A model generated the notes under the pieces. The model ran no database searches. It worked only from the letters and a program-made list of their open reading frames with translations, and was not told the origin of the DNA. Shown in pieces: positions 1 to 64,000 of a DNA stretch of 64,000 nt. Source of the DNA: Vicinamibacterales bacterium (GTDB taxonomy: Bacteria; Acidobacteriota; Vicinamibacteria; Vicinamibacterales; UBA8438). The first letter of the stretch is position 1. Each line of letters starts with the position of its first letter. Location of the stretch: positions 6,935,339 through 6,999,338 of the forward strand of contig CBDHGC010000004.1 in the NCBI GenBank assembly GCA_965262925.1, written 5' to 3'. The position numbers and the translations under genes are program-made.

Positions 1-1281
1 CTGGCGTCCGGTCGCGCGGAACTCGAATCCGCAGACATCCAGCGTCACGATCGTCTGACGGTAGCGGTAGTCCGGCATGACCGAAGCGAGGTAGGACCGA
101 GCGACGGTGTCGAACAACTTCTTCTCGTCGCCCGACAGACGGCGCCAGATCTCACCCAGATCGCCGATCCTGTTGACGTTGGGGATGACCGCGTGGTGGC
201 TCTCGCCCTCGAGCCCCTTGTCATGGAAGCTGCCGTTCCGCCCCTTGCGTATTACCGGCGGCGAAGGCACGGGTATCGCGCCGTAGGATTTCCCGGCTTG
301 CAGCCCGGCAACGATCTTCGGCACGTCCGCGAGCGCGCTCTCCGGCAAGTAGCGCACCTCGGCGCGCGGATAGGTGATGATCTTCTTGTCCGCGCCGTCA
401 TAGAGTTCCTGCGCCACTTCCAGGGTCCTGGAAGCCGACCAGCCGAACCGGGCGCTGCACAGCTTCTGCAGCGAGGGCAGGTCGTGGAGCCTGGGCGGGC
501 GTTGCCCCTTGTCCTCGACCCGCACGCCGAGCGGACCCTCGAAGTCCCGCGCCGAGGTCGCGACCGCCTCGGCGTCCGCTCGCTTGAGGATGCGCTCCTT
601 CGGCGCGTGCCGCATCCGGAACGCCCCGGCCCGTGCATGCGCGCCGGCCACGACCTCGAAATACGAGCCCGGAACAAAGTCGCGAATCTCCAGTTCACGC
701 TTGCACGCGATCGCCAGCGTCGGTGTCTTCACCCGGCCGACCCCGATCACGCCGCGCGCACCCCGGCCGACCGTGACGGTTGCGGTGCGGGTCAGCGACA
801 GGTTGTAGATCTGGTCGGCCTGCCGGCGCGCGACGGCGGCGGCGTAGAGGCGGGCATGCTCGCCGTTGGGTCGGGCGCGGCCGAACGCCTCGCGGATGGT
901 TTGTGCGTCCTGCGCAGTGAACAGCACCCGCAGGACCTCGCCGCGATAGCCGCAGTGCTCCAGGATCTCCTGGCCTATCAGCTGCCCCTCGCGGTCGCAA
1001 TCGGTAGCGAGCCAGACCCGCTTGGCAGTGCGCAGCGCCTCGCGAATAGCCTTCAGCTTCGCCGCCTTGTTGCCGCCCGGGGCCGGCTTGGTGCCGTACA
1101 GCCCTTCTGGCCTGAGCAGCACCGCCGCCCAGCGCTTCCAGGCCGGGTTCACATCCTCCGGCTCGCACAGATCGAGCAGATGGCCCTCGGCCGGCAGAAC
1201 GGCGCCGTAGCGGGACCCAACGGCGGCGCGGACATCCTTCGCCTGACTGGATTTCTCGGTGATGACGATCTGATTGGTCAT
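1..1281 (-). CDS. Type IA DNA topoisomerase (topoisomerase III-like), N-terminal 427 aa; the rest lies beyond the window start
   Basis: Not in the ORF track because there is no stop in the window. My translation from ATG 1281-1279 gives MTNQIVITEKSSQAKDVRAAVGSRYGA. A Toprim acidic motif ATDCDREGQLIGQEIL lies at ~965-1020 and GRVKTPTLAIACKRELEIRDF at ~700-745. The listed + ORF 193..1317 is its Arg-rich antisense shadow. Confidence 0.85.
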   Translation of the reverse strand, partial: MTNQIVITEKSSQAKDVRAAVGSRYGAVLPAEGHLLDLCEPEDVNPAWKRWAAVLLRPEGLYGTKPAPGGNKAAKLKAIREALRTAKRVWLATDCDREGQLIGQEILEHCGYRGEVLRVLFTAQDAQTIREAFGRARPNGEHARLYAAAVARRQADQIYNLSLTRTATVTVGRGARGVIGVGRVKTPTLAIACKRELEIRDFVPGSYFEVVAGAHARAGAFRMRHAPKERILKRADAEAVATSARDFEGPLGVRVEDKGQRPPRLHDLPSLQKLCSARFGWSASRTLEVAQELYDGADKKIITYPRAEVRYLPESALADVPKIVAGLQAGKSYGAIPVPSPPVIRKGRNGSFHDKGLEGESHHAVIPNVNRIGDLGEIWRRLSGDEKKLFDTVARSYLASVMPDYRYRQTIVTLDVCGFEFRATGRQ

Positions 1282-1764
1282 GAAACCCGGCCGGGATCGA
1301 TCCGCATCAATCGCTGAAGCGAACATTAAATCAATGTGAACATTCGCGCGCCGCAAGCCGGTCTTCGCCGCCGAGGGCGGCCGCGTTTACAGAGGATCCA
1401 CGTTCAGCCCACATCGGATAGCGCACCGTCGATGGGCGACCAGAAACGGTGCCGCCGGGAGACCTTCGACGTCGCCGATGTGCGCCGCAGCGGCCGGCTG
1501 GTCGACCAGCTCGAACCCTTCACCTGCTCCGCGGATCTGCAGGCCGTTGAACGGCCGCCACCGAGGAGAGCGTGCTCGAAGTCGGCACGGATGATGACGT
1601 CGCCGCTACGGCACGGACACGTCACCGGCGACGCCAACCACACATCCACCGCGAAACGCGTCACCCCCCCGCGTCCAGAGATGTGGTCCGCGCGCTGCTT
1701 CACCGCCGCGGTTGCCGAGGGGTCAGGTCTGGCTCCGGACCGCAACGGGAACCAAGGCCGCAGT

Positions 1765-4227
1765 ATGATTTTCCGTCATGATCGGCAGGCTCGGCGCGTG
1801 ACGCTGCGACGCTTTGCAGCGAGGGATAGTGGCGGCGCAGGGCAACCGTCCCGCGAGTGGATCGGTGGTCTTCTTTCTTCTCCGATGTTCATCCATGGTC
1901 GCGACGAGCCTTACCGCCCCGAATTCGTGGTCTGGATGGAGCTGCCGGACCACCACGTTGTCGGCCATGCCGTCGTCATGCCCGAGGACACCGAGGGCGC
2001 CGTCGCACGCACGCTGCGCAGAGCCCTGACGCAGCCCGCGGCAGGGTCGCCACGCCAGCCCGACGTCATCCGCGTCTCCGACGCCGCCATCGCCGCCGAA
2101 GTGCGCGCCGAGGTGGCAGGAACCATCCCCGTCAAGGTCGCCCCGACGCCGGAGCTCGATGAGTTCCTCAAGCACATGCAGGCGGCGATGCCGGAGGTCG
2201 AGGGCGGCGAAGCGAGCTACTTCGCCGGGGGCCACGTATCGCCCGCCGCGGTCGAGAAGCTCTTCACGGCCGCCTTTTCCCTGTTCGCGATCAAGCCGTG
2301 GAGGGTCGCCGACGACACGCAGGTGCTGCGGATGGACATCCCGGCGCTCGGCGTCGACGGCGCCTGCCTCTCGATCATCGGCCAACTCGACGAGAGCCGC
2401 GGCGTGCTGATCTTCACGTCGCTCGACGATTTCGAGCAGTTCCTCAAGGCCACCGAACCCGACGCCATCGAACACGGGTCGAGCTTGGTGGGCACGGAAC
2501 TGCTCGCATTGACGTTCGAGGCCGCCACGGTCCTGCCGGCATCGATGCGGCGCGAAGCGATGGAGCATGGATGGGCAGTCGCGAGCGCGGACGCCTACCC
2601 GCTGGTGGAGCGCCGCGACCTGGACGGCGCGCCGCGCCCGCTCGTCGAGCGGGACGTCGAGATCGCCACCGCCTGCGCGCTGTCACTCAGTGCGTTCTTC
2701 GCCAAGCAAGCAGCGATCTTCAAGTCGGACACCTTCGCCCCCGTCTGCGAGTCGTACTTCGACGACGACGATCGGGAAGTGCGGTTCACGGTTCCCTACG
2801 AGGCGTTCACGGACTTCGACCTGGCGGAATCGGTCGAACCCGAGTTCGACACCTTCCTGCAACAGCGGGCAGCGGAGCCGTTCCGGCCGCGGGTCGGCCG
2901 AAACACACCCTGTCCGTGCGGCAGCGGGCGCAAGTACAAGAAATGCCACCTGGCGGACGACGAAGCCGAGCACGCCAGACGCCAGGCTACGGCCCAGACG
3001 CACGCGATGGACGAACGGCTCTTGAACCGGTTCTCCCGGTTCGCCCTGCAGGCATTCGGACCGGCGTGGGAAGCGTTCGAAGACGACTTCACCGACCCCG
3101 ATGAGGCGATGCAGCTCGCGCTGCCCTGGTCCGTCTACTGCTTCGAGGTGGAAGGGACGACGGTCGTCGACGCCTACCTTGACGCCCGCGAAAGCCGCTG
3201 CTCGCAGGAAGAACGGAGCCGGCTCGACGCACAACGGGCCGCGTGGCTCTCGGTGTGGGAAGTCGAGGACATCGAGCCGGGAAAGACCTTGACCCTGCAC
3301 GACCTCCTATCCGGCGAGCGGCGCACCGTGCAAGAAACGGGTGGGTCGCAGGTGCTCATTCGTCGTGACGCCTTGCTCGCCCGCGTCGTCGACCACGACG
3401 GCGTCTCGCTGATCTGCGGAACGCACCCGCGCCCGCTGTCCCCTATCTACACGGCCGAGGTCGTCCGGCGCGCGCGGGGCCGCCTGCGCCGTAGGCGGGC
3501 CGTGCCGGTCGAGAGACTCCGGGACGCGGCCTTCGGCCGCCACTTGATCCGGTACTGGGAGGAGACCATCGCCGTCGTCGACGCGCGGGGTGCGACGCCG
3601 CCCGACATCCGCAACCGGGACGGCGACCCCCTGCTGATCACGGTGGACGACTTCGAGGTCATGCCCGGAGCGATGGCGGAGGTCGAAGCCCGTATCGCGG
3701 AGATCGACGATGCGGAAAAGCGGCCCAACGAGGATTCGGCGGCCTACGTGATTCTGCGACCCGACGCTCCGCAGCCGCCGCCGAACGGCGACCCGGATGT
3801 CCTCGGCTGGGTACAGATAGCCCCCACGGTGCTGCAGGTAGGAACCAACTCGCAAGCGCGGGCGGACGCGCTGCGTGAACGGATCGAGGCGGTCTGCGGC
3901 ACTTGCGTCCGCCACCGCGCCCGCAAGCACCTGAATCCGCTCGCGCTCCTGACTAGCCCGGGGAAACCACCGCCGGAGCCGATGACGACCTCCCCCGAAC
4001 AGGCGCGCCGGCTGGCCGAGATGAAGATGCGCCACTACACCACTTGGCTCGACCAGCCGCTGCCGGCGCTCAACCTGAAGACGCCGCGCCAGTGCGTGCA
4101 GACTGCCGCCGGGCGGGCAGAGGTCGACCTGCTGCTGAAGCACATGGAACATCTGGAGCAACGCTTCTCGGACGCGCCGGTCGATTTCTCGACCCTTCGC
4201 CGCGAACTCGGCATCGCGACACGCTGA
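1765..4227 (+). CDS. Large SEC-C metal-binding-motif protein (~820 aa), function unknown
   Basis: Downstream part of ORF 1336..4227. SEC-C motif GRNTPCPCGSGRKYKKCH at ~2900-2950. The composition looks like real coding from MIFRHDRQ (ATG 1765) onward. An alternative later start is MFIHGRDEPY. The start is uncertain. Confidence 0.65.
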   Translation: MIFRHDRQARRVTLRRFAARDSGGAGQPSREWIGGLLSSPMFIHGRDEPYRPEFVVWMELPDHHVVGHAVVMPEDTEGAVARTLRRALTQPAAGSPRQPDVIRVSDAAIAAEVRAEVAGTIPVKVAPTPELDEFLKHMQAAMPEVEGGEASYFAGGHVSPAAVEKLFTAAFSLFAIKPWRVADDTQVLRMDIPALGVDGACLSIIGQLDESRGVLIFTSLDDFEQFLKATEPDAIEHGSSLVGTELLALTFEAATVLPASMRREAMEHGWAVASADAYPLVERRDLDGAPRPLVERDVEIATACALSLSAFFAKQAAIFKSDTFAPVCESYFDDDDREVRFTVPYEAFTDFDLAESVEPEFDTFLQQRAAEPFRPRVGRNTPCPCGSGRKYKKCHLADDEAEHARRQATAQTHAMDERLLNRFSRFALQAFGPAWEAFEDDFTDPDEAMQLALPWSVYCFEVEGTTVVDAYLDARESRCSQEERSRLDAQRAAWLSVWEVEDIEPGKTLTLHDLLSGERRTVQETGGSQVLIRRDALLARVVDHDGVSLICGTHPRPLSPIYTAEVVRRARGRLRRRRAVPVERLRDAAFGRHLIRYWEETIAVVDARGATPPDIRNRDGDPLLITVDDFEVMPGAMAEVEARIAEIDDAEKRPNEDSAAYVILRPDAPQPPPNGDPDVLGWVQIAPTVLQVGTNSQARADALRERIEAVCGTCVRHRARKHLNPLALLTSPGKPPPEPMTTSPEQARRLAEMKMRHYTTWLDQPLPALNLKTPRQCVQTAAGRAEVDLLLKHMEHLEQRFSDAPVDFSTLRRELGIATR

Positions 4228-4742
4228 GATCGCCTTGGCTGTCTGCTCGCTGTTGACCGTGCACGGCACCGGAGTCGAGCTGGTCGAGGTCGACGACGAA
4301 GGCCAGCGATCCGGAACCCGTTCACTGAGCCGGCCAAGTCCGAGGCCGGCCGCCGCGGTACCAGCCGCGATGGCGGTCGCTACGGCGCGCTTCCGCGCGA
4401 GGCTCTCAGGTGATTCGATCCCGGCGGGCGAACGCTCGGCCAGGGCTGGCTGGCGCTGCCGGACCGTCGGCGATCGCGGGCCGCAGCCAGGCGGCGACCA
4501 TTTCGGTCACACGTGACGTCGTCCGCGACCGGCACAGGTCTCACTTGAGCGTCAGGTATCCGGCGGAGGGCCTGTTCAGACGACTCGGCGACCCCGTGTT
4601 CTCGGAATCGCCAGCGGCCTTTCATTTCCGGATTTCACCGCGTGCGCCCAGGAGTCCGCGCCGTGGAACGACGCGGACTCCTGCAGGATTGGTTGGGCGC
4701 CACGCGGAGCCGCCTGGCGACGTATTGGCGCGCTAGGGCCTG

Positions 4743-5506
4743 TTAACACTGCCTCAGCGCGTCGAACATGAGCACGAAGTGGATGAAGCCGATGAACATC
4801 ACATCCAGCTTCTCGAATCGGGAGAAGATCCGGCGATAGCCCTTCAGTCGGCGGAACAGACGCTCGACTTCGTTGCGTCGCTTGTACATCTCCCGGTCGT
4901 ACTCCCACGGGTCCGTCCGGGTCTTGATCGGCGGCACCACTGGTGTGAATCCGAGGTCCAGCGCCAGTTGGCGGGTTTCGTCGCCCTGGTACGCGCGGTC
5001 CATCACCAAGGCCAATTCGGCATCTTGCGGCCCCAGGCTGGTCAGGAGCTTCCGGCCCTCCGGGCCGTCGTGGGCTTGGCCGGGCGAGAGCGCAAACGTC
5101 AATGCCATTCGAGCATCCGCGGCAACCAGATGAATCTTGGTGGTCCACCCGCCGCGGGATTTGCCGATGGCTTGGGGGCCGTTTTTTTTCGAGCCCCCGT
5201 GCCGGCGGGATGGACCTTGACGATGGTGCTGTCCAGCGACACCGCCTCCAACTTGATGCGGATCAACTGGGCGCGTTGCAGGTGTTCGAAGACCCGGTCG
5301 AGCACCCCGTTCTTGGACCAACGATTCATGCGGGTGTAGATCGTGTGCCAGTTCCCAAAGCGCCTCGGCAACCCTCGCCACTTGCACCCCTGCTCGGCGA
5401 CGTACAGGATCGCGTTGAGCACCTGCAGATTGGGCATGCTGACATTGCCACGCTGTCGCGGGAGACAGGACGCGATGGGTGCGTACTGCGTTTCGGTGAG
5501 CTCCAT
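4743..5506 (-). CDS. IS5-family DDE transposase, two frames (orfA/orfB) joined by a probable programmed -1 frameshift
   Basis: orfA is MELTETQYAPIASCLPRQRGNVSMPNLQVLNAILYVAEQGCKWRGLP (from ORF 5099..5545). orfB is GGWTTKIHLVAADARMALTFALSPGQAHD...NEVERLFRRLKGYRRIFSRFEKLD (C-terminal part of ORF 4743..6185). The frames overlap at the A8 run. Confidence 0.8.
5182..5189 (-). promoter_or_regulatory. A8 slippery run, candidate -1 ribosomal frameshift site of the IS5-family transposase
   Basis: T8 on the + strand, so A8 in the mRNA sense, placed exactly where the orfA and orfB frames overlap. This is typical for this IS group. Confidence 0.7.
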
Positions 5507-5548
5507 CCAGGAACGATACCACGATCCGGCCAATAGTGTTAACACGCC

Positions 5549-6166
5549 CTAGTCCGGTAGTCCCTCGTACCCCGGCGGCAACTGTGCCCCGAGGCTGTTC
5601 TGGAACATCGCGAGCTGCGTGTAGTCGCCGACGATCATCACCACCTCTCTCACCTGATCCTCGGTATAGCGCGCGGCCAGCGCGTTCCACGTGGCGTCGC
5701 TGACGAACCGGCTCGTGTGCAGCTCGTCCGCGGCCCGGAGCAGCGTCGCATCGAAGTCGTCCCATCCCGACGCCTCGGGTCCTTCCGTGATCTGGGCGAT
5801 CTGCTCGTCCGTCAGCCCGGCCTCCTTGCCCCTGACGTAGTGCCGGCCCCAGATGTATTCGCCGCGGGACAACCAGGCGGTGCGGAGAATGAGAATCTCC
5901 TTGTCGCGGAACGGAATCGTGTAGTTGTCCACGAAATACACCGTATATTCCCAGTATTTCTCGCAAACGTCGAGACGATTGGGGCACAGCCGACGCATCT
6001 CGCTCCCACCCGGCGTGGCCTCGCCGAGCTCGACCCGCGGGGCCGTGAGGTGGTTGAACGGCTCGACCCGCTTCGCCGCCGAGCTCCCCTGGGCGGCGAC
6101 CAGCGCCGGCACGGCGAGCGCGGCCACAGCAACGGCTACTCCAACGACGGCAATACGTGTCTTCAT
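5549..6166 (-). CDS. Carboxymuconolactone decarboxylase (AhpD-like) family protein with N-terminal signal peptide
   Basis: C-terminal 205 aa of ORF 5549..6805 starting MKTRIAVVGVAVAVAALAVPALVAAQG (ATG 6166). Family-like pattern KEILILRTAWLSRGEYIWGRHY...LTDEQIAQI...VMIVGDYTQLAMFQN. Confidence 0.7.
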   Translation of the reverse strand: MKTRIAVVGVAVAVAALAVPALVAAQGSSAAKRVEPFNHLTAPRVELGEATPGGSEMRRLCPNRLDVCEKYWEYTVYFVDNYTIPFRDKEILILRTAWLSRGEYIWGRHYVRGKEAGLTDEQIAQITEGPEASGWDDFDATLLRAADELHTSRFVSDATWNALAARYTEDQVREVVMIVGDYTQLAMFQNSLGAQLPPGYEGLPD

Positions 6167-6249
6167 GGCAAACCTCCTTCGACATCCTTGTGCAGATCCT
6201 GGAAAACTACCAGACCAAACTCGGATCGGCGATGCGTATTCGATTCGAT

Positions 6250-7225
6250 GTCCTCCCGCGCACCAATGATCGACCAGGGCTTCAAGCGACCTGTCGCGGC
6301 GGTTGACCGCGAGCGCTATCCGTCGGATTCGCCGGCCACCTCCCACAGGTAGGCCGGGTGCCACTGCTGCAGACGGGTCCGCACCCAGCCGATCAGGCTG
6401 ATCAGTTTCTCCACTGAGGAGGTCGATGGCCGCGGTGACGGCCTTGGGCTCCGGGTGCGGGCTGGCCTCCGTGCGGTACCTGGACTTGTCGTGGCGGTAG
6501 CTCAACTGCCGCGGCGACTCGAACCTAGCGCCGAGCACGTCGCTGGGGAAGATCAGGTGCGTCGATTGGGGAATGCCGGTCTTCATCTGCCGGAACGCTT
6601 CGGCGGTGTGCTCCCAGACGCGGTCGGCGGTCAGGATGGTCTTGCCCCACTTCGTCACGCCGTTGGTCATCCTCTGGTCGCGCCAGGTGCCGGCCACCAT
6701 CCCCTTCCGTCTCCCCGTATCCTCGTCGGAGACCCGGCCGGCGCCGCTCAGGATCAGGATGGGGGAACAGGCGCCGTGCGCGATCGTGAAGAGCGCCATG
6801 CCCATCGCGAGGCAACCGCCCCACTGCGCGTTGAACGCCGCAATCTCGCCGGTGACGCGGTAGAAGGCGTCGCAGGCATGCCCATGTGTCCGTCGTGCCG
6901 CCCCCCGTAGGACGACGGGATGCCGGCCTCCGCGAGCGCGTTCTGGATGGCATAGTGCCCGGACAGTGGATGAACGCGGCGAGCCCCTCGGCTTGGCAGC
7001 ACTCGGCGAACACGTTGGCGGCCGTCATCGGCCACGTGCGCTCCGGCAGCGGCGCCGAGCGGGACGGCTCGACTCGGGCGCCAGCCTGATCTCCGGATCG
7101 GGGGCAGCGGCGGCGGCTTCGCCCACGAGAGCCGACGGGCCGGCCGGGGCCACCGCGGCAGCCGCACCCGCGCCCGCCATCTTCAGGAACCGCCGTCTCG
7201 ATATCGCCGTCTTCCTGGTGGTCAC
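6250..7225 (-). pseudogene. Thiamine-diphosphate enzyme N-terminal (PYR) domain with Tat-type signal; at least 3 frameshifts, then truncated
   Basis: Tat motif MTTRKTAISRRRFLKMAGAGAAAA (ORF 7025..7225). MTAANVFAECCQAEGLAAFIHCPG is in a second frame, HYAIQNALAEAGIPSSYGGRHDGHMGMP in a third, and ILILSGAGRVSDEDTG...VTKWGKTILTADRVWEHTAEAFRQMKTGIPQSTHLIFPSDV in the frame of ORF 5549..6805. Confidence 0.55.
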
Positions 7226-7344
7226 GGAACTCCTCCCGCTGCCTCATCGCGCTGGCGTGCCGGCAAGCCTCATTCTCGCATAGCCAATTGCTTCACTCCC
7301 TACCGGTCGATGCGGTACACGCGATTCTCCGCATAGCTCGACAG

Positions 7345-8022
7345 TTAGAGGCTGCCGTCTCCAACCGCGATGCCGGACAGGAACCCGACGGATGTCGCCC
7401 CCCCGATGCTCTTCTGTTCCAGGCTCTGCAGCGTGAGACCGTCTGCCACCAGGGTTGCCGCGCCGGTCTCGGGATCGACCTGCGTTACGCGGCCCGCGTC
7501 TTCTTCGACGACGTACAGCGTGCCGTCGTCGTCCGCCGCGATACCCTCGGGGCCGGCCAAGCCGCCGGCCACCAGGCGGGGCGGCTCCACGCGCTCGCCG
7601 TCGTCGAGAATCTGCAGGAGCGTCCCGCTGCGGTCCGCGACGTACAGGTCGCCGCCATGGACCGCCAGGCCGGCGGGCGCCTCGAGACCACTCGCCAGCA
7701 CGGTGCGCTCATCGGGCGAGGCCGGGTTGAAACGCAGGACGCTGCCCGTCTCGTACTCGCTCACGATGATGTCGCCGCCCAGCGGGAGGGCGTCGACCGC
7801 CTCCTCGAAGCCTTCGAAGCGGGCGACCAGGCGATCGCCGTCCGGATCCCAGATGCTGACGCTGGTGGCGCCGGACAGGAGCAACTGCGCGCCATGCGGG
7901 TGCGCCGACAGCGCCTCGCCCACGTCGGAGCCGACGCCGGGCACCACGTGGACCTCCGCGCCGGTCTCGGGATCCAGCTCCCGCAGCGCGCGTCGGTCGG
8001 CGAGAAACAGCCGCCCCCCGCC
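7345..8022 (-). pseudogene. Beta-propeller (NHL / SMP-30-like repeat) protein, C-terminal fragment only
   Basis: ORF 7345..8229, distal part: repeated GLxxPxGLAV/DGxLYVAD-type blades (LEAPAGLAVHGGDLYVADRSG, LAGPEGIAADDDGTLYVVEEDAGRV). The N-terminal part is replaced by the antisense of the IS256 fragment. Confidence 0.5.
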
Positions 8023-8039
8023 CCCCGCCCTCGGCCGCC

Positions 8040-8702
8040 GGCAGCCAGGCCAGGCCGCCCGGGAAGCCGACGCCGCCCGCAACCGGACCGGACGTTGCTG
8101 TTCGTCATCGATGGCGCTCAGGGGCTGCGCCGGGCCATCACCGATGTCTTCGGTTCTCGCGGCGTGGTGCAACGCTGCCAAGTCCACAAGTGGAGGAACG
8201 TAATCGGCCATCTGCCCGAGCGGCTGCACGCCTCTGTCGGCAAGGCGTTGCGGGATGCGTGGAACCTCGATTCGGCGGACCGCGCGGCGCAGGTGCTGGC
8301 GCGGCTGGCCGGGTCGCTGGAGCGCGACACCACCACGGCGCGGCGGCGTCGATCCGAGAGGGACTGGACGAGACGCTGACCGTGCAGCGCCTCGGTCTGA
8401 CGGGGGCGCTGCAACGTACGCTGCGCACGACGAACATCATCGAGAACCTGAACGGCAGCGTCGAGCGCTACACGCGCAACGTCAAGCGGTGGCGCGGCGG
8501 CCAGATGATTCAACGCTGGGTGGCGAGCGCGCTTGTGGAGGCCGAGAAGCACTTCCGGCGGGTCCGGGGCTACCGTAATCTGCAGCACTTGGTCGGCGCC
8601 CTGGACGCGCTGGCTCCGCCCGACGGCGTGGTTGCCGACGTGGCGTAACATAGACGACTTCGTAGAGGAGACAGGGAGTCCGCCACCGGAAGTTCAACAA
8701 CG
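8040..8702 (+). mobile_element. IS256-family element, 3' fragment (transposase C-terminal third, frameshifted) with its right end
   Basis: RTLLFVIDGAQGLRRAITDVFGSRGVVQRCQVHKWRNVIGHLP (ORF 7288..8379), then AAASIREGLDETLTVQRLGL...TTNIIENLNGSVERYTRNVKRWRGGQM (ORF 8190..8648). The frame changes at ~8325-8345. The end sequence GTCCGCCACCGGAAGTTCAAC (~8678-8700) resembles the IR of the full IS256-like copy at 23608. Confidence 0.7.
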
Positions 8703-8780
8703 AACGGGACCAACCCCTGATCGGGCGTTTGTTCGACCGCTGGGGGCGTCTGACGCGCGCCTGGGGGTTCAAATGGACAC

Positions 8781-8862
8781 CGACGGCGCTCGTCGGCTCA
8801 ATCGCTCATCGCCAAGCTGCCTGAACAGCGGGGCTCAGCGAACAGACTTCTTCCACGGGCTG
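8781..8862. repeat. Dispersed ~82-bp repeat, copy 1 (partner at 63009..63091)
   Basis: cgacggcgctcgtcggctcaatcgctcatcgcc..aagctgcctgaa...ctcagc.aacagacttcttccacgggctg is shared in direct orientation. It differs by one indel and a ~8-nt divergent patch. It contains the small hairpin CCGACG-gcgc-TCGTCGG. Confidence 0.85.
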
Positions 8863-9228
8863 CTATGTCTGGCCGCGCACGTACCACAGCACAAGCATCT
8901 CCACCAATTGCTCCCGTTGCCGCGTGTTGCTTGTCCGAGCCTCCGCCAACCCTTCGAATCTCTCCTTCGCGACGCCCACGCGTGCATCAACTTCTTCCCG
9001 AAGAATCTCCGCACCGCCACCATCTGGAACCTTCACGTCTCCGACGACACCTAGTTCCGCGAGCCGCCGCACAAGCCGCGCCTGCTCCGTCGTCCCACAA
9101 TTCACTCTCTCCCTTCGACTCTGACCAAAGTAAACAGTGCTGTCCGGAAACAGGGGATTCTCCCAAAGAACTGCCGGGCGCTCCGACGGAATACGAATCC
9201 ATGCCTCTGACTCGGGGCGCTCCGACAC
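8863..9228 (-). CDS. Hypothetical protein (121 aa) in a lower-GC patch
   Basis: ORF track only. There is no motif I recognise. The stop codon abuts the dispersed repeat. Confidence 0.3.
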   Translation of the reverse strand: MSERPESEAWIRIPSERPAVLWENPLFPDSTVYFGQSRRERVNCGTTEQARLVRRLAELGVVGDVKVPDGGGAEILREEVDARVGVAKERFEGLAEARTSNTRQREQLVEMLVLWYVRGQT

Positions 9229-9562
9229 CCACTCAACGACCGTTGGCTCGCCATCAATCCCCGCCAGAGTCCAAATGTCCGTTGCTAGTTCCGCAAGACT
9301 ATATCGTCCCGCTCTACCACCTCTTCTTTGTTTTGCCGTATTCGTTTAGCGGGTGATTCCTCAACAAATACGGGCAGAAATAGCAGAAATGGGTTGGGGA
9401 CTCTTGAAGTCCCGAACGGCAACGGAGCTGTGAACTGCATCGGTTCTATTGGTGCTTTACCCCTGCGCGTGACGATACCTGCTTGGGTCGGTCGCAGTTG
9501 AAGCGACCGTCTCGGGGTTGCCGGTCTTCACGTCTCTCGCGAGGGTGCGATGCCGCCCACCC

Positions 9563-10906
9563 TCAGGCGGGCGGCGGGGGGAGCCCGAAGGCGTCGGGGA
9601 CGACGGGACCGGTGGCGCGCAACATCGTGGCGATCAGCGGAGGCAGATCGAGGTCGCGTTGGCGGGCGGTGCGCACGACGCTGGCCAGCACCTGCTGGCT
9701 GTCGGCGCCGTGGCGGGTGCGGTTGCCACCGCAGACCTTTCGGATAACGACGGCGGGACGGATGGCCTGTTCGGCGCGCCAGTTGGTCGCGTCGACCGAC
9801 AGGTCCCACAAGAAGAGAAACACGGCAGCGAATTCGGTGGCCAGATGCCGGGCAAAGCGCTCGGTGTCGTCCAGCGGTGGCGGTGCGTCAATCAGCCGAC
9901 CGAACTGGGCCACGAGTCGGCCGCGGACCGATGCCAGACCGTGCTCGCTCAACTCGCCGTCGTTGCAGCGGTCACGCACGGCAAGGCCCGTCTGCAAGAC
10001 CGCTTGCACCTGCCCGGCCCAGAGACTGTCGGGATGATCTTCCTGCAGTTCCTTGCATCGTCGGAGCAGGTGATTCAGACAGGATTGGTGCAGCGCGGCT
10101 CGGTAGCAGCGATACGACACCCACCCGTCGCGCACGAGCACCCCGTCGAAGTCGGCCCCGAGAACCGTGGTGGCATCGTCGAACCCGCGGCCGGGGCAAA
10201 TGGCGTAGACCGTCGTCTCCGGGGTAACGAACGCCCACAGCCAGTGGCTGATGGCAGCCACCCGCCACCCGGTTTCATCCGGCGTGACCACCGGCGAGTT
10301 GCGGACCTGCTCGCACAGCGCCGTGTAGGTCGGCGCGGCGTCGCGGGCTGTGCGGTGCAGCAGGTGAGCGAGGCCGCCCGGCGTCACCTGCAGGCCGAAC
10401 GTGGTCCGCAGCACGTGGGCGACCTTTGCCAGCGGTACGCCCATCTCGGTGTGCAACTCGACGACCAGCGCCACGACGCCGGGGCCCAGTTGCGCACCGG
10501 CCGCGCCCAGCGCATCCGAGGTCTGCAGCGCGTGGCGGCCCTGCACGCGCCGCTGACACCGCGAGCAGTGGCCCACTTCGATGTCGAAGCGGCGCACGAC
10601 CGGGCGCACCTCGGGGATTTCTTCCTGATACTGCGACGCCACGTGGGTCACTGCGACCGACCCGCCGCAGTCGGGGCACACCCTCGGCACCGGCGCTTCC
10701 AGGGTCTGGTCAACCCGTGCCGGGCGCGGGCGGCACGCCTTCCGGCCATACTGCGCACCAGCCCGTCGACCGGGACGCCGGCCGCGTCCTTGCGGGCGGT
10801 CCTTGGCGAAGGGGGCGGCTTGTCGGAACCCCGCCCGACGCGCAGCGGCCAACTGCCGCCTCAGGTGCTCGATCTCCCGCTTCTGACGCTCGTCCTGGCG
10901 TCGCAA
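9563..10906 (-). CDS. IS66-family DDE transposase (zf-IS66 type); probably 5'-truncated
   Basis: CPDCGGSV zinc motif, TPDETGWRV, WLWAFVT, DGWVSYR, HQSCLNHLLRRCKEL. The coiled-coil reading frame continues upstream (GDERIGRLRDEVGRLREELSRRERENDRQKRQIDGL) to a stop at ~11046 with no ATG or GTG. The listed start is a TTG. I could not define the element ends. Confidence 0.8.
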   Translation of the reverse strand: MRRQDERQKREIEHLRRQLAAARRAGFRQAAPFAKDRPQGRGRRPGRRAGAQYGRKACRPRPARVDQTLEAPVPRVCPDCGGSVAVTHVASQYQEEIPEVRPVVRRFDIEVGHCSRCQRRVQGRHALQTSDALGAAGAQLGPGVVALVVELHTEMGVPLAKVAHVLRTTFGLQVTPGGLAHLLHRTARDAAPTYTALCEQVRNSPVVTPDETGWRVAAISHWLWAFVTPETTVYAICPGRGFDDATTVLGADFDGVLVRDGWVSYRCYRAALHQSCLNHLLRRCKELQEDHPDSLWAGQVQAVLQTGLAVRDRCNDGELSEHGLASVRGRLVAQFGRLIDAPPPLDDTERFARHLATEFAAVFLFLWDLSVDATNWRAEQAIRPAVVIRKVCGGNRTRHGADSQQVLASVVRTARQRDLDLPPLIATMLRATGPVVPDAFGLPPPPA

Positions 10907-11268
10907 GCCGTCGATCTGGCGCTTCTGCCGGTCGTTCTCCCGCTCGCGCCGCGACAGCTCTTCCCGGAGCCGCCCTACCTCGTCGCGCAGCCGTCCTATC
11001 CGTTCGTCGCCGGTATTAAGCTGGAAATAAGTATCCTGACCTCACAGTATGCCGAAATATGAGGAAATCAAACCGGAAATTACCTGTATGCTGTCAGGCA
11101 ACCAATGACCCTATTAAATATCGTCGCTGGACAGCCCGTACTCGTTGACCACACAAGACTTATGCCATATTTGCGCCAAAAGTACAATCCAAAAAAATAG
11201 ATCTTGCGTGGCCACCCGCTAAACAAAGACGTTTTGCCTTCTCAATTGGGTGCGGCTCGCATGGTTCG

Positions 11269-12613
11269 ATGCAGGGCGTTGAGCCTCGGCTGTACCGCTT
11301 GGACAACGTGCTGGGGGCCGCCCCTTGGCTGAACCGGAAGCCGGTCATCGTGGTGGAGAGCAAGGCATGCGTCGAGCGCTTGTGGAGCACGTTCGGCGGC
11401 TCGATGCCCGCGACCTCCAGCGTCGGCGGACTCGGCCAGTGGGAGCTCGGACATACCGAACAACTGAAGGACAACCGCGTACAGGACGTCGCCATCATTC
11501 CAGATGCGCGTAAGGAGCGGTGGGATCGAGCGTACGCCGTCGCACGGTCGTGCGCCGCAGCTGGCCTCCGCGTGCGGATGGTCTTCCTGCCGGATGGCAT
11601 GGAGAACGTCGGCGCCTACTTCGAAGCCGGCCGCGAGAAGCGCGCGCTGGAGGACCTTGTGGCCGGGCAGGATATCCCTTGGAGGCATCACTGTCCTGGA
11701 CAGCGTGTTCGACCGCGAGAAACGCCTGCTTGCCTTCGACCTCGCCGCGCGCGTCTCGACGGGCCGTCCGATGCCCGACGGCCTGTCAAGACCGGAGGCG
11801 CCAAGCCACGTTGTCCTGCTGATTCACCGCCTCTTGAGTCACACCGTAAGGACTCGCCTTGAAGCCGCTGGTGCGGACATGTCGCACGTCACCCATCGGT
11901 CTTGCGAGGTCGACGACCTGCTGCCGGGAGCCGATCGCAAGGCGATGTCGAGGTCGATTCCCGAAGGCACCAAGCTGGTAGTGATCGACCCGCTCGTCTG
12001 CCCCGCCGTCGCGTCGTTTCCTGTCCCGAAGGGAGGCGGCGCCGCGCGCGCCGCCCTGGTGCGGTTGGCGGAGCTGGCCGAGCAGACGGGAGCTGCGATG
12101 CTCCTGCTCCGGGACCTCCACGTGGGCTCGGACCCTGACCCGCGGTCGTCAGGCAGCAGCGTCCTGGAAATACTCGGTGTCGCGCGCACCCGGTTGATCG
12201 TCGTGCGGAACGGAGACGACAAGCACGGGATGGTGCTGGCGAGCACCCCACCCGATCTTGGCGGTGGCGTCGGTCCGCAGCCGTACTCACTGGCCCCAGG
12301 TGACCAGCACGTGCCAACGATCGTGTGGGGCGGTCCTGGGAGGCTTCGGACCACCGTTCCACCGGAACGGGCCGACGGCGGCGCTGCGCCCGCGTCGAAG
12401 GTTGACGTGGCGGGGCAGTTGCTGCTCAAGTGGCTGGCCACCGAGCCGCTTCCTGCGAAGGTGGTGATGCAACGGGCGGCTGCGGCGGGGATAACGGAGC
12501 CGACGCTACGCCGCGCCAAGTCCAGGTACAACGTCATATCGCACAAGCGGGGAGGACCGGGCGGCGTGCAAGAGTGGTGGTGGAGCCTCGAAGATGACCA
12601 CTCCGCCCACTGA
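11269..12613 (+). pseudogene. Toprim domain fused or adjacent to a RecA-like (AAA_25/RepA-type) NTPase with C-terminal HTH; one frameshift and a degenerate P-loop
   Basis: Toprim-like KPVIVVESKACVERLW...VAIIPDARKERWDRAYAV...RVRMVFLPDG (ORF 11269..11862). The frame switches at ~11675-11700 to GGITVLDSVFDREKRLLAFDLAARVSTGRPMPDG...LVVIDPL...AAMLLLRDLH...ITEPTLRRAKSRYNVISHKRG (ORF 11504..12613). The expected GxxGxGKS is replaced by DSVFDREKR. Confidence 0.55.
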
Positions 12614-13003
12614 AGACGATCATCTGCGTTGGGGTCGGTTCACTGTGCTGATCAGCGCCGCCGGCCCTGCACATTGGGGCTTTTCCGAAGAGAATCATCG
12701 TCGCGATGGCACTCTTTGAAGTCGACCGATGATCACCTTCGGAGGCTCGCGCTGCGCCGCTCCCCAGTCCGGCGACGCCGACATGGACCTCGATGAGGAA
12801 CGCGAGCAGGTCGGCGCCATCCAAGCGCGGGTCGAGACTGCCGAGGTGATCGCCGTGTGCTGGAACACGATCATCTTGATCACGTTCTGATCGTGTTTGC
12901 GCGCTTGTACGAGCCGCTCCCGCGTTCGGCCGCATTTCCTCTGAAAGTTGCAGCAGCGGTGATCGTGCGTGCTCGCACGGCTGGGATGAGGACGCGTTGG
13001 GTG

Positions 13004-13033
13004 CCGGTGGGTGCCAGCGCTGGCACCCACCGG
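13004..13033. repeat. 30-bp perfect palindrome CCGGTGGGTGCCAGC|GCTGGCACCCACCGG
   Basis: Read directly from the sequence. It sits in a stretch with no convincing ORF. Confidence 0.9.
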
Positions 13034-13381
13034 CTATTCCACCTATCGAGACAGCCTGCACTGCCCGAACAGCATCGCGGCAGTCATCGAAACTGCGTGG
13101 GGTGAGACGGCCCGGTCTGCAACCACTGGTTGAGCCGCGCGGCCGTCACCTCGTCGGTGACCGTCAGCGCTACGGCCCGCGAGAGCTGGCTGGTCCCTGA
13201 CCCGGCCGGCGGCGGATAGACCGAACAATCCCTTGCCGCCAGAGCCTCTTGCAAAAATCGGTAATCGGCCGGGTTTTCTTTGCCGGAAGCCGCAGGGCGA
13301 GGGACGGTCAGTGGGCGGGACGTAGCGTCTGAAGGATGGCGGTAGCGGTCACCGCCGCCGACGAGTCCGAGACGCGGGGGT

Positions 13382-13747
13382 TCATGGGGCCTCCCGGCCG
13401 GTTATGAAGGCAAGCACGCGCGAAGAGAGGCCGCGCATTTCCTTCACGAGCCGCTCCAATTCGCGGTTGTTCTCGATCCACTCCTGGTAGAGGACAAGTT
13501 CGTCTTCGGTGAGCCTCATCCCGACGGTTTTCCCGCGGTCCTTGCGTGTCCAGTAGTGGTAGGGACCGTGCCGGGCGTCCGGGTCGCGGTAGCAGCGGCA
13601 GGTGGTCTTCCCACACGCTATCCGGCGGGTCTGGAGGCTGCCCTGGAAGAGAAACCCAAGCGACTGCAGTTCCGCCTTGAGCGCGTCGTATCGCTCCGTG
13701 TACTGGCGCATCTGGTCCGCACCGGCCATCGAACCGCAGCTTGACAT
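13382..13747 (-). CDS. Small Cys-motif protein encoded divergently inside the IS (CGKTTCRC...DPDARHGPYHYWTRK; resembles what I recall as DUF6788-type proteins)
   Basis: ORF track. It is conserved in all three IS copies (13382..13747, 58004..58369, 46125..46502), including the diverged copy C. Confidence 0.65.
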   Translation of the reverse strand: MSSCGSMAGADQMRQYTERYDALKAELQSLGFLFQGSLQTRRIACGKTTCRCYRDPDARHGPYHYWTRKDRGKTVGMRLTEDELVLYQEWIENNRELERLVKEMRGLSSRVLAFITGREAP

Positions 13748-13796
13748 TGCCCCTGCGCGTAAATATACAGTAGCTCGCAGGAGCGGTCAACAAGCC

Positions 13797-14936
13797 ATGA
13801 ATGCCCTGCGCGCCTCGTTCGCCCCCTACTGGGAGTCGATCCAGCGTACGCTGTTCCCGCGGTTGGAGCAGGCGTTGGGTCCACTGACCGAAAAACAGCA
13901 GCAGTTGGTGCAGACCCTGGAGGTCATCCGTATCGAGCGCCTGATTCCCCGGTACTTCCGGGCGCCGGGGCGGCCGCCCAAGGACCGCGCGGCGATGGCG
14001 CGGGCCTTCGTGGCCAAGGCGGTCTACGACCTGCCGTCGACGCGCGCACTGCTGGACCGGTTGGCCGCCGATGTGGCCCTGCGCCGGCTCTGCGGCTGGG
14101 AGCGGAAGTTCGAGGTGCCGAGCGAGTCGGTCTTCTCGCGCGCCTTTGCCGAGTTCGCCGACACGCAGTTGCCCCAGCGCGTGCACGAAGCGCTGATCCG
14201 GGAGACGCACCACGACCGGCTGGTGGGCCACCTCTCGCGCGACTCGACGGCCATCGAGGCCCGTGAGAAGCCGGCCACGAAGGAGAAGCCGCCCACGCCG
14301 CCCAAGCGCAAGCGCGGGCGGCCGAAGAAGGGCGAAGAACGGCCAAAGGTCCTGACACGTCTCGAACGGCAGCCGACCATGAACCTGCCGGCGATGCTGG
14401 ACGACCTGCCGACCGCCTGCGATGTCGGCACGAAGAAGAACAGCAAGGGCTACAAGACCACCTGGGTCGGCTACAAGCTGCACATTGACGTGGCCGACGG
14501 CCAGATTCCGATCAGTTGCCTGTTGACGTCCGCCTCCCTGCATGACAGCCAGGCCGCCATTCCGCTGGCGACTCTGTCCGCCGAGCGGACGACCAATCTG
14601 TATGACCTGATGGACGCCGCCTACGACGCGGAGCAGATCCGGGAGCACAGCCGCTCACTCGGCCACGTCCCGTTGATTGACGTCAACCCTCGTGGCGACA
14701 AGGCCCGGGCGGAGGAACTGCGAACCGAAGCCCGGCGCCTGAAAAATCTCGGCTTCCAGCGTGCCGAGCAGGTTCGCTACAACGAGCGTACGGCGGGTGA
14801 GCGCGTCAATGGCCGTCTCAAGGACGAGTTCGGTGGTCGCCATGTCCGGGTCCGTGGCACCGCGAAGGTGATGTGCCACTGCATGTTCGGCATGTTGGCG
14901 CTCACCGCCGACCAGCTCCTGCGTCTGGTGACATAG
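13797..14936 (+). CDS. DDE transposase (InsH-type N-terminal domain plus DDE_Tnp_1-like core)
   Basis: MNALRASFAPYWESIQ (ATG 13797, inside ORF 13602..14936). GRPPKDRAAMARAFVAKAVYDLPSTRALLDRL, GYKLHIDVADGQIPISCLLTSASLHDSQ, YNERTAGERVNGRLKDEFG. Confidence 0.85.
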   Translation: MNALRASFAPYWESIQRTLFPRLEQALGPLTEKQQQLVQTLEVIRIERLIPRYFRAPGRPPKDRAAMARAFVAKAVYDLPSTRALLDRLAADVALRRLCGWERKFEVPSESVFSRAFAEFADTQLPQRVHEALIRETHHDRLVGHLSRDSTAIEAREKPATKEKPPTPPKRKRGRPKKGEERPKVLTRLERQPTMNLPAMLDDLPTACDVGTKKNSKGYKTTWVGYKLHIDVADGQIPISCLLTSASLHDSQAAIPLATLSAERTTNLYDLMDAAYDAEQIREHSRSLGHVPLIDVNPRGDKARAEELRTEARRLKNLGFQRAEQVRYNERTAGERVNGRLKDEFGGRHVRVRGTAKVMCHCMFGMLALTADQLLRLVT

Positions 14937-15327
14937 CCAACGCGCCGCCGGCAAACGCCCATCCAATCCCGGCGCTCAACCGGCGTCAGTCACCCACCGG
15001 TGTCCCGACGCTCGGTGGAAAACACGTCGATCCCCTTGTTTTCCGCTTCCTGGCTGCCGCCGGCCCTTCAGGACCAGAACACGGAGTCAAAATCCAGAAC
15101 AATTGGGGTGTTCACCCCGAGAATCGGAGGACTGAGCCGAGCCGCGACCCCAAGAGTTTTGCAAGTGGCTCGCCAGACAGACGGCGGGTCACAATCCCGA
15201 AGGCGGAGGCGGGGTGAGGAGAACCGCTCCGGGTAGGCGTCGACGGAACGTCAATCAGCCGCGCGCAGTTGCGCGGACGCCTGCTGCGGCTCGACGAGAG
15301 GGACGGCCGGGACGCACCGGAGGGGGC

Positions 15328-15927
15328 ATGAGCAGAACCGTCACGTTCCTCCGGCGGGTGCTCGCGGAAAAGCGCGTCGTCGTTGCGCTGGTGGCGCTTG
15401 GCCTGGCCGCCGATGCCGGGCTCTATACTCTCGCGGTCTACCCAGCGAGCGTCGAGGTCAAGGACGCGGGCCGGCGTGCGGCTGCAGCCGCCGCCAGTCT
15501 GGAAGCGGCACGGCGGGGCTTCGAGAGCGCCCGGCTCGCCGCGGACGCGATGACACGGGCGGACGCGGAACTGCGCACGTTCCACGAGGAGATCCTGCCG
15601 CGCGATCTGGCCGGCGCGCGCGCACTCACGTTCGCCCGACTTGCGGCGCTCGCGGCCGACCACGGGCTGCTGTTGGAAAGGCGCGCCTCGGCGCCGGACC
15701 GGGAAGAAGGCAGCCGCCTGGCGCGACTTCAGGTGTCGATGCTGCTCAGCGGCGCGTATCGGGACATTCGCCGGTTCATCCACGCGCTCGAGACGGCGCC
15801 GGAGTTCGTCGTCATCGAGGAGATCGTTCTGAGCCAGGGAGACGAGACGGAGGCGGGGGAAGTACTGAGCCTGGTTCTCTCCACCTACTATCGGGACGAT
15901 GACCATGCGCAGCGCGTCGAGCCGTAG
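15328..15927 (+). CDS. PilO/GspM-like pilus or T2SS assembly protein (single N-terminal TM helix)
   Basis: MSRTVTFLRRVLAEKRVVVALVALGLAADAGLYTL, then a coiled-coil and a ferredoxin-like C-terminus (LQVSMLLSGAYRDIRRFIHALETAPEFVVIEEIVL). RBS GGAGGGGG precedes ATG 15328. It lies directly upstream of the pseudopilin genes. Confidence 0.5.
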   Translation: MSRTVTFLRRVLAEKRVVVALVALGLAADAGLYTLAVYPASVEVKDAGRRAAAAAASLEAARRGFESARLAADAMTRADAELRTFHEEILPRDLAGARALTFARLAALAADHGLLLERRASAPDREEGSRLARLQVSMLLSGAYRDIRRFIHALETAPEFVVIEEIVLSQGDETEAGEVLSLVLSTYYRDDDHAQRVEP

Positions 15928-15994
15928 CGCGGGGCGTCCGGCGCGGTCGAGCGACCTGCGGGGGAGGGTGGTCGCGGGCACGACCAGCCGCCTG

Positions 15995-16462
15995 ATGCGG
16001 GGGACGCTTGGCTATTCCTTCGTCGAGTTACTCGTCGTCAGCAGCATCCTGCTGATCCTGGCGTCGGCGGTCGCGCCGCTCGCGCAGGTGACCATGCAGC
16101 GCCAGCGGGAGATTGAGCTGCGGCGGGCATTGCGTGAGATGCGGACCGCGATCGACGGCTACAAGGACGCGGTGGACCTGGGTGTCATCGGCGGCACGGA
16201 GATCGATCCGGAGAACCAGGGCTATCCGCCCAGCCTCGAGACGCTCGTGGGGGGCGTCGAGCCGGTCGACGAGAACGCGGGCAGCGTCCTGCGCTTCCTG
16301 CGGCGGATTCCGATCGATCCGATGACGAAGACCACCGACTGGGGCATGAGGTCCTACCAGGACGATCCCGACACCACACGCTGGGGCGGGGACAACGTGT
16401 ACGACGTCTACACGAAATCGCGAGGCACGGCGCTCGACGGCACGCGCTACCGGGACTGGTGA
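15995..16462 (+). CDS. Type II secretion / type IV pilin-like pseudopilin (GspG-like)
   Basis: Prepilin signature LG|YSFVELLVVSSILLILASAV. ATG 15995 lies within ORF 15899..16462. C-terminal DGTRYRDW. Confidence 0.75.
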   Translation: MRGTLGYSFVELLVVSSILLILASAVAPLAQVTMQRQREIELRRALREMRTAIDGYKDAVDLGVIGGTEIDPENQGYPPSLETLVGGVEPVDENAGSVLRFLRRIPIDPMTKTTDWGMRSYQDDPDTTRWGGDNVYDVYTKSRGTALDGTRYRDW

Positions 16463-16466
16463 GACG

Positions 16467-16862
16467 ATGCGGGACTGGCGGGGCGCGCAGGGCTGGACGC
16501 TCATCGAGCTGACCATCGTGATCTCGTTGATCACGGTGCTGTCGACGATCGCGCTCGTCGGGTACAGCAACGCCGTGATCCGCTCGCGGGAGGCGGTGCT
16601 GAAGGAGGACCTCTTCCGCATGCGCGACGCCATCGATCAGCACAACGCCGACCTCGGGGAATACCCGCGGGATCTGCACGCCCTGGTGAGCGGCGGTTAT
16701 CTGCGCTCGATCCCGGAAGATCCGGTGACGCGGTCGTCCGCAACATGGGTGGTCGTGCCGGCGGAACCGGATCCGGCGGAACCGTTCGTCCAGGGCGTCT
16801 ACGACGTCAGGAGCGGGTCCGAGGCGGTCGCCCTCGACGGCACCGTCTATGCCGACTGGTAG
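16467..16862 (+). CDS. Type II secretion pseudopilin (GspG-like)
   Basis: G|WTLIELTIVISLITVLSTIALVGY. C-terminal DGTVYADW, paralogous to the upstream gene. Confidence 0.8.
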   Translation: MRDWRGAQGWTLIELTIVISLITVLSTIALVGYSNAVIRSREAVLKEDLFRMRDAIDQHNADLGEYPRDLHALVSGGYLRSIPEDPVTRSSATWVVVPAEPDPAEPFVQGVYDVRSGSEAVALDGTVYADW

Positions 16863-16869
16863 GAAGTCC

Positions 16870-17107
16870 GTGAAGAGAGTCCGGCGACCGCGCGGACAGC
16901 AGGGCTTCGCGATGGCCGCTCTGCTCGTCGTTCTCGCCGTCATGAGTCTCATGCTGTCGATGGCGCTCCCGGTGTGGCACCACGCGGCGCAGCGCGAGCG
17001 CGAGGCCGAGCTGATCTTCCGCGGCGAGCAGTACGCGCGGGCCATCATGCTCTATCAGCGGCAGACCCCCGGCGCCTACCCACCCGATGTCGAGACCCTT
17101 GTCGAGG
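16870..17107 (+). pseudogene. Minor pseudopilin-like gene, 3'-truncated by the IS4-like element
   Basis: VKRVRRPRGQQGFAMAALLVVLAVMSLMLSMALPVWHHAAQREREAELIFRGEQYARAIMLYQ. The reading frame runs into the IS end at 17108. Confidence 0.6.
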
Positions 17108-18424
17108 CTCATGCATCCCCTCATTTTGCCAGCATCAGATCACGCCGAAAACCTCGCGATACACCCGCTGTTCCATGAGCATGTTTCCGAACGTCTCCAT
17201 CAACGGACGAATCCGATCCTCGGGCCAATTGGGGAGATGGTGGTACAGCATCAGCCCCTGCCGAAACAACGAATGCGTCCGCCGCTTCACCGTGTTCGCC
17301 TTCAACCAGCGGTCATAACCGATGCGCTCGCCCGCCGCACCCAGCAACGACAGCACGGCGATCGCCAACGCACTGATCAACAACAGGCGGTCCCGCCGGT
17401 CCGGGCGCGAAACATGCATCGAAGCAAAGCCCCATCCCGAAGCGCATGTCCTTGATGTCCCGAAAGCCCGCCTCAATCCCCCAGCGCTTGCCGTAGTAGC
17501 GAATCAGGACCCGCGTCGGGACCTTCGCTTCGCTGGCCACCAGGCACCACGGTTCGTCCATCTTCGGATCCTGTACGCACACGACCGCGCCGACCGGCAG
17601 CTCGTACGTGTCGGTCACCCGAGCACCCACCAACCGCCGCGCACGCCCCCCGGCGCCGACCCACGCGGCGGCCGTTCGCCGCTCGCCCCCCGCACTCGTC
17701 ACGTAGATGTCTCCACGCAACCGAATCACGTATTCGAAGGCCAGCTCCGTCGTCAACGCGTAGAACAGCTTGCAGTCCCCAAAGCCCCGGTCCGCCACGA
17801 CGGTGACTTTCACCCCGGCCGGCAGCACCTCCCGCAACCGGCACAGTAGCTCGTACTCATAGCGCCGCTGATTACCCTTCAGCGTCGAGGACGCCACCGT
17901 CTTCCACAGAAGGGGCGTTGCGCGCCCATGGCCAGTCACCATCGACAGCACGATCGTGTCCTGCCCGTCGGCCGCGAAGCTGGTCCAATCCAGCGCAACG
18001 ACCACTTCGGTGCGGGCGGCGACGATGAACGGCGTCCAGTATGCGAAGAAGGCCCAGACGTCGACGCCTCGATTGCTCAGCAGCCGATCCACCTGCTTCA
18101 CGCCATGCTTGGTCAACGTGCCCATGGCCTGGGCCAAGCCGCGCCCCACGGCATGGATTGCCAGCGAAGCGCTCGTCAGCACGCCCTGGGTTGCGTTGGC
18201 CAAGGACAGCACCCGTTTGGCATGCAGGTCGCCTTCGTACAAGGTGGTGATGAAGTTCAGGATGTCGTGTCTCCGGAGCCATTGCCGGGATGAGGCTGGC
18301 CGGTCTTGATGTTTATGCATACAACCATATTCTAATTCAAAGTGCGCACCTTTCCAACTTTCCTAATGTGAAACGGAGGATTTTGCTCTATTTGTTCATA
18401 TGAGAAAATGAGGGGATCTCTGAG
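17108..18424 (-). mobile_element. IS4-like insertion sequence (1317 bp), no TSD
   Basis: IRs CTCATGCATCCCCTCATTTT (17108->) and CTCAGAGATCCCCTCATTTT (18424<-). The flanking 8-10 bp differ and the flanking genes are unrelated (pseudopilin on one side, antitoxin on the other). Confidence 0.8.
17135..18320 (-). pseudogene. IS4-family DDE transposase with one frameshift
   Basis: ORF 17313..18320 (VVALDWTSF..., VTVVADRGFGD, RYYGKRWGIEAGFRDIKDMRFGMGL) continues in ORF 17135..17476 (FASMHVSRPDRRDRLLLISALAIAVLSLLG). The frame breaks at a C4/G4 run at ~17430-17433. Confidence 0.75.
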
Positions 18425-18433
18425 GTATACATC

Positions 18434-18600
18434 ATGCGAACCACCATCCGATTGGCTGACAGCCTCCTGTTGGAAGCTAAACGGGAGGCAGCCAGGTGCG
18501 GCATGACGCTGACGGCGATCCTCGAGGAGTCGCTGCGCGCCCGATTGGCTCGGACGACCGCCCAGCCCCGCACGCCCGGCATCCCCGCCGGCCTGTGCTA
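18434..18600 (+). pseudogene. VapB-type (RHH/DUF2191-like) antitoxin, N-terminal fragment, no cognate toxin
   Basis: MRTTIRLADSLLLEAKREAARCGMTLTAILEESLRARLAR. The sequence then loses family resemblance and the ORF runs on without a stop. Confidence 0.5.
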
Positions 18601-18653
18601 TCAGCGGCTCGCAATGGATGGCGGGACGCACCGCTTCATGCTGCACGGCTTGA

Positions 18654-19292
18654 ATGCCGTTCTATTGCCAGAATTCGGGTGGTACAGAATCGATCGGCGA
18701 GGAGCAGCGACGCCGAGTCATCCAGATCGATTCGCGGCCGGGTTGGAGCGGGGGCGCCAACTGGTGGGGCGCCGCCTTCGACCCGGAGACCGGGCGGCTC
18801 TACGTGCCGAGCTGGGCGCACTTCTCGTTCGTCGTGCTGGAGGCGGGCGACCCGGCGAATTCGGACCTGACGATCCGGCCGCAGGTGAGCAACCTGCCCG
18901 GCCCGCAGGGACTCCCGTTGTTCAAACCGCCCTACTCGCAGCTCGCGGCGCTGGACCTGAACGCCGACGAGAAGCTGTGGAGCGTGCCGCTCGGCGACGG
19001 CCCCCGCGACCACGAGGCGCTGCGCGGCATGGATCTGCCCCCGCTCGGCAACTACGAGAAGAGCGGCGGCCCGCTGCTGACGAAAACGCTGCTCTTCATC
19101 GGCCAGGGCATCGAGTCGAAGCGCCTGCGCGCGTTCGAGAAGGACACAGGCTACGAGCTGTTCGAGATGGAGCTCCCCGCGCGGTCGTCGTCCGCGCCGA
19201 TCAGCTACCTGGCGGACGGCCGGCAGTACATCGTCCTGGCGGTCGGCGGCGGGGCCGACCGCGAGCAGCTCGTCGCGCTGGCCCTTCCGTAG
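18654..19292 (+). pseudogene. PQQ-dependent dehydrogenase (quinoprotein), C-terminal fragment
   Basis: GGANWWGAAFDPETGRLYVP, ALDLNADEKLWSVPLG, PISYLADGRQYIVLAVGGG. The N-terminal ~2/3 of such enzymes is absent. Confidence 0.6.
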
Positions 19293-19340
19293 CTTCGGGC
19301 TTGGATTGACATCTGTTGGTGATGTTTTCATGCTAGGAAC

Positions 19341-19571
19341 ATGAGCACGATGATCCAAATCCGCAACGTGCCGGACTCCCTGCACCGACGGCTGAAGGCC
19401 CGCGCCGCCATGGAAGGCGTTTCGATGTCCCTCTACGTACTACGGGAAATCGAGAAAGCGCTTGCACGACCAAGTCGGCAGGAACTGCTCCAGGCCATTC
19501 GCAAGCAGCCGGAAGTTGTGCTCGACCGTTCGCCTGCAGAGGTTCTCCGGGAGGAGCGGGGGCTGCGTTGA
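19341..19571 (+). CDS. vapB: Type II antitoxin, FitA/VapB-like (RHH)
   Basis: MSTMIQIRNVPDSLHRRLKARAAMEGVSMSLYVLREIEKAL. 4-nt ATGA overlap with the PIN gene. Confidence 0.85.
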   Translation: MSTMIQIRNVPDSLHRRLKARAAMEGVSMSLYVLREIEKALARPSRQELLQAIRKQPEVVLDRSPAEVLREERGLR

Positions 19572-19960
19572 TGGTGCTGGATGCCTCCGGCGCCATCGAG
19601 CTGCTGCTGAACACGGCCCGCGGCAAGAAACTTGGCGCGAGACTCGCCGACTACGCCGAGGTCGTCCACGCACCCCACCTGATCGACATCGAGATCGCCC
19701 ACGTGCTTCGAAGGTACATGCTGGACGGAACGTTCGACGCGCGGCGCGCGTTGCAGGCGCTCGACCAGTGGCGACAGCTCGATGTCGAACGGTACCCGCA
19801 CGAGCCGTTCCTCGACAGAGTCTGGGGTCTGCGCAACAACGTCACGGCGTACGACGCGGTCTACGTGGCCCTGGCGGAAACGCTCGGGGAATCGCTCGTC
19901 ACCGGGGACCAGAAGCTGGCCGGCGCTCCGCGCCTGACCGTCAGCGTCGAGTTGGTCTAG
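19568..19960 (+). CDS. vapC: PIN-domain toxin
   Basis: MMVLDASGAIELLL...HAPHLIDIEIAHVLRR...AYDAVYVALAETLGESLVTGDQKL, showing the PIN acidic residues. Confidence 0.85.
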   Translation: MMVLDASGAIELLLNTARGKKLGARLADYAEVVHAPHLIDIEIAHVLRRYMLDGTFDARRALQALDQWRQLDVERYPHEPFLDRVWGLRNNVTAYDAVYVALAETLGESLVTGDQKLAGAPRLTVSVELV

Positions 19961-20035
19961 CTGGCCCGGCAACCGATTGGCAAGACCATGCCTGCGGGGC
20001 GTCGCGATGGCAAGGAAGAAGCGGGAGGCAGACTC

Positions 20036-20203
20036 ATGAGAACCGTCATCGTCGCTGTCGCGCTGCTCGGGGTCGCGGGAGCCGCGCGGGGAGGGGTCGC
20101 ACTGCAGGACGAAGGCCAGATCGTCTTCCGTCGCATCTGCAACATCGAACCGGGTCAGAACGCCGCCGCGGCGGCGCTCGCGCGGGGAATCGTCGACCTT
20201 TGA
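20036..20203 (+). CDS. Small putative secreted protein (55 aa)
   Basis: RBS GGGAGG, then MRTVIVAVALLGVAGAARG signal-like start. No homology recognised. Confidence 0.3.
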   Translation: MRTVIVAVALLGVAGAARGGVALQDEGQIVFRRICNIEPGQNAAAAALARGIVDL

Positions 20204-20204
20204 C

Positions 20205-20889
20205 GGCACCGGCGGCGCAAGTCTTCCACGTCCGCTACGCGACCGAAGCGCACAGCCCGGCCCGCGGTGTCTCGCCGTTGCAGTACGCCAGTCTCACGGG
20301 CGCCTTGACCGCGAGCCTTGAGCAGTCGCTCGGGTATGAGGCGGCCGGCCCGGTGGCGAACCTGATCGCGCTGCCGGAAGGTTTCAGCGGCAGCAAGAGC
20401 GACGACGACGGCGACGACGACGGCGGCGGGCTGCCGGAAGCGATCCGCCTGGCGAAGGGCCGCACCCTGCTACCCGAGACCACGGCCGGCGGCTACGGCG
20501 ACAAGCAGGGCGCGCCGCGGCGAGACTGGAAACCGGAACGGCTCGGCGCCGATCCGCCTGATGCGCTGGTGCGGTTGCGGACGGCGGTCGAAAATACCGT
20601 TTTGGCGTGCTTCGGTGTTCCGTCGCCGCTCGGACCGGCCGGCGTGACCGACGGGACCGCGGCGAGGGAAGCAGCCCGCCGTCTGTGGACTCTGACGGTT
20701 CAGCCGCTCGCCGCGATGATCGCCGAAGAGCTGTCACGGGTACTCGAGCGGCCGGTGAGTCTCGACTACGCGCGGCCGTCCGGCATGGCGGACCTGGCGG
20801 CGAGGGCTCGAGCCGTCGCCGCCTTGGCGAAAGCTGGCGTGTCCACCGAAGACGCGATGTTGCTTACAGGATGGGACGATGCGAGCTGA
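20205..20889 (+). pseudogene. Phage portal protein, C-terminal fragment
   Basis: Distal part of ORF 19462..20889: VFHVRYATEAHSPARGVSPLQYASLTGAL...acidic DDDGDDDGGG...RRLWTLTVQPLAAMIAEELSRVL...AKAGVSTEDAMLLTGW. The upstream part of the ORF is not protein-like. Confidence 0.5.
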
Positions 20890-21109
20890 CACGCTGTCGG
20901 CCCTGGCCGATGATTGCTGCGCAGCCATCGAGGCGTACGGCGGACCGGCCGCGCTGTCTGCCGGTATCGAAGCTGGCGAGCTGACCGCGCTGGCGGTGGT
21001 CGAAGCGCTCGACGTGAGAGCGGACCGGCTCGGCGCATCCGCTGCCGACGTGATCGCCGCGCTGCGCGCTGCCGGCCGCCGCCGCGGCATCCTGCCGACG
21101 ATCCACTGA
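20879..21109 (+). CDS. Hypothetical small protein overlapping the portal fragment stop
   Basis: ORF track only. 11-nt overlap with the upstream ORF. Confidence 0.3.
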   Translation: MRADTLSALADDCCAAIEAYGGPAALSAGIEAGELTALAVVEALDVRADRLGASAADVIAALRAAGRRRGILPTIH

Positions 21110-21115
21110 GGCGAC

Positions 21116-21484
21116 GTGTGGACCGCCCCCGCAATCGAACAGTGCCGACTACTGAGCATCGCCGCCGCATGGCGCCTGATCGGTAGTCGCCGCGCCCCCC
21201 TGAATACCCCTTCCGAGTGGACCGGCTGGCAAGTCGTCAATCCTGACGGCGAGCGGCAACGCTACGCCGAGCGGGCCGCGGCGAAGCTGTGCACGCGGTG
21301 CGGCTCGAATCCGCCGCGCCCTGACCGCAAGACGTGCGAGGGCTGCGCCGCGGCAGCCGCCGAGCGGTCCGCGGCGCTTCGGGCTCGCCGCAAGGCTGCG
21401 GGTGCGTGTCTGGACTGTGCGGCGCCGACGACCGGCGGGCACGCGCGCTGTGCGGCCTGCCGGCGGGAGGCTCGGCAGCCGTGA
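21116..21484 (+). CDS. Cys-rich zinc-ribbon repeat protein
   Basis: CTRCGSNPPRPDRKTCEGC and CLDCAAPTTGGHARCAAC, two CxxC...CxxC units. Confidence 0.5.
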   Translation: MWTAPAIEQCRLLSIAAAWRLIGSRRAPLNTPSEWTGWQVVNPDGERQRYAERAAAKLCTRCGSNPPRPDRKTCEGCAAAAAERSAALRARRKAAGACLDCAAPTTGGHARCAACRREARQP

Positions 21485-22020
21485 GCAGCAAGGGCGATAT
21501 CAAGATTCTCCCGCCGGGCACCTGGTGCACCAGGTGCGGCGCGCGGCCGGGCATCGCCGGCCCCTTGTGGATCTGTCGGGTATGCGTTGCCGGCGGACCG
21601 CACAAGCGAACCGTCCGCAACGACGGCCGGCGCCCCCTACCGGCCGGCACGCCCCGCGCCCGCGCCAGGTATCGCGCCGCCGGGCTGTGCGCGCAGTGCG
21701 GCCGGGACCGAGACCGCGACGACCGGCGGTGCTGCGCGCGCTGTCGGCGGCGCCTGGCGGATGCCAGCAACCGTTACCGGGACGCGCATCCGCGAGTCGA
21801 GCGGCAGCCGCACCGGGAGTACCTGGCGGCGCGTCGAGCCCGGTGGACGGCGGCCGGGCTATGCACCGAGTGCGGCGGCGATCGGGACCGAGACGACCGG
21901 TGCCTGTGCGCCCGCTGCCGGCGCCGGGCGGCACGCAATCAACAGGCCTACCGACGGCGCACGCGCGTGGGGGACCGGTCCGGGGGTGATGGTGCTACGA
22001 TGGGCAATGAGAGGGGTTGA
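21481..22020 (+). CDS. Cys-rich zinc-ribbon repeat protein (three CxxCG...CxxC units)
   Basis: GTG 21481 overlaps the upstream TGA (GTGA). WCTRCGARPG...CRVC, LCAQCGRDRDRDDRRCCARCRRR, LCTECGGDRDRDDRCLCARCRRR. Confidence 0.5.
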   Translation: MSSKGDIKILPPGTWCTRCGARPGIAGPLWICRVCVAGGPHKRTVRNDGRRPLPAGTPRARARYRAAGLCAQCGRDRDRDDRRCCARCRRRLADASNRYRDAHPRVERQPHREYLAARRARWTAAGLCTECGGDRDRDDRCLCARCRRRAARNQQAYRRRTRVGDRSGGDGATMGNERG

Positions 22021-22389
22021 CGCACCGTGCGACACCGTGCGACACCGTCTGGCGCGTTGACATCACGCGTCATGTCAACGACAATGCGCTAACTGCGCCC
22101 CGCCCAGCGGCGCGAAGACCCACGGCGAGAGTTGGTCGCCCGGCCAGCCGGTGTCCGTGAGCGCGGGGAGGGATGACGATGGTGCAGTGGCGGACGGCTG
22201 ATTCGGTTGCCTGTGCGGTCCACGTTGGGCGGATCGCCACCGGCGAGATCCAGGAATCCTGCGAGGCGCCGCGCCGGCAGAACCGGCAGCGGACAGTAGA
22301 CGAGCGAGGGCGGAAAGGCTCGCGTTGCGCGCTTGACACCGGAGCGGAGGCGTGAGATTTTTTGCGATGTTTGGAGTCGCGGCTACTAG

Positions 22390-22650
22390 ATGGGGGCAGC
22401 TATGGCGCGCCTAAACGACGAGATTGCCGCATATGATCGCATGCGATCGGATCTGGAGACCCAGCACAACGGGCAGTGGGTGGTGATCCGTGATGGTGTA
22501 CTTCAAGGCGTATTCGGTGACTCTCAAGCGGCAGCCGATGATGCCGTACGGCACTTCGGCCGTGGCCCATACTTGATCCGGCAGGTCGGAGCTGGACCTT
22601 TGTTGCTGCCGGCCTCGGTACAGTTTCGTCCAGTTCATGCCGACCACTAA
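22390..22650 (+). CDS. Small protein usually paired with a retropepsin-like protease
   Basis: NGQWVVIRDGVLQGVFGDSQAAADDAVRHFGRGPYLIRQVG. It overlaps the start of the protease ORF. The start could be 22390 or 22402. Confidence 0.55.
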   Translation: MGAAMARLNDEIAAYDRMRSDLETQHNGQWVVIRDGVLQGVFGDSQAAADDAVRHFGRGPYLIRQVGAGPLLLPASVQFRPVHADH

Positions 22651-22883
22651 CTGCGGTTCCGCGGAGCAATCGGTCCTCGTTCGTTTCGGCCCAACCGTCT
22701 ACGTTCAAGTCGGCTTAGACCCCGGATTCCGGCCAGCAGACCAGAAACCACCAGCGCTGCCGGCGGACGAGTTCCCGGCGCTTGTCGATACTGGAGCCGA
22801 AGAGTGCTGCATCGATAACGATCTTGCAATGGCACTAGCCCGGATCATTCAGTGCGCCGTGACAAGGCGCTATTCCTCAGCGG
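22637..22883 (+). pseudogene. Retropepsin-like (clan AA) aspartic protease, 3'-truncated
   Basis: FPALVDTGAEECCIDNDLAMAL carries the DTG active-site signature. The frame runs into the GTGCG intron-like start at 22884. Confidence 0.55.
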
Positions 22884-23607
22884 GTGCGAATCCCGCCCGG
22901 CAACTGTCGCTCCAGCCGGTAGCAGTCGGAGCGGACGATGGAGGTAACGACATCGGCTGAAGCACTCCGACGACAAAGGGCCGCCCTGGGCGGTTCAGCG
23001 ACCACGCGGGCCACAACGCGAGTAAACGCCGAGCAGGCCTCGAAACGGGTAACGCGGAAGCCGACCCGCCTGAATAACGGGGAAGGCTGCCAGCGGTCGG
23101 GAAGCGAGCGACGCGAGCACCGACCGGTTCCGCCGGGGTAATGGCGGTAGCACGCGTGGAAGAGGGGAATGGACGCAACACGGGAAGCCCTGCCGGCGGC
23201 GTGGCACGCGCCAACCGACGACCCGTGAGGGCAAGGTCGGGCCGGCCAGGGTGGCGGAGAAGCCCGTATTACCGTTGAAGCCGGGCAATGCCGGCCGAGG
23301 GAAGGGGCTTCAGGTGGAAGGGATGGCGAAAGGGAACAGGCTCCGGGAGTGGCCGAACGGCCTATCACCCCGATGAATGAGCAGGAATGCCAGACGTCAT
23401 CACATGCATAAGCGAAGGGGACGACCCGCGCGGTCGCCGTCGTCAGGGCGTCAACAGGTCTGACGACGCACCGGCCGGCCAACGCCAGGGTGTGAGCCGG
23501 GTGCGACGGCTCGCAAGACCCGCCCGCTGGTCGCAACCGGACAGCCCGTGTGCGAGCCGCATGATTCCACTGGAGAGCCCGGTGCCGGAAATGAGGGTGT
23601 CCCGCCA
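22884..23607 (+). ncRNA. Probable group II intron, 5' ~0.7 kb (domain I to early IV) without reverse transcriptase ORF, cut by IS256
   Basis: It begins GTGCG. It has many GNRA-capped GC helices (cgcaag, gcgaaag, tcgaaac, ggtaat) and no protein-like ORF on either strand. It ends exactly at the IS256-like IR. This is a judgement by eye only. Confidence 0.45.
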
Positions 23608-25022
23608 GTAGTTGAAAGTCGGCAGCGACAGACACACATTACCCCGCCTTCTGCAATTCGGCAAGGGCGCCATTCTCTTCGTCGAGGTGCGCCTTCAGCA
23701 TCCAGAGATGCTCATAGCCCGTGATGCGGCGATAGTGCTTCTCCGTCTCTCGGAACGTCACCGCGGCCCACCGCACCGCCATCTCCTCGCTCTGCCAGCG
23801 ACTCACCCGATTCGTGTGCTGGCGAACGCCCGCGTGCGACGAGTCGATGATGTTCGTCGTCGTCAGGCAGCGGCGCAGCGGCTTCGGCAGCCCAAGGCGA
23901 TTGACCGTGAACAACTCCGAGAGCCCTTCGCGCAGGCTCGCCGCCGACGACGGCCACTCCCGCTCCAGCCACGAGGCGTACTGCTCCAGCTTCCGGATGC
24001 CCTCGTCGGCGTCCAGCTTCCACGCCGCCCGAAGCGTCGAACGCGCCTGCTCGTGCTGCTCTTTCGGCAGATGACCCAAGACGTTCCTTACCTTGTGGTT
24101 TCTACAACGTTGCACCAGGTTCGCCGACCCGAACACCCGCCCGATGGCCTGCCGCAGCGCCTTGGCGCCGTCGATGACGAACAGACGCCGCCGGTCAGCC
24201 CGCAGGCCCCGCGTCACCAGATCTTCGAGCAGGCCAGCGGTGACCTCCGTGTTCTCCGATGCCCCGCCGCAAAGCCCCAGCACGTGCTTACGACCATCCG
24301 CATCCACACCGACCGCCGCCACCACGTGGTAGTTCCCGAACACGATCCCGTCGAGGTAGACGACCAGCACGTCCAACTTGCCCAGGTCCCGTTCGGCCAA
24401 CTCCTTCAGAACGCGCGTCCCCGCCTCGATGGTCTCCCGCGAGACCTCCGACTTGCTCACCCCCACCTGGTCGGCCAGCGCCGGCAGCACCTTCTCGTAC
24501 TTGCGCGTCGACACGCCCTGCAGCACCAGCTCCAGCATCCGGTCGGCCAGTGGCTGATCCGCCTGCAACGCCGTATACGCCGGAATCTCCACCTCGCCCG
24601 GCTCATCGGCCCGCGGCCGCTTCTTGCGCAGCCGCGGCTTGTCGACCCGCAACTGCCGCTCCTTCAATGCCACACGTCCCGCCTGCACCCCGTGCCAGTA
24701 CAGATCCCGGTCGGCGTCGCGCCGTCCCTGCTCCTTCGGCCCCGCCACCTGCTCGGCGCTCATCCGCAGGACGGCCTCGATGGTCGCCCGGCCCATCACG
24801 TCGATCACCTCGTCGATGGCTCGCTCGCCCTTCTCCAGCAGTTCGACCAGCGGGATCAGCAGTTGCCCGTCCTTCGCCAGCCAGTCCGCCAGTTCCCGGC
24901 GGTTCGGCGCGGACGCGCCCGAAACGATCTTGTACGGTTTCTTCATCGGTGGCCTCTCCTCCTTTTGAACACACCCGACTGATACCACAGCCGGGCAGGA
25001 GTCGCCACCGACTTTCCACTAC
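23608..25022 (-). mobile_element. IS256-family insertion sequence (1415 bp), no TSD
   Basis: IRs GTAGTTGAAAGTCGGCAGCGAC (23608->) and GTAGTGGAAAGTCGGTGGCGAC (25022<-). The flanking octamers differ (tcccgcca vs gcttgggg). Confidence 0.85.
23639..24946 (-). CDS. IS256-family (Mutator-like) transposase
   Basis: MKKPYKIV (ATG 24946, RBS AGGAGGAGAGG). VVYLDGIVFGNYHVVAAVGVDADGRKHVLGL, LFVIDGAKALRQAI, VQRCRNHKVRNVLGHLP, TTNIIDSSHAGVRQHTNRVSRW. Confidence 0.9.
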   Translation of the reverse strand: MKKPYKIVSGASAPNRRELADWLAKDGQLLIPLVELLEKGERAIDEVIDVMGRATIEAVLRMSAEQVAGPKEQGRRDADRDLYWHGVQAGRVALKERQLRVDKPRLRKKRPRADEPGEVEIPAYTALQADQPLADRMLELVLQGVSTRKYEKVLPALADQVGVSKSEVSRETIEAGTRVLKELAERDLGKLDVLVVYLDGIVFGNYHVVAAVGVDADGRKHVLGLCGGASENTEVTAGLLEDLVTRGLRADRRRLFVIDGAKALRQAIGRVFGSANLVQRCRNHKVRNVLGHLPKEQHEQARSTLRAAWKLDADEGIRKLEQYASWLEREWPSSAASLREGLSELFTVNRLGLPKPLRRCLTTTNIIDSSHAGVRQHTNRVSRWQSEEMAVRWAAVTFRETEKHYRRITGYEHLWMLKAHLDEENGALAELQKAG

Positions 25023-25630
25023 GCTTGGGGCACCCTCTGGCGCTGGGCCTGGGCGTAGAGTGCGCCACGACCCGAGGCGCCACGTGCATCATCGATATCG
25101 ACCCACAAGGAACGTCGGTGGCGTGGAGCGACCAACGGGGACAGCAGAACGACCCCGTGGTCACTGCGACCCAACCGAACCGCCTGGGCCTGATCCAGCA
25201 CACCTGCAAGACCAACGGGGTTGAACGACTGATCATCGACACGCCCGCCGGCGCGACCGAGTCCGCCCTCACCGCAGCGACGATCGCCGACATCATCGTC
25301 ATACCGTGCCGGCCGACAGGGCAGGACATCGCGGCAATGCCAGGAACAGCGAAGATCGCCGAACTAGCCGGCGGACTGGCGGTCTTCGTAATCAACCAGG
25401 GAGAGAGCCGGGGGAACGACAACGAACGCACACGCAAGGCGCTGGCGATACTCGGGAAGAAACACGGGATCGTGATCTGCCCGGTCGTAGTCATGCGCCG
25501 TATCGCGCACGCTCGGTCGTACGAAAACGGCCGGACCGCACGCGAAGCGTACCCTGGTTCAAAAGCGGCAGCCGAGCTCGAAGCGCTCGAGAAATGGATC
25601 ACTGACCACCATGGCCAGACGAAAAAATGA
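25023..25630 (+). pseudogene. parA: ParA-family partition ATPase lacking the N-terminal deviant Walker A (cut by IS256)
   Basis: It starts inside LALGLGVECATTRGATCIIDIDPQGTSVAWS. IIDTPAG, ADIIVIPCRPTGQDI. The KGGxGKT segment is missing. Confidence 0.75.
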
Positions 25631-25958
25631 CGCCGGGCTCTCAAACCTGATCAAGGAGGCCGCCGGAGTGACAGGCGGCAGCCAGACCACCCAGGGCGCC
25701 GACGACGTACTCAAGCACGATCGAGCACACGCGACCAAACAGATTCAAGTACCGCGACCGGCCGCATCCGCAACGCGCCGACGAAGAGACCGTGAGGACA
25801 CCACAACACTCACGATCCACGTGGATCGTGAACTGCACACCGACATCAAGAAACTCGCCTTGAAGATCGAACGACCAGCCGAGGTCATGTTGCGACGAGC
25901 ACTGCGCCGACTGGTCACCGACGCGATGAAGGGACGAGGGAACAAGTACATCGATTAG
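25611..25958 (+). CDS. Ribbon-helix-helix partner of ParA (ParG-like centromere-binding protein)
   Basis: It overlaps the parA stop. C-terminal RHH pattern TLTIHVDRELHTDIKKLALKIERPAEVMLRRALRRLV. Confidence 0.55.
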   Translation: MARRKNDAGLSNLIKEAAGVTGGSQTTQGADDVLKHDRAHATKQIQVPRPAASATRRRRDREDTTTLTIHVDRELHTDIKKLALKIERPAEVMLRRALRRLVTDAMKGRGNKYID

Positions 25959-26065
25959 CCCAAACCGAAGCCGGAATAAAGGCGGCAACGAGCACCGGCA
26001 GGACGGCCCAGCGCCGGCCGGTTACCGGCCCAGGGCCGGCCAATTACCCGCGCCCACCTGAGGAT

Positions 26066-26455
26066 TCATCCGGTACCGGAGAGCAAAGCGACATCCGGTG
26101 CAGACGTTGGTCCGGAGGTTCCGCACCCAAAAACCGCAGTAATCGGCTGAAAAGTCCGAGGACCGTACCCGGTCGTCAACAAGGTACGGATCCGCCGGCC
26201 GGTACGAAGCGCCATTCCCGCGAAACGCGCCAGGTCGAGGCTGTCTACAGCGGGCGGTAGCCCGCGTTCCATAGCCCTGCGCAACGAGAGCGCACGGCAG
26301 ACACCGTGCTCGAGACAGAGCCGATTGAGCTCGTTGAGCTCGGACGCCGCCAATCGCAACTCGACAACGTGTCGGTACGGCTCCCAATCAGGATCATGGA
26401 TTGGACGTGAACCAAAGAGCCTGAATACAGGCGGCAACGACGAGCGGCCGGACAA
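26066..26455 (-). CDS. RHH (CopG/MobC-like) protein, tandem copy 1
   Basis: YRHVVELRLAASELNELNRLCLEHGVCRALSLRRAMERGL (strand-helix-helix pattern). The start is uncertain. Confidence 0.5.
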   Translation of the reverse strand: MSGRSSLPPVFRLFGSRPIHDPDWEPYRHVVELRLAASELNELNRLCLEHGVCRALSLRRAMERGLPPAVDSLDLARFAGMALRTGRRIRTLLTTGYGPRTFQPITAVFGCGTSGPTSAPDVALLSGTG

Positions 26456-26529
26456 CCGTCGGCCGGCCGGTTGCCGGCCCTGGGCCGGCCGGTGCCGGGC
26501 CTGCGCCTAACCTAGCGCAGAACAGAACA

Positions 26530-26895
26530 TCAGGACTCCTCCGGTACCGGATAGCGGAGCGACCTCTGCAAGGTACGGATGGGCCGCCCGGTACGAAGCG
26601 ACATTCCCGCCGAGCGCGCCAGTTCGAGGCTGTCTACAGCGGGCGGTAGCCCGCATTCCATAGCCCTGCGCAACGAGAGCGCACGGCTGACACCGTGCTC
26701 GAGACAGAGCCGATTGAGCTCGTTGAGCTCGGACGCCGCCAATCGCAACTCGACAACGTGTCGGTACGGCTCCCAATCGGGATCGTTGATTGGACGTGAA
26801 CCAAAGAGCCTGAATACAGGCGGCAACGACGAGCGGCCGAACAACCGTCGGCCGGCCGGTTGCCGGCCCTGGGCCGGCCGGTGCCAGGCCCGCAC
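26530..26895 (-). CDS. RHH (CopG/MobC-like) protein, tandem copy 2
   Basis: YRHVVELRLAASELNELNRLCLEHGVSRALSLRRAMECGL. The C-terminus differs from copy 1. Confidence 0.5.
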   Translation of the reverse strand: MRAWHRPAQGRQPAGRRLFGRSSLPPVFRLFGSRPINDPDWEPYRHVVELRLAASELNELNRLCLEHGVSRALSLRRAMECGLPPAVDSLELARSAGMSLRTGRPIRTLQRSLRYPVPEES

Positions 26896-27019
26896 CTAAC
26901 CTAGCGCAGAACAGAACGCATCAGGAGGGCTCTGCCGCAACGAGGCGCGGAAAGACGTTACAGGAAGAATCTGGAGCTGTAACGTGGCAGGGCCGAGCAG
27001 GAACTGAACGAGGACCGGA

Positions 27020-27055
27020 GCCTTCCGCAACCGCGCAGACGCGGTTGCGGAAGGC
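27020..27055. repeat. Perfect 16-bp inverted repeat with 4-nt loop (GCCTTCCGCAACCGCG caga CGCGGTTGCGGAAGGC)
   Basis: Read directly. It lies ~125 bp upstream (in the gene sense) of the MobC-like tandem genes. Confidence 0.9.
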
Positions 27056-27773
27056 CGAAGAACGCGAAGCCGAAATCAAGGACCGGGGTAGAAGCCGACA
27101 GCGCACGAACACAGCGGCACGGCTTCGAACGCGAATGCCGAGTGATCGCAACGACACTGCGGCACTCGGAAACGGAGGCACGGAAGGAAGAGCTGACGAG
27201 CGTTGGATGGGATATCGGCAACTGCCTGTACCAGGGCGAGGAGGTCCACATCGCCCGCAACCCCGACAGTTCGGTCCGGGTCGACGTCACGACGACCAGT
27301 GGGGCGCCCTGGCTGACCGCCCTTGAAAGGCGGGGCCAGGTGGGTCTGCCGGATGGTGAGGACAGAACGGTCAGGTCGGCGCCGCCCGCGCGCATCACGT
27401 ACCTGCTCGTCGCCGCATGGCGTGCGAGGGCGCGTGACCGCGCGCGCCCTCGCACCCGTGTGGTATCGCCTGGGAAACCGGCAACCCGCCACGCCCCCCA
27501 TTTTCGAATGGAGGGGACCCTCAGCAAGACCGGCCGGGGTCGGCCGGTCGAACCGCGCACGCGGGAATGACGAGAAGAAGGCGGGATGCAAAAGACGGGA
27601 ACGGACGAAGGAGGGGAGGGTTCCAGAGCCGCGCCGGGCGTACCGGCGCTGTCGGCAGGTTCCGTTCACCCGGTCGGCAGGCGCTTGTCGAACGCCCGCG
27701 TGCAGCCTGCGCGTTCGATCTGCGACGCGGGTCTTGCGATGGATGAGAAGAACACTCTGAGGAGACGTAGAGG

Positions 27774-30700
27774 ATGCGCGTGAGACTGCTGCGGGGGGAC
27801 GACGACAACACGGTGCTGCTCGTCTATCCGGCGACGAGGGACGAACACTGCCGGGTGCTGGACACCGTCGGGTGTCCGGGCGGTTCGCAGGGCCGAAGCA
27901 GGCCCGCGGGCGGCGCCTACGTGGTCACCACCGCGGCGCAGCGCGAGCGGTGGGGCCTGGCCGACCTGGCGGCCTCGGGCCGGGTTCGTGTAGTGGACGA
28001 GGCGCAGGCGCTGGGCCTGCTCTGCGACGGTGCTGCCGGGCTCGGGGCGGCGGAGGCACCGCTTGCCGGCGCCGCCGCCGAGGTTCCGCCGCCGGCTGAC
28101 GGCCGGTCCGTCGCTTCGGCGCTCGAGTCCGTGCGCGCGCTGGCCGCCCCCGGCGCGCGCCTCGAGCAGGTGCTCGAGGCCCTGGAGGCCGCCGAGCTGC
28201 CCCGTCCGGCGAGTGAGACGCTGCGGCGCAGCGTCCGGGCGCTCGGGTCCGATGCGGCGGCGGTCGACGAGGCGCTGGACCGGGCGGAGATGGTGCTGGC
28301 CCTGCCGTGGCGAACGCGCGAGCCGGAGCGGTTCGACCCGGCGCATGTGGCGCGGGCGCTCGACCGCACCCACGGCGGCCTCGAGCGGGTCAAGACCCGC
28401 CTCCTGCAGGTGCTGGCGGCGTGCCCGCAGACCCGCGGCCCGCTCACCGTGGAAGGCGTGCGCCGCAACCGGGGAGCGGAGACCGACAGGCCGCCCGCGC
28501 TGGTCGTACGCCCGGGACCAGCCCGGACGCCCACGCCCGTTCCCTGCCTCGCCGGGCCTTCGGGAACGGGCAAGACGTCGCTGGCGGTGGCCGTCGCCGA
28601 GGCGCTCGGCCGCACCCACGTGCGCGTGCCGCTGGGCAAGGGGAATGCCGAGTGCCTGATCCGCGGGGTCGAGAACGGCGTCACCGGGCGCATCGTCGAG
28701 GGTCTGCACGAGGCCGGGGTAGGCAATCCGGTCTTCATTCTCGAAGAGCTCGACCGGGTGGCATCGGACGCCGCCGACGCGCTGCTCGACGTCCTGGACC
28801 CCGCGCGCCGGAGCGCGTTCCGGGACGAGTACCTCCAGGTCCCGTTCGATCTGTCCGCGGCGCTGTGGGTCGTGACGGCGACCGATGCCGGCGGGATACC
28901 GGAGCCGGTACGCACGCGGCTCGAGGTGATCGAGCTGCCGGCGTACAGCGAGCAGGAGAAGCTCGCCATCGCGCAGCGGTACCTGCTGACCCGCCCGTTC
29001 GGCCAGTCCCAGGACACGCCGCCGCTGGCGCTCGATCCGGCGGCGCCGGCCCGCGCGGTGGCATCCGACACCGCCCGGGCCGGACCGGCCGTGGTGGTGG
29101 ACCGGGAGGTCTCGTCGGTGCGGGAGCTGGAGGCATTGTGGGCGGCGCCGCCGCCGCAGGGCGCCGTCGAGCCGTGGCGGACGGCGGCGTGCATGGGCGA
29201 TGTCCGCTTCGAGGCGGAGGCGATCCGCCGGGTGATTCAGAGCCACACGAATGAAGCGGGCGTGGCGGACCTGCAGGCGAAGCTGGCCGCAATCTGCCGG
29301 CAGGTAGCGCGGCGCCGCCGGCCGGGGGGCCTGGGACCGGAGGTGGTCACACCGGCCACGGTGCGCGAGCTGCTCGGCGAGGGCGAGGCGCTGCCGTCGG
29401 CGGTACGGGAGACGATCGCGCGCGAGCGCCGGCGCCTGTCGGAGTCGTCCGACGCCGAGGCCGCGAAGACGAACGACTGGATCGAGTGGCTGGAACATCT
29501 GCCGTGGACCCGGCGCAGCGCCGCACCGATCGATCTGGCGCGCACCCGCGCGGCGCTCGACGCCGGGCACGCGGGCCTCGACCATGCCAAGGCGTGCGTC
29601 ATCGAGTACCTGGCCGTGCGGAGGCGGAACCCGCACGGGGCCGTACTCTGCTTCGCCGGGGCGCCCGGGGTCGGCAAGACGTCGCTGGCGTACGGCATCG
29701 CCGAGGCGCTCGGGCGCGGGTTCGTGAAGCTGTCCTGCGGGGGGCTGCGGGACGAGACGGACCTGCGGGGGCACAACCGCACCTGGAAGGACGCGCAGCC
29801 CGGCTGGATTCTGCGCGAGATGCGGCGGGTAGGCAGCAAGGACCCGGTCTTCGTGCTCGACGAGCTCGACAAGCTCGGGCGCGCGCCGGCCGCGGTTCTG
29901 CTCGAGGTGCTCGACCCGGCGCAGCACGCCCGCTTCCGCGACGCGTTCGTCGAGCTGCCCTTCGACCTGTCCGAGGTGCTGTTCATCACGACGGCGAACG
30001 AGCGGCCCGGATTCCACCGGCCCTGCGGGACCGGCTCGAGATCATCGACCTGCCCGGCTATACCGAGACCGAGAAGCTCGCCATCGCCGAGACGCACCTG
30101 ATCGGGGAGCAGAACCGGGCGGCCGGCTTGGCGGACACGCCGGTACGGTTCACCCGCGGCGCCTGCCGGCGGATCATCCGCGACTACACCAGCGAGCGGG
30201 GCATCCGTCAGCTCGCCCGCTGCCTGCAGGCGATCTGCCGCAAGGTGACGCTGGGCCGCGAGACCGGCGACGCCTCGCTCGTCCGTGACCGCATCACGGC
30301 CCGGCAGGTCCGCGCGTTTCTCGGCGAGCCGGGCGCCGACCCCACCGACGGGCTCGAACGTCTCCGTGAACAGCTCGACGCGCCCGCGCTGCCGCCCGCC
30401 GTGCAGGCCCGAGGGCGGCAGGTACTCGAGCGGCTGTCCGCGTGGGCGTCCACCGATCCCGAGCATGCCCGGGCGCGCGAGTATCTGCAATGCCTGGTGA
30501 GCCTGCCGTGGACCAGGCGTACCGCTGCTGTTGTACCGCTCGACCTGGCGCGCGTCAGGGCGATCCTCGATGCGGGTCATGCCGTTCACGGCGCGGTGAA
30601 GGAGCGCCTGCTCGACTACGTCGCCGTGCGCCTGGCGAAGCCGGACGCCCCGTCCCCGTTGCTCTGTCTGGTCGGTCCGCCCGGCGTCGGGAAGACGTCG

Positions 30701-31475
30701 CTGTCGCGGCTTGTCGCCGCGGCGCTCGGGCGGGCGTGCGCGTGGGTGGCCTGCGGGACGCTGGCGGGCGCGTCGGCACTGCACGGCGCCCGGTCAGGTC
30801 AGCCCGGGCGAATCGTCGAGGAGCTGCGGCGCGTCGGCGTCCGCAACCCGGTGTTCGTCCTCGACGAGATCGACTGCCTGGACGAGGCAGGCGGCGCGGC
30901 GGCGGCGCGGCTCGAAGCGCTCGACCCGGCGCCGGGGGCGGCCTTCCGCGACCACTATCTCGACCTGCCCTTCGACCTGTCCGAGGCGCTCTTCGTGGCC
31001 ACCGCCGCCAGTCTCGCTTCGGTGCCGTCGAAGCTGCGGGAACGGATGGCGGTGATCGAGCTGTCCGGGTACACCGAGGCCGAGAAGCGGGTCATCGCGA
31101 CCGGGCACCTGTTGCCGCTGCAACTCGCGTTCCACGGACTGACGGCCGGTCAGGTCCGCATCACCGACGAGGCGGTCGAGGCCGTCATCCGCGGCTATAC
31201 CCGGGAGGCGGGGGTGTGGGACCTGGCGGGGATTCTCGGCGCGTTGTGCGCCAAGGTGGTGCGCCGGCGTGCCGAGGGGCACGGGCACGATGAGCACCAA
31301 GGGAACGAAGAAGAGCATGCAGAAAGCGAAGAAGAACACGGAGAAGAACACGGAGAACACGGAGAACACGATGAGCACCAAGGGAACGAAGCGCCAGTCG
31401 AGGTTACGCCGGAGACCGTCGTGGAGATGCTCGGCGCGCCGGCGCATCCCGATGAGGAGGTCGCCGGTCGTACCG
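27774..31475 (+). pseudogene. Protein with three tandem Lon-type AAA+ modules, one frameshift, no Lon protease domain (3' end replaced)
   Basis: ORF 27774..30101 plus ORF 29486..31762. Each module starts LPW(R/T)(T/R)R and has a P-loop: GPSGTGKTS (~28552), GAPGVGKTS (~29658), GPPGVGKTS (~30671). Walker B motifs are FILEELD, FVLDELDK and FVLDEIDC. LEVLDPAQHARFRD and RDRLEIIDLPGYTETEKLAIA are also present. The frame breaks at ~30005-30012 (TANERPG / IPPALRDRLEII). Confidence 0.7.
31286..31391 (+). repeat. 25-bp perfect direct repeat (CACGATGAGCACCAAGGGAACGAAG at 31286-31310 and 31367-31391) bracketing a His/Glu-rich in-frame insert
   Basis: Read directly. Between the copies are short GAACACGGAGA(A) tandem units. 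It encodes HDEHQGNEEEHAESEEEHGEEHGEHGEHDEHQGNE. Confidence 0.9.
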
Positions 31476-33344
31476 CACGGGACCGTGCGGATCGAGCCCG
31501 ACGGCTACGGCGACGTGCGGGTGAGTCTGCCGGCGAGGGACTGCGACTCGTCGGATGCGGTCTGCACCACCGACGGCAGAGCCGTGTCGAACTCCCCCTC
31601 AGCGACGGTCCAAGGACCGGTCGGAATCAGCATCGACAACGCGGAGGTAGAGGAAGGCGAGAACGCCAGCGCCGAGTTCGTGGTCAGGCTGAGCCGCTCG
31701 AGGGCGAGCGGCGTGACCGTCGACTACGCGACATCCGACGGTACAGCGCAGGCCGGCGTTGACTACAACGAGACCAGCGGGTCCGTGACCATCGCCGGCG
31801 GCTCAACGACGGCGACCGTGAACGTCGAGGTCCTGGACGACGATCACGACGAGGGTTCCGAGACGTTCACCCTGACCTTGTCGAACCCGTCCGCGGGACG
31901 GCTGGTCGACGCCTCGGCAACCGGCACGATCTCCAACCACGACCCGCTGCCCAGGGCGCTGATGGCCAGGTTCGGGCGCACCGCGGCGCAGCACGTGATC
32001 GAGAACGTCGAGGAGCGGATGGCCGCACGCCGGGAGCCGGGCGTCGAAGTCCGGGTCGCCGGCTACGACATGTTCGGCGAGACGCCGGCAGCCAACGGCC
32101 AGCCGAACGCCCTGGGCGTTCTCGGGACTCACGGCCGGGACCCGGACAACCGCGGGCAGGGATTCGATGACCAGGGCCTAGACCCGCTGGCGAGCGCCGC
32201 ATTCCAGATGAATCGAGCGATGGAGCACGGCGGGACGCTGTCGCTCTGGAGCCGCAGCACGCAGTCCAGCTTCGCCGGGCGGGATGGAGCCCTGGCGCTG
32301 AACGGTCAGGTCCAGACACGGCTCTTCGGCGCCGACTACGCGAAGGGCCGGATGGTGATGGGGCTGGCCGTTGCCGACACCCAGGGGCTGGGCTCGTACT
32401 CCAGGACCGCCGGCGGCGACATCGCGTCCGGCGTGACCGGGCTGTATCCGTGGCTGGGCTACCAGGCGACCGAGCGCGTGTCGTTCTGGACGACAGGAGG
32501 GTACGGAGCCGGCTCGCTGAGGCTGACACCTGCTGGCGGCGTGCCGTTGGAGGCCGGGCTGTCGATGGGCATGGCCGCGGCAGGCGCCCGGGGCGAACTC
32601 ATCGGGAGCGGCGGCGAAGGCTTCGGGCTGGCTATCAAGAGCGACGTCCTGTGGGTGACGACGTCGACCGAAGGCGTCGAACAGGCGGGCGGGCGCATGG
32701 CGGCGACAGAGGCGTCCGTATCGCGCATGAGAGCCGGCCTCGAAAGCTCACGAGACACGGTACTCGCAGGAACCGTGCTGACTCCCAGCGTGGAGATCGC
32801 GCTGCGCCACGACGGCGGAGACGCGGAGACCGGATTCGGCATCGACCTGGGGGGAGGTCTCCGATTCACCGATCCCCGCAGCGGCCTGGCCGTGGATCTC
32901 CGGATGCGCCAAGTCGTCATCCACGAAGCCGCGCAATTCCAGGAACGCAGCCTGTCGCTCGCGCTCAGCTACGACCCGACGCCGTCGGCTCTGGGTCTGA
33001 ACGTGCGCGTCACGCCGACCTGGGGACGAGACTCCGGCGGCAACGCCCTGTGGAACGCCCAACCGCTGGGTGGCATGGGCGGAAACCCCGAATCGGGCCA
33101 GGGTCAGCTCGACACCGACGCCGGCTACGGTCTGCCGGTGGGTTCGCGATTCGTGGGAACGCCACGGATCGGCTTCCAGAGATCCGAATACGGGCGCGGG
33201 CTGCGGTTCGGGTACCAGCTCGGGTTCATGGACCCGCAGAAGATGCGGTTCGAGCTCGGCGTTGACGTCGAACGCCGGGAGGATGCGCTCGGGGTCACAG
33301 GACCCTACCACCGGATGCAGGTACGGTCCACCATCGGTTGGTGA
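31476..33344 (+). pseudogene. Calx-beta domain plus autotransporter beta-barrel protein, 5'-truncated (no signal peptide or passenger start)
   Basis: ORF 31269..33344 from GTVRIEPDGYGDVRVSLPA. Calx-beta signature EGENASAEFVVRLSRSRASGVTVDYATSDGTAQAGVDYNETSGSVTIAGGSTTATVNVEVLDDDHDEGSETFTLTLSN. The C-terminal barrel has alternating beta pattern and ends RSTIGW. Confidence 0.7.
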
Positions 33345-34268
33345 CGGTCCGGCAAACAACGAGACTGACAGGCCATGGCTGAGCGACGGAAAGAGTCGAG
33401 TCCGCAACCACGGGTCGATCGCGCACAGCAGCTGGTCGAGCGCAAGTCCCAGCGCTAGAGAAGGGTGCAACAACCGGGGGAAACCAGAGCGCCAGCACGA
33501 TCACGATATGCAGGTGCAGCGTACCGGTGGACGCATGCAAGCTTTCCGAATCGACGGAAGACCCGCAATTCCCAACTGACGCGGGGATGGCAGCTCGAAC
33601 CACTGGGTTCGAGCTGCCCGGCTGAAAAGCAGGAGGGCCCGTCACGCGACCCAACACCGACCCCGCCAGCACACACAGCCGGGCCCTTGACGAACGAGAG
33701 ACCGCCACGGCGCAGGAAGCCGAGCCAGCAGGTGGCACCACCACTCGCGGCAGCAATCGTCACCGCCGACGGATGCGGGACACAGGACAGCCGCACCCCC
33801 GCTACGGCGGCCAGGAACGCGGCGAGACCGGGAGAGACCGAGGCAACGGACAGCCGCCCACCATCCCTCGACACGTACGCCGGCGGGTGCAGGGAGCTAC
33901 GGCGACTGTGCTTCCACACGAATAATGGCCACCGAAACACAGAAACAACGGCCGGCACAGAGACGACAAGACACAGAACAGGTAGCGCCGCAACACGATT
34001 CCTGGCCGAATCCGCGAAGAACACGCCAATGCCGGCCGGTTCAGCGAGGCCGACACGGCCGAGGGTGCGATAATCGGCGATGTCGAATCGGAGCTGCGGC
34101 CCGACCGGGAGTTGGGGCTTGCCGCAATCGGCATCGCTCCTCGGAGAGAGGCTAAGGCGCTGAGTGAAAGAAAGCCACGGCCCCGGCCGGGCACGGGTAA
34201 TCCTGGCGGGAGCCAATCCGAAGGACGAGCCCGGCCGAAACGGTCAGGCATGATACGGTGAGGAGCCG

Positions 34269-34592
34269 ATGAACGACAGAACAGCGATGGTCGTGACGGT
34301 GGTGGGCAGTTCCGTGGGCATGGGGGCGTTACTGCTGACCGTGATGACCCTTCTAATCGGGTCCGTGAACACGCGGATCGACGACCTGCAGGACACCGTG
34401 AACACGCGGATCAGCGACCTGGGGGTCACCATGAACTCCCGGATGGACGACACGAACAGCCGAGTCGACGACCTCAACGACCGGGTTACCGAGCTGAACG
34501 ATCGGATGACCGGCGTCGAGAACGGCATGCGCGAAGTGCGCAACCTGCTCATCGAGGCGCTCAAAGCCGAACCCCCGGCCAACGGAAACTAG
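34269..34592 (+). CDS. Small membrane-anchored coiled-coil protein with 11-residue repeats
   Basis: RBS GGTGAGGAG. TM helix AMVVTVVGSSVGMGALLLTVMTLLIG. Repeats VNTRIDDLQDT / VNTRISDLGVT / MNSRMDDTNSR / VDDLNDRVTEL / NDRMTGVENGM. GC-rich third codon positions. Confidence 0.65.
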   Translation: MNDRTAMVVTVVGSSVGMGALLLTVMTLLIGSVNTRIDDLQDTVNTRISDLGVTMNSRMDDTNSRVDDLNDRVTELNDRMTGVENGMREVRNLLIEALKAEPPANGN

Positions 34593-35049
34593 CCAGCCTC
34601 CCCGGTGCCTCCGGCCGCAAGACAAACAATCCGCAAACGCGGCGAGTGCCGCCACGGTGCCTCTCGAACATCGGCGCGGGCCGACGAACGCCACGGCAGG
34701 GACAGGGCGACGGGCGATAACGGGCCAAGCGAGCTACGGAGCGGCCGGAGGAGTGAGCCGGCCGGCGCGAGGCGGCGCCGCGCGGGATTGTCCAGACCGC
34801 CGGGAGCGCCTCGCGGTTGACTGATCCAACCCGCGCAAGGCCCAGGGACCGCACCGAACCGACACGCCTTCAACCCGACGGCCGGCGCCAACGCCGCGCG
34901 CAACGTACGCGACCACGAGGTCGCCAGAATCGCGGTGCAGATGAACGACGTCCCGGGAAGATGGTCGCCATCTTCCCAGAGGAACCGATGGAAGCCGGCG
35001 GACCGGCCGGCAGGATGGGTGTCGCCGGCACGAGAAGCCGACCGCGCCC

Positions 35050-35612
35050 TAGTGGCGGCCTCGAGCAGGCGCGCGCTTGAGCGGTAGGCCAGCTGCAGGT
35101 CGATCCGTCGTGCGGCGGGGAAGTCACGCTGGAAGCTCATGATGTTCGCGAGATCGGCCCCCCGGCAGCCGTAGATCGCCTGGTCCGGGTCGCCGACCAC
35201 GAAGACGTCGTCGTGTTCCTCGGCGAGCTGGCGCACGAGGACGTACTGCGGGAGGTTCGTGTCCTGGAACTCGTCGACCAGCACGCGCGGGAAGCGGTCG
35301 CCAGCGGCGCGACGCGCGTCGAGGTGCTCATGCAGCGTGCGGACCGTGGCGAGCAGCAGGTCGTCGAAGTCGAGCCCGTTGGCCTCGGCGAGCACGGTCT
35401 GGTAGGAGGCGCAGAGGCGTGCGTTGCGCACGGCGTACTCGTCCCCGTCCCAGTTGTCGGGGGTCGCGGCCACCTGCATGCGGTTCTTGATGACGCTCAT
35501 CCGGTGCAGCAGCGCCTGCGGCTTGTGGACCCGGGTGTCGACGTTGGCGTCGAACATGCACTGGCGCATGACGTTCATCCGTTCTGTCTCGTCGACGATC
35601 CGGAAATCGGCT
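35050..35612 (-). pseudogene. UvrD/Rep-family SF1 helicase, internal fragment only
   Basis: ADFRIVDETERMNVMRQC..., VLVDEFQDTNLPQYVLVRQL (motif II), VFVVGDPDQAIYGCRGA (motif III), LQLAYRSSARLLEAA (motif IV). There is no Walker A region and no C-terminal half. Confidence 0.7.
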
Positions 35613-35619
35613 GACCGGA

Positions 35620-35786
35620 CGGGATCGCGTCACACCCGGAATCGTGCGATCCACCCGAAAGCGCAGCCCGCGTCGATGTAGCCGACTTCGCACCTGCATC
35701 TCAAGGGGTGTATCCCGTTGAGGCGTGTTGTGCATCCGGCGCGAGACCGATGCCGAGATGGAACGGGGCGCTCGATTGACAGGCAT
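35620..35786 (-). pseudogene. vsr: Very-short-patch repair endonuclease, N-terminal fragment
   Basis: SRRMHNTPQRDTPLEMQVRSRLHRRGLRFRVDRTIPGVTRSRP (ORF 35328..35834). The catalytic DxxF...FVDGCFWH part is absent and the sequence abuts the UvrD fragment. Confidence 0.65.
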
Positions 35787-35808
35787 TGCTCCCTCGGCAA
35801 CACCGGGA

Positions 35809-37140
35809 TCACCGGAGGAACGGCGAGACGTCACCGCCGACGGCCGAGAGCGCTGCGCCGTATCCGAGCGCCATCGGCACCGCGTCGCCGATCCACTTGG
35901 CGAGCTTGGCCCTGGAGGGCGGACACCGCGGATCAGTGACGAAGCGGTAGGTGTCCGGGAATCCCTGCAGGCGCGCCGCCTCCCGCGGCGTCAGGGTACG
36001 CCGCTGTGTCGGGTGGACGTACCGGCCACGGCCCGGGGTCATGAAACCGGTGATGATCGTCTGGGCCGGTGTGTCGCGACGCATTCGGCTGTATACCGAC
36101 GGATAACTGGTGCTCTCGCGATGGCACTCCGGGCGTTCCGAACAGGGAAGGTCGTACGCGTTGTTGTCGAACAACCAGTCGATGCGCTGGCGGTTCTCCA
36201 GGCTGAGCTCCGCGGCACGATCCATCGGGTCGTCACCCGACCGCGTCTCGAGATCTCCTATCGCCCACCACACCGACCGCGGCGGTACCTCGGCCAACGC
36301 CTGTAACACTTTGCGGATGGGAATCGGCGCGGCGTCGACTCGAGCGACGAGAAAATGCCGGCGGCGGGTCTGCGGCCAGCCCATCGCGTCCGCGCTCAGA
36401 ATCCCCTCCTCAACCGAGTAGCCAGCCGACTCGAACAGCTGGCGCGCCGTCTGGACCACACCGGAACGATCACTGGTCACCTCCGGAACGTTCTCGACGA
36501 TCGCCATCCGCGCACGCGCGGCGACGGCGAACGCGGGCACCGTCAGGTAGAGGGCGTTCCGAACGTCATCGCGCCGCGTCTGGTTGTTCAAATTGGAGTG
36601 CCCTTGGCACGGCGGTCCGGCCATGACGAGGTCGACGCCGCGAACGGCAACCGCCAGTTTCGGCTCCACGATCTCGGGCTCGTACACGAACGCGGCGTCA
36701 CTACCCCGACGGCGCAGGCGAAAGTCGACCAGCGCGGCCACAGATGCGATCCGGCGGATACGGATATCGTGGTTCGACGCGTAGACGTCGGTCGCTTCCT
36801 CGTCTTCGTCGACGATCAGCTCCGCTCGCACGGGCAGCCCGATCTCGGCGCACAGATTCCGCACTCCAAGCGCGAGGCCGCCGGGGCCGCAGAACAGATC
36901 TAGCGTCCGGAACGGCCGGGCGCGGTGCTCGGCAGGCCGCGGAACCGCCCCGCTTCGCAGTGCCGTCCACCAGGCGCCCTTCGGATCCGCCGTCGGCTCG
37001 GATGCGCCGACGGCAATCGCCGAAGAGATCGTGGTCCCCGCAAGCCGCAGCGTGTGTACCAATCGGGAAGACTCCCTTTGGTACTCATCCGACGTGAGGG
37101 ATTCTCCCTCCGACGACGGGAACAGGGCACCGCAGGTCAC
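35809..37140 (-). CDS. dcm: DNA (cytosine-5) methyltransferase, apparently intact
   Basis: Motif I DLFCGPGG, IV GPPCQGHS, VI ENV, VIII QTRRR, IX/X TPREAARLQGFPD and IGDAVP. GTG start 37140 overlaps the upstream TGA (GTGA). Confidence 0.9.
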   Translation of the reverse strand: MTCGALFPSSEGESLTSDEYQRESSRLVHTLRLAGTTISSAIAVGASEPTADPKGAWWTALRSGAVPRPAEHRARPFRTLDLFCGPGGLALGVRNLCAEIGLPVRAELIVDEDEEATDVYASNHDIRIRRIASVAALVDFRLRRRGSDAAFVYEPEIVEPKLAVAVRGVDLVMAGPPCQGHSNLNNQTRRDDVRNALYLTVPAFAVAARARMAIVENVPEVTSDRSGVVQTARQLFESAGYSVEEGILSADAMGWPQTRRRHFLVARVDAAPIPIRKVLQALAEVPPRSVWWAIGDLETRSGDDPMDRAAELSLENRQRIDWLFDNNAYDLPCSERPECHRESTSYPSVYSRMRRDTPAQTIITGFMTPGRGRYVHPTQRRTLTPREAARLQGFPDTYRFVTDPRCPPSRAKLAKWIGDAVPMALGYGAALSAVGGDVSPFLR

Positions 37141-37563
37141 TCCGAACTCCGCTCGGACAACACCTGGCGCCGGATCTCCTCAAGGAGCGCCTGGGCCTCG
37201 TCGTCGTAGACCGACAACACGACGTTCGACCAAGTGCGGTTCAGGGCCTTGGCGAACTGCCGCAACGGGTCGGTGGGCAGTCGGTGCTGCCGTTGCATGT
37301 CGACGAAAGCTCGAACCAATGAGGGCGCCGTGCCGGTCCTGACACGCACCACGTGACTACGCCAGAAATCGGCAGATCTCGGCAGGACCGAAGCGTACCC
37401 CGCGAAAACCAACCCGCCCACCGCCGCAGCCCGCAGGTACATGCGGGTGAGTACGCATTCGGTGGACGACCTCCCGTCGACGCACTTCAGGTAGTTCCCC
37501 CTCGCGAACGCCCTCGTCTCACGCCACCGGATGAAATCCCAGAAGAGGTCGAGGCTCAGGTAT
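37137..37563 (-). pseudogene. 3' part of a 235-aa gene split by the IS21-like nest (5' part at 48001..48281)
   Basis: Reading 48281->48001 and then 37563->37137 is in frame: ...VLDDPGFW|RYLSLDLFWDFIRWRETRAF...MYLRAAAVGG...EIRRQVLSERSSE*. No family recognised. Confidence 0.8.
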
Positions 37564-37710
37564 CTCCAGAAACCTCAGTGGACGGGTCAAAACCGGCCAT
37601 TTATGGACACCTCAAAACCGGCCATTTCCGGCGGCCCGAGACTGGAGTTGAGATCTACTTCACGGCGTCCTCTGTTGGCAAGGTGTTTGCCGACGCGCTA
37701 GCAGCTAGCT

Positions 37711-40136
37711 CTACCCTGTTACCCACATTATTCGTTCTGAACAACTCCAGCACGCTCCCGCCGTCCAATGCGGTAGCCGATGGTTGCGATGGACATTCGT
37801 TCGTAACCGCGCCACATGATCTGGTGTCCGGGGGGCGGGTCGTGCGTTCGGTTCTGGTAGCCGCCGAGGATGGCGAGCAGGAGGACTGCGGCGGCGAGAT
37901 GGTCAGGGGGGCGGCAGGCCGAGTTCTTCGGCATAGTCGGTCAGGAAACGCAACTCGATGTCGGTGAACAGCAACTGGGCGTCGCACCCCGGCACGTCAC
38001 GACCGAGCAGGGTCATCACCATCAGGCGCCAGGCGATCACGGTATTGATGGTGACCGCGCGTTGGAGCCGGTCGGCGGTGTGGAACGCGAGATGTTCGAC
38101 TCGGCATCCGGACTTGAGCACCCGGAACAGGTCTTCGATGCGCCAGCGCCGCAGGTAGTAGCCGATGACCGCGACCGCGGTTTCGGTGCTGTCGACGTCG
38201 AGGCTGGTGAGCAGGAACCACTCGACCGCCGGCTCGCCGGGCGGCGGCGCGGTTTCGCGCACATGGACCGTGGACAGCGCCAGCGGTTCGGCGCCGGCGA
38301 TGGTCGGCGGCGCCACCACTTGGCGATGGCGCACCTCGGCCCGCGCCACCCGCCCGGTGCGCGCCGGGCGGGCCTGCCTGCCGTTCGACTTGCGCCGCGC
38401 GCTCAGGCGGTCGATCTCGATCTCGACGTGCCCGTCGGCGGCGCCGGCGCGCATGGCGGCGAACAGCTTCGGGGCGCCCTGGGCGAGACAGCGGTCATGG
38501 TGGGCGCGCACCAGCACTTCCACCCGGTTCAGACGGCGCTGCTCGTCGAACACCGCGAAGCAATCCGCCTCCCGGTCCATGACGCTGAGCACTCGGGTCT
38601 TGCGGCTCAACGCCGCCGCCGCCCGGTCGATGTCGCGCAGGCCGTCGACCCAGCGCCGCGTCTTGGGGGCCGTCTCCTGCGCCGCCGCCGGCGGCGGCTC
38701 GTCCGCCGGGCGCGCCGCGCCGCCCGGCGGCGCCTCGAAACCGCAGCGCAGCACGCCCAGCGGCAAACCCGCGCCATTGACCGCCAGGGTCAGATGCAGA
38801 TGCAGGCCGAGCGTCTTCGAGGCCGTCTGGTTGCGCCCGATGATGCCCAGCCCCTCGCAGTGCGGGCGCGTCGCAAAATTCAGATCCGTCCCGTCCTGGA
38901 TGCACAGCACCGTGTCCTGGCCGCGCATCCGCTGCAGCGTGCGCGCCCGGTGGGGCGCGAGAATGTTCCCGGGCGTGACCGCCGACGACACCGGCTGGTC
39001 GATGAGCCGGTAGTAGCCCTTCACCGCCGCGCGGTCGTGGGACGCGTTGGCGGTGACCGCCTCTCCGGGCAACGACGCCAGCAGCCCCGCGCTCTTGACC
39101 AGACGCGCCGACAACCGCTGATCGCCCAACGGCGCCCCTCCAAACTCGTTCACCGTCCAGGCGCCGCTGTCGAGACCGTCAGCCGGCGCCAGCGCCGGCG
39201 CCGCGTCGACCCGCGCCACCCCCAACCGCCGCCGCCAGTGCGGCTCCAACTCATACATATATACCGACTTGACCGGACGAGCCCGCGCGTGGTCGCGGTC
39301 CTGGCGCCCGCGACCGGCCGTGTGCCCGACCCACACGAAGTTGGCCGCCTTGAAGCTGGCGCCGTCATGCGCGGGGCCGACGAAGGTCTCCACCAGCCAC
39401 GGACGATACCGGTAGCGGGCTTCGAAATCCGCTGGCAGACGCGCCAGCACCTGGCCCAGCACCTGGCTGGCCAGGTTGCGGCATTGCACGCCGGGGCGGA
39501 TCAGGAACCGGCTCAGGCACAGCACCCGGTGCAGATGCGCTTGGCGTTGCTCATCGCTCCATCCCATCCACGCCTCGCGCGCCCGCAAATGCAACGCCGA
39601 CGCCGAAAACCCGACCGCGCCGAGCACCCCGTGCGCCGAGACCACCAGATAGCGCACTTGGCAGCCCGCAAAGGTCGTCGTCCCCTGCGGATGCTCGAAG
39701 TGCAGCAAGGTATTCCACACCCGGCGCTGCCGGCCTTGCTCTACCCGCTCCAGCGACAACCCCGCGACCGCCTCCACCGTACCCGGCACCGCCGTGGCCG
39801 CCGCCACCGGCGCGTCGAAACGCTGCGGCGTGGGCGCGCCCCCGCCACCCCGCGACGCCGGCAACGCAATCCGCCCCGCCTTGTGCAGCGTGTTGAGCGC
39901 TTTGAGACAACCCGCGAGTTGGGCCGACCCGCGCGCATCCACAAACCCAAACTCCGCGCACACCCGCCGCCCCACCGCCGCCCGGTTGTTCAGCGCCTCC
40001 TGCGCCACAATTCGCTCGAGGCGAGCTTGCGACTCAGGCGCACGAAGGGTCTGTAGTATCTGGTTCTGGTGCTCCATGCCGTGACGCTACACGGCGGAAG
40101 CTTATTTGTCCAGCCCTGAATGTGGGGGCAGGGTAG
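37711..40136 (-). mobile_element. Tn5/IS50-like IS4-family element, copy 1 (2426 bp), 8-bp TSD AGCTAGCT
   Basis: IRs CTACCCTGTTACCCACATT (37711->) and CTACCCTGCCCCCACATT (40136<-). TSD at 37703-37710 and 40137-40144. Second copy at 56571..60929. Confidence 0.85.
37728..40077 (-). pseudogene. Tn5-like DDE transposase with long N-terminal extra domain; frame broken at a 6-nt homopolymer
   Basis: ORF 37903..40077 (VLCIQDGTDLNF, VLSVMDREADCF, YYLRRWRIEDLFRVLKSGCRVE) continues in ORF 37728..37934 (DHLAAAVLLLAILGGYQNRTHDPPPGHQIMWRGYERMSIATIGYRI) after the G6 run 37907-37912. N-terminal region RYLVVSAHGVLGAVGFSASA...NLASQVLG...PWLVETFVGPAHDGASFKAANFVWVGHTAGRGRQDR. Confidence 0.8.
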
Positions 40137-40145
40137 AGCTAGCTG

Positions 40146-40526
40146 CTAGCCGTCACGCCCGAAGCCCCTGGGCAGCTCGACAGCCTCCAGTACCGACAGA
40201 TCCAGATCGCAGACCTGCTCGAGCAACTCCGCGGTCGCGGATCCGGCAAGGCGTCCCGCCACTCCCGGTACCTGTTCCTGCAACTCCAGGAGCGTCTGCA
40301 CCGCGTCGTTCCACTGCTGTGGCCGCGATCTGCGGTCCGCTGGCCGACGGTACCGGATCGGGGATTCGCCAGCCTTCCGCCGCTCCCGGTAACGTGGCTG
40401 CCGCTCGGCGTTGGTCAACGCCACACGACCATGCTGCAGCGTTACGTAACGGACCAGGGGGAAGCGGTCGGCCGCGCGATCGAGGCGCAAGCGTGGCGAC
40501 ACCCACCGCTCGGTTGTCATCGGCAT
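40146..40526 (-). CDS. Hypothetical 126-aa protein carried between istB and the IS21-like right end (C-terminus ...LEAVELPRGFGRDG)
   Basis: ORF track. Arg-rich N-terminus NAERQPRYRERRKAG and acidic helical C-terminus. I recall this protein pattern but cannot name the family. Confidence 0.45.
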   Translation of the reverse strand: MPMTTERWVSPRLRLDRAADRFPLVRYVTLQHGRVALTNAERQPRYRERRKAGESPIRYRRPADRRSRPQQWNDAVQTLLELQEQVPGVAGRLAGSATAELLEQVCDLDLSVLEAVELPRGFGRDG

Positions 40527-41027
40527 CGGTGTACGCGTGCGGGTTGGTCCGCGACAGCGTGCGCGAGGTAATGCTCCAAGCGTAGAGAGGGCCTTGTGTG
40601 GTCTGGTCTCCTGGGTGGGTTCCGCGCCGGACGTCGGTGTTGGTCATGCCCGGCCGGGGTACCCTCGCGAGACGGAACGGCCGGGCTGGGCCGGACGGTG
40701 TGGTCGACGACGACGCAGTGGAAAGGGCGTTGCGTCGAGCGACAACCCGAGTGCTGCGGAAGGCTCGTCTGGCGCACGCGGCGAGTGTGGGGGCGGTCGG
40801 TGTCGGTTGTTGCGCCAGGCGCGCCTGGAGGCGGCGCTCTCGCGCGCGCGGACCACGTCCGGATGGGCGTTGACGCGTGGCCGCGCGCGAATCCTTCGCT
40901 CCGCTCCGCAACGCCGGGGTAGGACGCCAGCGGAACGCCGGCTACCGCAGAGCGGGGGGAAGTGCCCACGGGGTTCGGACTGCGGCCCGGTGCGAAAGCG
41001 CCGGATGAGCCACCGACTCCCCACCGG

Positions 41028-41465
41028 TTACGCGCCTGCCGTCGACTCTACCAAGGTGGTCCGCACCCGGGTGCGCCAGCTGCGCGGCCCGCACTTGAGC
41101 ACGTGCGCGTGATGCAGGAGCCGGTCGAGCAGCGCGGTGACCGCGGCGGTGTCGCCGAGCAGCTTCCCCCACTCGTCGACCGGCCGGTTGGAGGTGAGCA
41201 TCGTCGAGGCCCGCTCGTAGCGGCGCATGATCAGCTCGAGCAGGTCCTCGGCGGCGGTGTGGGGCAGCTTGCGCATGCCGAGGTCGTCGATGATGAGCAG
41301 GTGCGCGCGGGTCAACTCGGCGAGGTAGTCCTTGCGGGTCTCGGCGAGCGTCGCCTCGGCGAGTTCTTCGAGGAAGGTGTGGGTTTCGCGGTAGAGGACG
41401 CGGTAGCCCTGCTGGATTGCGGCGCGCCCGATGGCCTGGGCGAGGTGACTCTTGCCGGTGCCGGG
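41028..41465 (-). pseudogene. istB: IstB AAA+ helper, 3' part (from the Walker A onward)
   Basis: PGTGKSHLAQAIGRAAIQQGYRVLY...LLIIDDLGMRKL...STMLTSNRPVDEWGKLLGD...DRLLHHAHVLKCG (ORF 41028..41795). Confidence 0.85.
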
Positions 41466-41545
41466 GAGCCCCGTCCCATACTGCCCGATACCAAGCGTCC
41501 GAAGCGACGATCCACTATCCGTTCCATCCGCGGAGCGGGAAGCGC

Positions 41546-41953
41546 GTGGAGATCGTGCGCCGCCAGCACTTTCGTGGCAGGCGCGTGTTCGTCGTTCGAC
41601 AGCCGGACGACACGCTGGCCCACATCCCGACCTGGATGTGCGAGCCCCCGGCCGCCGCGCTTGCGGTAGTAGACCACCCACGCATCGCGTTGGCGGGCCT
41701 GCGCGACTTGCGTCTTGCTCTCGACGCGGCGCTATCGTCGTTCTCCAGCATGGAGGAAGGAGAGCGGCATGGGACGGATACAGGTGGTGGGGCAAGGCGC
41801 GCTACTGGTGCAGATGGAGCCGGGACCGGCGCTCGAGTCGAGGACACGGGCGACGCTGCTTCCGCTGGTGGCGACTCTGTTGCTCGAAGCGGCGGTGGCG
41901 CCCGCGACCATGAGCAAACCGGCGGAATCCGGAAAGACGGAGGGAGGCGATGA
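41546..41953 (+). CDS. Small ORF translationally coupled (ATGA) to the serine recombinase; conserved-looking part starts earlier without an in-element start codon
   Basis: TIHYPFHPRSGKRVEIVRRQHFRGRRVFVVRQPDDTLAHIPTWMCEPPAA (frame of ORF 41417..41953). The first in-element start is GTG 41546. Confidence 0.4.
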   Translation: MEIVRRQHFRGRRVFVVRQPDDTLAHIPTWMCEPPAAALAVVDHPRIALAGLRDLRLALDAALSSFSSMEEGERHGTDTGGGARRATGADGAGTGARVEDTGDAASAGGDSVARSGGGARDHEQTGGIRKDGGRR

Positions 41954-44008
41954 GCAAGATCGCACCTGACCATCTCAGCCGTCAGGCCTTCGTCTATGTC
42001 CGGCAATCGACGCGAGACCAACTGCGCCACCACCACGAGAGCCGGCGTCGGCAGTATGGGCTCGCGGAACATGCCCGGCGGCTCGGCTGGACCGAACCGG
42101 TCGTGGTGGACGACGACCTCGGGCGCTCGGGCGGCGGCAGCGCTCGTCCGGGGTTCGAGCGGCTGCTGCTCGCGATCTGTGAGGGACGCGTCGGCATCGT
42201 ACTGGCGGTGGAGGCCTCACGCCTCGCGCGTAACGGCCGCGACTGGCACACGCTACTTGAGTTCTGCGGTCTGGTGGGCTGTCTGCTCGCCGACGAGGAA
42301 GCCATCTACGATCCGCGGCTGCCGGACGACCGCCTGTTGCTCGGCATGAAGGGCACGATGGCCGAGATGGAGCTGTCGCTGTTGCGCCAGCGTTCGCTCG
42401 AAGCCCTCCGACAGAAGGCGCGTCGCGGCGAGCTGTTCCTGAGCGTCGCGGTCGGCTACGTGAAGGTCCGGCACGACCGGATCGCAAAGGACCCCGACCT
42501 GCGGGTGCAGGAAGCAATCGGACTCGTGTTCCGGAAGTTTGCCGAGTTCGAGAGCGTCCGGCAGGTGCATCTCTGGCTCCGGCAGGAGGGCGTGCGACTG
42601 CCGTCCGTCGAGGCCAACGGCGACGGCCGACGGGTCGTGTGGAAGCTCCCGGTCTACAAGACGGTTCACAGACTGCTGACCAACCCGATCTACGGCGGCG
42701 CCTACGCCTTCGGTCGAACGGGGAGCCGGGTCACGGTCGAGAACGGGCGCAAGCGTGTCCGGCGTGGGCTCGCTCGGGAACGCGAGCAGTGGGACGTATT
42801 GATCGTGGATCACCACGAGGGCTATGTTTCGTGGGCAGAGTACGAGAGGAACCAGCGTGTGATCGCCGACAACGCTTCCCGGCAGGGTCTGCTGACGCGC
42901 GGCGCGGTTCGCCGCGGGGACGCGTTGCTCGCCGGTCTGCTGCGCTGCGGACATTGCGGGCGACGGATCCACGTCGCCTACAGCGGTACCAAGGGCGAAT
43001 GCGTTCGCTATAGCTGCCGCGGCGCGCATCTCAACCATGGGACGGGCTGGTGCATCGCGTTCGGCGGCGTGCGGGTCGACGCGGCGGTGGCGACCGAAGT
43101 GCTGCGGCTGTTGAACCCGCTCGGCATCGAGGCTGCCCTCAAGGCGGTAGCGATGCGCGAACAGCAGCACACCGACAGGCGACACCACGCGAAGCTGGCG
43201 CTCACCCAGGCGCGGTACGAGGCGGACCTGGCGCGTCGCCAGTACGACGCAATCGACCCGGCCAAGCCTGGTCGCCGCCGAGCTCGAACGCCGATGGAAC
43301 GATCGCCTCGCGGACGTGCAACAGCAGGAAGAACGGATCGCCGGCCTGACGGCGGCCCACCCGGAGGCGCTGTCGCCCGCGGAGCACGACCGCCTGCTGG
43401 CGCTTGGCGCCGACCTCGAAACGGCCTGGACCCATCCCAGTGCGACAGCACAGACGCGGAAACGAATCGTGCGCGCCATCCTCGAAGAGATCGTTGTGAA
43501 GCTGGCCGCGGAGCACATCGAATTGCTCCTCCACTGGCGGGGCGGCGATCACACTCGTCTCACCGTCCCCCGCAACCGAACGGGACAGCATCGCTGGTGC
43601 ACGGACGCGACGGTCGGCGACTTGATCCGGGGACTGGCCCGCCAGCTGACGGACGGCGGCATCGCCCAAACGCTGAATCGCCTCGGCAAGCGGACCGGAC
43701 GCGGCAACGCCTGGACCGAGGCACGGGTCCGCACCTTTCGAAGCCAACACCGGGTGCCGGCACATCGTCCCGGTGAGATGGCGGAACGTGGGGAGCTGAC
43801 CCTGAAGGAAGCCGCCGGCCGGCTCGGCGTCAGCACCATGACCGTGCTGCGACTCATCGGCGACGGCACGCTCGTCGCCCAGCAGGTCTGCCGGGGCGCC
43901 CCTTGGGCCATCCCGGAGGAACAGATCGTCGCGCTTGCCGGCGCGATCCCATCCGGACGTCGTCCGCTAACATCGAGCTCGGCTCAGGAAGTGCTTGATT
44001 TTCAGTGA
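41950..44008 (+). pseudogene. Large serine recombinase (resolvase catalytic domain, recombinase domain and zinc ribbon), one frameshift
   Basis: FVYVRQSTRDQ (catalytic Ser region), LAVEASRLARNGRDWHTLLEF, CGHCGRRIHVAYSGTKGECVRYSC. The frame changes at ~43261-43275 (DPAK / SLVAAELERRWNDRLA) into ORF 43316..44008, which has a C-terminal HTH LTLKEAAGRLGVSTMTVLRLI. Confidence 0.85.
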
Positions 44009-44042
44009 CGTAGCGAGGTGTGCATCATGAGACCCGACTCGG

Positions 44043-44366
44043 CTGGCCGATGAGCAGGACGTCTTCCCGCTGGGCGATGAAGCGTGCGGTGGCGAGTTCG
44101 AAGACGAGCGCGCGGTTGATCTTCTTGTTGAAGGCGAAGTCGAAGCCGTCGAGCGCGCGGTCGGGGTCGCGGAATCGGGCCTGTTTGTGCCGGCGGGCGA
44201 GCAGGCGGTCCTCGCGGCGCTGGAGCTCGTCGGAAACGAGCGCGGCGAGCAGGTCGATGGGGGCCATCTGCTCGGTCTGGGCCTGGAGCAGGCGGGTGTC
44301 GAGGACGTCTGCCATGCCGGAGAGGCGCAGCTTGCGCAGCGCCTGGTCGAGTTCGACGAGATTCAT
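44043..44366 (-). pseudogene. istB: IstB, 5' part
   Basis: MNLVELDQALRKLRLSGMADVLDTRLLQAQTEQMAPIDLLAALVSDELQRRE...FIAQREDVLLIG. ATGA overlap with istA. Confidence 0.85.
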
Positions 44367-45952
44367 GAGGGGTCTCCTGTTCTGCGGTCGATCAGATCGC
44401 GGTAGACGGTCAGTTCGCGGATGAGCGGGTCGACCTGGCGTAGCGACAGCGGCGCGACGGGGTGACGGTCCAGGTAGCGTTTCAGGAAGCGGTAGGTGGG
44501 CACGCCGAGTTCGAGCGCGCCGGTGGCGGCGTCTTCGACGACGGCGGCCCCGTGCTTCTTGACGAGGGAGAGGACGCCGAGGATGCGTCGGACGCCGACG
44601 GCGCCCTCATGGCGGTGGATGTGGTTGCAGACGGTGGAGATGGCGGGACCGGCCCGCTTGGCGGCGGCGAGCAGGGCGAGGGTCTTCGGCGGTGTGCGGG
44701 TGGGCCGGTCGTCGTCGGCGATGCGATGCCAGCCCCGCTGGGTGCGCAGGTGCTCGCGCAACAGCTGGCCGGCGCCCGGGTCGAGGAGGCGGACGTGGAT
44801 GTCGTCCCACTGCACGTTGACGCGGCGGCCGATCCAGCCGGGCGGCGCCGAGTAGTAGGCCGCGGCGACTTCGACGCAACCGTCCAGATGCACGGTGCGG
44901 CGGCCGTACTGGTAGTAGCGGAACGGCTCGAGCGGCAACGGGCCGAGCGCGGGGCGTTCTTCCTCGAACATGGCGGCGACCTGGCGCTTGGTCGTGCCGT
45001 GGATGCGGGTGTCGGCCCAGCGCCGCTCCCAGCGGTCCAGATACGCCTGACCGTCGTCGAGGCGCTCGAAGCGGAGTCCGCGCAGCGGCGTCTTCTGGGC
45101 GTGGCCGACGGCGGCTTCGACCTTGCCCTTGCGATCGGGGTCGCGGACCCGACACGGCAGGGCGACGACCCCGTAGTGGGCCAGCACGTCGCGGTAGAGC
45201 GGATTGAGCGCCGGGTCGTAGATGTCCGGGGTGAGGACGCCCTCCTTGAGGTTGTCGAGCACGACGACGCGCACGGTGCCTCCCAGCCGTCGGAACGCCC
45301 GCTCGTGCAGTTGGGCCCAGATCTGCGCGCTCGACCGCTGGACCAGCAGCCGCACGGCCTTGCGCGAGTAGCCCAGGGTCAGGACGAAGAGCCGTGTTCG
45401 CCGGTACTTGCCGGAGTCCGGGTCACGGACCATCGGTCCCTCGCCGTAGTCGACTTGTGCTTCCTCCCCCCGGTCCGTGGTGATCACTGCCCGGGCCTCG
45501 AGGGCGGGCTGCTGCCGGACGGTCGAGACGAAACGCCGCACGCTTGCATAGCCCGCCGGGAAGCCGTGGTCGTCGACCAGGTCCTGCCAGATGGCCATGG
45601 CGTTGCGCCCGCGGCCGAGCGCGTCGACGATCAGCTCGCGGTAGGGCGCGCACGCGCTCGCCTGCGGCGCCCGACCGGGCCGTTGCTCGGGGACGGGTGC
45701 GGCGGCGGCGGCGCCCTTGCCGGCCGTCGTGGCCAGCGAAGAGTCGGTGGACACCTCCGGCGAAATGGCCGGTTTTGCCGGGCGAGCGGGAGGCCGTCCA
45801 CGGCCCCGCACCTTCAGGCCGGCCGCCTTCAGGTAACCGCTGGCGGTCTCGCGCCGGACCCCGGTGGCCTCTTCGATCTGCCGAAGCGACCAGCCGAGCC
45901 GCCCCAGCGCGAGGACCTGTTGTCGTTTCTCTTCCTTCAAGACGTTGCTCAT
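44363..45952 (-). CDS. istA: IS21-family transposase IstA
   Basis: MSNVLKEEKRQQVLALGRLGWSLRQIEEATGV (HTH). EEAQVDYGEG...LFVLTLGYSRKAV..., VVLDNLKEGV, GKVEAAVG. ATG 45952 lies within ORF 44363..45997. Confidence 0.9.
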   Translation of the reverse strand: MSNVLKEEKRQQVLALGRLGWSLRQIEEATGVRRETASGYLKAAGLKVRGRGRPPARPAKPAISPEVSTDSSLATTAGKGAAAAAPVPEQRPGRAPQASACAPYRELIVDALGRGRNAMAIWQDLVDDHGFPAGYASVRRFVSTVRQQPALEARAVITTDRGEEAQVDYGEGPMVRDPDSGKYRRTRLFVLTLGYSRKAVRLLVQRSSAQIWAQLHERAFRRLGGTVRVVVLDNLKEGVLTPDIYDPALNPLYRDVLAHYGVVALPCRVRDPDRKGKVEAAVGHAQKTPLRGLRFERLDDGQAYLDRWERRWADTRIHGTTKRQVAAMFEEERPALGPLPLEPFRYYQYGRRTVHLDGCVEVAAAYYSAPPGWIGRRVNVQWDDIHVRLLDPGAGQLLREHLRTQRGWHRIADDDRPTRTPPKTLALLAAAKRAGPAISTVCNHIHRHEGAVGVRRILGVLSLVKKHGAAVVEDAATGALELGVPTYRFLKRYLDRHPVAPLSLRQVDPLIRELTVYRDLIDRRTGDPS

Positions 45953-46124
45953 GCCCGGGCAGGAACGTCGTGTTCCAGACCGGTGAGCCTCTTGCAAAAC
46001 CCTTGGTCGGCCGGGTTTTCCTACCCGAGGCAGAGGGAACGGACGGTCAGCGGGGTGGGACGCAGCGTTCGTAGGATTAGGATAGCAGCCGTCACCGGCG
46101 CCGGGGAACCGGAGACACGGGGTC

Positions 46125-46502
46125 TCAAGGGACCTCTGGGACCTCCCGGTCGGTTATGAGGGCGAGCGCGCGCGACGAGACGTGGCGCATTTCCCTCACG
46201 ACCCGTTCCAGTTCGCGGTTGTTCTCGAGCCACTCCTGGTAGAGGGCGAGTTCGTCTTCGGAGAGCAGCAGGCTGACCGTTTTTCCGCGCACCTTGTGTG
46301 TCCAGTAGCGGTACGGGCCGTGACGCGCGTCCGGGTCGCGGTGGCAGCGGCAGGCAGGCTTCCCGCACGTGAGACGGCGGGTCTGGATACTGCCCTGGCG
46401 GACAAACCCGAGCGTTTGCAACTCCGCCTTGAGCGCATCGTATTGTTCGCTGTACCGGCGCATCGGGTTCCGGCGGCCCATCGGTTCCCTCCTTGACCTC
46501 AC
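46125..46502 (-). CDS. Small Cys-motif protein of IS copy C
   Basis: CGKPACRCHRDPDARHGPYRYWTHKVRGKTV. Paralogue of 13382..13747. Confidence 0.65.
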   Translation of the reverse strand: MRSRREPMGRRNPMRRYSEQYDALKAELQTLGFVRQGSIQTRRLTCGKPACRCHRDPDARHGPYRYWTHKVRGKTVSLLLSEDELALYQEWLENNRELERVVREMRHVSSRALALITDREVPEVP

Positions 46503-46545
46503 TCCTACACTACTATATATAGTAGGCGCTGGGAGCAGTCAAGCC

Positions 46546-47685
46546 ATGCAGAACCTGCGCGCCTCGTTCGCCGCCTACTGGGAGTCAATCCAACAGGGCC
46601 TGTTTCCCCGGTTGGAGCAGGTGTTGGGTTCGCTGACCGAGAAACAGCAGCAGTTGGTGCAGACCCTCGAGGTGATCCGTATCGAGCAGATGATTCCCTC
46701 GCGCTTGCGGATGCCGGGCCGCCCCCGCAAGGACCGCGCGGCGGTGGCGCGCGCCTTCGTCGCCAAGGCGGTCTACGACATGCCGACCACGCGCCTGCTG
46801 CTGGACCGGTTGGCCACCGACGTGGTGCTGCGCCGCATCTGCGGCTGGGAGCGGCGGCGCGAGATGCCAAGCGAGTCGGTCTTCTCTCGCGCCTTCGCCG
46901 AATTCGCCCACTCCCAGTTGCCCCAGCGCGTGCATGAAGCGTTGCTCCGGAAGACGCACGGCGACCGTTTGGTGGGCCATCTGTCCCGAGACTCGACGGC
47001 CATCGAGGGGCGCGAGAAGCCGGCCGCGAAGGAGAAGTCGCCTCCGCCGCCCAAGCGCAAGCGGGGCCGGCCGAAGAAGGGTGAAGAACGGCCCAAGACA
47101 CGCAAACGCCTCGACCGGCAACCGAGCATGACCCTGCAGGAGATGCTCGACGACCTGCCGGCCGAGTGCAGTGTGGGCACGAAGAAGAACAGCAAGGGCT
47201 ACAGGGACACCTGGGTCGGCTACAAGTTGCACATCGACGTGGCCGACGGCCAGATTCCGGTCAGTTGCATCCTGACGTCCGCCTCGCTGCACGACAGCCA
47301 GGCCGCCGTTCCACTGGCCACCCTGTCGGCCCAGCGGGTGGACAATCTGTATGACCTGATGGATGCCGCCTACGACGCGGTGCAGATCCGCGAGCACAGC
47401 CGCGCACTCGGCCACGTCCCGCTGATCGATATCAACCCCCGCCGTGACACTGCGCTGGCCGAAGAACTGCAGACCGAAGCCCGGCGCCTGAAGCGTCTCG
47501 GCTTGCAGCTTCCCGAACAGGTTCGGTACAACGAACGCACGGCGGGTGAGCGCGTCAATGGCCGACTCAAGGACGAGTTCGGCGGGCGCCACGTCCGAGT
47601 CCGCGGCAACGCGAAGGTGATGTGCCACTGCCTGTTCGGCGTGCTGGCGCTCACCGCCGACCAGCTCCTGCGGCTGGTGACGTAA
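46546..47685 (+). CDS. DDE transposase of IS copy C
   Basis: MQNLRASFAAYWESIQQ (ATG 46546). It is colinear with the copy A transposase, with many substitutions. Confidence 0.85.
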   Translation: MQNLRASFAAYWESIQQGLFPRLEQVLGSLTEKQQQLVQTLEVIRIEQMIPSRLRMPGRPRKDRAAVARAFVAKAVYDMPTTRLLLDRLATDVVLRRICGWERRREMPSESVFSRAFAEFAHSQLPQRVHEALLRKTHGDRLVGHLSRDSTAIEGREKPAAKEKSPPPPKRKRGRPKKGEERPKTRKRLDRQPSMTLQEMLDDLPAECSVGTKKNSKGYRDTWVGYKLHIDVADGQIPVSCILTSASLHDSQAAVPLATLSAQRVDNLYDLMDAAYDAVQIREHSRALGHVPLIDINPRRDTALAEELQTEARRLKRLGLQLPEQVRYNERTAGERVNGRLKDEFGGRHVRVRGNAKVMCHCLFGVLALTADQLLRLVT

Positions 47686-48000
47686 ACCAACGCCTCGCCG
47701 GCCAACGCGCATCCCCTTCCGGTCGCCCGACAGGCGTCAGTCACCAACCGGTGTCTCCAACGCCCGGTGGGAAAACCCTCGAACTCCCTGATTTCCGCCT
47801 CTTGGGTCGCCGCCGGTCCTCCCGCCCCGCATTCTCGGTCGGGATCCAGGCAAAACGATGTTCACCAGAAGAACTTGTGCTCCGAGCCGAGCTACGCCAA
47901 GAGTTTTGCAAGCGGCTCCGGTGTCAACGTCTCGGGCCGCTATCGGAAATGGCCGGTTTTCAGCCGTCTACTAATGGCCGGATTTGGGTGTTCACCGAGG

Positions 48001-48281
48001 CTCCAGAAACCGGGATCGTCAAGCACGTCGACATCAACGACGCACAGAGCGTCATGCAGCAGCGGCGCGGCCTCACCCTCGCGCTGTTCTCTCGCCGCAT
48101 CGGTCGCCGTGTCGTCGAGGTCGGCCGTCATCATCGCCGCCGCCTGACGTACGCAGTCCAGATCCACGTCGTCACCTTCGCCGACCCACTCGACGGCGGG
48201 CTCCAGAGCTGGGTGTTCATCCTTCCACATCCGCAGAGCAAGACCCGCGCACCGATCTCCGCGGATGGTGGGATATCTCAT
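48001..48281 (-). pseudogene. 5' part of the split 235-aa gene (continues at 37563)
   Basis: MRYPTIRGDRCAGLALRMWKDEHPALEPAVEWVGEGDDVDLDCVRQ...VLDDPGFW. ATGA overlap with the upstream gene. The listed ORF 47940..48281 reads on into the IS end. Confidence 0.8.
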
Positions 48282-49258
48282 GACTCACCGTCGCGAACGG
48301 ATTCGCGGGTCCGGACGAGCACGTCGAGGGCCGCTTCCGCGTGCGCAATCACCTTGGCGGGATTGGCAGTCACGTCGCGGAGGAGCTGCTCGCCCGACGC
48401 CCCGGCCTTCGCGGCGATGCGGAGCACCCTGGCCAACAGGGAGTCGCCCAAGTCACTCCATGTCTGGCCCTTCAGCTCGCTCTCGCGTGCCGCCGCGGCA
48501 TGGACGATAGCCGTGATGACATCCTGCGCGAGCTGCAACTGCATCGCCTGGCTCACGGGTGATCGGGACCGGGCGCTGAGATCATCGAGCAGCTCGCGGT
48601 CGACGTAGAGGTCGAGAGCCTGGGCGTCGTACGATTCGAGCGGATCGACGTCGTCCATGCTGACGTAGCGCATCGTCTTCCGGGGAAGGCCGAGCTGCTG
48701 TCGCGTCTCGTCGTCGAGCGGCTTCGGATGGAACAGCCGTTGCGCCTGTTCCGTTGCGATCTTGAACGTCTCTCGCGCCAGCCACGTTCCCCGCCGCCAC
48801 GGGCGGAGCGGCAGCGGCTCGAGGGCCCGCGCCAAGAGAAGGAAAACATCGACGGTCGCGCCGTGATGCGGGGCGCAGAAGGCCTCGGGGCGATCCGGTT
48901 CCGTCAGGGCCACGACGCGCGCCATGGCGTCCAGATTCGCGCATGAGGCTTGGTGGACGATGTTCGTGATCTTCAGATACGGCGTCGCTGCGGTCACCAA
49001 CAGGGCCAGCGCCGACCGGTCGAACCCGTCGGCGGCCGCGCCCTCCGCTAGCGTCTTCCTGAACGCCTCGAACGATTCGTCGTCCGGTGTCCAGTGGATC
49101 TCGGCCCTCTTCCGCACATGCAGCTCAGGCTCGAAGATCGTGATCCGCCCGCCGGCCTTGCAAGTGCCACCGCCAAAGCGGAGGGCAGCCTTCGAGAGCA
49201 CTTTCGCGAGCGATTTGGAAATCTCGAACGGACGGACAGTCCGAGTCTCACTGCTCAA
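48278..49258 (-). CDS. Hypothetical 326-aa protein, second gene of the GHKL/Dcm operon
   Basis: ORF track. 11-nt overlap with the upstream gene and 4-nt overlap with the downstream gene. I see no nuclease, NTPase or HTH motif by eye. Confidence 0.6.
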   Translation of the reverse strand: MSSETRTVRPFEISKSLAKVLSKAALRFGGGTCKAGGRITIFEPELHVRKRAEIHWTPDDESFEAFRKTLAEGAAADGFDRSALALLVTAATPYLKITNIVHQASCANLDAMARVVALTEPDRPEAFCAPHHGATVDVFLLLARALEPLPLRPWRRGTWLARETFKIATEQAQRLFHPKPLDDETRQQLGLPRKTMRYVSMDDVDPLESYDAQALDLYVDRELLDDLSARSRSPVSQAMQLQLAQDVITAIVHAAAARESELKGQTWSDLGDSLLARVLRIAAKAGASGEQLLRDVTANPAKVIAHAEAALDVLVRTRESVRDGES

Positions 49259-51140
49259 CGTTGAGGTCCTTCACGAACTCCGCGTTCGCGCGAAGCTCGC
49301 CAGTCCAGCCGTTCCGGTACGGCTCGGTCGCGAAGGCAAAACGCGCCTCAACGCCGCGTGCAAGACGACCGACGAACTCGTTGCCCCCACCGGCTGGCCT
49401 GAAACCCGCCGGTGGATCGACCGTAATTTCCGCATCGTCTCCTGTCCGATCATCCTCCACGAACACGTAACGAATCGTCACGGCGATCTCTGCCTCGTCA
49501 TCAGGGGCATGGTCCGTGAGAGAGAAGGACACAGAGCCGCTGACTCTCAGCGAATCGGCCGCCACCTGCGCGAGCATAGAATCGGTGCGAATCGAAACAG
49601 GCCGTGGCTCCGGTTCGGGTCGGGGCCGGGCTGGACCGGCGAGCAGTCTCCTCATGGCCCGATCGAACGCCGGCAGCACGTAGTCGTCGCGACGGTGCCG
49701 CTCAGGCTTCAACTGCTGACGGAAGGTCCCCACCGCGAACTTGATGCGCGCGACGATGTGCTTCGCGCACTGGGTGGCGGACAGCGGAATGTCGTCCGAC
49801 TCCGACGCGGTCGTTTGCCAAGCGTCGTGCCCCTTGGGCTCGGTAGCTCGGAGCGCCTCGTCGACGCTAGGATCAGCGACGAATACGCCACGCACGTACG
49901 GCGTAGCGCGCCCCGCGTCGTAGTACTCAACGACCATGCGGGGCTTCCGGACGAGGGCCACCAGACTACGGTGCTCGATCACCTCGTCGCCGGACGGCGT
50001 CGTCTGTTCCGGGTACGACCACCCCGCCGGATCGGCCACCAACCCCAGCACGCCGGGGCGGGGAAACGAGCCTATGGACCTGAAGGCGACCTGCTTACGA
50101 TCGGACCGCCGGTTATCTGGCGGCGCAGTCGCCACTTCGTAGGCGTCGAGGAACGTCGCGAGCACGTCGTCCTTTCGGGGGCGGGGACACGACTCACTTC
50201 CTTCCGCCGTCTCTACGACGGCGTTGAAGTCCACCCCACTCTCGAGGGCGGGCTACCAGGAACGCTCGATCGCCTTGACGAGACCCGGCGGACGAACGGT
50301 GGGATCGATGAGCAGGAACGTCGTTCCGAGCTGCTCTGGAGACTCCGGCTGCCGAACGGGGATGCCGAGGCCGTCGGCGATTTCGTCGGCCTTCTCGTTC
50401 TTGAAGGGAACGGTGTCCTCCGATCCTGTCGCGTGACCGAACCGAGCGAATCCGGTGTAGCTCCGATCACCGATATGGTGCTGGCCCCAGTAGGCCATGC
50501 CGAGTAGCCGGCGGGTCACCCCCGGGTCGTCCTCGTGTTCGCGGAAGCACGTGTAGGCGACCACCGTCCGGACGGCAGACCCGCGGATCAACCCGCTCTT
50601 GCCGTACCCGTAGGAACCGCCGGTGCCCGCCCGCTTCGCGTGGAACGAGACGGTGTTGAGCGCCAGGTACATCTTGGACCGGTCGCCCGACCACGGTCCG
50701 TACATACCCGTGGTGCCGCTCTCCTCGATCAGGAGGTACGGGAGTGCCCCATCCTCCGCCAGTCGCTCCAGGCAGTTGGGCGAACGAAGACCGAGCTGTC
50801 CGTGGTCGGAATCGCCTAGTCGTTCGGCCAGCTCGCCAAGCCCCAACCTGACGATCAGATGCCGCTTGCGCTCCGCAAGCGCGGACCTGAACGAGAAGCG
50901 ATTCTCGAAGGGCGGTGCATCGTCGGAGTCCTCGCGCAACTCGATCGCGGCATCCCACGAGTTCTGGATTACCTCCCGTGCGAGCAGCGTGGCGTCCGCT
51001 GAAGGCGCACCGGCTGAGAACACCCCGGGCTGCTTGACGCTCTCGTTCTTGAACAGCTTGGAGAGATCGCCTGACGAACTGCTACGACTGGGGTTGGTCT
51101 TCTCCCAGTACCACTTGCGGGACGGTGTGTCGGCGGCCAT
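49248..51140 (-). pseudogene. GHKL (Hsp90/MutL/MORC-like) ATPase, ~630 aa, interrupted by one in-frame TAG at 50253-50255
   Basis: N box REVIQNSWDAAIE, G1 IEESGTTGMYG, G2 RAGTGGSYGYGKSG (ORF 50253..51140). ORF 49248..50234 is in the same frame. My reading gives ...VKAIERSW*PALESGVDFNAVV. Confidence 0.75.
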
Positions 51141-51710
51141 GCGACGTGTAAACAGGGGGCTCGATCCGGTCGATGGAAATCGGAGCCCACAAGACTCCGC
51201 GGATTCTACACGACGGCTCGTTACCCCGGGGTGGCGCGCCTCGAGGACCTCAAGAGCCCAGCGGATGAGCGGCCCGGCGCCTCGCCCGCGTCGCGGGCGG
51301 CGCGCCGCACGGCGGGGACCCCGGGCCCGACGCCCTCGGTTGAGGACCTGCCGACAGTGACCATCGAGGCGAACGCCGAGTTCAAGCCGAAGGCTCGGAT
51401 GCGATGTTCACGCTCCGCCGGACGGGCGAAACCGACGAACGAGCGCGTCGGTCAGCCCGGGCTCGGGGACCAACACGCTGCGCGTCGAAACGGTCAACGG
51501 CAACACGGGCGAGAGCGACCAGCACGGTGACCGTCACCCTGAGAACGGGGAGAACTACGAGCTCGGGAACGACAACACGTCAGAGGCGACCACACGATAC
51601 TCGACGACGACTCGGCGCCGGCAACCGTGGTGTCGCCGCCGAGATCGGGAACGATTATCCGGACCTGACCGCGACTACGTTTCCGGGACACCGCCGAGGC
51701 GCAGACCGCG

Positions 51711-52927
51711 ATGGTCGTCACCATCTGGACCGAGCTGCCGCGGCCGCAGGTTACCAGGAACGAGTTCTTCCGCCGCGGCGAGGAGTCCTTCGGCGGCGAG
51801 GACTTCCACCGCTTCTTCGGACAGCCCCCGGGGTTCGACCGGGATCGGTCGGGTGAGCGTAACGAGGACCAGGACGAGCAGGAGCGCACGCCGCTGGCGG
51901 CGACCGGCACCGGGTTCGACGCCGCCGGCCTGATCCTGACCAACAACCCCCTGGTCGAGAACGCCACCAGCATCCAGATCCAGTTCTACGGCGACGACGA
52001 GCGCTACGCCGCGCGGGTGCTCGGCCGCGACCGGCTGACCGACAGCGGGCTGCTCGAGCTGGTCGAGCGGCCCGCCCGGAAGCTGCCCGCGGCCAGATTC
52101 GGCGACTCCAGCCGGATGGCGCCGGGCGACTGGGTGATGGCCATCGGCGCGCCCTTCGGCCTCAGCCACACGGTTACAGTCGGGGTTGTCTCGGCGCTCG
52201 CCCGGTCCATGCGGCCGGTGCCTGGTCGTACCAACGAGATGCTGCAGACCGACGCGGCGATCAAACCCGGGCAACTCCGGTGGCCCGCTGCTGAACATCC
52301 GCGGCGAGGTCATCGGCATGAACACGGCCATCATCAGCGACCGCGCATCGAACTCGGGCGTCGGCTTCGCCGTGCCGATCAATCAACACGGTGCTGGACC
52401 CCTGCTCGGCGAGCTGCGCGGCGGCAAGGTGACCCGCGGCGTCATCGGCGTGCAGATCGGCGAGGTGCCGAGTGACGACTACCAGGTGCTTGGCCTCGAC
52501 GCGCTTCGCGGGGTGATCGTCTCGACCGTCGCGCCGGACGGACCTGCCGACGAAGCGGGCATCGAGCCGGGCGACGTCATCGCCGCCTACGCGGGCGAGC
52601 CGGTGGAGGACTCGCTGGACCTGCAGCGCCGCGTGGTCGGCACCCGGCCGGGCACCGGCGTGGCGGTCGACGTCGTCCGCAACGGCGAGCCGGTGACCCT
52701 GGATGTGACGATCGGCGAGTTGAACCTCGACGTCCGAGAGCCGCAGCGTGATGGCGGCCGTGGCCGAGGAGACCAGCGAGGGCTTCGGCATCACCCTGCA
52801 GGATCTGACGTCGCAGATGATGCGCCGGCTCGGCGTCCCGGACACCATCGAGGCGGGCCGGACGGCCTTCCTCCTCGTGCAACGCCGCGACACGCGCGTC
52901 TTCCTGCAGCTGCAGAAGGATCAGTAA
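51711..52927 (+). pseudogene. HtrA/DegP-family serine protease with PDZ region; 5'-truncated, at least 2 frameshifts, catalytic His codon replaced
   Basis: GTGFDAAGLILTNNPLVENA (expected TNNHVVE), DSGLLEL, GDWVMAIGAPFGLSHTVTVGVVSA. TDAAIKPGQL should read TDAAINPGNSGGPLLN (extra A at ~52270-52281). GVGFAVPIN and PDZ-like GVIVSTVAPDGPADEAGIEPGDVI. A second frame change occurs at ~52745. Confidence 0.7.
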
Positions 52928-53077
52928 CCGGAGTCGACGGCTTGGCGGGAGCGGCGGGCTGAGCACCTGGCGGGGACCGCCAAGCCGTACTGGATGGTCG
53001 TGCTGGCGTAGGCCGCGCTTCGCGAGGCAATGCGGCGCAAACTGGGGGCGGAGCGTTTCCAAAAGCGTCCACTCGGT

Positions 53078-55477
<2,400 letters not shown>

Positions 55478-56006
55478 GTCGGCGGTTGTCTACGGCCGCG
55501 CCTGCGGACCCGAGGCATCGATGGCCTTCCCGCACGAGCCTCGGCCCCGCGTTCTCGCGTGGGTTGGCGGTTGCCAACGCCGTATCGTTCGGGGACCACG
55601 GCCCATTGTCTGATGGAGTGCTGCTTCACCGCGCCTCGAGCCGAGCCGCGGGCAGGGGCCACTGGCGACGAGCACCGTCGCCGGCACGCTGCTGTCCGTG
55701 CGGATCAAGCAGGGCACGGAACCGTTCACGGAAGGCACTCGAGCGAGTGCAAGGCCGTCGAGCCGAGGCACTGTCCCGCCGCCGTCGGGGATACGACCCG
55801 GAGAGGGGATTTGGTTGCGCACGCGGGCGGCGCCCGCCGGCTGGTCGTAGAGCACCGTGAGGGCGGAGGGACTCGCTCGGCGGACGAGGCGGCGCTCCGG
55901 GAGCGCTTTGGCTACGCGCCGCTCGTTCGAGGCCGCCGGCCGGCCGGCCGGCCGACCCGACCTGCCGGAGCGCTTCGAGGCCACGGTGAAACGGCAGGAC
56001 CGGCTG

Positions 56007-56290
56007 ATGCTCGTCCCGACGCGACGCTCGTGGAAGGAGGTGGCCCGCGTCACCGGCCTCACGAAAAAGGACACCGAGACCATCATCGATACCGTGTTCG
56101 GCGGCGTCGTGCACGCGCTGCACCGGGGGGAAGGTCGAACTCCGCGGCTTCGGCAGTTTTCGCCTCCGGCGCCGCGAGCCGCACAGGGGCCGCAACCCCA
56201 GGACCGGTGATCGGGTGGACGTGCCGTCGAAGCGCGTCGCCTACTTCAAGCCCGGCAAGGAGCTGAAGGAGCTGATCAACCGGGAGCCTG
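56007..56290 (+). pseudogene. HU/IHF-family DNA-binding protein, frame broken in a G6 run
   Basis: [33 protein letters not shown] (ORF 55857..56210). After the G run 56125-56130 it continues [50 protein letters not shown] (frame of ORF 56215..56664). The natural stop is unclear. Confidence 0.7.
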
Positions 56291-56431
56291 CGCCGGCCGG
56301 ACCAGCGGTGCTCTCTTCTCCCACGTCGATGTCCGATGCCGGGACGAGGCTATCCTGGCCGGAATGCCGCCCCGAAGGGTCGGCAGGCCGGCACGACCAA
56401 AGAGTTCGATCAGCCAACATCGGAGAAGAAC

Positions 56432-56570
56432 ATGTCAGCCAGCGTAACCATCGAGGACAACGAAGCGGAGTTCGAGGCCTCGGAAGCCGACGAGCGTGCC
56501 ACGCTCGCGCTGTGCGACCTGCTCGAGGAAGCAGGCAGAGGCCGGATGACCTTGAGCGAGCTGGCAAGCC
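56432..56570 (+). pseudogene. 5' part of a TPR-like protein gene split by Tn5-like copy 2
   Basis: [46 protein letters not shown]. It joins in frame to 60938..61845 once the IS and one 8-bp TSD copy are removed. Confidence 0.7.
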
Positions 56571-56814
56571 CTACCCTGTGAGCCACTTGCAAAACTCTTG
56601 GGGTCGCGGCTCGGCTCAGTCCTCCGATTCTCGGGGTGAACACCCCAATTGTTCTGGATTTTGACTCCGTGTTCTGGTCCTGAAGGGCCGGCGGCAGCCA
56701 GGAAGCGGAAAACAAGGGGATCGACGTGTTTTCCACCGAGCGTCGGGACACCGGTGGGTGACTGACGCCGGTTGAGCGCCGGGATTGGATGGGCGTTTGC
56801 CGGCGGCGCGTTGG

Positions 56815-57954
56815 CTATGTCACCAGACGCAGGAGCTGGTCGGCGGTGAGCGCCAACATGCCGAACATGCAGTGGCACATCACCTTCGCGGTGCCACGGA
56901 CCCGGACATGGCGACCACCGAACTCGTCCTTGAGACGGCCATTGACGCGCTCACCCGCCGTACGCTCGTTGTAGCGAACCTGCTCGGCACGCTGGAAGCC
57001 GAGATTTTTCAGGCGCCGGGCTTCGGTTCGCAGTTCCTCCGCCCGGGCCTTGTCGCCACGAGGGTTGACGTCAATCAACGGGACGTGGCCGAGTGAGCGG
57101 CTATGCTCCCGGATCTGCTCCGCGTCGTAGGCGGCGTCCATCAGGTCATACAGATTGGTCGTCCGCTCGGCGGACAGAGTCGCCAGCGGAATGGCGGCCT
57201 GGCTGTCATGCAGGGAGGCGGACGTCAACAGGCAACTGATCGGAATCTGGCCGTCGGCCACGTCAATGTGCAGCTTGTAGCCGACCCAGGTGGTCTTGTA
57301 GCCCTTGCTGTTCTTCTTCGTGCCGACATCGCAGGCGGTCGGCAGATCGTCCAGCATCGCCGGCAGGTTCATGGTCGGCTGCCGTTCGAGACGTGTCAGG
57401 ACCTTTGGCCGTTCTTCGCCCTTCTTCGGCCGCCCGCGCTTGCGCTTGGGCGGCGTGGGCGGCTTCTCCTTCGTGGCCGGCTTCTCACGGGCCTCGATGG
57501 CCGTCGAGTCGCGCGAGAGGTGGCCCACCAGCCGGTCGTGGTGCGTCTCCCGGATCAGCGCTTCGTGCACGCGCTGGGGCAACTGCGTGTCGGCGAACTC
57601 GGCAAAGGCGCGCGAGAAGACCGACTCGCTCGGCACCTCGAACTTCCGCTCCCAGCCGCAGAGCCGGCGCAGGGCCACATCGGCGGCCAACCGGTCCAGC
57701 AGTGCGCGCGTCGACGGCAGGTCGTAGACCGCCTTGGCCACGAAGGCCCGCGCCATCGCCGCGCGGTCCTTGGGCGGCCGCCCCGGCGCCCGGAAGTACC
57801 GGGGAATCAGGCGCTCGATACGGATGACCTCCAGGGTCTGCACCAACTGCTGCTGTTTTTCGGTCAGTGGACCCAACGCCTGCTCCAACCGCGGGAACAG
57901 CGTACGCTGGATCGACTCCCAGTAGGGGGCGAACGAGGCGCGCAGGGCATTCAT
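56815..57954 (-). CDS. DDE transposase of IS copy B
   Basis: The protein in the ORF track is identical to that of copy A. Confidence 0.85.
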   Translation of the reverse strand: MNALRASFAPYWESIQRTLFPRLEQALGPLTEKQQQLVQTLEVIRIERLIPRYFRAPGRPPKDRAAMARAFVAKAVYDLPSTRALLDRLAADVALRRLCGWERKFEVPSESVFSRAFAEFADTQLPQRVHEALIRETHHDRLVGHLSRDSTAIEAREKPATKEKPPTPPKRKRGRPKKGEERPKVLTRLERQPTMNLPAMLDDLPTACDVGTKKNSKGYKTTWVGYKLHIDVADGQIPISCLLTSASLHDSQAAIPLATLSAERTTNLYDLMDAAYDAEQIREHSRSLGHVPLIDVNPRGDKARAEELRTEARRLKNLGFQRAEQVRYNERTAGERVNGRLKDEFGGRHVRVRGTAKVMCHCMFGMLALTADQLLRLVT

Positions 57955-58003
57955 GGCTTGTTGACCGCTCCTGCGAGCTACTGTATATTTACGCGCAGGG
58001 GCA

Positions 58004-58369
58004 ATGTCAAGCTGCGGTTCGATGGCCGGTGCGGACCAGATGCGCCAGTACACGGAGCGATACGACGCGCTCAAGGCGGAACTGCAGTCGCTTGGGTTTC
58101 TCTTCCAGGGCAGCCTCCAGACCCGCCGGATAGCGTGTGGGAAGACCACCTGCCGCTGCTACCGCGACCCGGACGCCCGGCACGGTCCCTACCACTACTG
58201 GACACGCAAGGACCGCGGGAAAACCGTCGGGATGAGGCTCACCGAAGACGAACTTGTCCTCTACCAGGAGTGGATCGAGAACAACCGCGAATTGGAGCGG
58301 CTCGTGAAGGAAATGCGCGGCCTCTCTTCGCGCGTGCTTGCCTTCATAACCGGCCGGGAGGCCCCATGA
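58004..58369 (+). CDS. Small Cys-motif protein of IS copy B
   Basis: Identical to 13382..13747. Confidence 0.65.
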   Translation: MSSCGSMAGADQMRQYTERYDALKAELQSLGFLFQGSLQTRRIACGKTTCRCYRDPDARHGPYHYWTRKDRGKTVGMRLTEDELVLYQEWIENNRELERLVKEMRGLSSRVLAFITGREAP

Positions 58370-58520
58370 ACCCCCGCGTCTCGGACTCGTCGGCGGCGGT
58401 GACCGCTACCGCCATCCTTCAGACGCTACGTCCCGCCCACTGACCGTCCCTCGCCCTGCGGCTTCCGGCAAAGAAAACCCGGCCGATTACCGATTTTTGC
58501 AAGAGGCTCCTGTACCCACA

Positions 58521-60870
58521 TTATTCGTTCTGGACAACTCCAGCACGCTCCCGCCGTCCAATGCGGTAGCCGATGGTTGCGATGGACATTCGTTCGTAAC
58601 CGCGCCACATGATCTGGTGTCCGGGGGGCGGGTCGTGCGTTCGGTTCTGGTAGCCGCCGAGGATGGCGAGCAGGAGGACTGCGGCGGCGAGATGGTCAGG
58701 GGGGCGGCAGGCCGAGTTCTTCGGCATAGTCGGTCAGGAAACGCAACTCGATGTCGGTGAACAGCAACTGGGCGTCGCACCCCGGCACGTCACGACCGAG
58801 CAGGGTCATCACCATCAGGCGCCAGGCGATCACGGTATTGATGGTGACCGCGCGTTGGAGCCGGTCGGCGGTGTGGAACGCGAGATGTTCGACTCGGCAT
58901 CCGGACTTGAGCACCCGGAACAGGTCTTCGATGCGCCAGCGCCGCAGGTAGTAGCCGATGACCGCGACCGCGGTTTCGGTGCTGTCGACGTCGAGGCTGG
59001 TGAGCAGGAACCACTCGACCGCCGGCTCGCCGGGCGGCGGCGCGGTTTCGCGCACATGGACCGTTGACAGCGCCAGCGGTTCGGCGCCGGCGATGGTCGG
59101 CGGCGCCACCACTTGGCGATGGCGCACCTCGGCCCGCGCCACCCGCCCGGTGCGCGCCGGGCGGGCCTGCCTGCCGTTCGACTTGCGCCGCGCGCTCAGG
59201 CGGTCGATCTCGATCTCGACGTGCCCGTCGGCGGCGCCGGCGCGCATGGCGGCGAACAGCTTCGGGGCGCCCTGGGCGAGACAGCGGTCATGGTGGGCGC
59301 GCACCAGCACTTCCACCCGGTTCAGACGGCGCTGCTCGTCGAACACCGCGAAGCAATCCGCCTCCCGGTCCATGACGCTGAGCACTCGGGTCTTGCGGCT
59401 CAACGCCGCCGCCGCCCGGTCGATGTCGCGCAGGCCGTCGACCCAGCGCCGCGTCTTGGGGGCCGTCTCCTGCGCCGCCGCCGGCGGCGGCTCGTCCGCC
59501 GGGCGCGCCGCGCCGCCCGGCGGCGCCTCGAAACCGCAGCGCAGCACGCCCAGCGGCAGACCCGCGCCATTGACCGCCAGGGTCAGATGCAGATGCAGGC
59601 CGAGCGTCTTCGAGGCCGTCTGGTTGCGCCCGATGATGCCCAGCCCCTCGCAGTGCGGGCGCGTCGCAAAATTCAGATCCGTCCCGTCCTGGATGCACAG
59701 CACCGTGTCCTGGCCGCGCATCCGCTGCAGCGTGCGCGCCCGGTGGGGCGCGAGAATGTTCCCGGGCGTGACCGCCGACGACACCGGCTGGTCGATGAGC
59801 CGGTAGTAGCCCTTCACCGCCGCGCGGTCGTGGGACGCGTTGGCGGTGACCGCCTCTCCGGGCAACGACGCCAGCAGCCCCGCGCTCTTGACCAGACGCG
59901 CCGACAACCGCTGATCGCCCAACGGCGCCCCTCCAAACTCGTTCACCGTCCAGGCGCCGCTGTCGAGACCGTCAGCCGGCGCCAGCGCCGGCGCCGCGTC
60001 GACCCGCGCCACCCCCAACCGCCGCCGCCAGTGCGGCTCCAACTCATACATATATACCGACTTGACCGGACGAGCCCGCGCGTGGTCACGGTCCTGGCGC
60101 CCGCGACCGGCCGTGTGCCCGACCCACACGAAGTTGGCCGCCTTGAAGCTGGCGCCGTCATGCGCGGGGCCGACGAAGGTCTCCACCAGCCACGGGCGAT
60201 ACCGGTAGCGGGCCTCGAAATCCGCTGGCAAACGCGCCAGCACCTGGCCCAGCACCTGGCTGGCCAGGTTGCGGCATTGCACGCCGGGGCGGATCAGGAA
60301 CCGGCTCAGGCACAGCACCCGGTGCAGATGGGCTTGGCGTTGCTCATCGCTCCATCCCATCCACGCCTCGCGCGCCCGCAATTGCAACGCCGACGCCGAA
60401 AACCCGACCGCGCCGAGCACCCCGTGCGCCGAGACCACCAGATAGCGCACCTGGCAGCCCGCAAAGGTCGTCGTCCCCTGCGGATGCTCGAAGTGCAGCA
60501 AGGTATTCCACACCCGGCGCTGCCGGCCTTGCTCTACCCGCTCCAGCGACAACCCCGCGACCGCCTCCACCGTACCCGGCACCGCCGTGGCCGCCGCCAC
60601 CGGCGCGTCGAAACGCTGCGGAGTGGGCGCGCCCCCGCCACCCCGCGACGCCGGCAACGCAATCCGCCCCGCCTTGTGCAGCGTGTTGAGCGCTTTGAGA
60701 CAACCCGCGAGTTGGGCCGACCCGCGCGCATCCACAAACCCGAACTCCGCGCACACCCGCCGCCCCACCGCCGCCCGGTTGTTCAGCGCCTCCTGCGCCA
60801 CAATTCGCTCGAGGCGAGCTTGCGACTCAGGCGCACGAAGGGTCTGTAGTATCTGGTTCTGGTGCTCCAT
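58521..60870 (-). pseudogene. Tn5-like transposase of copy 2, same homopolymer frame break (G6 at 58699-58704)
   Basis: ORFs 58696..60870 and 58521..58727. A few amino-acid differences from copy 1 (e.g. SALQLRAREAW vs SALHLRAREAW). Confidence 0.8.
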
Positions 60871-60937
60871 GCCGTGACGCTACACGGCGGAAGCTTATTT
60901 GTCCAGCCCTGAATGTGGGGGCAGGGTAGGGCAAGCC

Positions 60938-61845
60938 GCCTCAGAGAGCTGACAGAGGCAGCGCCCGAGCACATCGACGCCCGCGCCCATCTCGGAAGCG
61001 TGCTACTGGAGAGCGAGCAGCTACAGGAAGCCGCAGCCGAGTACGAGAGGGCCTTTGAGATCGGTAGCAAGGCCCTGCTAACCGATTTCGACGGACGGGT
61101 CGAGTGGATCCGACTCGACAACCGGCCGTTCCTGCGAGCAGCGTACGGGTTGGCCCTCGTACGACTGAAAACGGGAAAACGGACCGAAGCCATACGCCTG
61201 ATGGAGCAGCTGCTCCGGTGGAATCCGAACGACAACCAGGGCGTGCGCCTGAGCATCGGCTCCGAGTACCTGCGGGCCGGACACCGGGCCAAGGCCGGCA
61301 GGGTTCTGAGGGAACACGCCGACGAGTACCCGCCGTACCGCTTCGAGCTCGGCCTGCTCCACCTCCAGAAACAGAAGTGGGCCGAGGCGGCGACCGGCCT
61401 GCGGCGCGGCTTCGTCGACAATCCGTACATCGCGGAAATCCTCTGCCGCAATCCGGACCCGATGCCGCTGCCAATCTGGGAGGGCAGCAACTGGCAAGGG
61501 ACGGAAACTGCCAAGGAGTACGTCCGGGAGTACGGAGAATTGTGGCGCCGGACCGCAGACGCTCTCGAATTTGTGCGGTGGCTGCACATGCATCCACGCG
61601 TGATGGCTGAGCGAGCGGCAGTCATCGAGTGCCGGCAGGAACTGCTCTGGGAGAACGACTACAACGGCAGAGGACCAATCCTGGACCGGGAACGAGCGGT
61701 GTATAGCGGTATTGAGTCAACGATGTCCAGAGAGATCATCAAGACCCGCACGGACCGAAGCGGCCAGCCCATGGCGCCTTGGAAGAACCCGCGGGCGCGA
61801 GAATGGCCCTCCGTGCACTACGAACCGGGTCTTGGTGCCGTATGA
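60938..61845 (+). pseudogene. 3' part of the TPR-like protein gene
   Basis: RLRELTEAAPEHIDARAHLGSVLLESEQLQEAAAEYERAFEIG...AYGLALVRLKTGKRTEAIRLMEQLLRWNPNDNQG. Helical-repeat pattern (ORF 60913..61845). Confidence 0.7.
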
Positions 61846-62249
61846 ACTGGGCTGCCGGCCGGGCAATATCCGGCAGGCCGAGTGGTAACGGGGGACGGGC
61901 CGGGATCGCGATACCCTCGAGAACTGCAGTTCGTCGAAGGCGAAACGGACGAAGAAGAGGCGGGGTCGAGCCAGGTCGAGCCGGCACGCGCAGAGTGGGT
62001 CATCGGCGAGTCGGTTTCGCTCGACTCGGGGTGGGAACGCCGCCGAGATACGTGCAGCGGTCAAGTATTCTCAGCAAGCGGGGGCCGAAGCGGGGGCCGC
62101 TGTGAGAGAATTCGGCGCATTGCGCCGGTAGCGAAACAGACTTCGCCGGCCGGCCGGCCGGCCGGCGGTCGGCGGTGGTAGTGGATGTTCGTGTGTTTCG
62201 GGGGACTGGCGCGATCTGTGGCGGATCGCATCGAAGGAAGCAGGTCACG

Positions 62250-62516
62250 ATGTCGAAGAGCGGAATCCTGGACGCGCTACGGAACGAGGAGCAGTCGCTC
62301 AGGAGGCAACTCGTTGCCATTCAGCGTGCAATCGAGGCGATAGAAGGGACCACGCCGCCGGCCGCCGACCGCGGCACGAAGCAGGCGCCCAAGGCGGTCG
62401 CGAAGCGGAAGCGTGCGATGACGGAGGAACAGCGCAAGGCGGTCGCCGAGCGGATGCGGAACTACTGGGCCTCGCGGCGAGCGGCCAAGGCGCAGGAGGA
62501 AACGCCGAAGAAGTGA
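62250..62516 (+). CDS. Small basic coiled-coil protein
   Basis: RBS GAAGGAAGCAGG, ATG 62250. MSKSGILDALRNEEQSLRRQLVAIQRAIEAIEG...KRKRAMTEEQRKAVAERMRNYWASRRAAK. 4-nt overlap with the XRE gene. Confidence 0.55.
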   Translation: MSKSGILDALRNEEQSLRRQLVAIQRAIEAIEGTTPPAADRGTKQAPKAVAKRKRAMTEEQRKAVAERMRNYWASRRAAKAQEETPKK

Positions 62517-62785
62517 CGCAGCGTGCGCTGGCCGGTTCTGGCGTCGGTGGCCCGAGTCTCACCGAGCAGCAACTCGCGGTGCTCCGATCGGAGCCGGGTT
62601 CCAATCGCGTGGCAAGAGCGATGGCGCTGACCGGCGTCACGCAGGTGAACCTCGCGAAGGCCCTCGGGCTGACGCAGTCCTACGTCAGCGATGTCGCCCG
62701 CGGGCGCTACCGGACGATTACGGTGGAGAACGCAAGGAAGTTCGCCTCCTACTTCGGTTGCCGTATCGAGGATCTGTTCCCGTGA
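62513..62785 (+). CDS. XRE-family helix-turn-helix regulator
   Basis: VTQVNLAKALGLTQSYVSDVARGRYRTITVENARKFASYFGCRIEDLF. Confidence 0.8.
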   Translation: MTQRALAGSGVGGPSLTEQQLAVLRSEPGSNRVARAMALTGVTQVNLAKALGLTQSYVSDVARGRYRTITVENARKFASYFGCRIEDLFP

Positions 62786-63008
62786 CCCCGCCGAACGTCG
62801 GAATGAACGAGAACGGACCCTTGAAGGGGCCCGCTGCCCGGCAGTCGGGAATCTCACGACGCCGGTCTGGGCCGCCGGGCAGACCGCAAGAAACCCGCTG
62901 GGATCCACCCCGTCGCGGAACCTGGACAGGCTGCCGAACCCGCTGTCGTCGCCCGCTCGGGCGTTCTGCGCGACGAGCACGAGATCCTCGATTGAGATGA
63001 CGCCGACC

Positions 63009-63091
63009 CGACGGCGCTCGTCGGCTCAATCGCTCATCGCCAAAGCTGCCTGAATAGGCCAGCTCAGCAAACAGACTTCTTCCACGGGCTG
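63009..63091. repeat. Dispersed ~82-bp repeat, copy 2
   Basis: See 8781..8862. Confidence 0.85.
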
Positions 63092-63303
63092 GTAGACTTT
63101 GAGTTGCCGCGGGCCGTTTCTCCATGTCGGTGCAGCGAGAGATCAGGGGGATTGGATGATTAGAGGGTAGTGAGCTGGAACGTCGACAAAGCGCGAGAAG
63201 CCGTGGAGGGAACTGGTTCGAATGGCCCGCGAAGGTGGCGCGGACTTAGGAGAGTGCGCTGAATTAGATTGCCATCTTGTGGGATTCCGGTCATAGTCGC
63301 GGC

Positions 63304-64000
63304 ATGAGGCGAGACGTGGAGTTGGAAGCCACCATCGTCGGAAAGTACAGCGCGGTAGCGCCGGTGTTGGACGAGCGTAGTCGCCGGCGGTGGGCAGCGG
63401 CCGAGTCGGCGGCGATTGGCTATGGCGGCGACGCGCTGGTGTCGTCGGCCGCCGGTCTGGCGCGGGAGACGATCCGCAATGGACGCCGCGAGATCGCAAG
63501 AGGTGAACCGCCGACGAGCCGCATTCGGGCTCCGGGCGCCGGACGTCCGGGAATCGAGCAGGACCAGCCGGGTGTTCTGGCGGCCCTTGAAGCGCTCGTA
63601 GATCCGCTGACGCGCGGGGACCCGACACCGCCGCTACGGTGGACGTGCAAGAGCCGCGCGAAACTGGCGGCGGCGCTGTCCGAGCAGGGATGGCGCGTGA
63701 GCTCGACCACGGTGGGTCGGCTGCTCCACCGCTTGGGCTACCGATTGCAGTCGGTGCGCAAACGGCAGGAAGGCACGGTCCATCCGGACCGCAACGAGCA
63801 GTTCGAGCACATCAATGCGACGGCGGACCGGTTTCTGGCCACCGGACAGGCGGTGATCTCGGTCGACACCAAGAAGAAGGAGCTGGTCGGGAACTTTTCG
63901 AATGCGGGCCGGGAATGGCAGCCGAAGGCGACGCCGCCCGCGGTGCGGGTGCACGATTTCCCGAGCGACGCGGAGGGGAAGGCGATTCCGTACGGCGTCT
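63304..64000 (+). CDS. ISAzo13-family transposase, N-terminal 232 aa (runs off the window)
   Basis: Not in the ORF track because there is no stop. My translation from ATG 63304: MRRDVELEATIVGKYSAVAPVLDERSRRRWAAAESAAIGYGGDALVSSAAGLARETIRNGRREI...TRGDPTPPLRWTCKSRAKLAAALSEQGWRVSSTTVGRLLHRLGYRLQSVRKRQEGTVHPDRNEQFEHIN...ISVDTKKKELVGNFSNAGREW. Confidence 0.8.
   Translation, partial: MRRDVELEATIVGKYSAVAPVLDERSRRRWAAAESAAIGYGGDALVSSAAGLARETIRNGRREIARGEPPTSRIRAPGAGRPGIEQDQPGVLAALEALVDPLTRGDPTPPLRWTCKSRAKLAAALSEQGWRVSSTTVGRLLHRLGYRLQSVRKRQEGTVHPDRNEQFEHINATADRFLATGQAVISVDTKKKELVGNFSNAGREWQPKATPPAVRVHDFPSDAEGKAIPYGV

Follow-up and report, generated by a model that had tools for sequence, protein, structure and literature searches.

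The locus lies within a 64,000-nt stretch of a Vicinamibacterales genome (the window, i.e., the whole stretch analysed) and comprises four minus-strand genes, designated A to D, followed by a remnant of vsr (Table 1). Their coordinates and order, as given in an earlier sequence-only reading, proved correct on re-translation, and the three overlaps described there were all seen again, i.e., 11 nt between A and B, ATGA between B and C, and GTGA between C and D. However, the reported overlap between the dcm end and the vsr start was not borne out: the Vsr-homologous reading begins at the ATG at 35786, 23 nt past the dcm stop, and a 20-nt gap separates the two genes in the intact relative used for comparison (L005); an in-frame GTG exists upstream at 35834, but homology does not back it.

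Table 1. Features of the locus; positions are those of the window.
Feature	Position	Strand	Description	Basis
Gene A (pseudogene)	49248..51140	-	630 codons; Top6B-like GHKL ATPase	translation
Gene B	48278..49258	-	326 aa; uninterrupted ORF, TTG start	translation
Gene C, 5' part	48001..48281	-	DUF6339 protein, codons 1-~93; ends at upstream TSD copy	
Gene C, 3' part	37137..37563	-	DUF6339 protein; joined to 48281-48001, gives 235-aa ORF	
Insertion nest	37564..48000	none	10.4 kb	self-blast; Pfam on nest ORFs; flanking 11-nt duplication
Gene D	35809..37140	-	C5 cytosine DNA methyltransferase; 443 aa, intact	PF00145
vsr remnant	35689..35786	-	first ~33 codons	weak PF03852/TIGR00632; blastn end-point against L005
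IS21 element ends	~37573-37714 and 47821-48000			
istA of IS21 element	45997-44363			
istB of IS21 element, N-terminal part	44366-44025			
istB of IS21 element, C-terminal part	41795-41028			
Secondary insertion (i)	37715-40143		2.43-kb IS; 724-aa DruA-domain/DDE transposase	
Secondary insertion (ii)	~41800-44024		serine-recombinase + HTH unit; splits istB	
Secondary insertion (iii)	45985-47820		1.84-kb DUF772/DDE IS	

The base of the nest is an IS21-family element that itself bears three secondary insertions. With blastn, homology to L005 runs from 51236 to 48001 and from 37574 to 35689, and the two segments overlap at the junction by 11 nt (GGTTTCTGGAG), the hallmark of an insertion with target-site duplication. 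The duplication reported earlier is thus present, and its length, 9 or 11 bp, hinges on the chosen start of the IS inverted repeat. The exact in-frame restoration of the third ORF was reproduced, since the rejoined halves of C amount to 708 nt and encode 235 aa; an intact 235-aa orthologue is present in L001 and L005. In the window, dcm now lies 10.4 kb away from the upstream region of the operon.

Gene A carries a single in-frame TAG at 50255-50253 (codon 296) where the intact relative has TGG; in the family alignment this is an invariant Trp, W296, of a WWP motif, and A is inactivated by the TGG>TAG change. The vsr remnant gives weak PF03852 and TIGR00632 matches over residues 12-48, and its homology to the intact relative ends at ~35689, close to the earlier limit of 35620. 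On its 3' side lies an unrelated, 5'-truncated UvrD fragment (34589-35578), which together with a trypsin-like peptidase and RecD2 makes up the immediate neighbours in the window; none is a defence gene. While the damage noted previously (amber codon in A, IS nest in C, truncated vsr) is real, the statement that only the methylase is intact has to be amended, as gene B is uninterrupted as well. The system in the window is dead, and only B and dcm persist as open frames. Four related decayed Vicinamibacterales loci also lack C and Dcm; since these relatives lost the methylase too, the proposed survival of an orphan methylase is not a pattern.

The window locus is a disrupted version of a genuine and widespread A-B-C-Dcm-Vsr cassette with a putative function. 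An intact orthologous cassette has matching gene lengths (631/326/235/443, plus Vsr), and intact syntenic clusters of the kind that the sequence-only reading suggested looking for were found elsewhere: among 65 reference-genome loci with enough flank, which span at least six phyla and come mostly from sponge or marine MAGs, the order A>B>C>Dcm is kept in 59, in line with one tightly coupled unit. Vsr is present in 27 of these loci and absent from 38, with variable position and strand. All four genes co-diversify (Spearman 0.52-0.72), and Dcm does so with B and C (0.59-0.69) as tightly as A does. With dN/dS values of 0.16-0.23 against L005, the cassette genes are under purifying selection. A is fragmented in 26 of the 65 loci, which could reflect assembly error or a frequently dispensable cassette. 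A search of viral contigs yielded no relatives. The possibility that the ORFs are chance frames and the operon an artefact of 68% GC sequence draws on the abundance of long shadow ORFs on either strand of the window, and it is already refuted: hundreds of full-length homologues of each of A, B, and C, the dN/dS values, and a GC3 of 0.81-0.83 in the proposed frames establish the genes as real, and the conserved synteny and confident AF2 models (for C and a relative of A) also stand against it.

The structure of A was approached through the AF2 model of P0005, a protein 82% identical to A (pLDDT 80.6), which displays a GHKL domain, a transducer domain, long helices, and an Ig-like β-sandwich C-terminal domain. 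Across the family, the GHKL N-box and glycine motifs do not vary, and the best 15 Foldseek matches are all Topo VI-B, which supports the GHKL assignment at the fold level; the nearest fold is neither MORC nor MutL. Pfam, NCBIfam, and PDB sequence searches with A gave no match. B is the fastest-evolving component (mean pairwise identity 35%; dN/dS against L005 0.19) and is known from sequence alone, with no match in Pfam, PADLOC, NCBIfam, or PDB searches. Its TTG start is identical in the intact relative, 595 representatives of ~330 aa were found, and a family alignment reveals conserved N-terminal MSxExRxVRPF and PLRPWRKGTW motifs. All C homologues carry PF19866, and hhalign of C against an annotated DUF6339 protein gave 91.6%. 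The AF2 model of C (pLDDT 81) has no structural relatives in PDB or BFVD and predicts a novel, mostly helical fold; the protein is rich in invariant acidic, basic, and aromatic residues. In agreement with the earlier remark that the partner proteins show no nuclease or helicase signature, domain and profile searches of A, B, and C, together with the structure search for C, revealed no nuclease, helicase, or DNA-binding domain.

D matches PF00145 with 128 bits, retains the FCGPGG, PPCQ, and ENV motifs, and has the same length and GTG start in L005. Its PDB relatives are DNMT1, M.HaeIII, and M.HhaI, and its best PADLOC model is DruM2 (1.4e-86), with DrmMII models also matching.

PDC-M33 is a PADLOC phage defence candidate (CAS_00129; FAM_02818>>FAM_02838>>FAM_01881), defined as a three-gene unit with no methylase and put forward on account of its placement within BREX, DISARM, or Type I R-M loci (Payne et al. 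2024, bioRxiv 10.1101/2024.01.29.577857). A literature search found no experiment on PDC-M33 or DUF6339. The PADLOC model PDC-M33A is matched by 25 of 25 A family members and PDC-M33C by 29 of 34 C family members, and a chain of homology leads from the window's family through Synechococcus and haloarchaeal cassettes to bona fide PDC-M33. The trio, previously described as belonging to no named system, is therefore not wholly unplaced: A and C are distantly homologous to PDC-M33 components. The unit of A, B, and DUF6339 with a C5-MTase is also carried by the Synechococcus plasmid pIITB6_1, and haloarchaea have it within DISARM loci, where it adjoins a perfect DrmMII. Further neighbours of related cassettes include Abi, AbiG, Shedu, TA pairs, and Type I R-M. 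The proposed defence or R-M-like role is plausible from the DISARM, Abi, Shedu, and TA neighbours, and the function remains putative.

Taken as a whole, the best explanation, to which we assign a probability of roughly 0.55, is that the window holds a recently inactivated member of a conserved four-to-five-gene cassette, whose A-B-C core is a remote branch of candidate PDC-M33 and whose likeliest function would be that of a methylation-keyed, ATP-gated DNA-targeting defence module. Dcm would mark host DNA at the target motif, and Vsr would curb the C>T mutagenesis caused by m5C. A would dimerise on ATP, as other GHKL clamps do, and relay its nucleotide state to B and C via the transducer helices, whereupon B and C would engage incoming DNA that lacks the mark and disable it by cleavage or topological entrapment, C being the best effector candidate for cleavage. 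We infer each element of this scheme, i.e., ATP-gated clamping, the choice of the DNA-contacting protein, and methylation-keyed self/non-self discrimination.

A less probable but serious competitor is that A-B-C forms an autonomous defence or abortive-infection module blind to DNA methylation, with Dcm-Vsr as a co-transferred neighbour or with A-B-C as a second-line guard beside methylation systems. Bona fide PDC-M33, three genes by definition, stands alone beside AbiG on Lactococcus pS127, and in L. salivarius it lies amid genes for an N6-methylase, an S-subunit, and a helicase, in neither case with an adjacent C5 methylase; thus, the core may not need methylation for self-protection. In Arthrobacter, the Dcm-Vsr near the cassette has its own type II REase. 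Against such autonomy, the stop codon of C and the start codon of dcm overlap in the window's clade, Dcm follows C in nearly all loci and co-diversifies tightly with B and C, Synechococcus shows an independent recurrence of the methylase fusion, and a C5-MTase adjoins the unit in haloarchaea. The tie to the methylase, as originally claimed, therefore stands within the window's clade and is not universal across the superfamily, the Dcm link being specific to certain clades. Considerably more remote is a role for A-B-C as a repair or maintenance accessory of Dcm-Vsr, in which a MutL-like A would stimulate very-short-patch repair of T:G mismatches instead of serving as an immune effector. E. coli MutL, a GHKL ATPase, does stimulate Vsr, and Vsr occurs in part of the loci, but it is missing from the majority, the core is also found without any C5-MTase or Vsr, the loci are patchily distributed and islet-like and have TA, Abi, Shedu, and DISARM genes nearby, and the fold of A matches Top6B rather than MutL. 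The MutL-Vsr parallel has been discussed for GHKL proteins beside Dcm and Vsr (Iyer et al. 2008, PMC2292703).

Among known systems, Top6B (subunit B of topoisomerase VI, the ATPase of a type IIB topoisomerase) resembles A in its GHKL and transducer regions (9o8p_B, 2q2e_B, and 1mx0; E 8.5e-11 to 1e-4, probability 1.0) and in the Ig-like β-sandwich at the C-terminus, a domain that M. mazei Top6B likewise carries. However, sequence similarity is undetectable, TM-scores are only ~0.3, and A sits in a methylase operon, whereas Top6B is a housekeeping topoisomerase; no Top6A/Spo11 partner (WHD-Tyr + Toprim) was found, as B and C have neither Toprim motifs nor PDB profile matches. With the MORC/paraMORC GHKL proteins encoded in R-M-like operons (Iyer, Abhiman & Aravind 2008, PMC2292703), A shares an invariant E434-x-x-x-H438-D-x-W motif, which is kept in the Synechococcus homologue. 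The suggested MORC/paraMORC type is nevertheless not upheld: the closest structures are Top6B, no A family member matches Pfam HATPase_c_3, by which MORC/paraMORC proteins are usually recognised, and the cassette lacks the SFII helicase and the RE-fold nuclease that typically accompany the ATPase in those operons. The window's C5 methylase falls in the same broad subfamily as those of DISARM class 2 and Druantia type II, with which the cassette also shares the logic of a methylase with partners that lack a classical nuclease; A, B, and C match no model of either system, and DrmA/B/C or DruE/F/G homologues were found neither in the window nor in 74 related loci.

From PDC-M33, the cassette differs in that A matches weakly (33-40 bits) and only along its N-terminal ~150 aa, C matches weakly (best E-value 2e-7), and B (326 aa) lacks a match to PDC-M33B (289 positions), even profile-to-profile; moreover, the operonic, co-diversifying Dcm (with or without Vsr) of the window's clade lies outside the PDC-M33 definition. 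Judged from the model matches alone, it is doubtful that PADLOC would call the window's cassette as PDC-M33. What the two have in common is three co-directional genes in the same order, similar sizes (~630-655 aa for A and, after a middle protein, ~230-270 aa for C, annotated DUF6339), and a location in or beside methylase-based defence loci.

The cassette was read in frames chosen by third-position GC, since the window has ~68% GC and long shadow ORFs are common in it. The sequence-only reading had described a minus-strand series of an ATPase gene (A), two further genes (B and C), a C5 methylase gene (D, or dcm), and vsr; all of these are present, with A to D at the positions tabulated below, and the overlaps that it reported between A and B (11 nt), B and C (ATGA), and C and D (GTGA) are as described. 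A further overlap, between the end of dcm and the start of vsr, is unsupported, the homologous Vsr ATG being located beyond the dcm stop both here and in L005, the closest intact relative, from the chromosome of a Vicinamibacterales MAG. Removal of the 10.4-kb insert, which is flanked on both sides by GGTTTCTGGAG, rejoins C in frame as had been claimed; blastn against L005 lends independent support to this picture, with homology over 51236->48001 and 37574->35689 and 11 nt common at the junction.

Positions and features of the cassette, its flank, and the mobile elements in the window
Feature	Position	Strand	Remarks
A	51140-49248	-	630 aa; one in-frame TAG at 50255-50253
B	49258-48278	-	326 aa; uninterrupted ORF
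C	48281-48001 + 37563-37137	-	joined, 708 nt, 235 codons
D (dcm)	37140-35809	-	443 aa; C5 methylase
vsr stump	start ATG 35786	-	start placed by homology, 23 nt past dcm stop; gap of 20 nt in L005
UvrD-helicase fragment	34589-35578	-	5'-truncated; matches PF00580 positions 125-271; abuts vsr stump
istA	45997-44363	-	rve + Mu-transposase C-terminal domain
istB, split	44366-44025 + 41795-41028	-	IstB_IS21, PF01695 (Pfam)
2.43-kb IS	37715-40143		724-aa transposase; second copy 58509-60936, 99.4% identical
Serine-recombinase/HTH unit	~41800-44024		sits inside istB (Pfam)
1.84-kb DUF772/DDE IS	45985-47820		82% identical to IS at 13242-15171 and 56580-58509
DUF6788 ORF	46125-46502	-	125 aa; E 6e-33
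Tandem direct duplication	26180-26535 + 26569-26926		~360 bp; 95% identity

The amber codon of A is TGG in L005 and falls on an invariant Trp of the family alignment. Homology between the window and L005 ends ~100 nt into vsr, and the stump matches PF03852/TIGR00632 on residues 12-48 only, with 18-19 bits, under the cut-offs; it is a remnant and not a full-length Vsr. Since a truncated UvrD fragment lies beyond the stump, the remainder of vsr was lost by deletion or rearrangement, and the arrangement indicates that this event also took the start of the helicase gene. Three independent events have knocked out the other genes: a point mutation hit A, a nested IS insertion split C, and a deletion removed most of vsr. 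B and dcm are still open frames, so that the methylase, contrary to the sequence-only reading, is not the only intact gene; dcm lies 10.4 kb from the upstream region of the operon, and promoter and terminator scans of the locus stayed at chance level, so they give no sign of dcm expression. The lesions are recent, since all four window genes have a dN/dS of 0.16-0.23 against L005. The window locus is a dead, pseudogenised remnant in an IS-rich genome and should be annotated so. The host is probably a sponge-associated acidobacterium, and no plasmid match was found for the window DNA.

Self-comparison and Pfam resolve the 10.4-kb insert into an IS21-family element with three secondary insertions; it is placed in this family by IstA and IstB, by its CCTC(G/A)GTG ends, and by the duplication of 9-11 nt on its flanks. 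The 724-aa transposase of the 2.43-kb IS joins an N-terminal DruA domain (PF14236, Druantia DruA family) to Tnp_DNA_bind and DDE_Tnp_1, a curious case of a defence-named domain on a transposase. The serine recombinase within istB (608 aa) contains Resolvase, Recombinase, and Zn_ribbon_recom domains, and the adjoining ORF is HTH_17. The DUF6788 ORF is located inside the DUF772/DDE IS, divergent from the transposase and overlapping its 5' end. The 1.93-kb relatives of this IS at 13242-15171 and 56580-58509 are 99.9%-identical inverted copies, 41 kb apart, with a 444-aa DUF772/DDE transposase; the latter copy abuts the DruA-domain IS at 58509, and a relative of the same 1.93-kb element splits gene A in L013, a related MAG locus. 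The window also holds a tandem direct duplication (table).

The family behind this dead locus is large. Homologues of A form >587 clusters of ~630 aa, none of them annotated; those of B number 595 when represented at 50% identity, each ~330 aa long, and every one of the 442 C homologues carries PF19866 (DUF6339). One intact orthologous cassette has exactly the lengths expected from the repair of the window genes (631, 326, 235, and 443 aa, then Vsr). Among the 74 loci obtained by a scan with one genome per species, 65 have enough downstream sequence, and in 59 of them A>B>C>Dcm follow one another on the same strand, as the sequence-only reading had predicted; Vsr occurs in 27/65, at variable positions. 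Beyond A-B-C-Dcm(+/-Vsr), no constantly linked gene such as a nuclease or helicase was detected among the 74 loci, and the top extra neighbour clusters were rejected as partner genes, being antisense shadows of Dcm and Vsr. Over 30 complete loci, the four genes show correlated pairwise identities (Spearman 0.52-0.72); B diverges the fastest, with a mean identity of 35%, and Dcm the slowest, with 53%. MAGs of Acidimicrobiia, Vicinamibacterales, Dehalococcoidia, Caldilineaceae, Gemmatimonadota, and Thermoanaerobaculia make up most of the hosts in the scan, and many bear sponge-symbiont names; the family extends over at least six bacterial phyla and the haloarchaea, and no relatives of the cassette were found in viral contigs. 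Natural A-B or A-C fusions were considered as a sign of interaction and rejected, one candidate protein (P0272) being a frameshift artefact and another (P0016) a deletion derivative.

Gene A is fragmented or truncated in 26/65 loci and is split by 1.2-3.4 kb insertions in several (L013, L021, L058, L075, L057, L061), which reflects either frequent real decay or frameshift errors of long-read MAGs; assembly errors may contribute. Four related Vicinamibacterales loci are broken differently from the window, with A truncated or IS-split and both C and Dcm absent. This pattern does not bear out the proposal that a toxic effector decays while an orphan methylase survives, and the simpler reading is that a dispensable islet erodes generally in genomes rich in IS elements.

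Several related loci show unusual arrangements. Two A-B-C cassettes occur in one locus in L024, L070, L073, and L081 (a Halorussus plasmid), in many cases oriented convergently or divergently about one or two Dcm genes, an arrangement that points to paralogous cores which share methylases or pair with them. In the Acidimicrobiales loci L002, L003, and L004, an A-B-C-Dcm-Vsr + DUF222/HNH islet has a copy of a 118-aa retropepsin-like (gag-asp_proteas) gene on either side, consistent with mobile-islet insertion or target duplication. In L086, also from Acidimicrobiales, a PALP-family gene is in two pieces, of 454 aa and 132 aa, with the cassette and a PIN/DUF433 toxin-antitoxin pair lying between them and a DUF499 gene close by; this looks like an inserted islet.

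Protein A escapes the standard profiles: none of the 25 diverse members matches a Pfam family at E<=10 (HATPase_c, HATPase_c_3, or similar), and neither NCBIfam nor a profile search against PDB sequences gave a match. Nevertheless, the N-box ExxxNxxD (E56, N60, D63), E140..G145-M-x-G148, and the glycine-rich ATP-lid G174-G-S-Y-G-Y-G-K181 are invariant in these 25 members and present in the window A. The AlphaFold2 model of P0005, a homologue 82% identical to A, has a pLDDT of 80.6, and its 16 best Foldseek matches in the PDB are GHKL type II topoisomerase ATPase modules (probability 0.8-1.0), of which the 15 best are topoisomerase VI B subunits, including those of M. mazei and S. shibatae (E 8.5e-11 to ~1e-4, probability 0.99-1.0), with the human Topo IIa ATPase next in rank. 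Over its final ~120 residues, the model matches Ig-like beta-sandwiches. A is therefore a Top6B-like ATPase with GHKL and transducer domains and an Ig-like C-terminal domain; the M. mazei Top6B has an Ig-like C-terminal domain as well.

The MORC/paraMORC label that the sequence-only reading had attached to A can be refined accordingly to Top6B-like, there being no HATPase_c_3 match. What stands of it is the invariant motif E434-P-K-G-H438-D-x-W (EPKGHDAW; EPVAHDCW in the Synechococcus homologue), whose E434 and H438 fit the ExxxH signature published for paraMORC2 in the C-terminal part of the S5 domain (Iyer et al. 2008, PMC2292703), and a paraMORC2 affinity of A is therefore possible as judged from this motif. 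The candidacy of K436 as the transducer switch lysine is weakened, since the residue is Val in the Synechococcus homologue. On the Halobaculum plasmid of L082, a 677-aa 'ATP-binding protein' overlaps a DNA cytosine methyltransferase (13170-16248) beside the A-B-DUF6339 trio, and this may be a second, paraMORC-type GHKL/methylase pair in one island.

Pfam and NCBIfam returned nothing useful for A, B, and C, and no PD-(D/E)xK, HNH, PLD, or GIY-YIG nuclease fold was detected in any of them with Pfam, NCBIfam, PADLOC, or PDB searches. B has no match in Pfam, NCBIfam, PADLOC, or the PDB (profile), and its invariant positions are few (P10, L95, D220, Q240), alongside two conserved motifs. It was rejected as a Top6A/Spo11 analogue, as it has no invariant Tyr, no Toprim acidic triad, and no profile match in the PDB. 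C has many invariant positions: E68, D88, D89, W93, W102, W107, R108, Y121, R134, R138, D159, W161, R162, S163, H164, R167, R195, R203, W205, and N207. The repaired window C reaches 16.6 bits against PF19866 (gathering cut-off 23.2), and a precomputed PF19866 match exists for all C homologues listed, including the 85%-identical P0148; hhalign to an NCBI-annotated Halomicrobium DUF6339 protein gives a probability of 91.6% (E 8e-7). The C model (pLDDT 81, >87 over residues 1-140) is mostly helical, all-helical in the prediction, and has no Foldseek match in the PDB or BFVD; a profile search against PDB sequences likewise returned nothing, including no Top6A. C is thus probably a DUF6339 protein, one that resembles no structure in the PDB.

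D matches PF00145 with 128 bits (E 6e-37), and its translation contains motifs I (DLFCGPGG), IV (GPPCQGHS), and VI (IVENVPE); with these motifs intact, it is a canonical and catalytically intact C5 methyltransferase. Its best PADLOC model is DruM2.

The cassette is remotely related to PDC-M33, that is, cassette CAS_00129, with three families and 98 occurrences, one of 145 untested candidates that were put forward because they lie within loci of BREX, DISARM, or Type I R-M systems (Payne et al. 2024, bioRxiv 10.1101/2024.01.29.577857). The PDC-M33A HMM matches 25/25 A members (best 2e-16) over the N-terminal ~150 residues only; the window A scores 5e-9 and 33 bits over profile positions 32-171 of 627 only, compared with 1e-82 to 1e-162 at full length for bona fide PDC-M33A from Lactococcus, Ligilactobacillus, and Arthrobacter plasmids. 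The PDC-M33C HMM matches 29/34 C members (best 2e-7 to 9e-6); the repaired window C has no match at E<=1, compared with about 1e-31 to 1e-47 for bona fide C. For PDC-M33B, 0/32 B members match at E<=10, and hhalign to PDC-M33B-type proteins gives a probability of 0.1%. The bona fide cassettes score 1e-162, 4e-63, and 4e-47 for A, B, and C, respectively. The view that the trio belongs to no named system is softened by this remote link.

Intermediate relatives were located on plasmids by tblastn; a search with a C-family member found none, because C is too diverged. Synechococcus elongatus pIITB6_1 encodes A(643)>B(342)>DUF6339(226)>Dcm(641) with an adjoining Abi gene, and its A aligns to the window-family A with an hhalign probability of 99.1% (E 4e-19). 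Megaplasmids of Halomicrobium, Halorussus, and Halobaculum carry A>B>DUF6339 inside DISARM-like loci, by a perfect DrmMII C5 methylase. With the Synechococcus A as a stepping stone, the Lactococcus, Ligilactobacillus, and Arthrobacter plasmids are reached: the PDC-M33 trio stands alone beside AbiGI/GII on Lactococcus pS127; its surroundings in L. salivarius comprise an S subunit, an N6 methylase, a large methyltransferase, and a helicase, and in Arthrobacter it has a complete Dcm-Vsr-REase system on one side and a Shedu nuclease on the other. Homology among the middle proteins of the three clades is not detectable. The superfamily comprises at least three clades with mutually unrecognisable middle proteins, and the tight fusion with a C5 methylase is a trait of some clades, not of the whole superfamily. 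A literature search on PDC-M33 tests or DUF6339 found no paper, PDC-M33 appearing only in a supplementary table.

The cassette family has no functional annotation and no recognisable nuclease. It combines an overlapping operon, a type IIB-topoisomerase-like ATP gate, a strongly constrained C of novel fold, and a hypervariable B with an intact C5 methylase, a frequent Vsr, and defence or mobile neighbourhoods. The most far-reaching reading, with a probability of roughly 30%, is that A-B-C is a previously uncharacterised restriction machinery, in which a Top6B-like ATP-gated clamp that has lost, or never had, a Top6A/Toprim partner, a novel-fold DUF6339 effector, and the hypervariable B as specificity or adaptor subunit destroy or entrap DNA lacking the m5C mark of their own Dcm; methylation-keyed immunity would then gain a further mechanistic class, with evolutionary ties to the ATPases of type IIB topoisomerases or paraMORC and a spread over Bacteria and Archaea. 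In the mechanism favoured for the cassette, Dcm would mark self DNA and Vsr would offset m5C deamination, and A would dimerise on ATP and signal via its transducer helices to B and C, which would engage unmarked DNA. C would most likely be the catalytic or DNA-contacting component, and B an adaptor or specificity determinant, whose conserved N-terminal peptide might dock on A in the way that the N-terminus of Top6A docks on Top6B.

The main argument against strict methylation keying is the existence of methylase-less PDC-M33 loci, which keeps alive the alternative of A-B-C as a module that acts autonomously or as a second line. A MutL-like role in very-short-patch repair is less likely still, given that most loci have no Vsr and that the core also occurs without any C5 methylase. 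If the methylation-keyed defence proves true, it would represent an R-M-like system built on a GHKL gate and not on a classical nuclease or helicase, and it would provide a function for DUF6339; the family behind the dead locus is a good candidate, amenable to experiment, for a new kind of defence tied to a methylase.

Compared with known systems, classical Type II R-M has a recognisable nuclease beside the methylase, whereas none was found here. The R-M-like operons of MORC/paraMORC ATPases include a linked SFII helicase or RE-fold nuclease, neither of which is conserved near the cassette in the 74 loci. Topoisomerase VI shares its B-subunit fold with A; however, the Top6A/Spo11 partner (Tyr WHD, Toprim E...DxD) is not present in the cassette or among its conserved neighbours. 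From Druantia type II and DISARM, the methylase alone matches the DruM/DrmMII models, whereas DruE/DruF/DruG or DrmA/DrmB/DrmC are absent from the conserved neighbours and A, B, and C match none of them. PDC-M33 has the same layout, with three co-directional A>B>C genes of comparable sizes (630/326/235 aa here and 628-655/286-295/252-273 aa in bona fide members), and to this PADLOC candidate entry the present analysis adds a Top6B-like ATPase fold, a DUF6339 partner without a PDB structural relative, and whole clades whose core shows translational coupling to a C5 methylase (+/-Vsr) and diversifies together with it.
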